From: Thermoplasmata archaeon
Lineage (GTDB): Archaea; Thermoplasmatota; Thermoplasmata; Lutacidiplasmatales; UBA184
Assembly: GCA_035946105.1 (NCBI GenBank)
Contig: DASYZN010000185.1
Span: 1 to 29,315, forward strand
Length of the DNA stretch: 29,315 bases
Reading direction: 5' to 3'
Both the position numbers and the translations under genes were made by a program. Shown here one piece after another: positions 1 through 29,315 of this stretch. Each line of letters starts with the position of its first letter. Position 1 is the stretch's first letter. The notes under the pieces were generated by a model, which did not search any database, had not been told where the DNA came from, and saw nothing but the letters and a program-made list of their open reading frames with translations.

Positions 1-20
1 GGCGCGTCGGCCTCGGTCAC
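1..20 (-). CDS. Possible start of the next gene in the VirB2/VirB6-like operon (truncated by the window edge)
   Basis: A GTG at 20-18 lies 1 nt after the TAG stop (22-24) of the VirB6-like gene and reads M-T-E-A-D-A to the edge. Only 6 codons are visible. Confidence 0.25.
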
Positions 21-21
21 C

Positions 22-1143
22 CTACCGGCTCCCCCGGACGACCGGTCGGAATCGGCGATGGGCGTGGCGGGCGGCCCTGGGAGGGTCCGCCTTCGGGGGA
101 TGGATGTGCCGGACGAGATGTCGGGCCCCGCGGCCCATCAGCTCGCCGAAGGCGAGTGGGGCGGAGAGCGGGAACGGCGCACGGGCCGCCTGGGCGAGCG
201 CGGCCGGCAGCCGGCTCCCCCCCTTCGCGCCGGGCCGCTCCCCCAACGGCCGCACATAGCTCGCGGCGCCAATCCCGACGAACGAGAGGCCGCGCTGGAT
301 GCCCCCGGTGACCGCCGAGCCCGCGGAGGGGAATCCCGCCTGGGCGAGCTGCCCACCGGCGGCGGAGATCAGGGAAGGGGCTCCCACCGAGATCGTGAGG
401 TAGCCGAGGAGGAGGAGGATCGAGGGACTCCCGACGGCGAGCTCCAGCGGGACCACCATGACGCACGGGAGGAACGCGGCCTCCCCGAACATCATCCAGG
501 CCTTGCGAGCGAGCGGCCGGAACGTCGGCAGCGCCCCGAGGAGGGTGAACGCGGGCAGGAGGACGAGGAGGACCCCCAAGAGGGCGTCCCGGACCGCGAG
601 GGCGATGGCGATCAGCAGGACGAGGCTGAACAGGATGAACGAGACGATGAACGCGAGCGCCCCGTTGTCCCAGCTGAACTTGAGGCCCCCGAACCCGTCC
701 AGGTTCGCCCAGACCTGCCAGGCCCCGCCGTCGAATCCGGCGATCGTCGGGTAGGCGGCGCCCGCGAGCCCGAGGACGGCGCCCGCGACGGGGACGGTGA
801 GGTTGGCGAGGACGACGTAGACGAGGAGGGTCGGGAGAAGACTCTCGAGGCGGGCCGTCTCCCTCCCGAGAACGGCGTGGGCGAGGTAGAGGAGTCCGAT
901 GCCGAGGACGATGAGGACGATCGCCGGATCGACCAGGTGGACGAGCAGGCTCTCGGAGAAGGCGGTCGCCCGATCGAGGAACGAGCCATCCGACGCCCCG
1001 ATCGTCGGAAAGAGCGCCGACGGCGCCAGCTCGGGCACGACGAGCCCCTCGTAGGTCGGCCCCGTGATGGTGCTCAGCAACAGGGTGAGCGCGGAGAAGA
1101 GGGCGAAGAGGATCGCCTGGATGGCGGGGCCCAGGGGGTCCAT
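22..1143 (-). CDS. Polytopic membrane protein, VirB6/TrbL/CedA-like
   Basis: Several hydrophobic segments. The core AVRDALLGVLLVLLPAFTLLGALPTFRPLARKAWMMF resembles the VirB6/TrbL pattern (R..l..l...lP......P.......W). It has a Gly/Ala-rich C-terminal tail and follows a pilin-like gene. Confidence 0.62.
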   Translation of the reverse strand: MDPLGPAIQAILFALFSALTLLLSTITGPTYEGLVVPELAPSALFPTIGASDGSFLDRATAFSESLLVHLVDPAIVLIVLGIGLLYLAHAVLGRETARLESLLPTLLVYVVLANLTVPVAGAVLGLAGAAYPTIAGFDGGAWQVWANLDGFGGLKFSWDNGALAFIVSFILFSLVLLIAIALAVRDALLGVLLVLLPAFTLLGALPTFRPLARKAWMMFGEAAFLPCVMVVPLELAVGSPSILLLLGYLTISVGAPSLISAAGGQLAQAGFPSAGSAVTGGIQRGLSFVGIGAASYVRPLGERPGAKGGSRLPAALAQAARAPFPLSAPLAFGELMGRGARHLVRHIHPPKADPPRAARHAHRRFRPVVRGSR

Positions 1144-1155
1144 CGTCGGGGCCGC

Positions 1156-1557
1156 TCATCCGCCGGTCAGGATCCATTGGGCGAGGCTCCAGACCAGGCC
1201 GCTCAACGCGGCGGCGAAGATCACCGTCCCGACGATCGCGTCGCGGGCTCGGTCCTTCGCCTGGACCTTCTTCGTCACGTCGGTGGAGAACCAGCTCAGC
1301 GCGACCCGCGCCCAGGCGATGGCGAGGATCGCGCCCCCCGCGGCCCCCAGGAGGGCCACGATCCGACCGAGGGACGCCGAGAAGTTCCCCACGACCGAGT
1401 CGTTCGCCAAAGCGAGGGGGGCCGAACGTGGGACGGCGAGCGTCCGCAGCGCAAGGGAGCGGGGCGCCGGGTGGCCGGGCACCGCGATGCCCGCGAGGGC
1501 GACGAGGCCGAGGACCGCGAGGGCGGCGGCGGCCCGGACGAGGCCCGGATCGGTCAC
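1156..1557 (-). CDS. VirB2/TrbC-like (T4SS-type) pilin precursor
   Basis: Signal-like N-terminus ending in ALA. Two hydrophobic helices are separated by a short basic loop (STDVTKKVQAKDRARDAIVG.VI), as in VirB2-like pilins. GTGA start/stop overlap with the upstream gene. Confidence 0.68.
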   Translation of the reverse strand: MTDPGLVRAAAALAVLGLVALAGIAVPGHPAPRSLALRTLAVPRSAPLALANDSVVGNFSASLGRIVALLGAAGGAILAIAWARVALSWFSTDVTKKVQAKDRARDAIVGTVIFAAALSGLVWSLAQWILTGG

Positions 1558-3317
1558 GCCGGAACCTCCGGATCCGACGCGGGGGGAGGGTCGTCCGTCC
1601 GGAACAGGAGCTCACGCCCCTCGGGATCCGTCGTCGAACGCACCCGGCCCGAGGAACGCAGTCTCGCGAGGGCCGGGCCGAACGAATCCGCCGGCACCCC
1701 CTCCTCTTCCGCTAGGCCGCGGAGCCGCTCCCGTTCGATCCCCTCGGATTCATCGAGCAGCCGCTCGAGGGTCGCGATCGCCTGCCGGGACGGGTCCGGC
1801 GGCGGAGCGACGGGGCTCCGCCTTTGCCACCGCCGCCAGAGCCAGAAGCCGACGGTCGCGGCGAGCACGAGTCCGGCCACGACGGCCCCGACCGCCGAGG
1901 CAGGGGCCGAGGTCGGTGGGGCCGGGGTCCGGGTCGCCGGGGGGGCGGACGGCCCTCCGAGGGCCGGAGGCGCTGACGGCGCGGCCGTTCCGACGGCCAC
2001 CGTGAGGGCGGTCGACGAGCCGCCCCCGAGCGCGTCGGAGGCGGAGAACGTGATCTCGAGGAACCCCTCGGAGAGCGGGTGCGCCGTCCAACGGAACGGC
2101 CCCGGGGAGAGGAGCGTCGAGACGACCGACTCCCCGTCCGACAAGCTCAGTCGATAGTCGTACGGTGGGAGCCCCCCCGAGAGGTCGAGGGCGAGATCGA
2201 GCCCGCCGCCCGACGAGACGTTCGCGGAGATCGGCACGAGCCGGAGCGCGAGGGGCGGAAGGACGACGAAGCGCACGGTCGCATTCATCGGGACCCCCGC
2301 CCCGTCGACCACGGAGACCCCGAGCGACGCGTTCCCGGACCCCAGGAAACGGCCGGACCAATCGATCGATCCGCCGGCGGCCGCCCCGCCTCGCATCCCC
2401 CCGACGTCCGTGGCGGGCAACGAGGTCGACGCGGTCCAGAGGTACGGCGGCGTGCCTCCGAGCACGTAGCCGCTGCCCTGGGCAAGGGACCCGGCATCGA
2501 CCGTTCCCTCGTCCGCGGTGAACACGAACTGCGGACTGGGCGCCACGTAGGCGACCGGCGCCTCGACGACCGTCGTGACGCCCGAGCGGTCGGTGACCGC
2601 GGCCCGGATCCAAGCGACGCCAGGACCCGAGGCCTCCGCGAGGAACTCGGTCCCCATGGCGTGGGGGAGGGAGGTCAGGTTGCCCTCACCCCCCGGGAGC
2701 ATCTGCCAGTCGAGGAGGAACGGGGGGAAGCTCCCCGCGACGTCGAAGCGGATGGGGATCGGGCGACCGACGTCGGTCTCGGGAGCGCCCGAGCTCAACC
2801 CGATCGAGGGGGCCGATCCGACGACGACGGTCGCGTTCGCCGAGGCGCTGTCGTTCAAGAGGTCCCAGACGCGCACTCCGAGCTCGACCGCGCCGGACGG
2901 CGGCGCCTGGAAGCTCAACGTCGCATTGGGTCCGCTTCCGCCGAGGGAGTCGTTCCAGAGGTAGCGGGCGATGCCGAGCAGGCTGAAGGGGACCGCGCGA
3001 ACCAGCACGGTCGAGTTCGGCTCGACCGGCAGCGCCGGTAAGGAGATCCGTACCGTGACGGGAAACCCTCCGGTGGACGCCGGAGCGGCCGCCGGGCCCC
3101 GCCCCTCGCTCGGGCGCAGTGGATCCGAAGGCGCGGACGTTTGCGCGCGGAGACCGACGGCGTCGCCGGGCGGCTCCGCGACCGGGAGCAACCCGATCGC
3201 CATCACCCCGGCGAGCGCGGCGCCGAGGAGCGCGTAGCTCGCCGGGCGCGACGAGCGGTTCGACCGATGGGCAGGCGTTCGGGTACGGGCACGAAGGCAC
3301 GCGGACGTGGCAACCAT
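1554..3317 (-). CDS. Secreted, membrane-anchored Ig/PKD-like repeat protein with a cytoplasmic wHTH-like tail
   Basis: N-terminal hydrophobic signal; repeated beta-sandwich motifs (GSFPPF, GGTPPY, GGLPPY); Pro/Ala/Thr linker; TM helix followed by WRRWQRR; then about 85 aa of helix-helix-helix-beta-hairpin. Start codon uncertain. Confidence 0.75.
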   Translation of the reverse strand: MVATSACLRARTRTPAHRSNRSSRPASYALLGAALAGVMAIGLLPVAEPPGDAVGLRAQTSAPSDPLRPSEGRGPAAAPASTGGFPVTVRISLPALPVEPNSTVLVRAVPFSLLGIARYLWNDSLGGSGPNATLSFQAPPSGAVELGVRVWDLLNDSASANATVVVGSAPSIGLSSGAPETDVGRPIPIRFDVAGSFPPFLLDWQMLPGGEGNLTSLPHAMGTEFLAEASGPGVAWIRAAVTDRSGVTTVVEAPVAYVAPSPQFVFTADEGTVDAGSLAQGSGYVLGGTPPYLWTASTSLPATDVGGMRGGAAAGGSIDWSGRFLGSGNASLGVSVVDGAGVPMNATVRFVVLPPLALRLVPISANVSSGGGLDLALDLSGGLPPYDYRLSLSDGESVVSTLLSPGPFRWTAHPLSEGFLEITFSASDALGGGSSTALTVAVGTAAPSAPPALGGPSAPPATRTPAPPTSAPASAVGAVVAGLVLAATVGFWLWRRWQRRSPVAPPPDPSRQAIATLERLLDESEGIERERLRGLAEEEGVPADSFGPALARLRSSGRVRSTTDPEGRELLFRTDDPPPASDPEVPA

Positions 3318-3381
3318 CGGACGCTCGGAGCCGGCCCGCCGTATTTCCGCCGGGCTCGGCCGGCGGAAGCTGGACGATGGG

Positions 3382-4038
3382 CTACCGATCGATCCGCAGG
3401 GCGAGGTGGTCGCGGGAGAACGGGGCGAGGTCGATCGTCTCCCGGATCGTGAGCCGGTCGAGGGCGAGGTCCCCGCGGGCCTCCTGGAGCACCGACCGCG
3501 CCGACCGGGACTGGGAGACCGACCGGACCTTGAGGAGCAACAGGCCGACCCCCCGGGGGGCGAGGCAGGCCGAGGCGTTCTCCCGGAAGATGCGCGCCTG
3601 GCCGCGCTGGGCGACGTCCTGGTAGAGGAGGTCGACCTCGCCGACGTCCGCCGCGTAGCGCTCCGGCAGTTGGGCGTCCGCGAGGATCGGCAGGAGGTTC
3701 GTGCGGCGTCGCGCGAGCGCGAGCAGCGGAGCGAAGGAGACGGGGCTCCGTTCGATCAGGAAGATCTCCGCTTCGGGGAGCAGGTCGGAGAGATGGCTCG
3801 CCGTCGTGCCGTGGGAGGCGCCGAGGTAGAGGACCTTCCGAACGCCGTCCAGGAGGCTCGGCGCGCCCCCGTTCAGCAGAAAGGCCGCCAATTTCGAGCG
3901 GAACGGGTCCCACGCCCGGAACTCCCGATCCCCGTCCCGGATCAGCGCCTCGCCGTAGACCCGTTCGCCGGGAATGGCGTTCTCCGTGTAGAGATCCCTT
4001 CCCCGGCGGAGCAGGTGGGCAAGGGGGGGATCGGGCAC
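3382..4038 (-). CDS. flpA: Fibrillarin-like rRNA/tRNA 2'-O-methyltransferase
   Basis: Motifs VYGE, R.WDPFRSKLAA, VLYLGAS.GTT.SH and YQDVAQ..Q. Confidence 0.95.
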   Translation of the reverse strand: MPDPPLAHLLRRGRDLYTENAIPGERVYGEALIRDGDREFRAWDPFRSKLAAFLLNGGAPSLLDGVRKVLYLGASHGTTASHLSDLLPEAEIFLIERSPVSFAPLLALARRRTNLLPILADAQLPERYAADVGEVDLLYQDVAQRGQARIFRENASACLAPRGVGLLLLKVRSVSQSRSARSVLQEARGDLALDRLTIRETIDLAPFSRDHLALRIDR

Positions 4039-4044
4039 GGTCCC

Positions 4045-4512
4045 TCAGTCGATGGCGGCGACGAGATCGACCTCGACCGGGGCGTTCAACGGGAGACCGG
4101 CGACCCCGAGGGCGATGCGGCTCCCCCGCCCGCGGCCCTCGCCGAGGTGGTCGAAGAGCCGCTCGGAGGCGCCGTTCGCCACCTCGTGGGCCCGATCGAA
4201 CCCCGGGGGACTCGCGACGTACACGGAGAGCCGGACGATCCGGCGGACCCGTTCGAGGGATCCGAGGGCCTCGGAGAGCGCGCTCAACGCCTGCAGGGCG
4301 GCGCGGCCCGCGACCTCCCGTGCCGCCTCGACGCTGATCTCCCGACCCACGAGGCCGGCCGGGTCGGCCTTCCCGTCCCGGGTCACGATCTGACCCGAGA
4401 CCCAGGCCCAACCGTTCTCGATGGCGACCGAGGCGTACTTTCCGGCGGGCTTCGGCGGGGGTGGAAGGGCGGGGACCGTGCCCGGACCCACCTCCTTGGG
4501 CGGCTCGACCAT
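4045..4512 (-). CDS. RidA/YjgF/UK114 family protein (atypical, Atu1372-like subgroup)
   Basis: P.P.GKY, VSGQ, ANGASE, and R.ALGVAGLPLNAPVEVD. Confidence 0.9.
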   Translation of the reverse strand: MVEPPKEVGPGTVPALPPPPKPAGKYASVAIENGWAWVSGQIVTRDGKADPAGLVGREISVEAAREVAGRAALQALSALSEALGSLERVRRIVRLSVYVASPPGFDRAHEVANGASERLFDHLGEGRGRGSRIALGVAGLPLNAPVEVDLVAAID

Positions 4513-4649
4513 GCCGCGCCACTTCGGCCTCGCCTAATGGGTTCATCGGAGGGGACCGAGGGAGGCCGGACCCCGAACATCGCCCTGTCGGACCCCGGGC
4601 CGCCCTCCGAGGACGGCGCGGCCCCGCCCTTCCGCACGACGGACAGGTT

Positions 4650-6335
4650 ATGACCCGAGACCAGGTGCCCCGCCCTTCGGATCCTCCGGACCGATCGATG
4701 CAGAGGGATCAGCACGGGCGCTCCTCGGGCGCCTTCGGGGCGCTCGAGAGGGCCGTCGTCGACCACGCCTTCGCCCTGCAGCCCGGCTACGCCGTCTTCC
4801 TCGGGCTGCACGAGTACGATGGGCGCCTGCCGGATTACGCCAGCGGGGCGACGGAGGCCTGGCTCGCCGAGACGGACCGGCTACTCGCCAAGCTCGCCTC
4901 CGCCTCGGGCCTCACGGACGAAGAGAGCCTCGATCGTACGCTGCTGGCGCTCCTGCTCGAGAGCCCCGCGTTCGACCTACGGGTCGCGCACGACCTCGAC
5001 CGCAATCCGATGTCCTACCTCGGCGCGCTCTCGCTCACCGCCTACCTGGTGCGCGAGTACGCCCCCGCCGCCCAACGGGTCGACGCCATCGTCCGCACCC
5101 TCCGGGAGGTCCCCCGGTTCCTAACGAACGGGCTCCGACGGCTGAAGCCCCCGCTCCCCAAGCCGTTCCTCGACCTGTCGATCTCGATCGGCGCGGGACT
5201 GCCGAGCCACTTCGAGGAGGCCGAAGCGTTCGCGGCCCAGGCCTCCCCTTCGCTCGGGCGGTCCGTCGCGGAGGTCCGCGGCGCCGCCGAGGCCGAGGTC
5301 CGCTCCTTCCTCGATCGGATCCGGGACGAGTGGCTCCCGACGGCCACGACGGAGTTCGCGCTCGGCCCCGAGCGATACCAGCGCCTGCTCTGGGTCCGCG
5401 AAGGGATCCGGACCCCCTTCCGAGAGATCCTCCTAGAGGGGCAACGGGACCTCGCGAAGAACCAGGCGCGCCTGAGCGAACTGGCGGCCTCGGCGACGCC
5501 CCCGCGTTCCGTGTCGGCGCTGCTCGAGGAGCTCAACCAAGACCACCCGAAGGCCGACGAGGTCGTCTCGACCGCCCAGCGCTACGTCGCGCAGACCCGC
5601 GCCTTCGTCCTCGAGCGGGAGCTGGCGACGATCCCGACCCCGGATTCCTGCCGGGTCGAAGAGACCCCCAGCTACGGCCGGGCCCTCTCGACGGCGAGCA
5701 TGAACCCCCCGGGCCCGTTCGACACCGCCGGCGACGAGGGGATCTACTTCGTCACCCCGGTCGATCCCGCCTGGTCCCCGGATCGCCAGGAGCAGTGGCT
5801 CCGTTCGCTCAACCACGCCCTCCTCAGGAACATCACCGTCCACGAGGTCTATCCGGGCCACTACCTCCAGTTCCTTCACCACCGACGGGCCGCGGCGACC
5901 CTCACCCGGAAGGTCTACCTGTCGAACTCGTTCACCGAGGGCTGGGCCCATTACGCGGAGCAGCTCGCCATCGAGGCCGGCTTCGGGCGCGGCAGCCCCG
6001 CCGCCGAGGCCGCCGAGCTGCACGACGCGCTGCTGAGGGACTGTCGCCTGATCGCCTCGATCGGACTCCACACGTCGAACATGACCCTCGAGGAGGCGAC
6101 GCATCTCTTCGAGACCGAGGCCCACTTCGATCGGCTGCCCGCGGAGCGGGAGGCGATCCGTGGGACGTTCAACCCAGAGTACTTCTGCTACACCCTGGGG
6201 AAGCTCGCCATCCTCTCGGCCCGCCGCAAGTACCTAAACCAAAAGTTCTCCGGCTCGCTCAAGGCGTTCCACGACCGCCTCCTGTCGTTCGGCGCCCCGC
6301 CGGTCGGGCTGCTCGAGGAGCTCTTCGCCCACTAG
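4650..6335 (+). CDS. DUF885 family protein (putative metallopeptidase)
   Basis: HEVYPGHYLQ, EGWAHYAE and Y.LGKL.I motifs. Start moved from the ORF-track 4461 to the in-frame ATG at 4650. Confidence 0.88.
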   Translation: MTRDQVPRPSDPPDRSMQRDQHGRSSGAFGALERAVVDHAFALQPGYAVFLGLHEYDGRLPDYASGATEAWLAETDRLLAKLASASGLTDEESLDRTLLALLLESPAFDLRVAHDLDRNPMSYLGALSLTAYLVREYAPAAQRVDAIVRTLREVPRFLTNGLRRLKPPLPKPFLDLSISIGAGLPSHFEEAEAFAAQASPSLGRSVAEVRGAAEAEVRSFLDRIRDEWLPTATTEFALGPERYQRLLWVREGIRTPFREILLEGQRDLAKNQARLSELAASATPPRSVSALLEELNQDHPKADEVVSTAQRYVAQTRAFVLERELATIPTPDSCRVEETPSYGRALSTASMNPPGPFDTAGDEGIYFVTPVDPAWSPDRQEQWLRSLNHALLRNITVHEVYPGHYLQFLHHRRAAATLTRKVYLSNSFTEGWAHYAEQLAIEAGFGRGSPAAEAAELHDALLRDCRLIASIGLHTSNMTLEEATHLFETEAHFDRLPAEREAIRGTFNPEYFCYTLGKLAILSARRKYLNQKFSGSLKAFHDRLLSFGAPPVGLLEELFAH

Positions 6336-6883
6336 CCCGCCCTAGGCCGGGACCCGCGTCGGGGCACCGGCCGAGCGAGGGGATAGACGTACATCCGCTC
6401 GCCCTCGGTCTCCGTCCGGCCCCCCGTCGACCTGTAGAGCCGATGGGCCGCCCGATTCGCCGGGTCGTCCGTGAACACGAAGAGCTCGTCGAATCCTCGG
6501 GCGCTCCCGAGCCGAAGGAGACGGCGGATGAGCGCGGATCCGACCCCCCGGCGCCGGGAGGGTCCGTCGACCGCGATCTCGTAGAGGAAGAATTGCGGGC
6601 GCGCGGTGTGCAGCTGTCCGAGCACCGTGCCGCGGGCGAAGCCGATCGGCCGCCCGCCGACATCATGGGCCAAGAGGAACAAGTTCCGTCGATCGGACAG
6701 GAAGGCTCGGACCGCCCGACGCGACAGAGCGTGGTCGAACAGCGCCGCCGCCCCGAGGACCTTCGCCTCGTCGCCGGGGCCGAGCTCGAGGAGTCGAGAG
6801 GCCGGGCGGCCCGACGTGGGCCGGAGAGGTCGTCCGACGGCGGACGACGGCGCCGTCGGGCGGCGCCCGAGGCGCCGGCTCAC
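6332..6883 (-). CDS. GNAT family N-acetyltransferase
   Basis: LYEIAVDGPSRRRGVGSALI (acetyl-CoA motif A) and N.AA.RLY. Probable GTG start at 6883 overlapping the TetR stop (GTGA). This is the C-terminal part of ORF 6332..7615. Confidence 0.85.
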   Translation of the reverse strand: MSRRLGRRPTAPSSAVGRPLRPTSGRPASRLLELGPGDEAKVLGAAALFDHALSRRAVRAFLSDRRNLFLLAHDVGGRPIGFARGTVLGQLHTARPQFFLYEIAVDGPSRRRGVGSALIRRLLRLGSARGFDELFVFTDDPANRAAHRLYRSTGGRTETEGERMYVYPLARPVPRRGSRPRAG

Positions 6884-7581
6884 GGGCGCTCGACCCCGCC
6901 AGGACGGCCCTCGGGCGGGAGGGCCGATCGGCCCCCCGATCCCCGGGCCCGGCGGACCGGACGGGGCCCGGTCCGGTCGAGACCCCAGAGCCGTCCGATC
7001 GACCCCACCAGAAGATCGGCGACCTCCTCCGGCGGTCGTGCGGGAGCGGAGAGCGCCTCGAACGTCTCGAAACTGGTGAGCGACGCCAGCAGAGCCGCGG
7101 CGGATCGATCGTCGAGGGCGAGGGCGCCCACCGGGCGGACCCGACGGAGGAGGTTCTCGGCCGCCGTGCGTCGCCACTCGTCGCGGTCCCGCAGGGCGCG
7201 GAAGAGGCTCGGATGCAGGACGCCGAACGCCCGCAGGCGACGCATCAGCAGGCGGTCCGACGCCCAGAAACCGGCGAAGATCCCGACGAACTTCCTCACC
7301 GCCTCCCCGGGGTCGGGCTCTGCGAAGACCTCGGGCATCCGTTGCATGCCCCCACGGAACGCGAGGTGGTCCGCGAGCGCCTCGAGGAGCCCTGCCTCCG
7401 AATGGAAGCGGTTGTAGACAGTCATCCGGGAGACCCCCGCCTTCCGACCCACCGCTTCCATCGAGAACTCCGAGGGGTCGGTCTTCCCTCCGAGAAGGGC
7501 CCGCGCGCCATCGAGGATCCGCAGCCGGGTCGCCTCGGAGGGGCCGCGCCGCCGGCCGAGGTCGTAGCGCCGAGGAGACAT
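6880..7581 (-). CDS. TetR/AcrR family transcriptional regulator
   Basis: TRLRILDGA..L, then SMEAVGRKAGVSRMTVYNRFHS (TetR HTH). The ATG at 7581 is preferred over 7620. Confidence 0.9.
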   Translation of the reverse strand: MSPRRYDLGRRRGPSEATRLRILDGARALLGGKTDPSEFSMEAVGRKAGVSRMTVYNRFHSEAGLLEALADHLAFRGGMQRMPEVFAEPDPGEAVRKFVGIFAGFWASDRLLMRRLRAFGVLHPSLFRALRDRDEWRRTAAENLLRRVRPVGALALDDRSAAALLASLTSFETFEALSAPARPPEEVADLLVGSIGRLWGLDRTGPRPVRRARGSGGRSALPPEGRPGGVERP

Positions 7582-7620
7582 CCTGCCCACCGAACCGTCG
7601 CGCGTTATGAGCCAATCCAC

Positions 7621-7655
7621 AAGCGTTATTTAGGTTTACAGTCTATACAATTATT
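7621..7655 (+). promoter_or_regulatory. BRE/TATA promoter of the SDR gene with an imperfect inverted repeat (putative TetR operator)
   Basis: AAGCG-TTATTTA begins 30 nt before the ATG at 7656, suggesting a leaderless transcript. TTTACAGTCTATACA (7635-7649) is an imperfect palindrome (10 of 14 positions). Confidence 0.55.
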
Positions 7656-8447
7656 ATGAGCGGAGAATCCGAGGGGACCGGCGCGTCCGGTCCCAACGAC
7701 TACCAGGGGAAGGTCGCCCTCGTCGTGGGCGCCAGCAAGGGGATTGGGGCCGCCACGGCCCGGATGTTGGGCCGGCGGGGCGCCCGGGTGGTCCTGTCGT
7801 CCCGCGATCTCGCCGGCCTGGACGCCGTGGCGCGCGAGGTGCGGGACCTCGGCGGGGAGGCGTCCGTGATCCCGGTCGATCTCGGCAGCGACGAATCGGT
7901 GCGGGGCCTCGGCGGGTCGCTCCGGGACCGGTTCGGCCGTCTCGACTTCGCGTTCAACAACGCCGGCGAGGGGGCGCTGCCCGCGGATCTCGCGGAGGTC
8001 CCGGTCGGGAGCTTCGACGGGGTCTTCCGGGTCTCCGTCCGAGGGACGTTCCTCGCGATGCGGGAGGAGATCCCGCTCCTCCTCGCCGCCGGAGGGGGCG
8101 CCATCGTGAACATGTCGTCCACGGCGGGCGTGTCGGCGTTCCGGGGCGGCGGCCCCTATACCGCCGCGAAGCACGCGGTGATCGGGCTCACGAAGGCGGC
8201 GGCGCTCGACTACGCCGAGCGGAAGCTGAGGGTCAACGCGGTCGCCCCCGGCCCCATCGAGACGCACCGGATGAAGGACCTTCCGGAGTCCTACAAGGCT
8301 CGGGCTCGGGAAGCGGTCCCGATGCGGCGGCTCGGGACCAGCGAGGAGGTCGCCGAGGCCGTGGTCTGGCTCGGGTCGGATGCCGCGCGCTTCGTCACGG
8401 GGGCCACCCTGTTCGTCGATGGGGGCCGCATGGCGGGGTGGGGATGA
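7656..8447 (+). CDS. SDR family NAD(P)-dependent oxidoreductase
   Basis: GASKGIG, NNAG, YTAAK (YxxxK), and VNAVAPGPIET. Confidence 0.95.
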   Translation: MSGESEGTGASGPNDYQGKVALVVGASKGIGAATARMLGRRGARVVLSSRDLAGLDAVAREVRDLGGEASVIPVDLGSDESVRGLGGSLRDRFGRLDFAFNNAGEGALPADLAEVPVGSFDGVFRVSVRGTFLAMREEIPLLLAAGGGAIVNMSSTAGVSAFRGGGPYTAAKHAVIGLTKAAALDYAERKLRVNAVAPGPIETHRMKDLPESYKARAREAVPMRRLGTSEEVAEAVVWLGSDAARFVTGATLFVDGGRMAGWG

Positions 8448-8836
8448 GCATGGGGGACGGGGTCGAGGCTCGGGGAATGTGGCCCCGAGGCGGGATCGTG
8501 CCGGCGGCCCTGCTCATCGCCGTCCTCGCCGTAGGCGGGGCGCTCCTCCTCCTGGCCTTGGCGGGGGCGACCCCGCCAGCGCCGTTCGGCGGGGCCCATC
8601 CCGGTTTCTGGTTCGTATTCCCTGTCGGCTTCGGGCTGTTCTGGCTATTGGTGATCTTCGTCGTCCGTCCCCGGTGCTGGGGCTGGGGTGCCGGCCTAGG
8701 ACCTGCGCGATCGGGGCTCGACGAGGCGAAGGCCACGGTCCGGGTCCGATTCGCCCACGGAGAGATCTCGAAGGCCGAGATGGGCGAACTTCTCCGCGAC
8801 CTCGACGCGACCTCCAGCCCGACACGGAGAGGGTAG
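8444..8836 (+). CDS. Small two-TM membrane protein with a C-terminal SHOCT-like motif
   Basis: Two hydrophobic segments, then EAKATVRVRFAHGEISKAEM (SHOCT-like R.A.GEI..EE). ATGA overlap with the SDR stop. Confidence 0.7.
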   Translation: MSMGDGVEARGMWPRGGIVPAALLIAVLAVGGALLLLALAGATPPAPFGGAHPGFWFVFPVGFGLFWLLVIFVVRPRCWGWGAGLGPARSGLDEAKATVRVRFAHGEISKAEMGELLRDLDATSSPTRRG

Positions 8837-8840
8837 CCAG

Positions 8841-9563
8841 ATGCTCGACCGGTCCTCGCCCCCCTCCTTCGGCCCGGGAGGGGGGGAGTCGCGGGCGACC
8901 GACCTTCATCGGGCCGGGACGCTCCTCAGCCTTTCCGGGATCGTCTTCCTGCTTACCGTCATGGTCCTCGAAGCGCTCTCGCCGGGCTACAGCACCCATC
9001 ACAACACGATCAGCGACCTCCTAGCCGTCGGCACGGGAACCTCCCTCCTCGGCGAGCCGATGATCTTCCTGGCGGCGATGTGCTGGATCGGGGGAGCGTA
9101 CTTCCTCTTCCGGCGCACCGGTCAACCGGGGTGGCTCGCGCTCAACCTCCTCCCGGGGACGGGCCTCCTCCTGGCTGTCCTCTCACCGGAGAACGTGAAC
9201 CTCGCCGTCCATTCGTTGGGAGCCGTCCTCGCCTTCGTCCCCGGGCCGATCTCGGCCCTGCTGTCCTATCGGAGGCTCCGCTCGCCGTTCCGCTATCTCG
9301 CGCTCGCGCTCGGTGCGATCAGCCTCGCGGGGACGGCGATCTTCTTCGGAGCGTACGAGACCCCCCTGGTCCAGCAGGGGTTGGGTCCCGGCGGTTGGGA
9401 ACGGGTGATCGTCTACCCCCTCTTCCTCTGGCTGATCGGCCTCGGGAGCGATCGGCTCAGGGCATCGACCGAACGGACGCCGGGGTCGCCGAGGGTCGAG
9501 GCGGGGTTCGCGCCGGAGGGTCCGCTGGATCCGGGGGCATCGTCTTCCTTCGGAACTTCGTGA
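8841..9563 (+). CDS. DUF998 family membrane protein
   Basis: PGYS..HNTISDL near the N-terminus, GG.ER.IVYP..LW near the C-terminus, and about 6 TM segments. Confidence 0.78.
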   Translation: MLDRSSPPSFGPGGGESRATDLHRAGTLLSLSGIVFLLTVMVLEALSPGYSTHHNTISDLLAVGTGTSLLGEPMIFLAAMCWIGGAYFLFRRTGQPGWLALNLLPGTGLLLAVLSPENVNLAVHSLGAVLAFVPGPISALLSYRRLRSPFRYLALALGAISLAGTAIFFGAYETPLVQQGLGPGGWERVIVYPLFLWLIGLGSDRLRASTERTPGSPRVEAGFAPEGPLDPGASSSFGTS

Positions 9564-11790
9564 CGGCCCACAGCGCCAGCACCAGGAGCGCCAGCAAGAT
9601 CGTTCCGAGGAGGAGATATCCCTCGGTCGGAGGAATCCCGAACCAGGCGGGAGGCGCCGATCCGTTCGTTGGAGCCGCGCCGGATCCGCGGATCGTGACG
9701 CTGAGGTCCTCGGATACAGAGGCATTGGCGCTATCGTTCGCCCAGACGATCACCCCGTACCTCCCGGCGCTCGCATACCCATGGAACGGGCTCGCGACGA
9801 CGTCCCGTGAGCCATCGCCGAACAGCCAGGTCCAGTGGAATGGCGCCGTCCCGCCGGATTGGGCCGCCGAGAAGGTCAGTGCGTTCCTGACCACGGGATC
9901 TCCCACGACCGTCGGAAGAGCGAGTCCGAGCGTTGGGTTCACCTCGAACGGGACGGAGGCAGACCTCGTCGCAACCCCAAGGGAGTCGGTGACCTGTACG
10001 GTAACGGAATATCGACCGAAGACGGTCAAGGAGCAGGCGATCGAGGCTCCGGACGTTGGGCAGCCGGTCGGGATCCCGAACCATTCGAACGCATACCCTC
10101 CGGATCCCTGAGATCCGGTCGCCGTCAAGACGAGGGTCTGGCCCACGTCGTACGATCCACGGGGGAGACGCACACTCGCTAAGGGACCCGGCGAGCTCAC
10201 GAGCCGGATCGAGGAGCTCACGGATCGGCCGAGACCGTCCGTCACCGTCAGGGTGACGGAGTAGGTTCCCGCCCCCGTGGGGGTGCAGACAAGCAGCGAG
10301 GTTCCCAAGTGATCCCCCAGAGTGAAGTTCACGGAGGGATCGCACCCCAAACCGTTCGGAGGGACCGAAGCGTACGTGGCGGTGTCCGTGCCGTCCCCGA
10401 TCCCCCAGAGCGTTGCGTTGAGCTCGACGCGTTGACCGACCTCAAGTGAATGAGGAGGGCTCCCGGCGGCGATCGCCGACACCGGACCCTCAGCGAGGAG
10501 GGTCGAGATCACCGAGATCGCGGTGCCGACTCCGTTGCCGAAGTCGGCCACATAGATCCACCCTGTGAACGGGTCATAGACCTCGCCCGTGGGCCCACCA
10601 CCCACGGTGAGGGTTGCGGCGACGAAGGTGCGGTTGATCACCGTGACGTACCGTCCGCCACCGAAGTCGTCCGTGTGCGGGACGTAGAGGTACCCATTGT
10701 CTGGGTCGAAGAGGGGCGTCACGAGGCTGGTGGAGGTGTTGCCGACGCCGATCGTCACCTGTATGTGGGTGTCATTCAGGACGGTCACGTTGCCCTGTCC
10801 ATAGAGGGTCGCGAAGTAGGCCCATCCATTCCGCGGGTCGATTGCCGCCGGAACCGGGTCGCCCCACACCGGGACCGAAGCGATCCGGGTTAACCCATCG
10901 ATGACGTCCACAAAGGTCGGAGCCGAATTCGCCGTCGAGGCCATGATGAGACCGTTGAAGGGATCGAACGTCACGTAGAAGGGGGTCCCACTGAGGTTTA
11001 CAATGGTGGCCACGGCCGTCGATCCGTTCAGGACGGTGAGGTTTCGTGAACTGGAATCGGCAACGTACACCCATCCGTTCCGGGAATCGAATGCCTCCGC
11101 ACTAGGGCCAGGACCAACGGTTGCGGTGGCCACCACCCGGGTGCCGACGATTACCGATACGGTGCTCGAATTGTAGTTGGCAACATCCATCGAGCCGTGC
11201 GCGGCGTCGAAGACGATGGCGCCCGGTTGTCCTCCGACCGGGATCGAGGCTATCAGCGTTGTGTTGCTTAGGACGCTCACGTTGTTGGATGACCCATCTG
11301 CGACGTAGACAAGGCCATTTTTCGGGTCTAGAGCGAGTGCTGTGGGGCCGGGGTCCGTAGTCACGGTGGCCACGATGGCCGAGCCCGAGAGGATTGTGAC
11401 GTCGTTCGAGTCGGAATGAGAGAAGTAGGCGAGCCGATTCCCTGGATCGAAGAGCCCAAAGTCCGGACCAGCGCTCACTGGGATGCTCCTCACGACCGTC
11501 CCGGATTCGTAGACCCTCGAGAGATTCGCGGACGAGAGGCTCTGCCGAGCCCCCGCGGTGAGAGGGTGGTACGTCGGTCCCGGAGAGTTCGCGGGGAGCT
11601 CGTCCGGAACGGAGGCGCCTTGCGCCATGAGTGATCTGGGAATCTTCCAGGCCGAACCGATCGGGGAGTGATGCGAGCCCGGCGGAGAAGGAGACGATTC
11701 ACTTCGGGCGCTCAGGGACGAGGCGAGGAGAAGGCACGCGAGAACGGCGAGAGCGATCCCTCGGCGCGAGGAGAGCGCCTGCCCCTTCAT
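9457..11790 (-). CDS. Secreted YVTN/YncE beta-propeller plus PKD-domain cell-surface glycoprotein
   Basis: Signal peptide; eight blades of the form ..V..GP....FDP.NG.VYVA......V.V; PKD motifs (W.FGDG, H.YA..G.Y.V); C-terminal TM helix; many N-x-S/T sequons. Confidence 0.9.
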   Translation of the reverse strand: MKGQALSSRRGIALAVLACLLLASSLSARSESSPSPPGSHHSPIGSAWKIPRSLMAQGASVPDELPANSPGPTYHPLTAGARQSLSSANLSRVYESGTVVRSIPVSAGPDFGLFDPGNRLAYFSHSDSNDVTILSGSAIVATVTTDPGPTALALDPKNGLVYVADGSSNNVSVLSNTTLIASIPVGGQPGAIVFDAAHGSMDVANYNSSTVSVIVGTRVVATATVGPGPSAEAFDSRNGWVYVADSSSRNLTVLNGSTAVATIVNLSGTPFYVTFDPFNGLIMASTANSAPTFVDVIDGLTRIASVPVWGDPVPAAIDPRNGWAYFATLYGQGNVTVLNDTHIQVTIGVGNTSTSLVTPLFDPDNGYLYVPHTDDFGGGRYVTVINRTFVAATLTVGGGPTGEVYDPFTGWIYVADFGNGVGTAISVISTLLAEGPVSAIAAGSPPHSLEVGQRVELNATLWGIGDGTDTATYASVPPNGLGCDPSVNFTLGDHLGTSLLVCTPTGAGTYSVTLTVTDGLGRSVSSSIRLVSSPGPLASVRLPRGSYDVGQTLVLTATGSQGSGGYAFEWFGIPTGCPTSGASIACSLTVFGRYSVTVQVTDSLGVATRSASVPFEVNPTLGLALPTVVGDPVVRNALTFSAAQSGGTAPFHWTWLFGDGSRDVVASPFHGYASAGRYGVIVWANDSANASVSEDLSVTIRGSGAAPTNGSAPPAWFGIPPTEGYLLLGTILLALLVLALWAVTKFRRKTMPPDPADPPARTPPRPSATPASVRSMP

Positions 11791-11972
11791 GGATGCCCCC
11801 AGTTCGAGAGAACGGATTACGACGCCTCAAAGCCCGTAGGCAGCTCATGACCAGTCCCTCAGGGGACCAAGCTACTGCCCCCTCGGCGTCCGATCCTACC
11901 GAAGGGCGAAGTGGAAGGGATTAAGGACCATCAGCCCCCATCCCCCGCGACCGAATTGGGAAGCGGGTTCCG

Positions 11973-13034
11973 ATGAAGATTGTCGTCGTGCTTTATCCGG
12001 GAGGCGCCGCTGCGAAATCGACCCCCGAGCTACTGGGGGCCGCCGAGAACGCCCTCGGGCTTCGACCGTACCTCGAACCGCTCGGCCACGAGCTCGTGGT
12101 GCTGACGGAGAAGGAGCGCGACCTCGACCACCACCTCCCGACAACCGACGTGCTGGTCACGACGCCGTTCTGGCCCGCCTATGTGACCCGGGAGCGGATC
12201 GCGAAGTCCCCCAAGCTGAAGCTCGTCCTCACCGCGGGGGTCGGCTCGGACCACATCGACCTCGGCGCGGCGGCCGATCGGGGGGTCACGGTGGCCGAGA
12301 TCACCGGCTCGAACGTGGTGAGCGTCGCCGAGCACGCCGTCATGCAGATCCTCGCCCTGGTCCGAAACTACCTCCCCGCGCACCGCCAGGTCCTCGAGGG
12401 ACGATGGGACATCGCCGAGGTCGCCGCACGCTCGCACGACCTCGAAGGCAAGGTCGTGGGCATCGTCGGTGCGGGACGGATCGGCCAGCGGACGGCGATC
12501 CGGCTGAAGCCGTTCGACGTCCACACGCTCTACTACGACTACCGACGCCTGTCGACGGTCGAGGAGCAGGTGCTCGGGGTCTCCTATGCACTCCTCGACG
12601 ACCTCATCCCGCGATGCGACGTGATCACGCTCCATTGCCCTCTGACACCCGAGACCGAGGGGCTGTTCAGCCGCGAGCGCCTGTTCGCGATGAAGCGCGG
12701 CGCGCATCTCGTCAACACGGCCCGGGGGAAGCTCGTGAACACCGCGGCCCTCGTCGAAGCCCTCGAGAAGGGCCACCTCGCGGGGTACGCCGGGGACGTC
12801 TGGTATCCCCAACCCGCCCCGGTCGACCACCCGTGGAGGAAGATGCCGAACCACGGCCTCACGGTCCACGTGTCGGGAACGACCCTGGAGGCCCAGAAGC
12901 GCTACTCCGATGGGGTCCGGGACTGCCTCGCAAGGTTCTTCGCCGGGCGCCCCCTCGAGCGCGACTACGTGATCGTCGAGGGGGGCAAGGTCGTGAGCCC
13001 GAGCTACAGCTACGCGTTCCGGACCCCCGGTTGA
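11973..13034 (+). CDS. fdh: NAD-dependent (metal-independent) formate dehydrogenase
   Basis: PFWPAY, TAGVGSDHID, GSNVVSVAEH, GAGRIG, NTARG, GDVWYPQPAP.DHPWR, and H.SGTTL.AQ.RY. Confidence 0.95.
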   Translation: MKIVVVLYPGGAAAKSTPELLGAAENALGLRPYLEPLGHELVVLTEKERDLDHHLPTTDVLVTTPFWPAYVTRERIAKSPKLKLVLTAGVGSDHIDLGAAADRGVTVAEITGSNVVSVAEHAVMQILALVRNYLPAHRQVLEGRWDIAEVAARSHDLEGKVVGIVGAGRIGQRTAIRLKPFDVHTLYYDYRRLSTVEEQVLGVSYALLDDLIPRCDVITLHCPLTPETEGLFSRERLFAMKRGAHLVNTARGKLVNTAALVEALEKGHLAGYAGDVWYPQPAPVDHPWRKMPNHGLTVHVSGTTLEAQKRYSDGVRDCLARFFAGRPLERDYVIVEGGKVVSPSYSYAFRTPG

Positions 13035-13083
13035 GCCCCCCGCCCCCCAGGGGCCCGTCCGGAGGCGGCCCTCGCAGGCCCTT

Positions 13084-13107
13084 GTTGTAGCGGGCGTAGC
13101 CTACAAC
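13084..13107. promoter_or_regulatory. Palindromic operator GTTGTAG-N10-CTACAAC upstream of the small DUF1059-like gene
   Basis: A perfect 7-bp inverted repeat with a 10-nt spacer, followed 2 nt later by a TATA-like TTCATCA. A second copy lies at 14284-14307. Confidence 0.6.
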
Positions 13108-13165
13108 GGTTCATCACCCCCGTCCGGGTTCCCCCGATGCCGCCTAGCGGCAGTAGGGAACGAAC

Positions 13166-13324
13166 ATGGGATGCGGACGACTCAAGCTGGCCTGCGACGA
13201 CGGATTCGAGGTCGTGACGAAGGACCACAAGGAACTCGTGGCCGTCACCCAGTGGCACCTCGAGCATACCCACCACAAGAAGGCCTCCGAAGCCGAGATC
13301 ATGGGGATGGCCAAGCACCCGTAG
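13166..13324 (+). CDS. 52-aa DUF1059-like small metal-binding protein (absent from the ORF track)
   Basis: Hand translation gives MGCGRLKLACDDGFEVVTKDHKELVAVTQWHLEHTHHKKASEAEIMGMAKHP*. The C..GFEV.....EL......H....H pattern matches DUF1059-type proteins, and codon usage is host-like. Confidence 0.7.
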   Translation: MGCGRLKLACDDGFEVVTKDHKELVAVTQWHLEHTHHKKASEAEIMGMAKHP

Positions 13325-13342
13325 GGTAGACCGAACGAACCC

Positions 13343-13377
13343 GGGGCCCCGCCCCGACATCGCCGGGCGGGGACCCC
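13343..13377. terminator. GC-rich hairpin between convergent genes (possible terminator or processing site)
   Basis: GGGGCCCCGCCCCG-acatcgc-CGGGCGGGGACCCC pairs with small bulges. There is no U-tract, so function is unproven. Confidence 0.25.
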
Positions 13378-14238
13378 CTAAAGGACGCCCCGGACCCGGC
13401 GGGATCGAAGGCCGCTAGGAGACCTGGGGGAGGTGGGGATCGCCGGCCGTCCCCTCGCCCAGACCGATCTGAAGTAGGCGACCTGGCCGAAGACGAAGTC
13501 CGGAGTATCGGTCCAGAGCGCGATCTCCTCGACCCCGGGCCCGCTCGCCTCCGGCACGAGGAACACCATCACCTCGCGGTCGTCGACGATGGTCACCCGG
13601 CTCGGCTGGGGGTCGACGGTGCGGACCTGCGCCCCCGGGTAGCGGTGGCCCGCGCGCCCGAACCGCCGGGCGAGGGCGGACCCGAGCGGGGTCGGGGGGT
13701 GCAGGACCCAGAGGCGGCCGCCCCGGCCGAGGAACGCAGGCAGCTCGGTATCGAGCCCGAACCGGGCCGACTCCTCGAGGGCGCGCGCCGTGATCATGAC
13801 CCTCAGCTCCCGCTGGGCGTGGCGGACCATCTCCCGAAGGTGCGGGTAGACCGAGGGGGCTCCCGTGAGCAGCTGGTACCTGGGGGCGCCTCCCAGCGGC
13901 CCGTAGTTCAGCTCCGGCAGCGACTCCGCGAGGCGCTGCGCGAGCCCGGCATCCTCCTCGAGGGTCCGCCGCCGTTCTAAGAGGCTCCGCTCGAGGAGGA
14001 TCCCCGGCGGGATCGGGACGTACCGTCGGGGTCGCTCCGGCGTCACCTGGACGAGGCCGCGGGCCCGCATGGCGTCGAGCGTCCGGTAGGCGAGGACCCG
14101 GTCGACCGGGGCGTCCCTAAGGAGCTCGCGCGCCGTCGAGCGCCCCCGGCGGAGCAGGAAGAGGTAGAACCGCGCCTCCCGATCGGTGAAGCCGAAGCGG
14201 CCCATCGCCGCGAGCAGGTCCTTCCATTCCATCGTCAC
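13378..14238 (-). CDS. TrmB family transcriptional regulator
   Basis: N-terminal wHTH (GFTDREARFY..LL..G.STA.EL......R..AY..L..M...GLV....RP..Y) plus a PLD-fold-like effector domain (R.TIVD.RE). Confidence 0.9.
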   Translation of the reverse strand: MTMEWKDLLAAMGRFGFTDREARFYLFLLRRGRSTARELLRDAPVDRVLAYRTLDAMRARGLVQVTPERPRRYVPIPPGILLERSLLERRRTLEEDAGLAQRLAESLPELNYGPLGGAPRYQLLTGAPSVYPHLREMVRHAQRELRVMITARALEESARFGLDTELPAFLGRGGRLWVLHPPTPLGSALARRFGRAGHRYPGAQVRTVDPQPSRVTIVDDREVMVFLVPEASGPGVEEIALWTDTPDFVFGQVAYFRSVWARGRPAIPTSPRSPSGLRSRRVRGVL

Positions 14239-14283
14239 GGGCGGTCCTACCGGGTCCGCCCCGAGGGCAGTCCGCCATATACG

Positions 14284-14307
14284 CTAGTAGACACCAAGCG
14301 CTACAAC
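14284..14307. promoter_or_regulatory. Second copy of the palindromic operator, upstream of the TrmB gene
   Basis: On the minus strand it reads GTTGTAG-CGCTTGGTGT-CTACTAG, followed 2 nt later by TATATGG. Confidence 0.6.
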
Positions 14308-14359
14308 CAGGTCCCCGGCGGCGGAGCCTTCGGCCCCCGTCCGTCCCCGGCCGCCCGGT

Positions 14360-15361
14360 TCAGGCCGTCACGCGCGCCGGGGACATCCAGGCGCTCTTCG
14401 TCACGACCGCGCCCGTCGCGCTGTCGACCCGGGCGAGCACCCCCGCGGCCCGTCCGAGCATCGAGAACTCGAGGGAGTACCAGAAGACGGTGAAGTGGTC
14501 CGGGGCCTCCCGGACCTCGGCGAAGTGGTGCGTCTCGGCGAGGACCCAGCCCTCCTTCAGGGACGGCCCGTAGCTCCGCTCGAGCGCCTCCCCCACCCCC
14601 GAGACCGGTCGGCCGCTCGCCTCCCCGATGCCGAACTCGAGCGTCCGCGGGTTCACCTGGGCCCCCGAGAGGACCCGGTAGTCGGCCGTGCGCAGTCTTC
14701 GGCGGCCCCCCTCGATGCGGTCGTCGGCCAGGAGGAAGACGAACGGATTCCCCCTCGGGATCACCGCGCGGTACCCCTCCCGACGCTGGACGATGCCGGC
14801 CCGCCATCGGCCGATCCCCCGGACCGAGAGGTACGTGCCATAGACGGCGAGGAGCAGCCAGGCCGTCGCCTCCCAGAAGGCGACGGGGACGCGCCCGCGC
14901 TCGTAGATCATGAGCCAGAAGGAGAACCCGGTGAACGCGAGGGTCCCGAGGTTGATCGCCCGGTCCGCATCGAGATGGAACTCCCACTCCGAGAACGGGG
15001 CGAACGGGGGGACGGCGTAGTGGGTGAACCCGTCGAGGAAGACGTGGCTCAGCCCCCCCGCCTCCATGGCGAGGAAGTAGAGGACCCACGATCCGGCGGC
15101 GAAGGCGCTCCCGAGGACGTCGGCGAGCACGATCGGGACCAGGAACGCCCCGGCGAGGGCGACGATCGTCACCCCGGTGATCGAATGGGTGATCCCGTGG
15201 TGGCGCAATAGCGGAAACCGTCGGGCGAGCGGGAAGAAGAGCGCGTCGGCGTCCGGGAGGCCCCCCGCGAGGGCGCCGGCGGCGATGTACTGGAGGCCCG
15301 TCGGCCCCCAGAGCCCGAACGAGAGCAGGTAGGCGACGAGGACGTGGGTGAAGAGGTCCAT
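14360..15361 (-). CDS. Membrane-bound metal-dependent hydrolase (YdjM/DUF457-like)
   Basis: MD..TH, LPD.D, HHGITHS and SH.FLD motifs with several TM segments. Start set at MDLFTH (15361). Confidence 0.85.
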   Translation of the reverse strand: MDLFTHVLVAYLLSFGLWGPTGLQYIAAGALAGGLPDADALFFPLARRFPLLRHHGITHSITGVTIVALAGAFLVPIVLADVLGSAFAAGSWVLYFLAMEAGGLSHVFLDGFTHYAVPPFAPFSEWEFHLDADRAINLGTLAFTGFSFWLMIYERGRVPVAFWEATAWLLLAVYGTYLSVRGIGRWRAGIVQRREGYRAVIPRGNPFVFLLADDRIEGGRRRLRTADYRVLSGAQVNPRTLEFGIGEASGRPVSGVGEALERSYGPSLKEGWVLAETHHFAEVREAPDHFTVFWYSLEFSMLGRAAGVLARVDSATGAVVTKSAWMSPARVTA

Positions 15362-15419
15362 CGGTCGGAGGGGTACCGGCCCGGGGGGAAAACGGCTCGG
15401 AGGGACTCGAGGGGAGCCG

Positions 15420-16766
15420 TCAGCCGCCGGCCGTCCCCTTCCCGAGGCGCTCGAGGAAGCGATCGAGGACGTGGGCGAGCCGCCCGTCGAGGTCGTCGTA
15501 CTCGTAGCGGACCGGGACGATCGGCGGGACCCCCCGGACAAGCCGCCGCAGGTCGACGGGGCTCCCGTCGACGACGAACTCCGCCCCCGACGCGCGGATC
15601 GTCGCCTCGAGGTCGGTGATCTGGGCGGCCGAATACCCCATCGCCGGCAGGATCCGGTGGAGATGGGGGTAGGAATCGTAGACCGTCCGGAGGCTCCCGA
15701 CGGCGAACGGGTGGGGGTCGAGGATCTCGGCGCCGTGGGCCTTCGCGAGGAGGGTGCCGGCGCCCGTATCGAGGCCCCCGTGGGTCACCGTCGGCCCGTC
15801 CTCGACGACGAGGGTCCGGCGCCCTCGGAGGCGTTCGGGGTCGTCCGCGGAGATCCGCAGCGCCCCGCGCAGTCTGGGCGCCGAGGGGTTGACCGACGCG
15901 GCGTTCGCCTCCACCGTCGCGATGTCCTCGGGGCGGGCGGAGTCGGTCTTGCTGACGAGGACGACGTCGGCCATTCGGAGGTTCGCCTCGCCGGGATGGT
16001 AGGAGAGCTCGTGGCCGGCGCGGTGCGGATCGACGAGGACGAGGTGGAGATCGGAGACGAAGAACGGGAGATCGTTGTTCCCGCCGTCCCAAATGACGAG
16101 GTCGGATTCGGATTCCGCCGCCCGCAGGATCCGCTCGTAGTCGACGCCCGCGAAGACAACCATCCCGGCCTTGAGGTGGGGCTCGTACTCCTCCCGTTCC
16201 TCGATGGTGCAGTGCGCCCGGTCGAGGTCGGAGAGGTCGGCGAAGCGCTGGACGGCCTGGGCCGCCAGGTCCCCGTAGGGCATCGGATGGCGCACGATAG
16301 CGACCCGCCGGCCCCGCTGTCGAAGGTACTGGGAGACGAATCGGGTCACCGGGCTTTTGCCGACGCCCGTGCGGACCGCGCCGATGCTCACGACCGGGCG
16401 GCTCGAGCGGAGCATCGTCTCGGCCGGGCCGGGGAGCAGGAAGCTCGCGCCGGCGGCGAGGGCGACCGACGCCTTGTGCATGACGTCGAGGTGAGAGAGG
16501 TCGGAGTAGGAGAGCACGACCAGGGTCACGTGGTCCCTTCGGACGAGTTCCGCCAGCTCGGACTCGGGGACGATCGGGATGCCGTTCGGGTAGAGGGGGC
16601 CCGAGAGCGCCGGCGGGTAGGAGCGGCCGGCGATGTCCGGGATCTGGGCCGCGGTGAAGGCGACGACCTCGAATTCCGGTCGATCGCGGTAGAGCCGGTT
16701 GAAGTTGTGGAAGTCCCGACCCGCGGCGCCCAGGAGGATCACGCGTTGGCGGGCCATGCCGGCCAT
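15420..16766 (-). CDS. COG2403 P-loop enzyme (cyclic 2,3-diphosphoglycerate synthetase-like; arginine synthetase ArcE-like)
   Basis: GAAGRDFHNFN, VAFTA.QIP.I.GR.YP, YSD.SH..VMH, Walker A AVRTGVGKS, RHPMPYGDL, IEEREEYEPH, WDGGNND, and VEDGPT.THGG. Confidence 0.85.
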   Translation of the reverse strand: MAGMARQRVILLGAAGRDFHNFNRLYRDRPEFEVVAFTAAQIPDIAGRSYPPALSGPLYPNGIPIVPESELAELVRRDHVTLVVLSYSDLSHLDVMHKASVALAAGASFLLPGPAETMLRSSRPVVSIGAVRTGVGKSPVTRFVSQYLRQRGRRVAIVRHPMPYGDLAAQAVQRFADLSDLDRAHCTIEEREEYEPHLKAGMVVFAGVDYERILRAAESESDLVIWDGGNNDLPFFVSDLHLVLVDPHRAGHELSYHPGEANLRMADVVLVSKTDSARPEDIATVEANAASVNPSAPRLRGALRISADDPERLRGRRTLVVEDGPTVTHGGLDTGAGTLLAKAHGAEILDPHPFAVGSLRTVYDSYPHLHRILPAMGYSAAQITDLEATIRASGAEFVVDGSPVDLRRLVRGVPPIVPVRYEYDDLDGRLAHVLDRFLERLGKGTAGG

Positions 16767-17153
16767 GGGGGGCGCGCCGAGAAATAGGTGGCGGGGGCGC
16801 TCCGTTCCGGTTTCGCCGCCGGCCGCTCAGCCCTCCCGATCGGGGGAAACCCCCGGGCCGACCGGGCCGATGGAGGGAGCGCCGTCCTCTCCGCTTCCGT
16901 CGTCGGGGTGCCCGGGCTCGAACGGTCTCACCGGCTTCCGGGGGACTCGCCCCCGTTCGCTGGACCGATGACGCACCCGGACGAGCCGAAGACGGACGGT
17001 GCGCCCCGGCCGAACGCCGTGGGCCGCGCAGCCGTCCTGGGTCGACTCCCCGAGGTCAGGATCCCGTCCGCCGGCCGCCCATGCGCCGGGCCACCTCGTC
17101 CCTGCCTCCTTCGTTCGGCGAGCCCGACCGGGCAGGGCCGCGCAGGAGCGATG

Positions 17154-17459
17154 TCAGGGTTTCGAGACCGATCGGGGAGGATCGGCCGGTGCTTTCCGTT
17201 GGGCCTGCCGAGGGAAATGGACGAACACGAGGTAGGCGAGGATCGCGACGTACAGGACGAGACCCCCCCCGATCGCCAGGGCGACGTTCTCCCAGACCCG
17301 GGAGGTGCCGGCATCTTGGAGGTAGCCGAGCAGCCCCGACCCGACGACCGTGAACCCGACGCCGAGGGCGATCTGGGCGGTGGTCGGGCGGCGCCGGTAG
17401 AAGACGGCCGAGATGAGTCCGGGGGCGAACATCGGCCGGGGGAGCGGGCGCCGGTACAT
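17154..17459 (-). CDS. Small two-TM hypothetical membrane protein
   Basis: Two clear hydrophobic helices (IALGVGFTVVGSGLLGYL; VALAIGGGLVLYVAILAYLVFV). No family recognised. Confidence 0.55.
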   Translation of the reverse strand: MYRRPLPRPMFAPGLISAVFYRRRPTTAQIALGVGFTVVGSGLLGYLQDAGTSRVWENVALAIGGGLVLYVAILAYLVFVHFPRQAQRKAPADPPRSVSKP

Positions 17460-17799
17460 ATCGGGGGCTAGGGGCGAACGATCCGGGCCGCCGAGAGGGG
17501 ACGACGGTGTCGGAGGCCGACTTCCGGAGGCGTTGATCGTTCTCGAAGAGCGTCTCGATGGGCGCTAGCGTGAGCCTGCCGTGCCTCCCATCGGCCACGA
17601 GACGTTCCCTCTCAGCGAAACCCGGATCCCGCTCCACGAATCCCTCAAGGGTCGCACGGAGGACGTCTGGGTTGCTCGGGCCGCCCGTCTAAAGCCGTTC
17701 GAGCTAGGTCCGGCTGGATACCCGCACGCAAATGGTGGAAGGGGGATCGACGGCCGTGCTGCACCGCGTCTGGCGAGCAGGGCGGGAGTGGTTTCCCCG

Positions 17800-17835
17800 G
17801 TGTCGGGGGGGTGGATTGACGAAGAGTTCGAATCC
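17800..17835. repeat. Outermost att-like copy (attR) of the tRNA 3' end
   Basis: GTGTCGGGGGGG-TGGATTGACGAAGA-GTTCGAATCC has the same 12+14+10 spacing as the copies at 19064 and 20023. Confidence 0.7.
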
Positions 17836-17892
17836 TTGACGGCCTGGCTGCGCTCGCCTCTCCTCAAGCGATCGGACGGGCTTCACGAGTTC

Positions 17893-18288
17893 CTATGGAG
17901 GCAGCAGAGACTCGACCCAAGTGCGGAACCTGCTCGCGCATTGCCGGACCTCCTGCGCTTCTCGTTCGGTGAACTCCCGGGACTCGAACTCTACTCGGTT
18001 TTTCGCCTCGAGGGTACGAGAAACCTGGCGAACCATCCGTTCCGCATCCGCAAGATGGAGCGTGGCGACCATGCCTACGACTCCCGAATGATCTTGCCCG
18101 CTCCAACGCTGTCCTGTGCGCCCCACCGTAAGCGCGTCGCTGGCTGAGATCACGGAGTGGACCCCAAGGAGTCCTACGGAGTTCCAGGCACCCTCCTCAG
18201 CCGCACGGACCATCTGGTCGGCGAACTCGTTCGAACGTTCCCAATAGACCTTGAATCGAGACTTGGGTAGTACCTCGGTCCGTCCCAT
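17893..18288 (-). CDS. HEPN domain protein (partner of the minimal nucleotidyltransferase)
   Basis: All-helical 131-aa protein with H.VISA.DAL, SGQDH, KNRVEF and a C-terminal EA......A..F..WV. It lies 3 nt downstream of the MNT gene. Confidence 0.72.
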   Translation of the reverse strand: MGRTEVLPKSRFKVYWERSNEFADQMVRAAEEGAWNSVGLLGVHSVISASDALTVGRTGQRWSGQDHSGVVGMVATLHLADAERMVRQVSRTLEAKNRVEFESREFTEREAQEVRQCASRFRTWVESLLPP

Positions 18289-18291
18289 CGG

Positions 18292-18885
18292 TCAATCGAC
18301 TCCGATGACGCTCATTCCATCCTCTTCAATGGACTTCAGGAGAGCCGGATTGCGCGGTCGCGCCACCTCTGCTCGAGAGTAGATGAGGGCCGAAACGGGA
18401 TTCCCGTACCGATTCCAAAGGTCCGACCGAAGACGGTCGACCGCTTCCGCCGCCCTGGCCCTTCCGCCGGCGGCTCGCACTTCGAGGAAGAGATCGATGT
18501 CGCTGTCATCCCTCTCTTCCCCCCGCGGAATCGAACCAAACAGTCGAGCCCGCTCGATCCCCGCCAGCCGGAGGCCATCCGATAGTTCCCGAACTAGTAC
18601 GGAGCGGAGGCTGGACTCGTGGTGGAAGAGGTCTGCAAGGACGGGCCAGAAAACGTGTCTCCGATTGAGCTGCCAGGAGTAGGACCTCCCGACCACCTCT
18701 CGGTCCACCAACGACGTATCTGCGAGCTCGCTCAGTTCTCGCGCGGCTTGCGCGACCGAGACTCGGGCCGTTCGGGCGAGCTCCCGACCGGTCCACCTTT
18801 GATCCGGAGCGCCGAACATTGTCCGAAGCAGCCTGAGCTTGGTCGGGCTGCCGAGTAGGGGGTCCAACGCGTCATGAAATCTCAT
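18292..18885 (-). CDS. wHTH (ArsR-like) fused to a minimal nucleotidyltransferase (MNT)
   Basis: N-terminal HTH (TGRELARTARVS...A.REL.EL....LV) and an exact GS-X10-DXD motif (FGSIPRGEERDDSDIDL). Start at MRFH (18885) is inferred from the upstream GAAGGGCTTATGTA promoter. Confidence 0.85.
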   Translation of the reverse strand: MRFHDALDPLLGSPTKLRLLRTMFGAPDQRWTGRELARTARVSVAQAARELSELADTSLVDREVVGRSYSWQLNRRHVFWPVLADLFHHESSLRSVLVRELSDGLRLAGIERARLFGSIPRGEERDDSDIDLFLEVRAAGGRARAAEAVDRLRSDLWNRYGNPVSALIYSRAEVARPRNPALLKSIEEDGMSVIGVD

Positions 18886-18998
18886 GTATCGTATAGGAGA
18901 CATATGACTCGCAGCGATTACATAAGCCCTTCGGTCGATGGCTTTGGCCCCGAAAGGGGTCGGTCTCATGGCCATTGTGGCAACTGCTCTCGGCCGGC

Positions 18999-19099
18999 AG
19001 GTTCAAATCCTTACGAATCCGAGGTGAAATCCACTCGAATTCACCTCAGAAATCGCAAGTCTTGTGTCGGGGGGGTGAACCGCAAGAAGGTTCAAATCC
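18999..19099. repeat. About 100-bp att-like unit A
   Basis: AGGTTCAAATCC, then 49 nt containing the inverted repeat GAGGTGAA/TTCACCTC, then TCTTGTGTCGGGGGGGTGAACCGCAAGAAGGTTCAAATCC. The last 40 bp are 39/40 identical to unit B. Confidence 0.9.
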
Positions 19100-19165
19100 T
19101 AACCGAAGCCCGAACTCGCCCGCCAGCGGGGATGATGGACCTGCCCTCCCCGTCCGTTGGTCAGA

Positions 19166-19582
19166 CTACCGAAGGCCCTCTACGTCGGACGTGCCAATCA
19201 GGCGGATTCCCTTCACTCGTCGGAAATCGTGGTCGTAGGTCCAGACGGGAGCGTCGAGGTTCAAGGCGAGCGCTACGTATTCCCAGTCGGTCTCGTCTCC
19301 AGCGGCGCCTGCCAATGCCTTGGCTTTCTCTTCGTGTCGTCGGAGAGCATCGAGCGGCACTTCCTGGATCTGTCCACGGAGAATTCGAAGGACCGAATGG
19401 GTTTGGGCCGGAGTGATCCCCGCCCGTCTAGCGACTCGAGGAAGCTGTCGTTCGGCCTCTTTCACAATGTCGGGCGGGGCCACGAATCTCACGCCCTTCG
19501 CATGGAGCAGGACCTGCCGGGCTCGTCCGTCCTTGAAGAGGCAAGCGACGAGGACGCTTGCGTCCACAACGACGGGTTTCAA
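19166..19582 (-). CDS. PIN domain (VapC-like) toxin
   Basis: VVVDASVL, E42-like VKEAE, D.TD.EYVALAL, and VWTYD.DF. Confidence 0.9.
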   Translation of the reverse strand: MKPVVVDASVLVACLFKDGRARQVLLHAKGVRFVAPPDIVKEAERQLPRVARRAGITPAQTHSVLRILRGQIQEVPLDALRRHEEKAKALAGAAGDETDWEYVALALNLDAPVWTYDHDFRRVKGIRLIGTSDVEGLR

Positions 19583-19797
19583 GGATGCCTTTGGGCCGCC
19601 GCACGCCGGATACGGCGTCCGAGCGTGACAGCATCTCGCTCCGTCAGTTGGGACGCCTCGAGCAATCGATCCAGCACATGTAACCGGTCAACCTCTTGCT
19701 GGAAGGCGGTTCGAGCGACCTCTGACCAGCGGATCTCTGGATGCCGACGCATCTCTTCGTGCAGTCCTTTCGGAACCGCGAGGGTGACGTTCGTCAT
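19579..19797 (-). CDS. Ribbon-helix-helix-type antitoxin
   Basis: MTNVTLAVP..L...M..HPEIRWSEVAR.A. It overlaps the PIN start (ATGA) and is a typical archaeal antitoxin partner. Confidence 0.85.
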   Translation of the reverse strand: MTNVTLAVPKGLHEEMRRHPEIRWSEVARTAFQQEVDRLHVLDRLLEASQLTERDAVTLGRRIRRAAAQRHP

Positions 19798-19817
19798 CGG
19801 TTATCGGACGGCATAAG

Positions 19818-19845
19818 GGAAATAAGTAATTTTCCATAACCTACG
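19818..19845 (-). promoter_or_regulatory. Promoter/operator of the RHH-PIN operon
   Basis: Minus-strand GTAGGTTATGG (TATA-like) overlaps the inverted repeat GGAAA-N8-TTTCC (19818-19835) in an AT-rich patch upstream of the antitoxin ATG. Confidence 0.4.
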
Positions 19846-19956
19846 ACGGGAGATTCTCGGAGACGGGCTCGTTCGGAGCAGCGGAGCGGTGGCACGCGCC
19901 CAGGAACCATCGAAAGAGGCGGACGGCCCTTGCCTGACCGTAGAGTGTTTTTCGGG

Positions 19957-20058
19957 AGGTTCAAATCCGTGTGAGACCGATCTGGAATTTAACCAATTTC
20001 TCGTCAGTGAAACTCGATTCTTGTGTCGGGGGGGTGAACCGCAAGAAAGTTCAAATCC
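19957..20058. repeat. About 100-bp att-like unit B
   Basis: AGGTTCAAATCC, then 50 nt, then TCTTGTGTCGGGGGGGTGAACCGCAAGAAAGTTCAAATCC. Same architecture as unit A. Confidence 0.9.
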
Positions 20059-20165
20059 CCTCCAACCCGCCAGAATCGCAAAGTTGCCGCGACCGATGTC
20101 CCGGTATCCGACCGGCTCAACTGCTGCGGCGGCCACACACCGAGCGATCTATCGATTATGGCCAT

Positions 20166-20207
20166 CTATTGGTGTTTATTGGTCATTTGCCCAATAACTC
20201 CAAATAG
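20166..20207. promoter_or_regulatory. Nested inverted repeats upstream of the AAA ATPase (putative operator)
   Basis: A perfect TTATTGG-N8-CCAATAA (20176-20197), flanked by CTATTGG (20166) and CCAAATAG (20200). Confidence 0.55.
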
Positions 20208-20237
20208 AACCCAATTCTTGCCGCGACCGAGGCGGCC

Positions 20238-21416
20238 GTGGATCCTGTCACCAACCCGTTTTCGCCGGGTGCGGGAGCCCCGCCACCCGAGCTGGTTGGA
20301 CGGCAGGAGATCCTCGAGCGCGCGCGGGTGCTACTTGCTCGGGTCATCCAAGGTCGCTCGGCGAAGAGCATCCTCATGACCGGACTCCGGGGCGTGGGAA
20401 AAACAGTCCTTCTCAATGAAATCAAAGCGCTCGCCGCCGAATCCGGCTATCGAACGATTCTGGTCGAGACGCCCGAACAATCGGGCTTGCTTCCTCACCT
20501 CATACCCCAAGTCCGCGGTTTGCTCCTCGAGCTTGACCAGGGAACGGGTGTTAGCGCGCGCGTGCGCCGAGCACTCGGAGTTCTGAAGTCGTTCGCTTCT
20601 GCGGTTCGCGTGGGATACGCTGGCTTCGAGATCTCCCTGGATTTCGAGGCCCAGGCTGGAGTTGCTGACAGCGGCGACCTCGAGCATGATCTCGCCGACC
20701 TCTTCGTCGCGTTGGCCGAGGCCGCGAAGGACCGCGGGACTGGCGTCGCACTGCTGATTGACGAGCTTCAGTACATTTCGGAACTCGAGCTCCGGGCCCT
20801 GACCATGGCGATGCACAAGCTCGCCCAGGAACAGCTTCCGCTCGTCCTCGTCGGCGCCGGACTTCCGACGCTTCCCGGTCTCGCCGGGCGCGCGCGCTCG
20901 TACGCTGAACGACTGTTCGACTTCCCAACCATTGGCGCTCTAACGCAGGACGAGGCCGGTCGAGCCATCATCGCCCCGATGGCTTCCGCCCAGGTACGGA
21001 TCGACCCGGCCGCCCTAGCAGAAATCTTCGCCCAGACTCAGGGGTATCCGTACTTCCTCCAAGAGTGGGCGTATCAGACTTGGAACCGCGCGGCGGGTTC
21101 ACCTGTTACCCTAGATGCCGTGAGAGAAGCGACGCCGATTATCACTGCCCGCCTTGACGAGGGGTTCTTCCGTGTGAGATTCGACCGGCTAACGCGATCG
21201 GAGCGTCGATACCTTCGTGCCATGGCAGAAGTCCCCCCTGACCAACGAACCACCGGGAAGGTGGCGGAAATCCTCGGGTTCAAGGTCACAAGCATGGGTC
21301 CGACACGTGGGAATCTGATCAGCAAAGGAATGGTGTACAGCCCGGAACACGGTCGGCTAGACTTTACCGTTCCACTTTTCGACAAGTTCATGCGAAGGAC
21401 GATTCCTAACCTATAG
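20238..21416 (+). CDS. Stand-alone AAA/P-loop ATPase (AAA_16-like) with a C-terminal wHTH
   Basis: NPF.PGAG..PP.L.GR, Walker A GLRGVGKT, Walker B LLIDELQ, T.GYPYFLQ, and a C-terminal HTH (TGKVAEILG...TSMGPTRGNLISKGMVY). GTG start. Confidence 0.9.
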   Translation: MDPVTNPFSPGAGAPPPELVGRQEILERARVLLARVIQGRSAKSILMTGLRGVGKTVLLNEIKALAAESGYRTILVETPEQSGLLPHLIPQVRGLLLELDQGTGVSARVRRALGVLKSFASAVRVGYAGFEISLDFEAQAGVADSGDLEHDLADLFVALAEAAKDRGTGVALLIDELQYISELELRALTMAMHKLAQEQLPLVLVGAGLPTLPGLAGRARSYAERLFDFPTIGALTQDEAGRAIIAPMASAQVRIDPAALAEIFAQTQGYPYFLQEWAYQTWNRAAGSPVTLDAVREATPIITARLDEGFFRVRFDRLTRSERRYLRAMAEVPPDQRTTGKVAEILGFKVTSMGPTRGNLISKGMVYSPEHGRLDFTVPLFDKFMRRTIPNL

Positions 21417-21504
21417 CGTCGGCTCAACGAGCGATTCCTGCGAAACTCGCGGGCAAACCAATCGTATGTTGTCGGAAACAATCGATTCCGAATCATCATC
21501 AGTG

Positions 21505-21608
21505 TGTCGGGGGGGGGATTTGAACCCCCGGCCCCAGGATCTCTCAGGGGTCGGTCGGGCGCCGACCCGCTATGAGTCCCGTGCTCTACCAGGCTGAGCC
21601 ACCCCGAC
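21505..21608 (-). tRNA. tRNA-Met(CAT), elongator type, with a 30-nt intron at position 37/38 (21541-21570)
   Basis: Full cloverleaf: GTCGGGG/CCCCGAC acceptor stem, GCTC/GAGC D-stem, CGGGA/TCCTG anticodon stem, CT-CAT-A loop, GGGGG-TTCAAAT-CCCCC T-arm and discriminator A. The bulge-helix-bulge uses CTCA/TGAG. G1:C72 and A31:U39 favour elongator Met over initiator or Ile2. CCA is not encoded. Confidence 0.95.
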
Positions 21609-21648
21609 GTTGGACCCGGGGAAGCGGTGCTCCCCCTACTAGGCTTCG

Positions 21649-22371
21649 TCAGGCCGCGGGGGCCTCGCCAGAGGCGGGCACGAGCCCGGGGCCAGGCGAC
21701 GGGAGGTCGAGGGTGGGCGCCGGCGGCGCTCCCTCGGGAGCGGGAGCGTCCTCGGCGATCGTCCCGAGGACCTCGGAGCGGCGGATCTCGATCTTCTTGA
21801 GCGGATAGAGCGATTTCAACCCGTGGGCCAGGGTTTTTCCGAGCTCGCCCTGCAGCATCTCGCGGACGAACTCGGGGGACGTCCGCTTGGCCGCCTCTTC
21901 GGTCAAGAGGCTCCGCAGCCGGTGACGGAGCTCGGCCCTCAGCCGGGTCTGGAGCCGCTGCTCCCCGACCGCCACGGGCTTGAGGACGATCTCGACCCCG
22001 TCCTTCGTCAGCACGGGGAGGGAGGTGTCGATCTTGGACCGCTTCCGCCGGGCCAACCGCCGGACGTAGTCCGTCGTGAGATCGTGCCCGATGAATCGGC
22101 TCTCGGCCACGTTGTCCCCGGAGATCCGGTCGATCTGGAATCGCAGCTTCACGTGGGCCTTGCCGATGTCGGCGCCCCCGGAGATCTCCTGGAGCGTCGT
22201 CTCGAGGGTCCGGCCGACGACCTGCTCCGGTTCGGAGGCCATCGTCTCCCCGATCTCGGCGTGCTGGAAGAAGCCCGGCGCGCGGACCTTGTACCAGTGC
22301 TTCGAGCGCCACTTGTCCTTGACCGTGCGGGCCAGGGTGGACTTCTTCGCCGCGCCTTCCTTCTCGGCCAT
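21649..22371 (-). CDS. rps3ae: 30S ribosomal protein S3Ae (eS1)
   Basis: KDKWRSK.WY.V.AP..F, GRT.E.TL, KL.F.I, F.GH.LT.DY.R.L.RR..SKID, and YPLKKIEIR.SEV. Confidence 0.96.
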   Translation of the reverse strand: MAEKEGAAKKSTLARTVKDKWRSKHWYKVRAPGFFQHAEIGETMASEPEQVVGRTLETTLQEISGGADIGKAHVKLRFQIDRISGDNVAESRFIGHDLTTDYVRRLARRKRSKIDTSLPVLTKDGVEIVLKPVAVGEQRLQTRLRAELRHRLRSLLTEEAAKRTSPEFVREMLQGELGKTLAHGLKSLYPLKKIEIRRSEVLGTIAEDAPAPEGAPPAPTLDLPSPGPGLVPASGEAPAA

Positions 22372-22476
22372 CGCGTGGGGGCGAGCACCGGCGTTCCCTA
22401 CTTAAGGCGAGCGGCGAAAGATGGCGCTTCTCCGACGGGGAACGCCCCGCCGGCGGCGTTCTCTCGGAAACTACAT

Positions 22477-24057
22477 ATGGCGTACCCGGCTCGCCGCCGC
22501 GTGTCCGTGGCCTCGACCTCCACCTCCCGGGTCGCCGCCCCCGCGATCGGGACCCGGGCCTCGGCGCGGCAGCTCGCGGAGTCCGGGGCCATCGTCGAGG
22601 CGCCCGCCGATCGGCTGCGGACCGAGGTCCTGACCCGGATCGCCCGGGCGAGCCAGGAGGGGTTGAGCGGGGCGGCGCTCCTGCAGAGCCCCTTCCCGAG
22701 GACGGTCCTATCCGAGACGACGTACGACGATCTCGTCGCCGGCCTCGTCTCGGGCGCGCACACCCTGCTGTTCGGCCCGTCCGGGGCGGGAAAGACGAGC
22801 CTCGCGAAGGAGCTCTGGGACCTCTTCCCCAAGGAGATCTGGGTCATCCCGGGCTGCCCGGTCCTCGACCACCCCCTCAGCGTCGCCGCCCCCGACGCCT
22901 TCGAACGGTTCCCCCCCTGCCCGATCTGCCGGCGGCGGTTCGCCCCGAACGCCGACGTGGGGGCCTTCTCGCCAGAGACGGTCGACCCGTCGAAGGTCCC
23001 CGCCGAATACGTGCGGATGCGCGAAGGGTTCGGCTTCGCCCGGCTCCAGGGGAGCTCCGAGGTCTTTCCGGATCACCTCACGGGCAACATCAATCTCCGC
23101 AAGCTCGAGGAGGTCGGCGACCCGATGAGCCCCCTCGTCCTCGAGCCCGGCAAGCTCCTCCAGGCGAACCGGGGCATGCTCCTCGTCGACGAGATCGGCA
23201 AGCTGCCGCTCGGCACCCAGAACGTCCTTTTGCAGGCCCTCCAGGAGGGCACGGTCACCCCGTCGAAGTCCCGGGAGAGCTTTCCGGCGAACTTCGTGGC
23301 CGTCTGCACCTCGAACCTCTCCGACCTCGACAACATCAACGACCCCCTCTCCGACCGCCTGACGAGCCTCCACGTCGGCTACAACACCCTGCACGCGCAG
23401 AACCGCCGGATCGTCGAGCTCGGTCGGGAGGAGTCGCAAGGGGCCGGGGTGCCCGAGATCCTCCTCGACGCCGGGGTCCGGGTCATCGAGGCGTGGCGGT
23501 TGCGGGTCTCTGACGACAACCCGGACATCGGGGAGGTGGGGTCGAACCGGACCCTCATCGACGTGGCCCATCGCTCGTCGGCGATCGCCACCCTGGCGGG
23601 CCGGGGGATCGCCTCGTCGGACGACCTCAAGGCGGGGCTCCGGCACGCGATGCGCGGACGCATCCGGGCCCGGAGCGGCGACTCCTTCCGGCAGAACGAG
23701 AAGCGGGTCACGGAGTTCCTCGATCAGCACCTGGATCCCGCCCTGAAGCGGAGCGCGGGGGTCTACTGGTGCCGGTACTATCGGACCGTGCTCCACGAGA
23801 ACGAGTCGGAGGGGAAGGCGCTGGTCTCGGAGGGTCGGCGGCTCGTGACCGACGCCCAGTTGATCGAGGAGGTCCACGGGACCGGATCGACCTTCCCGAG
23901 GTTCCGCACGTTCGTGAGGTTCGTCGGGGACCGGGGGCGTCTGCCCGCCGCGGTCCGGCCCGTCGATGGCGCCGTCGCCGAGTTCGCCCTCCTGGAGAAG
24001 TACTCCCTGTTCTCCTGCGCGGGGGAGGAAGCGGACGACGACGCCCCCCTCCGATAG
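22477..24057 (+). CDS. ChlI/Mg-chelatase-like (MoxR-related) AAA+ ATPase with a Cys-rich insert
   Basis: Walker A GPSGAGKT, GCP..DHP...CPIC insert, PG.L..ANRG.L.VDEI..L...QN.LLQALQEG, and D.L.DR (Arg finger). The start may instead be the GTG at 22501. Confidence 0.85.
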   Translation: MAYPARRRVSVASTSTSRVAAPAIGTRASARQLAESGAIVEAPADRLRTEVLTRIARASQEGLSGAALLQSPFPRTVLSETTYDDLVAGLVSGAHTLLFGPSGAGKTSLAKELWDLFPKEIWVIPGCPVLDHPLSVAAPDAFERFPPCPICRRRFAPNADVGAFSPETVDPSKVPAEYVRMREGFGFARLQGSSEVFPDHLTGNINLRKLEEVGDPMSPLVLEPGKLLQANRGMLLVDEIGKLPLGTQNVLLQALQEGTVTPSKSRESFPANFVAVCTSNLSDLDNINDPLSDRLTSLHVGYNTLHAQNRRIVELGREESQGAGVPEILLDAGVRVIEAWRLRVSDDNPDIGEVGSNRTLIDVAHRSSAIATLAGRGIASSDDLKAGLRHAMRGRIRARSGDSFRQNEKRVTEFLDQHLDPALKRSAGVYWCRYYRTVLHENESEGKALVSEGRRLVTDAQLIEEVHGTGSTFPRFRTFVRFVGDRGRLPAAVRPVDGAVAEFALLEKYSLFSCAGEEADDDAPLR

Positions 24058-25858
24058 CACCGGACCCATCGAGCTCCCGGACTGCCAGCGCTTCCCGGAG
24101 GACGTCGGCTCGGACGACCTCTTCGACCTCCTCGATTCCCAGGAGATCGTCCGGGCCCTGGCGGAGGGCGGCTTCGAGGCGGCGAGGGCCCTGCTCGAGG
24201 AGCGGGCGCGCTCGGATCCCGCGCTCGCCGACCGGATCGCCGAGCTCCGGGAGAGGCTCCGCCGGCAGGCGGCCCGCCGCGTCCGCCGGACCGTGGGGGA
24301 GTACGACCGGCGGGTCGAGGAGCTCGAGACGGTCAGCCGTCGCACCGCGGCCGAGATCGCCGCCGAGATCGCGGCGCTGGAGGCGCGTCGCAAGGCGGCC
24401 CGATCCCTCGACCTTCCCGGGCTCTCGGCGGCGGGGCTCTTGGACGACCTTCGGACGGCGCTCCTACTGCCCGAGCGGCCGTGGATGCATTCGGAGGCGC
24501 CCGGCGGGCTCCTCGCCCGACTTCGCCGGCTCCTCGCCCGCCTCGCGGCGTGGTTCCGCTCGCTCTTCCATCGCGGCCGCGCCCCCCAGGGCACGACGAA
24601 ACCGGATCGCCGGATCGTCTTCGCCGCGCTCGCGCAGTCCGGCCGGATGCTGCGTCCGTCGGACCTCGGCGACGCCCTCGCCCGCCTCTCGTCGAAGGAG
24701 CAGTCGATGGTCTCCGAGACGCTCGACAAGCGGCTCGAGTCTCGGGAACGAGACCTTCAAAAGACCGCCGAGGCGAAGCGCAAGGAGTCCGAGGGGGAGC
24801 GGCGGGCCCTGGAGGCCGAACGGGAGGAGGCCCGCCGGAGGGCCGAGCGGGACGCGGAGGGCCGGATCCGGGAGGCAGAGGAGCGACGGCTCGCCCGGGA
24901 GCTCAAGGAGCGGGGGTTCGTCGCCGAGCGGGACGGGGAGCTCGTCGTCACCTACGGCCTCATCGAACGCTTCGCCCGCCTCGTCCTCGAGGAGGAGACC
25001 CGGTCGCTCCCGTCCGACGTGAAGCTCTCCCTCTCCGGGACCGCCTCCACCGGCGTCTACGAGAAGGCCCGCCTCCTGCGCCCGGAGGAGGTGGCCCATC
25101 TCGACCTTCCCGGCTCGCTCCTGGCGGCCCGCCTCGTCGGATCGAGGCACATCGAGGAATCGACGAGCTACGTCTACCGGGAGGTCACGAGCGAGCGGGT
25201 CCACGTCGTGCTCGCCTTCGATAAGTCCGGCAGCATGGCCGAGGCGGGCAAGCTCCCGGCGGCGAAGAAGGCGCTCCTCGCCCTCTACATCGCGATCCGG
25301 CGTCGGCACCCCGACGCGATCGTCGATGTGGTCGCCTTCGACAACGAGGTGCGGGTCTTGGACCTGCTCGAGCTCTGGGAATGCGAGCCGGGGGCGTTCA
25401 CCAACACGGCGGAGGCGCTCCACACGGCCCACCTGCTGCTCGCGGGCTCCCGGGCGAGCCGCAAGGAGGTCTACCTGGTCACGGACGGCCTCCCGGAGTC
25501 CTACACCGACCGGGACGGCCGGATCCGCTCCGGGCAGCTCGACGTCGCCATGGAGCGCGCCCTCGAGCGGGCGCGGGAGCTCGCGACGGTGACGCCGCTC
25601 AAGTTCACGATGATCCTCCTGCGGTCGGAACATCCGGAGTACGAGGCCGCCGCCCGGGAGATCGCCCGGACGCTGAGCGGCTCGATGGTCGTGACCGACC
25701 CCTCCCGCTTGGGGGTCGAGCTCCTGATCCGCTGGACCGGGGCCGGCGAGACGGTCCGGCGGGCCCCGCCCGAGGCCGCGGGAGGCGCCTCACCTACCGT
25801 GGGAAAGCCCCGGGACCGGGGACGGAAGCGTCGGGTCGACCGTCGGATGGGCGGCTGA
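23966..25858 (+). CDS. Coiled-coil plus von Willebrand factor A (vWA) domain protein, partner of the AAA+ ATPase
   Basis: MIDAS motif DKSGSM, T in TNTAEAL and D in VTDGLP, with long charged helical segments at the N-terminus. The start is uncertain because the only candidate overlaps the ATPase gene by 92 nt. Confidence 0.85.
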   Translation: MAPSPSSPSWRSTPCSPARGRKRTTTPPSDSTGPIELPDCQRFPEDVGSDDLFDLLDSQEIVRALAEGGFEAARALLEERARSDPALADRIAELRERLRRQAARRVRRTVGEYDRRVEELETVSRRTAAEIAAEIAALEARRKAARSLDLPGLSAAGLLDDLRTALLLPERPWMHSEAPGGLLARLRRLLARLAAWFRSLFHRGRAPQGTTKPDRRIVFAALAQSGRMLRPSDLGDALARLSSKEQSMVSETLDKRLESRERDLQKTAEAKRKESEGERRALEAEREEARRRAERDAEGRIREAEERRLARELKERGFVAERDGELVVTYGLIERFARLVLEEETRSLPSDVKLSLSGTASTGVYEKARLLRPEEVAHLDLPGSLLAARLVGSRHIEESTSYVYREVTSERVHVVLAFDKSGSMAEAGKLPAAKKALLALYIAIRRRHPDAIVDVVAFDNEVRVLDLLELWECEPGAFTNTAEALHTAHLLLAGSRASRKEVYLVTDGLPESYTDRDGRIRSGQLDVAMERALERARELATVTPLKFTMILLRSEHPEYEAAAREIARTLSGSMVVTDPSRLGVELLIRWTGAGETVRRAPPEAAGGASPTVGKPRDRGRKRRVDRRMGG

Positions 25859-25980
25859 CGGTCCCCTCGTCGCCCCGGTCGGGGGGTCGGGCGGTCGAAC
25901 GGGGTCGGCGTTCGGATGCGCCCGATGCCGGTTGAAACGAACGCTTATCTCCCTCTTCCCGGCTCCTTGGGGGAGGAGCC

Positions 25981-26418
25981 ATGACGACCTCCGAGGAGCA
26001 GGCGCAACTTCGGGAGCACCTTTCGGAGCTTCGGAGGGCCGCCCGGGGCCTCGGCAAGGACTTCGAGATCAAGTTCGCCGACCTCGCGGACCAGATCGAG
26101 CGGCTGCCCTCGCTCACCGCGAAGGACGCGAAGTACGCCCTCTGGCAGATCGAGGACGACTTCGCGTCGGTCGGCCACAAGGTCGGGGTCGAGTTCAAGA
26201 AGCTCCCGCACGAGATTGGCCAGGGCTTGGCGACGGCGGGCAGCGACCTCAAGGAGGGCGCGGCCCGGTTGGGCGGCGCCACACGGGACGGGCTCGAGGC
26301 GGTCGGGCACGCGACCAAGGAGGGGACGAAGAACGTCCTCGCCTCGGCCGCGGGGGTCCGGCGGACCCCGCTCAAGGCCTGGTCGAAGCCGGCGCAGGAC
26401 GACGAGCGGGCCGACTAG
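25981..26418 (+). CDS. Helical protein with 11-mer amphipathic repeats (LEA/apolipoprotein-like)
   Basis: Has its own promoter (GAACGCTTATCT) and an SD (GGAGGAG). Six consecutive 11-mers. Confidence 0.72.
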   Translation: MTTSEEQAQLREHLSELRRAARGLGKDFEIKFADLADQIERLPSLTAKDAKYALWQIEDDFASVGHKVGVEFKKLPHEIGQGLATAGSDLKEGAARLGGATRDGLEAVGHATKEGTKNVLASAAGVRRTPLKAWSKPAQDDERAD

Positions 26419-27343
26419 CGGACGCCGAGCTCCCCCGGCGCGATCCGACCGTCGTCGGCGGATCGGACGGACCGTCGGACGTCCGCGCGCGTTCGACCGT
26501 CCGAAGGGCCTCGGCGAGGTAGCTTTGGTCGAGCTCGAAGCCGACGAAGGGGACGCCGAGCCGGGCCGCGGCCTCGGCGGACGCCCCGATGCCCAAGAAC
26601 GGGTCCACCGATAGGGCGATCCTCGAGAGTCCGTGGAGCCTTAGGCAGCGTTCCGGCAGCTCCGTCGGAAAGCTCGCGGGATGGGGACGGTCGGTGGAGC
26701 GGCTTCGGATGGTCGGGTACGGGAGGAACCAGGTGTTCCCCCGGCAGCGAACCCCGCTCCCCCCGCCCTTCCAGCGGCGGACGTTCGAGCGGTCCTGGTA
26801 CGGGACCCCGATCGCGAGCCGGTCGAGCGGGACGTCCCCCCGGCGGGTGAGGTGGAAGACGTACTCGTGGGCCGAGTTGAGGAAGCGCGCGGAGTTCACG
26901 GGCTTGTAGTGGCCGATGGCGAGGTCGCGGTCGAGGCCGCTCGATCGGCCCAGGCTCGTCCGATCGATGGCGATCGACTTCACCCAGTGGATCACGTTCT
27001 GGAGCCGGAACGGCCTCCCGACGGCCCGGACGACCTCCCAGGGCCAGCCCGGATCGCTCGGGGGCCCGCCGAGGTTGAGGAAGAACGACCCGCGCTCGCT
27101 GAGGACCCGGTCGACCGACCGCCCGAATTCGCCGGCCCACCGAAGGTACTCCGCCCTCGGGCGCTCGTCGTCGTAGTCCGCGTAGTCGACGCCCAAGTTG
27201 TACGGGGGGCTCGTGACGACGACGTCGACGGACCGGCGCGCGAGGATCCTCGGCATCCCCCGGACCGAGTCGAGCGCGTAGAGCGTCACCGGCGAGCCCC
27301 TCGGGCCCGAGGTGGTGGCGAACGGAGCGGGCGCCGAGGCCAT
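26372..27343 (-). CDS. Beta-class N4-C/N6-A site-specific DNA methyltransferase (orphan)
   Basis: Motif IV TSPPYN precedes motif I DPFLGIG; also HPASFP and G.ELD..Y. ATG at 27343. This is the C-terminal part of ORF 26372..28231. Confidence 0.9.
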   Translation of the reverse strand: MASAPAPFATTSGPRGSPVTLYALDSVRGMPRILARRSVDVVVTSPPYNLGVDYADYDDERPRAEYLRWAGEFGRSVDRVLSERGSFFLNLGGPPSDPGWPWEVVRAVGRPFRLQNVIHWVKSIAIDRTSLGRSSGLDRDLAIGHYKPVNSARFLNSAHEYVFHLTRRGDVPLDRLAIGVPYQDRSNVRRWKGGGSGVRCRGNTWFLPYPTIRSRSTDRPHPASFPTELPERCLRLHGLSRIALSVDPFLGIGASAEAAARLGVPFVGFELDQSYLAEALRTVERARTSDGPSDPPTTVGSRRGSSASASRPARRPAPASTRP

Positions 27344-27357
27344 CGGGGAGGATCGGC

Positions 27358-29124
27358 CTACTCGCCGGGACCCCGGGCGCTCGTCGGGGCGCGGGTCGGC
27401 CGCCCGGACATCTCGGCCCGCGCCTCGGTGAGGGCCTCCTTGGGGTCCTTGTAGTAGAAGGCGACGAGCCGCCCGACGTCGCGGTGGGTGAACGGCCTCG
27501 CCCTCGTCGCGCTCGCCTCGCGCCACTTCATGTACTCGAGCATCTCGACGCGGTTCTTGACCTCCCGCTCCATCTCCTTCATCGGGATGTTCCGCATCAT
27601 GGCGACCCGCTCGTAGACGTAGGAGTGGCCCGAGAATAGGAAGGTGTCGTCCCCTGGGTTCCACGAGTAGACCGAGTTCGTGATCAGCTCGTTCGTCTCG
27701 GGATCGAGCCCGACGATCTCCGTGAGGCTCTGGACCCGACGGGTCATCTTGTTGCCGACCTTGACCTGCCGCTGCAATAGCACCAGGTTGAGCGCGCTCA
27801 CCAGGGAGCGGGGGAGGGAGATCGGCGGGTTCTCCATCCGGTGGACCATCGCCGAGACGCTCTCCGCGTGGAACGTCGTATAGCAGGTCTTCCCGGTGGC
27901 CATCGCCTGGAAGACGATGAACGCCTCGGCGCCCCGCACCTCGCCGACCATCAGGTACTGGGGGCGCTGCCGGAGGGCGGCCGCCAAGAGGTCGAACATG
28001 TCGATCTCCCCGGGCGCCTTCCCGCTGACGACGTTCTTCGCCCCGAAGCCGGCCCTCGTGAGGGACGGGACCCAGTTCTCGTGGGGGAGGTTCAATTCCC
28101 GGGTGTCCTCGATCGAGACGATCTTCATCTGGGGCGGGATGAACAAAAGGGTCGCGTTGAGCGTCGTGGTCTTCCCGCTCGCCGTCCCCCCGCAGACCAT
28201 CATGGACTGCCCGGTCTCGATGGCGATCCACAGGTAGGCCATCATCTCCGGGCTCATCGTCCGGAACTTCAGGAGGTCGACCGGGGTGAACGGATTGTCC
28301 CGGAACCGCCGGATGGTGAACGAGCTCCCCCGCTTGGTCACGTGGGTGCCGAGCGTCGCCTGGAGCCGGGAGCCGTCCGGGACGGTCGCGTCGAGCATCG
28401 GGCTCGCGACGGAGATGTGCTTGCCGGAGCGCTGGGCGATCCAGACGACGTAGTCGTCGACCTCCTTCGCGTCGGTGAACTTGATGTTCGATCGGATCGA
28501 GCCGTACTTGCGGTGGTAGATGTAGAGGGGGATGCCGACCCCGTCGCAGGAGATGTCCTCCACCTCGCTGTCGGTCATCGGGACGTCGACGATCCCGTAG
28601 CCGATGAAGTCCCGATCGAGGTAGTAGACGATCCGCCCCTTCGTCACCGGGCTCGGCGAGAGCTCCCAGCGCAGGAACTGGTCGTCGACCATCCTCCTAA
28701 GCTCCCGCCGCTTCGTCTCGGGGTCGAGCTCCGGGAGCGGCTGGAACTGGTCGACCAAGGAGACCCGCAGGCTCTCCAGGAGCCGCTTCTCGATCGGGGA
28801 GAGCGGTGGCTCGATCACCTCGTAGAGGTGCTCGTTGCGCGTGTTGTGGTAGGTGACGCGGATGTAGCTGAACCCCTCCCGGATCGGGGCGATGTCGAGC
28901 TCCTTCAGATCCGGGTCGTCGAGGGGGGGGATCGGGGTGACGGTCCCCTGCGCCCCCTGGCCCGAGACGCCGAGCCGGGCGAGCCGGACGGCCCGGGGGG
29001 CGTCGGTGCGGCTCAGCGCGGTGCCGAGCCTGAGCCAGGCCGGGAAGAACGACTTCGAGCGCTTGGACCTCGGCATGAGGTCGGACGGATCGGCGGGGGT
29101 CTCCAACGGGGATTCGGTCGCCAT
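27358..29124 (-). CDS. Type II/IV secretion (archaeal type IV pilus, FlaI/TadA-like) assembly ATPase
   Basis: EDISCDG, G.R.QAT, F.IR.F, Walker A GGTASGKTT, IEDTRE, LRQRP...VGEVRG.EA, and TFHA. SD GGGAGG upstream. Confidence 0.95.
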   Translation of the reverse strand: MATESPLETPADPSDLMPRSKRSKSFFPAWLRLGTALSRTDAPRAVRLARLGVSGQGAQGTVTPIPPLDDPDLKELDIAPIREGFSYIRVTYHNTRNEHLYEVIEPPLSPIEKRLLESLRVSLVDQFQPLPELDPETKRRELRRMVDDQFLRWELSPSPVTKGRIVYYLDRDFIGYGIVDVPMTDSEVEDISCDGVGIPLYIYHRKYGSIRSNIKFTDAKEVDDYVVWIAQRSGKHISVASPMLDATVPDGSRLQATLGTHVTKRGSSFTIRRFRDNPFTPVDLLKFRTMSPEMMAYLWIAIETGQSMMVCGGTASGKTTTLNATLLFIPPQMKIVSIEDTRELNLPHENWVPSLTRAGFGAKNVVSGKAPGEIDMFDLLAAALRQRPQYLMVGEVRGAEAFIVFQAMATGKTCYTTFHAESVSAMVHRMENPPISLPRSLVSALNLVLLQRQVKVGNKMTRRVQSLTEIVGLDPETNELITNSVYSWNPGDDTFLFSGHSYVYERVAMMRNIPMKEMEREVKNRVEMLEYMKWREASATRARPFTHRDVGRLVAFYYKDPKEALTEARAEMSGRPTRAPTSARGPGE

Positions 29125-29140
29125 CGTTCCCTCGCCTCCC

Positions 29141-29315
29141 TCAGACGTTCAGGGGCGGGACGACGAACCGCATGACGGCCCAGCCCATGGCGAGCATGAT
29201 CGTCGCGTGCTGGAACCCCTCGGCGATCTTCCCCGTGTAGAGGACGCCGGCCATGATCCCGTCCCCGACGGCGTGGACGATGACGGCGCCCAGGAAGGCG
29301 ATAAAGAGGAGCGGG
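29141..29315 (-). CDS. C-terminus of a TadC/FlaJ-like (T2SS-F) pilus membrane platform protein (partial)
   Basis: Hand translation gives LLFIAFLGAVIVHAVGDGIMAGVLYTGKIAEGFQHATIMLAMGWAVMRFVVPPLNV*, matching the archaeal T2SS-F C-terminal G..AG....G....G..H pattern. It is adjacent to the ATPase. Confidence 0.75.
   Translation of the reverse strand, partial: PLLFIAFLGAVIVHAVGDGIMAGVLYTGKIAEGFQHATIMLAMGWAVMRFVVPPLNV

What the first reader, a model, noticed from the sequence alone, without database searches (positions are those of the whole stretch)
17800..21608. Integrase-less array of att-bounded toxin/defence mini-cassettes stacked on the 3' end of tRNA-Met
Seen: the 12-mer GTGTCGGGGGGG (tRNA positions about 63-73 plus 1) occurs in the tRNA (21504) and at 20023, 19064 and 17800. 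This cuts the island into modules of 1481, 959 and 1264 bp. Each module holds one self-contained unit with its own promoter: an AAA ATPase; RHH plus PIN; wHTH-MNT plus HEPN. The right-hand arm (TG-N12-GTTC[A/G]AATCC) is present at all three copies. The left-hand arm (AGGTTCAAATCC about 65 bp away) is present only at the two internal copies and not at the outermost one, which borders the chromosome. Established: tRNA 3' ends are tyrosine-recombinase targets, and serial integration leaves hybrid att sites between elements. Inference: three related non-autonomous cassettes were inserted one after another by an integrase acting in trans. This would be a tRNA-anchored, integron-like accumulation platform whose cassettes are far smaller than normal islands. 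Caveat: the arm next to the tRNA (21440-21503) does not show the left-arm motif.
Basis: partly seen in the sequence, partly recalled or inferred. Interest (0 to 1): 0.88.

Follow-up and report, generated by a model that had tools for sequence, protein, structure and literature searches.

The report
Integrase-less gene cassettes stacked on tRNA-Met
Next to a methionine-type tRNA gene of an uncultured soil archaeon lie three small self-contained gene cassettes, each bounded by a copy of the tRNA's last 12 bases; related species and other soil samples hold the same cassettes in other positions, so this is a gene-capture site that works like an integron although no recombinase gene lies nearby.

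Summary
GTGTCGGGGGGG (tRNA positions 63-73 plus one trailer base) occurs four times in the window and nowhere else in the 1.6-Mb MAG. It cuts the DNA beside an intron-bearing tRNA(CAU) into units of 1264, 959 and 1481 bp: wHTH-MNT plus HEPN, VapB-like plus PIN, and an AAA_16 ATPase.

The cassettes behave as mobile units.
- The MNT-HEPN cassette is 98.1% identical in a congeneric species whose flanking tRNA/S3Ae DNA is only 76.9% identical. Identity ends at the cores, and there the cassette sits in the tRNA-proximal slot.
- Contigs from other soil samples show its precise absence (the joint falls in 11 shared bases) and other neighbours for the other cassettes.
- At least 16 of 21 congeneric tRNA-Met loci carry such arrays. 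The core-plus-arm signature occurs in 35 of 186 genomes of the order, against 0 for the reversed control.

No tyrosine recombinase lies in or near any of 38 arrays. Six genomes 89-91% complete show only a Xer-like one. The recombinase is unidentified.

Corrections: the 17800 copy borders a decayed fourth cassette, not chromosome, and cargo in relatives goes well beyond toxins. This scan noted the same layout before at other tRNAs of soil Thermoplasmata. Verdict: new variant of a known kind.

The parts
21505..21608 (-). tRNA(CAU) gene (Met or Ile2 type; not an initiator by its G1 start) with an intron of about 32 nt after the anticodon. It acts as attB and anchors the array.
   Evidence: Rfam RF00005, 56.4 bits, E 7.7e-10; ARAGORN with introns allowed.
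21504..21515 (+). Core copy 1, inside the tRNA 3' end (positions 63-73 plus 1 trailer base).
20023..20034 (+). Core copy 2, the junction between the RHH-PIN cassette and the AAA cassette.
   Evidence: In run X5 a different cassette end abuts 20025.
19064..19075 (+). Core copy 3, the junction between the MNT-HEPN cassette and the RHH-PIN cassette.
   Evidence: The X6 contig joins 17802 directly to 19067 with 11 shared letters.
17800..17811 (+). Core copy 4, the junction between the decayed cassette remnant and the MNT-HEPN cassette.
20035..20058 (+). Right arm (left end of the AAA cassette): TGAACC-N7-aGTTCAAATCC. This is a shortened T-arm copy plus its inverted complement.
19076..19099 (+). 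Right arm (left end of the RHH-PIN cassette): TGAACC-GCAAGAA-GGTTCAAATCC.
17812..17835 (+). Right arm (left end of the MNT-HEPN cassette): TGGATTGACGAAGA-GTTCGAATCC. GGATT/AATCC here corresponds to GCATT/AATGC in the G022 copy, a two-sided change that keeps the symmetry.
18987..19063 (+). Left arm (right end of the MNT-HEPN cassette): aGGTTCAAATCC at 18999-19010, an 11-5-11 palindrome at 19021-19047, and a ..CCTCAGAAA.. box. It travels with the cassette in G022.
19944..20022 (+). Left arm (right end of the RHH-PIN cassette): aGGTTCAAATCC at 19957-19968 and a TTTCTCGTCAG box.
21433..21503 (+). Degenerate left arm of the AAA cassette. The inner box is recognisable, GGTTCAAATCC is lost, and there is an insertion of about 13 nt next to the core.
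   Evidence: nhmmer E 2.5e-8, partial match.
17800..19063 (+). Cassette 3 (1264 bp): HEPN (17893-18288, -) plus wHTH-MNT nucleotidyltransferase (18292-18885, -; the longest ORF runs to 18975).
   Evidence: Pfam, NCBIfam, PADLOC and atlas. 98.1% nt identity to the G022 cassette, ending at the cores.
19064..20022 (+). Cassette 2 (959 bp): PIN toxin (19166-19582, -) plus VapB-like antitoxin (19579-19797, -).
   Evidence: PIN_2 4.8e-23; VapB_Sulfo 0.003, weak. Present at 97.8% in the X6 contig in another context.
20023..21503 (+). Cassette 1 (1481 bp): AAA_16 / archaeal ATPase-type P-loop NTPase (20238-21416, +).
   Evidence: AAA_16 2.4e-14. Replaced by about 850 nt of other sequence in the X6 contig.
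17484..17799 (-). Remnant of a fourth, older cassette: a VapB/DUF7557-type antitoxin pseudogene (17518-17754) with two in-frame stops. Its toxin partner is lost.
   Evidence: tblastn 58% identity, E 9e-24, to the G041 cassette antitoxin; also homologous to G019 cassette 3643-4296.
6336..17483 (.). Older part of the variable island between the conserved DUF885 gene and the array (GNAT, SDR, PKD/NHL surface protein, 2-hydroxyacid dehydrogenase, TrmB, YdjM, P-loop protein). No recognisable att sites and no recombinase.
   Evidence: Synteny break at about 6330 against G041, G005, G010 and G014; Pfam; relaxed att scan.
21649..22371 (-). Ribosomal protein S3Ae gene, the conserved right flank of the tRNA in all congeners.
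   Evidence: Pfam 2.6e-55; synteny in 21 genomes.

Best explanation
This is a tRNA-anchored array of small mobile gene cassettes that carry no recombinase of their own.

Each cassette in its free form would carry an attP. This consists of a left arm (aGGTTCRAATCC, about 30 nt, then a TTTCnCGnCAGAAA-type box), an 11-12-bp core identical to the 3' acceptor/T-stem strand of the host tRNA(CAU), and a right arm (a degenerate copy of the T-arm followed by its well-conserved inverted complement GTTCRAATCC).

Conservative site-specific recombination within the core inserts a cassette at the tRNA 3' end. This regenerates the tRNA and leaves a core copy on the far side. Repeated events stack cassettes. 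Recombination between any two cores removes or reshuffles them. Distal units decay over time.

The recombinase acts in trans and is not identified. It is most likely a tyrosine recombinase encoded elsewhere, on a helper element or by the host.

Shown: the cassette boundaries, their independence from one another, recent inter-species transfer, population-level gain and loss at the core, and the absence of any cis recombinase. Inferred: the circular intermediate, the enzyme class, and insertion at the tRNA-proximal site.

The result is an integron-like flexible island of toxin-antitoxin, defence-type and other accessory genes, each with its own expression signals. Cargo orientation varies, so there is no common promoter.
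For: 1. The repeat is non-random and locus-specific.
2. The same MNT-HEPN cassette lies at the distal position here and the tRNA-proximal position in G022. It is 98.1% identical over 1277 bp, against 76.9% for the adjacent tRNA plus S3Ae. Homology stops exactly at the cores, and both arms travel with the cargo.
3. Logan contigs of independent soil metagenomes add population evidence. X6 joins 17802 to 19067, skipping 1264 bp with 11 shared letters, and has about 850 nt of other sequence in place of the AAA cassette. X1 and X2 join the MNT-HEPN right end directly to the tRNA. X5 has another cassette end in front of 20025.
4. Arrays with the species' own core (GTGTCGGGGGGG or RTGTCGGAGGGG) occur at 16 of 21 congeneric tRNA-Met loci, with 1 to at least 5 cassettes of 0.65-5.2 kb. 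The core-plus-arm pattern is found in 35 of 186 genomes of the order, all in one family, with 0 control hits, and in three soil metagenome contigs.
5. Cassettes carry their own T-arm variant (GTATTCGAACCCCC against GGATTTGAACCCCC in the tRNA). This is expected of attP-attB homology and not of a target-site duplication.
6. A two-sided change keeps the right-arm symmetry between two copies that differ at only 23 positions.
7. Distal cores and cargo are the decayed ones.
8. No PF00589 match lies on the array contig within 30 kb in any of 38 array-bearing genomes. No integrase homologue was found in 24 flanks, most about 12 kb and some cut short by contig ends. No SSV-type integrase was found in the five genomes tested. 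Serine recombinases were found in two of them, on contigs without the array.
Against: No recombinase was identified. No circular form or attP-bearing free element was found. Both viral-contig scans and the rest of this MAG gave nothing. The read evidence comes from assembled contigs, not raw reads, so circles could not be detected. Co-occurring species, rather than one polymorphic population, may explain some variants. The tRNA-proximal AAA cassette has a degenerate left arm, and its closest homologues (72-74% nt) in G131, G061 and G073 have no core within the 1.5-kb flanks fetched, so it may now be immobile. The MAG contigs could be mosaics of strains.
Confidence: 0.78

Rival explanations
1. 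These are fossil scars. One or several ordinary integrase-bearing islands integrated at the tRNA and later lost their integrases and most of their genes by deletion. The repeats are leftover att sites, and the units no longer move as cassettes.
For: Integrase loss after integration is known for archaeal elements (review PMC8371274). The distal unit here is a pseudogene remnant. The AAA cassette has a degenerate arm. The older 11 kb of the island has no att sites.
Against: A cassette 98.1% identical, with identical ends, sits at another array position in a species only 77% identical. There is precise 1264-bp presence/absence at the core in a strain about 95-98% identical. Both arms are conserved between cassettes with unrelated cargo. 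None of 38 arrays retains even a fragment of an integrase.
Confidence: 0.07
2. Cassettes originally arose by site-specific integration. They are now exchanged between cells only by homologous recombination of imported DNA, with the tRNA, the about 110-nt junctions or neighbouring cassettes serving as homology anchors. No dedicated recombinase is needed today.
For: No recombinase was found. The junctions are 70-90% alike over about 100 nt. A first-reader note, not tested here, places a DNA-transfer-like module at the conserved island border. Flexible islands in other prokaryotes are thought to turn over this way.
Against: In every context compared (window, G022, X1/X2, X5, X6), the cassette-specific arm sequences start immediately on both sides of the 11-12-nt core. 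All crossovers therefore map to that short segment and are not spread over the longer homologous arms. Eleven or twelve nt is too short for efficient homologous recombination (established knowledge).
Confidence: 0.1
3. This is a classical integron or CALIN: attC-bounded cassettes recombined by an IntI integrase.
For: Cassette size (0.65-2.6 kb for most), toxin-antitoxin cargo and the absence of a nearby integrase recall CALINs. Integrons have been reported in archaeal MAGs (bioRxiv 10.1101/2022.02.06.479319).
Against: The junctions carry a 12-26-nt direct repeat of a tRNA 3' end, not attC R/L boxes. The two GTTCRAATCC boxes of a junction are direct repeats, not inverted. The crossover maps to the core, not to a G|TT box, because the spacer between the core and GTTC travels with the right-hand cassette. 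The right arms fold weakly as single strands (-4.4 to -7.1 kcal/mol, z -0.5 to -2.2). Cargo orientation is mixed.
Confidence: 0.01
4. These are transposon- or casposon-type insertions in which the repeated 12-mer is a target-site duplication.
For: From my own knowledge, not checked here: family-2 casposons target tRNA 3' ends and make 14-15-bp duplications, and serial insertion would also give n+1 repeats.
Against: There are no terminal inverted repeats; the two cassette ends carry the GTTCRAATCC box in the same orientation. Cassettes carry their own diverged T-arm copy beyond the core. No Cas1, DDE or other transposase lies in the arrays.
Confidence: 0.02

Closest known systems
Tandem accretion at tRNA genes and cis-mobilisable elements (CIMEs) of streptococci; Islander-type tandem tDNA islands (PMC4383910; IME review PMC5704250)
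   Same: Elements are bounded by att sites derived from a tRNA 3' end and stacked in tandem. The units lack recombination genes and depend on an integrase supplied in trans.
   Different: There the helper ICE or island with its integrase sits in the same array, and CIMEs are usually decay products. Here no array in 38 genomes holds any integrase, the units are 0.65-5 kb, and they share conserved two-sided arms across a whole archaeal family.
Integron cassette arrays and CALINs, including archaeal integrons (10.1101/2022.02.06.479319 = PMC9668308)
   Same: Arrays of small, promoter-independent, mostly one- or two-gene cassettes, rich in toxin-antitoxin pairs. Cassettes shuffle between positions and genomes. 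The recombinase is not part of the cassette.
   Different: There is no IntI, attI or attC. Recombination occurs in a 11-12-bp core identical to a tRNA end. The platform is a tRNA gene. There is no common Pc promoter, as cargo lies in both orientations.
Tycheposon islands of Prochlorococcus (bioRxiv 10.1101/2020.12.28.424599)
   Same: tRNA-anchored flexible islands built by repeated integration, in which new units push older ones outward. Partial tRNA copies separate the units. Cargo is niche and defence genes.
   Different: Tycheposons carry their own tyrosine or serine recombinase and replication genes and are several kb or more. Integrase-free pieces there are read as remnants.
dif modules of Acinetobacter plasmids and IMEX elements that exploit XerCD (PMC13141974, PMC6449649)
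   Same: Small recombinase-less modules, often toxin-antitoxin or resistance genes, bounded by short recombination sites and shuffled by a host-encoded recombinase. In six genomes 89-91% complete that carry arrays, the only tyrosine recombinase detected is the Xer-like one.
   Different: Those sites are dif-like 11-6-11 palindromes on plasmids, in alternating orientation. Here the site is a tRNA end with direct orientation. No dif site could be defined for this genus, and no similarity to one was shown.
Archaeal tRNA-targeting integrases of SSV ('suicidal') and pNOB8 types (PMC8371274, PMC7253208)
   Same: The domain, the target type (tRNA 3' part) and tandem integration are all known.
   Different: Those elements encode the integrase, split or intact, next to the att site. 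No int(N) or int(C) fragments or PF16795 matches occur here.

Membership tests
Site-specific integrative elements at tRNA genes (attL/attR formed by attP x attB) | Direct repeats identical to the tRNA 3' end flank each unit, and the tRNA is regenerated. | tested here: met
   Four exact 12-mers with an intact tRNA. The same holds in 16 of 21 congeners, each with the species' own core.
Site-specific integrative elements at tRNA genes (attL/attR formed by attP x attB) | The element encodes its own integrase next to an att site. | tested here: not met
   No PF00589, PF16795 or PF00239 match in the arrays. No integrase homologue in 24 flanks, most about 12 kb.
Site-specific integrative elements at tRNA genes (attL/attR formed by attP x attB) | The element moves as a unit with both ends (excision or integration shown). 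| tested here: met
   The same cassette with the same ends occurs in another slot and species at 98.1%. A precise 1264-bp skip at the core is seen in X6. Circular forms were not testable.
CIME / non-autonomous att-bounded element | Bounded by functional att sites and devoid of recombination and transfer genes. | tested here: met
CIME / non-autonomous att-bounded element | Mobilised by the integrase of a related autonomous element that uses the same att site. | tested here: inconclusive
   No autonomous element with this att was found in 38 genomes, in viral contigs or in the metagenome scan. Absence in MAGs is not proof.
Integron / CALIN | attC sites (R''-L''...L'-R' imperfect palindrome, crossover at G|TT of R'). 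| tested here: not met
   The boxes are direct repeats, the crossover maps to the tRNA-derived core, and single-strand folding is weak.
Integron / CALIN | An IntI integrase with attI and Pc at the head of the array. | tested here: not met
   The head of the array is a tRNA gene followed by the S3Ae gene, with no tyrosine recombinase nearby.
Xer-exploiting modules (IMEX / dif modules) | The recombination site mimics the host dif (11-6-11). | tested here: inconclusive
   dif could not be identified. The best palindrome in the MAG is not conserved in relatives. No other GTTCRAATCC...GGATTYGAAC site exists in 5 genomes.
Xer-exploiting modules (IMEX / dif modules) | The host Xer recombinase is present and is the enzyme used. 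| not testable with these tools
   A Xer-like gene is present in nearly all array genomes and is the only tyrosine recombinase detected in six genomes 89-91% complete. Its activity on this site is untested.
Casposon / transposon | Terminal inverted repeats plus a target-site duplication, with a Cas1 or transposase. | tested here: not met
   The ends carry same-orientation boxes, cassettes carry their own T-arm variant, and no such gene is present.
MNT-HEPN (type VII-like) toxin-antitoxin pair | A minimal nucleotidyltransferase next to a HEPN protein with an Rx4-6H motif. | tested here: met
   NTP_transf_2 and Polbeta, MntA 1.4e-4, PDB 1WOT. The partner has RWSGQDH and atlas HEPN features at 0.96. 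Activity was not tested.
VapBC toxin-antitoxin pair | A PIN-domain toxin preceded by a small overlapping antitoxin gene. | tested here: met
   PIN_2 4.8e-23. The upstream 72-aa ORF overlaps by 4 nt and gives a weak VapB match at 0.003.

The most novel reading that the evidence does not exclude
The cassettes are archaeal counterparts of IMEX elements or dif modules. A host-encoded, lineage-wide recombinase, with the Xer-like XerA as the obvious candidate, would recognise the T-arm-shaped boxes (GGTTCRAATCC and its complement) and exchange strands in the adjacent acceptor-stem segment. Any tRNA end could then serve as a capture site. That would make this a chromosomal, recombinase-unlinked gene-capture system spread over many tRNAs of soil Thermoplasmata, a true functional analogue of the integron that evolved independently.
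Probability: 0.15. Interest if true: 0.88.

Novelty: new variant of a known kind. Interest (0 to 1): 0.7.

Why it matters
Integrons are the textbook way in which prokaryotes collect small promoter-independent gene cassettes. Outside them, tRNA-linked islands are thought to be built from large self-mobile elements and their debris. Here an abundant group of acid-soil archaea holds arrays of cassettes 0.65-5 kb long. The relative JAKIWS01 SubAcS15-120 is a Ca. Lutacidiplasmatales MAG (PMC9287336). The cassettes have conserved two-sided recombination arms, show recent transfer between species, and have no recombinase in any array.

If the enzyme can be found, three things follow:
- a new recombinase-site pair that targets a tRNA end;
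- an explanation of how toxin-antitoxin, defence and resistance-type genes circulate in uncultured soil archaea;
- a test of whether integron-like gene capture evolved more than once.

Tried and rejected
1. ARAGORN at default settings found no tRNA. The cause was the intron, and Rfam resolved it.
2. The junctions were tested as tRNA pseudogenes or known RNAs. Rfam at E up to 5 gave nothing.
3. The attC-like single-strand hairpin idea was tested. The right arms fold weakly.
4. I searched for a free or viral attP-bearing element. Two viral-contig scans were empty. One genome scan and one metagenome scan found only further chromosomal arrays, plus one chance hit in Lacimonas.
5. I looked for a cis integrase. 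None lies near 38 arrays. tblastx of 12 integrase loci against all flanks gave only scattered noise.
6. I asked whether G000 and G022, which share the 98% identical cassette, also share a highly similar integrase. Their integrases are only about 50% identical at the protein level.
7. No significant match of the junctions to any integrase locus was found.
8. I tried to define dif in order to test the Xer idea. The best 11-6-11 palindrome (contig C65) is not conserved in 30 relatives. No second T-arm palindrome site exists in 5 genomes.
9. I looked for other arrays in this MAG. Of 37 tRNAs, only this one has 11-nt 3'-end repeats downstream. The MAG is fragmented, so this is weak evidence.
10. 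A relaxed att scan of the older island gave nothing convincing.
11. A GC3-based gene filter failed on cassette genes, whose GC3 is lower than the host's.

Full report
**Observation**

The 12-mer GTGTCGGGGGGG occurs at 17800, 19064, 20023 and 21504. None of 100 dinucleotide-preserving shuffles reached four matches. These are the only four copies in the 1.62-Mb, 293-contig MAG. The copy at 21504 lies in a genuine tRNA: Rfam gives 56.4 bits for 21505-21608 on the minus strand, with anticodon CAU and an intron of about 32 nt. ARAGORN at default settings misses the gene and finds it when introns are allowed. The 12-mer is the complement of tRNA positions 63-73 plus one trailer base.

Gene content is confirmed as follows.
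- HEPN: an RWSGQDH motif and protein-atlas features at 0.96.
- wHTH-MNT: NTP_transf_2 and Polbeta, PADLOC PDC-M05A at 5e-23, and PDB entry 1WOT.
- VapB-like plus PIN_2, the latter at 4.8e-23.
- An AAA_16 ATPase at 2.4e-14.

**What lies around it**

To the right of the tRNA is the ribosomal S3Ae gene. This pairing is conserved in 21 congeneric genomes.

To the left, synteny with relatives resumes only at about 6330, at the fibrillarin, RidA and DUF885 genes. The whole stretch from 6.3 to 21.5 kb is therefore a variable island. Its older part carries GNAT, SDR, PKD/NHL, 2-hydroxyacid dehydrogenase, TrmB, YdjM and P-loop genes. It has no recombinase and no recognisable att sites.

Immediately left of the 17800 copy lies an antitoxin pseudogene at 17518-17754 on the minus strand. 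It is 58% identical to the antitoxin of a cassette in relative G041 and has two in-frame stops. Its toxin partner is gone. The array therefore continues as a decayed fourth cassette.

**Comparative evidence for cassettes**

I fetched up to about 12 kb of flank at the tRNA-Met loci of relatives; some flanks were cut short by contig ends. Repeats of each species' own tRNA end appear at 16 of 21 loci. The core is GTGTCGGGGGGG in some species and RTGTCGGAGGGG in others. Arrays hold from one to at least five units of 0.65-5.2 kb.

In G022 the array has three units. Its tRNA-proximal unit (1265 bp) is the MNT-HEPN cassette, which occupies the distal slot in the window. The two copies are 98.1% identical over 1277 bp, while the adjoining tRNA plus S3Ae DNA is 76.9% identical. 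Homology starts and stops at the cores. Both arm sequences travel with the cargo.

More diverged MNT-HEPN cassettes (65-70% nt) lie next to the same tRNA core in five further genomes.

Other cassettes in relatives carry a wide range of cargo:
- VapB/DUF7557 plus ParE/RelE-like pairs;
- a Kelch-PKD surface protein;
- STAND-type AAA_16-TPR proteins;
- cyclase-TPR proteins;
- an Nramp transporter;
- an ABC transporter;
- hydrolases;
- an arsenic-resistance-type cluster;
- a PEP-mutase family gene;
- a cNMP-binding oxidoreductase.

The core-plus-right-arm pattern occurs in 35 of 186 genomes of the order, all in one family and spread over four genera. The reversed control pattern gave no hits. Three soil metagenome contigs also carry the pattern.

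One relative, JAKIWS01 SubAcS15-120, is a published Ca. Lutacidiplasmatales MAG. That paper does not mention integrases, mobile elements or toxin-antitoxin genes.

**Population evidence**

Public soil metagenome runs hold the locus, but only as Logan contigs. Laying four of them on the window gave these results.
- In X6, a contig about 95-98% identical in its shared parts joins 17802 directly to 19067. It skips exactly the 1264-bp MNT-HEPN cassette, with 11 letters shared at the joint. It continues through the RHH-PIN cassette and then has about 850 nt of other sequence in place of the AAA cassette before reaching the tRNA.
- In X1 and X2, contigs join the MNT-HEPN right end straight to the tRNA, alongside contigs with the window's order.
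- In X5, another cassette end precedes 20025, and the G022-type neighbour precedes 17799.

These variants may come from co-occurring species rather than from one population. Either way, every joint falls at the core.

**Anatomy of the site**

The cassette left ends ("right arms") come in two forms. One form is the core, then GTATTCGAACCCCC, then 2-3 nt, then GGGGGTTCAAATCC. This is a diverged copy of the tRNA T-arm followed by its inverted complement. The other is a shortened form, as in the window: the core, then TGAACC-N7-GGTTCAAATCC.

Cassettes carry their own T-arm variant, which differs from the T-arm of the resident tRNA. The homology is therefore attP-attB homology and not a target-site duplication.

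The spacer between the core and GTTC travels with the right-hand cassette. The sequence up to the core travels with the left-hand cassette. Strand exchange therefore maps to the 11-12-bp core, TGTCGGRGGGG.

The cassette right ends ("left arms") mostly carry aGGTTCRAATCC about 65 nt upstream of the core, and a TTTCnCGnCAGAAA or TTCTCGGCGAGAA box 12-28 nt upstream. A second class has GGTTCAAATCC only 3 nt from the core.

Between the two 98%-identical MNT-HEPN copies, the right-arm half-sites changed together: GGATT/AATCC in one and GCATT/AATGC in the other. This argues that the symmetry is functional.

As single strands the window's right arms fold weakly. Rfam sees no RNA family in the junctions. 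The arms are best read as double-stranded protein-binding sites.

**The missing recombinase**

The MAG has four PF00589 matches, all on other contigs. One of them, on C121, sits beside a 3' fragment of a tRNA-Ile-like gene. It belongs to an ordinary element with a different target.

Across 38 array-bearing genomes, no tyrosine recombinase lies on the array contig within 30 kb. No integrase homologue occurs in any fetched flank. In the five genomes tested, no SSV-type integrase was found. Serine recombinases occur in G022 and G001 only, on contigs without the array.

Six genomes 89-91% complete (G075, G113, G117, G004, G155, G165) show only the Xer-like enzyme. G000 and G022, which share the near-identical cassette, share no near-identical integrase. 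The junctions do not encode integrase C-termini.

I could not define dif for this genus, so the Xer idea remains untested. No free attP-bearing element was found.

**Interpretation**

The best explanation is serial conservative site-specific recombination of small, recombinase-less cassettes into the 3' end of tRNA(CAU), with excision and reshuffling between cores and decay of distal units. I give it a confidence of about 0.78.

The enzyme acts in trans and is unknown. It may be a helper element that was not assembled or binned, or a host enzyme.

The rival explanations fare as follows.
- Fossil scars of large islands: contradicted by the 98% identical cassette and the precise gain and loss at the core.
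- Exchange by homologous recombination only: crossovers are confined to 11-12 nt.
- Classical integron: there is no attC or IntI, and the crossover is in the wrong place.
- Target-site duplication by a transposon or casposon: there are no terminal inverted repeats, and cassettes carry their own T-arm variant.

**Comparison and novelty**

The layout combines features of several known systems:
- tandem accretion and CIMEs at tRNA genes;
- tycheposon islands;
- integron and CALIN arrays;
- Xer-dependent dif modules.

It is not a member of the integron, casposon or self-integrating island families, because their defining features were tested and not met.

The review of archaeal tyrosine recombinases mentions tandem integration and integrase loss. 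It describes no recombinase-less cassette system and no Xer-exploiting elements.

Earlier notes of this scan describe the same layout on other DNA. These notes concern tRNA-Glu, CAU, Arg, Cys, Leu and Thr of soil Thermoplasmata, and T-arm palindromes at cassette joints. My results were obtained independently on this locus and agree with them.

I rate this a new variant of a known kind, with an interest of 0.7.

**Caveats**

The genomes are MAGs and the "reads" are contigs. Mosaic assemblies and co-occurring species cannot be excluded. Circles, promoters and enzyme activity were not testable.

Noticed in passing
window 1-6335: The conserved left border of the island is fibrillarin (3382-4038 -), RidA/L-PSP (4045-4512 -) and DUF885 (4461-6335 +). 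Upstream of these is the region that another first-reader note calls a Ced/Ted-like VirB2/VirB6 module (1-3317). The block 227-6330 is syntenic in G041, where it lies only about 3 kb from that genome's tRNA-Met array. A DNA-transfer-like module thus sits next to the gene-capture site in at least two species.
   Followed up: partly
window 19021-19047: An 11-5-11 palindrome, GAGGTGAAATC-CACTC-GAATTCACCTC, lies in the non-coding right end of the MNT-HEPN cassette, upstream of the wHTH-MNT start. It is conserved in the G022 copy. It could be the operator of the wHTH antitoxin rather than part of the att arm.
   Followed up: no
own genome contig C121:72-672 (L006): A tyrosine integrase gene ends about 10 nt before a 47-nt fragment that is 96% identical to the 3' half of a tRNA-Ile(GAU) gene of relative G007 (L064). 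This is an ordinary integrase-plus-att arrangement at a different tRNA in the same MAG.
   Followed up: partly
L040 (G021:C35), oriented positions 8696-8800 and 11107-11210: A second, complete copy of the intron-bearing tRNA(CAU), 88% identical, lies 2.4 kb from the resident one. It bounds a cassette with a zinc-type dehydrogenase-like gene, so this unit seems to carry a whole tRNA copy rather than only its 3' end.
   Followed up: no
L058 (G005:C10) 4034-4919: A tyrosine integrase catalytic domain (66.7 bits) ends about 120 nt from the archaeal RNase P RNA gene (Rfam 199.8 bits, opposite strand). This may be an element that targets the RNase P RNA gene.
   Followed up: no
window 21609-21752: Contigs of runs X5 and X6 skip or replace about 141 nt directly 5' of the tRNA. 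The stretch covers the tRNA upstream region and the last codons of the S3Ae gene. This points to a second variable spot on the other side of the tRNA.
   Followed up: no
window 17800-21503 versus 21649-22371: Cassette genes have a lower third-position GC (about 0.68) than host genes of the window (0.85-0.95). This fits foreign origin, and it made a GC3-based gene filter fail on the cassettes.
   Followed up: partly
G001:C27:300064-315460: The array of relative G001 spans about 15 kb with at least five att joints. It holds two paralogous adenylate-cyclase-TPR genes in neighbouring cassettes and a STAND-type AAA_16-TPR gene.
   Followed up: partly

What the first reader, a model, noticed from the sequence alone, without database searches (positions are those of the whole stretch)
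18999..20058. The cassette junction mimics the tRNA T-loop in inverted orientation
Seen: each internal junction has two GGTTCAAATCC-type motifs 89-90 bp apart. Both are identical to the tRNA T-loop (GGTTCAAATCC) but inverted relative to the tRNA copy. TGAACC-GCAAGAA-GGTTCA forms a 6-bp hairpin next to the G7 core in unit A. The 49-50 nt middles are diverged but alignable (GA..CCGA..TG.AAT.....TTC.C.TCAG) and contain an inverted repeat (GAGGTGAA/TTCACCTC in unit A). Inference: the T-loop 10-mer is the recombinase binding site in attB and is reused as an arm or core site. Alternatively, the junction is transcribed as a tRNA-like decoy or processing signal. The sites do not fit the integron attC consensus.
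Basis: partly seen in the sequence, partly recalled or inferred. Interest (0 to 1): 0.62.

Follow-up and report, generated by a model that had tools for sequence, protein, structure and literature searches.

The report
T-loop-like boxes bounding archaeal att sites
The repeated tRNA-T-loop-like 11-mers are real and mark the two outer edges of a roughly 100-base recombination site at which small toxin-antitoxin and defence gene cassettes are swapped in and out behind a tRNA-Met gene of a soil archaeon; they behave like fixed protein-docking boxes on DNA, not like a folded RNA or DNA hairpin.

Summary
GGTTCAAATCC-type 11-mers lie on the + strand at 19000, 19089, 19958 and 20048, spaced 89 and 90 bp, with a weaker copy at 17825. 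All are inverted relative to the T-loop of an intron-bearing tRNA-Met (21505-21608, minus strand).

Each internal junction is an attP-type site:
- box 1;
- about 28 variable nt;
- a palindromic box 2 (TTTC-N6/7-GAAA);
- an 11-13 bp core, TGTGTCGGGGGGG, identical to the tRNA 3' end;
- 13 nt;
- the P' box.

In about 45 related junctions from soil Thermoplasmata (Lutacidiplasmatales-like), box 1 sits 65-66 nt before the core and the P' box 23-25 nt after it. Conservation stops at the outer edges of the boxes.

No hairpin is conserved or covaries, no Rfam family matches, and position 7 of the box (the equivalent of tRNA A58) is free to vary. Integron attC boxes and an integron integrase were not found.

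Soil metagenome contigs show one cassette precisely absent and another replaced, with the joints at the core. A tyrosine integrase family abuts this same tRNA-Met in relatives and carries the same box 28-29 nt upstream of its start codon. No such integrase was found in this 80%-complete MAG.

Most likely the boxes are accessory (arm-type) recombinase sites. A promoter-like role is the main rival. This scan has noted integrase-less tRNA cassette arrays in other archaea before.

The parts
17801..17835 (+). Leftmost half-site O-P': core TGTCGGGGGGG (17801-11), class II spacer TGGATTGACGAAG, and P' box AGTTCGAATCC (17825-35). It has no cassette-type P arm to its left.
   Evidence: The same O-P' plus cassette occurs in G290 (L012 9303).
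17836..18999 (-). Cassette 0: a 131-aa ORF in the HEPN position (no Pfam hit itself; HEPN hits in the counterparts L030 and L037), 17893-18288, and a wHTH-nucleotidyltransferase (MNT), 18292-18975.
   Evidence: The cassette is shared with G290, where it is tRNA-proximal. It is precisely absent from a soil contig (X6).
19000..19010 (+). Junction A, box 1 (GGTTCAAATCC), 65 nt before TGTC of the core. It belongs to the P arm of cassette 0.
19021..19047 (+). Cassette-specific inverted repeat GAGGTGAA/TTCACCTC inside the variable middle.
   Evidence: It folds well only in junction A (z -2.0 to -4.4). It pairs in only 55% of cells across 13 junctions and shows no covariation.
19039..19055 (+). Junction A, box 2 (ATTCACCTCAGAAATCG). 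The family consensus is TTTCNCGTCAGAAAANCG, a TTTC-N6/7-GAAA palindrome.
19063..19075 (+). Junction A core (O), TGTGTCGGGGGGG. It is the reverse complement of the tRNA-Met 3' end and holds the crossover region.
19076..19099 (+). Junction A P' arm: TGAACC-GCAAGAA-GGTTCA imperfect palindrome (19076-94) and P' box GGTTCAAATCC (19089-99), 24 nt after TGTC.
19100..19957 (-). Cassette A: PIN-domain VapC-like toxin (19166-19582) with an upstream 72-aa partner (19579-19797).
19958..19968 (+). Junction B, box 1 (GGTTCAAATCC), 66 nt before TGTC.
19997..20013 (+). Junction B, box 2 (TTTCTCGTCAGTGAAAC).
20022..20034 (+). Junction B core, TGTGTCGGGGGGG.
20035..20058 (+). Junction B P' arm with P' box AGTTCAAATCC (20048-58).
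   Evidence: Similarity to a soil variant ends at 20059, right after the box.
20059..21502 (+). Cassette B: AAA_16/AAA_22 ATPase (20238-21416). Its tRNA-side arm is degenerate and has no box 1.
   Evidence: It is replaced by an unrelated 849-nt segment in soil run X6.
21503..21515 (+). [quoted passage not shown]
21505..21608 (-). tRNA-Met(CAT) with a 30-nt intron. The genuine T-loop GGTTCAAATCC is at 21516-21526.

Best explanation
Each internal junction is a complete attP-type site (P-O-P') of about 100 bp. It belongs to a family of tRNA-targeting tyrosine-integrase elements of soil Thermoplasmata.

Strand exchange falls within the 11-13 bp core TGTGTCGGGGGGG, which is identical to the 3' end of tRNA-Met. 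A cassette therefore runs from core to core. It carries P' at its left end and P at its right end.

The two T-loop-like 11-mers (RGTTCRAATCC) are the outermost conserved boxes of the site. They are direct repeats, fixed at -65/-66 and +24 from the core. With the palindromic box 2 they most likely act on duplex DNA as accessory (arm-type) docking sites for the integrase and/or a helper protein that assembles the recombination complex. The integrase is supplied in trans.

Shown here: the boxes, their spacing, the core-to-core cassette boundaries, strain-level cassette gain, loss and replacement at the core, and an integrase family at the same tRNA in relatives.

Inferred: which protein binds the boxes, and that the likeness to the T-loop reflects how the enzyme reads tRNA genes.
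For: - Motif enrichment in the window: 6 matches against 0.32 expected.
- Cassette boundaries: the HEPN/MNT cassette shared between G000 and G290 stops matching exactly at the core on both sides.
- Spacing: box 1 lies 65-66 nt from the core in 24 of 27 P arms and in 16 of 19 P arms found among tRNA-Met loci of 62 more species. The P' box lies at +23 to +25. Box-to-box distance is 88-91 nt in 14 junctions, while the sequence between the boxes is diverged.
- No structure: RNAalifold gives -3 kcal/mol and 0 covarying pairs. Alifold finds no consensus on the minus strand (RNA parameters) or on either strand with DNA parameters. For the named hairpins the covariation score is 0.157 against 0.155 in shuffles. 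Junction B folds no better than shuffles.
- Strain variation: a soil contig from run X6 joins 17802 to 19067 (cassette 0 absent, 11 shared nt) and replaces cassette B. Run X2 has cassette 0 directly on the tRNA.
- Integrase: a PF00589 integrase lies beside a junction in G426 (L030). Homologues occur in 33 of 180 family genomes. They abut this same tRNA-Met in G010, G476, G380, G344, G411 and G414. In 16 loci the same box lies 9 nt from the tRNA end, at Met, Gly, Leu and Thr tRNAs.
Against: - No binding data exist.
- No integrase of this family was found in G000. The MAG is only 80% complete.
- The integrase N-terminal region of about 150 aa matches no known arm-binding domain.
- The review of archaeal tyrosine recombinases read here does not use the term arm-type at all, so there is no archaeal precedent.
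- In integrase-bearing relatives the box lies 28-29 nt upstream of the int start codon, inside the genome-wide AT-rich promoter window. A promoter role could explain that copy.
- The box orientation relative to the core differs between integrase-type and cassette-type P arms.
Confidence: 0.6

Rival explanations
1. The boxes are promoter elements (a TATA-like TTCRAAT/TTCATAT with a purine-rich BRE-like 5' flank). They drive the integrase in complete elements and cassette or read-out transcription in cassettes. Their fixed place reflects a regulatory module kept with the att site.
For: - In 16 integrase loci RGTTCATATCC starts 33-34 nt before the int start codon, so its centre is at -28/-29.
- This genome shows an AT-rich bump at -36 to -24 upstream of start codons, typical of leaderless mRNAs. 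A few host promoters read TTCAAATA.
- Box 1 of junction A lies 30 nt upstream of the MNT start codon at 18975.
Against: - Distances from the boxes to the nearest ORF starts scatter from 11 to 250 nt. Only 4 of 14 P boxes fall in a promoter-compatible window, which I judge to be about what chance would give (not computed).
- Gene orientation within cassettes is not fixed.
- The boxes are fixed relative to the core, not to the genes.
- TTC[AG]AAT occurs in the -40 to -17 window of only 2 of 369 start codons with unambiguous upstream regions.
Confidence: 0.15
2. The junction acts as folded single-stranded DNA, like an integron attC. The imperfect palindrome next to the core (TGAACC/GGTTCA, or GGATTGAC/GTTCGAATCC) would be the recognised structure.
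For: - P' is an imperfect inverted repeat of T-loop-like sequence in several classes.
- Two junctions (L011 11757 and L165 256) carry a perfect T-arm palindrome next to the core.
- One G/C to C/G double change separates the G000 and G290 copies (GGATT...AATCC against GCATT...AATGC).
Against: - No consensus structure and no covariation beyond shuffles.
- Class III P' arms lack the palindrome.
- G426 copies break the G290-type compensatory pair.
- No RYYYAAC/GTTRRRY box pairs anywhere in the island.
- Cassette boundaries lie in the G-run core, not in a GTT box.
- No integron-type integrase scores above the cut-off in G000.
Confidence: 0.07
3. The boxes are non-functional relics: decayed inverted duplications of the tRNA 3' end, inherited by all cassettes from a common ancestral att site.
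For: - In the TGTCGGAGGGG lineage, box 1 plus its tail (GGGTTCAAATCCCCTCCACACA) resembles the whole tRNA 3' end.
- Perfect T-arm palindromes exist at two junctions.
Against: - The sequence between the boxes has diverged almost completely, while the boxes and their distances are kept across many species and unrelated cargos. This argues for selection.
- Similarity of the box tails to the tRNA end is not significant in the window's lineage (P about 0.06).
Confidence: 0.1
4. The junction is transcribed as a tRNA-like decoy or RNA-processing signal.
For: Identity of the 11-mer to the T-loop.
Against: - The flanks form no T-stem: only the GG/CC pairs, read directly from the sequence.
- The A58-equivalent position is A in 16, T in 9 and C in 2 of the copies.
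- There is no Rfam match at E up to 1 other than the real tRNA.
- There is no conserved fold on either strand.
- One-nt length variation and no common reading frame or structure.
Confidence: 0.03

Closest known systems
attP/attL/attR sites of tRNA-targeting tyrosine integrases with conserved P/P' arms. Examples are the SNJ2-type system of haloarchaeal pleolipoviruses at tRNA-Met (PMC5861418) and, from my own knowledge, lambda-type attP with arm sites.
   Same: A short core (14 bp in SNJ2, 11-13 bp here) identical to the 3' end of tRNA-Met. Conserved flanking arms on the mobile DNA. A tyrosine recombinase beside the att site in complete elements.
   Different: Here the arms carry T-loop-like 11-mers as direct repeats at fixed distances, plus a palindromic box. 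Most units are 0.9-1.5 kb cassettes with no integrase. The integrase shows only a remote match to XerA. Homology to IntSNJ2 was not tested.
Integrase-less att-flanked elements stacked by accretion: CIMEs of Streptococcus (from my own knowledge) and cargo-only tycheposon-type islands at tRNAs in Prochlorococcus (bioRxiv 10.1101/2020.12.28.424599, listed but not read).
   Same: Tandem units bounded by repeats of a tRNA or att core. No recombinase of their own. Presumed mobilisation in trans. Strain-variable order.
   Different: An archaeal host. Very small single-module cassettes, each with a full 100-bp attP-like junction.
Integrons, CALINs and attC, including the archaeal integrons (PMC9668308).
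   Same: Arrays of small, mostly toxin-antitoxin or defence cassettes separated by recombination sites of about 100 bp. Often no integrase nearby.
   Different: No R''/R' boxes, no conserved hairpin, and the crossover lies in a tRNA-derived G-run. The array is anchored on a tRNA, a word that paper never uses. No IntI. That paper does not mention Thermoplasmatota either.
SSV-type 'suicidal' archaeal integrases (PMC7253208, PMC8371274).
   Same: Archaeal, tRNA-targeted, and leaving integrase-less remnants in tandem.
   Different: Here the int gene is not split by attP. It starts about 45 nt from the core and reads away from it.

Membership tests
tRNA-targeted tyrosine-integrase att site (P-O-P') | Core identical to part of the target tRNA gene and repeated at every unit boundary | tested here: met
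   TGTGTCGGGGGGG at 19063, 20022 and 21503, and with 1 mismatch at 17799. It is the reverse complement of the tRNA 3' end.
tRNA-targeted tyrosine-integrase att site (P-O-P') | Units are exchanged exactly at the core in related strains | tested here: met
   G000 against G290 for the shared cassette. Soil contig joints 17802->19067 and 20059->21503.
tRNA-targeted tyrosine-integrase att site (P-O-P') | A cognate tyrosine recombinase is associated with the site | tested here: inconclusive
   Met in relatives: L030, and int abutting the same tRNA-Met in 6 genomes. Not found in G000, which is 80% complete.
Arm-type (accessory) integrase binding sites | A repeated motif on both arms at fixed distance from the core, conserved while neighbouring sequence drifts | tested here: met
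Arm-type (accessory) integrase binding sites | Integrase or helper protein binds the motif; the integrase has a separate arm-binding domain | not testable with these tools
   The N-terminal region of about 150 aa has no Pfam match.
Integron attC / CALIN | Inverted R'' (RYYYAAC) and R' (GTTRRRY) boxes 40-140 nt apart | tested here: not met
   0 properly ordered pairs in 17700-21600 on either strand. The boxes here are direct repeats.
Integron attC / CALIN | Conserved imperfect hairpin of the single strand | tested here: not met
Integron attC / CALIN | Integron integrase with the IntI-specific domain | tested here: not met
   Best TIGR02249 match in G000 is 81.6 bits against a 265-bit cut-off. 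The genome is incomplete.
tRNA or tRNA-like RNA | T-stem pairing around the loop and an invariant A58 | tested here: not met
   The flanks pair only at GG/CC. Position 7 of the box is A16/T9/C2. No Rfam hit at E up to 1.
SSV-type suicidal integrase element | attP core inside the int ORF, so that integration splits the gene | tested here: not met
   The int start lies 40-50 nt outside the core and reads away from it.

The most novel reading that the evidence does not exclude
The integrase family reads the near-universal T-loop 11-mer as a generic 'this is a tRNA gene' signal, with target choice set only by core identity (Met, Gly, Leu and Thr tRNAs are all used). The same reader is recruited to T-loop mimics at both edges of a portable 100-bp site. 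Any gene flanked by that site then becomes a trans-mobilisable cassette. This would be a double-strand, tRNA-anchored archaeal analogue of the integron.
Probability: 0.2. Interest if true: 0.7.

Novelty: new variant of a known kind. Interest (0 to 1): 0.45.

Why it matters
It gives a defined, compact site of about 100 bp: two boxes, a palindrome and a 13-bp core. It also gives a candidate integrase family for a cassette-shuffling system in abundant but uncultured soil archaea. Complex, arm-bearing att sites are not described in the review of archaeal recombinases read here. If the boxes prove to be integrase docking sites, the system would explain how integrase-less toxin-antitoxin and defence cassettes move between strains. 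It could also serve as a portable integration site. If they are only promoter elements or relics, the finding is an ordinary integration hot spot.

Tried and rejected
- Default ARAGORN found no tRNA. Rfam and ARAGORN with introns allowed did.
- Conserved hairpin or RNA: rejected after RNAalifold on both strands with RNA and DNA parameters, pair counting and single-sequence folds.
- Hammerhead-like reading of the reverse complement, CTGACGAGAAA: considered by eye. There is no GAAA right after the would-be stem II and no Rfam hit.
- Coding constraint across the junction: rejected. Copies differ by 1 nt (65 against 66) and the two junctions read the boxes in different frames.
- Empty-site search with the left flank failed. 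Only a paralogous 220-nt segment matches, and it lies elsewhere in G290.
- Distal ends of integrase elements in G010 and G380 were not found by repeat search.
- 'Boxes are inverted copies of the entire tRNA 3' end': only marginal in this lineage (P about 0.06).
- Promoter role for cassette genes: distances do not cluster.
- A weak tblastn hit of the integrase on G000 C195 (E = 0.033) coincides with the tRNA-Gly gene and shows no element next to it, so I treat it as spurious.
- Co-occurrence of integrase and arrays: 5 of 12 array genomes carry the integrase, against about 2 expected. This is too weak, and the genomes are kin, so I did not use it.
Full report
**What is in the sequence.** The window is a whole 29.3-kb contig of a 1.6-Mb, 80%-complete MAG. 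Related records are titled as soil Thermoplasmata, some as Candidatus Lutacidiplasmatales. A low-GC island (0.56-0.63 against about 0.70) spans 17800-21500. It ends at a tRNA-Met(CAT) gene on the minus strand, 21505-21608, which carries a 30-nt intron. Rfam scores the tRNA at 56 bits. ARAGORN finds it only with introns allowed and missed it by default. The ribosomal protein S3Ae gene follows.

**The motif.** GGTTCAAATCC (up to 1 mismatch) occurs on the + strand at 19000, 19089, 19958 and 20048. It occurs on the - strand at 21516, which is the tRNA's own T-loop. That is 6 matches in the window against 0.32 expected by chance. A fifth, weaker + strand copy lies at 17825. The spacings are 89 and 90 bp. 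The 6-bp hairpin and unit A's inverted repeat are present as described.

**Anatomy of the junction.** The 13-mer TGTGTCGGGGGGG recurs at 19063, 20022 and 21503, and with one mismatch at 17799. It is the reverse complement of the tRNA's 3' end: two trailing nt, the discriminator, the acceptor 3' strand and the first T-stem bases. The island is thus three units:
- an MNT nucleotidyltransferase with a 131-aa ORF in the HEPN position (no Pfam hit itself; the counterparts in L030 and L037 hit HEPN);
- a PIN/VapC-like pair;
- an AAA ATPase.

Each unit is bounded by the core. Each internal junction reads: box 1 (GGTTCAAATCC), about 28 variable nt, box 2 (TTTCNCGTCAGAAAANCG), about 9 nt, the core, 13 nt, and the P' box (RGTTCAAATCC).

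**Related copies.** Pattern searches found the same junction type in 11-12 of 180 genomes of the same family. After fetching those loci I collected about 34 junctions. More came from 30 and then 64 loci centred on the tRNA-Met/S3Ae pair.
- Box 1 lies 65-66 nt before TGTC in 24 of 27 P arms, and in 16 of 19 further P arms found among the loci of 62 other species.
- The P' box lies 23-25 nt after TGTC.
- Box-to-box distance is 88-91 nt in 14 complete junctions.
- In an alignment of 13 complete junctions, the invariant columns cluster in box 1, box 2, the core and the P' box, while the stretch between the boxes is diverged.
- Similarity between different cassettes stops at the outer edge of each box, so the boxes delimit a functional site of about 100 bp.
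- Box 2 is a palindrome, TTTC-N6/7-GAAA. In the lineage whose tRNA ends in TGTCGGAGGGG it reads TTTCTCGGCGAGAAA.

**Where recombination happens.** The HEPN/MNT cassette of this window also occurs in G290, where it is the tRNA-proximal unit. In both genomes the similarity begins and ends inside the core.

Logan contigs of independent soil samples give strain-level variants:
- In run X6 one 3-kb contig matches the left flank up to 17802. It then jumps to 19067, with 11 nt shared by both sides, so cassette 0 is precisely absent.
- The same contig continues through cassette A and junction B to 20059, then carries 849 unrelated nt, and rejoins at 21503.
- In run X2 a contig runs from cassette 0 straight into the tRNA.
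- Other loose ends show other P arms in front of the same cores.

Cassettes are therefore independent core-to-core modules, with P' at the left and P at the right. An internal junction is P(left cassette)-O-P'(right cassette), which has the architecture of an attP.

**Structure or sequence?**
- RNAalifold on the 13 junctions gives -3 kcal/mol with no covarying pair.
- Alifold on the minus strand (RNA parameters) and on both strands with DNA parameters gives no consensus structure.
Unit A's inverted repeat pairs in only 55% of cells. The TGAACC/GGTTCA stem is kept by conservation, not by compensation.
- Junction A folds better than shuffles (z -2.0 to -4.4), but junction B does not (z +0.3 to +0.6).
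- Across 16 P arms the mean z is -0.46.
- The TGAACC stem exists only in class I P' arms. Class II reads TG[G/C]ATTGACGAA.AGTTCGAATCC and class III reads ACATTCCCGAAAAGTTCGAATCC.
- Position 7 of the box, the equivalent of the invariant tRNA A58, is A in 16, T in 9 and C in 2 copies.
- The flanks form no T-stem, and Rfam finds nothing but the real tRNA even at E up to 1.
- The 65/66-nt length variation rules out a coding constraint.

This is the 'fixed sequence and spacing' outcome, which points to protein recognition of duplex DNA.

**Not an integron.** No RYYYAAC...GTTRRRY pair exists in the island. The boxes are direct, not inverted, repeats, and the boundaries lie in the G-run. The best integron-integrase match in the genome is 82 bits against a 265-bit cut-off. 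The paper on archaeal integrons describes classical folded attC sites and mentions neither tRNA anchoring nor Thermoplasmatota.

**The recombinase.** In G426 (L030) a complete junction is followed by two small ORFs, HEPN, MNT and a 486-aa tyrosine recombinase. The recombinase matches PF00589 and has a C-terminal zinc ribbon. Its best PDB relative is XerA, at E = 5e-4.

Homologues occur in 33 of 180 family genomes. They, or fragments of them, directly abut this same tRNA-Met in G010, G476, G380, G344, G411 and G414. An N-terminal fragment also abuts a core in G426 contig C2.

In 16 loci the gene sits right after a tRNA (Met, Gly, Leu or Thr), arranged as: tRNA end, 9 nt, RGTTCATATCC, about 12 nt, CTCTCGARGCG or ACGTCAGAGCG, then the start codon. 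Complete elements thus carry the same two boxes, but inverted relative to the core and closer to it.

The gene is not split by the core, so this is not an SSV-type element. No homologue was found in G000. If the array is active there, the enzyme must come from the unassembled fifth of the genome or from another element.

**What the boxes do (inference).** I favour accessory, arm-type sites for the integrase and/or a helper protein. The reasons are that they are the outermost conserved elements, they keep a rigid distance to the core across unrelated cargos and many species, and they accompany the integrase at four different tRNA targets.

The main rival is a promoter role. The box centre lies 28-29 nt upstream of the int start codon. 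This genome shows the AT-rich bump at -36 to -24 that is typical of leaderless mRNAs. Box 1 of junction A lies 30 nt upstream of the MNT start codon. Against this rival:
- box-to-ORF distances scatter between 11 and 250 nt, and only 4 of 14 P boxes are promoter-compatible;
- gene orientation varies between cassettes;
- TTC[AG]AAT is rare among host promoter windows, 2 of 369.

The two roles are not exclusive. From my own knowledge, integrase promoters overlapping arm sites are known in bacteria.

**Is the T-loop likeness meaningful?** This remains open. The attP position equivalent to the T-loop, next to the core, is poorly conserved. The integrase-proximal box does not follow the T-loop variant of its target tRNA.

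Evolutionary descent from the tRNA end is plausible. Two junctions carry a perfect T-arm palindrome next to the core. In one lineage box 1 plus its tail resembles the whole tRNA 3' end. In the window's lineage that extension is only marginal (P about 0.06).

**Comparison and novelty.** The closest known systems are:
- tRNA-targeted tyrosine-integrase att sites with conserved arms, such as SNJ2 at tRNA-Met (14-bp core, conserved P/P' arms, helper proteins);
- integrase-less att-flanked units stacked by accretion, namely CIMEs (own knowledge) and tycheposon-type islands (preprint listed, not read).

The review of archaeal tyrosine recombinases that I read never uses the term arm-type. A box-bounded 100-bp attP in archaea is therefore a new variant of a known kind, not a new kind.

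Earlier notes of this scan describe nine integrase-less cassette arrays behind archaeal tRNAs in other genomes, and one note on this same array. They are unverified leads that agree with the general picture.

**Verdict.** Interest is moderate.

Noticed in passing
window 21505-21608 (-): The tRNA-Met(CAT) carries a 30-nt intron. Default ARAGORN misses it; Rfam and ARAGORN with introns allowed find it. Many contigs of related MAGs break exactly at this tRNA, which fits a repeat-rich variable locus.
   Followed up: partly
window 19039-19055 and 19997-20013; L103, L113, L169 and others: A second conserved P-arm motif is a palindrome, TTTC-N6/7-GAAA (perfect as TTTCTCGGCGAGAAA in one lineage), about 10 nt from the core. 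It looks like the site of a dimeric DNA-binding protein. The same CGTCAGAG string lies just before the integrase start codon in complete elements.
   Followed up: partly
L011 11757-11800 (G154:C94) and L165, reverse strand, oriented position 256: Two junctions carry a perfect head-to-head T-arm palindrome right after the core (GGATTCGAACCCCCC|GGGGGTTCAAAT). This may be the ancestral form of the P' arm.
   Followed up: partly
G000 contig C121:72-660: Another tyrosine recombinase gene (PF00589) is followed by a copy of the 3' half of tRNA-Ile. The real tRNA-Ile is on C172. This is a different integrative element in the same genome.
   Followed up: no
window 17787-17800; L036 7838; L082, L087: The sequence left of the leftmost core (GTATTTGAACCCCCCGGGGAGG in relatives, degenerate in the window) looks like the integrase-type P arm. 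The arrays may therefore have been built next to an old integrase element whose gene is gone.
   Followed up: partly
G000 genome-wide: Start codons with unambiguous upstream regions show an AT-rich bump at -36 to -24, with motifs such as TTATAG, TTTAAG and TAATAG. This suggests that leaderless transcripts are common in this organism.
   Followed up: partly
L037 5792-9741; L034 6523-10307; L011 10026-11757: Cassettes in related arrays carry HEPN, MNT, an AbiEi antitoxin, small LexA-type wHTH proteins and an AAA_14-DUF4143 ATPase. The cargo is mostly toxin-antitoxin or abortive-infection type.
   Followed up: partly
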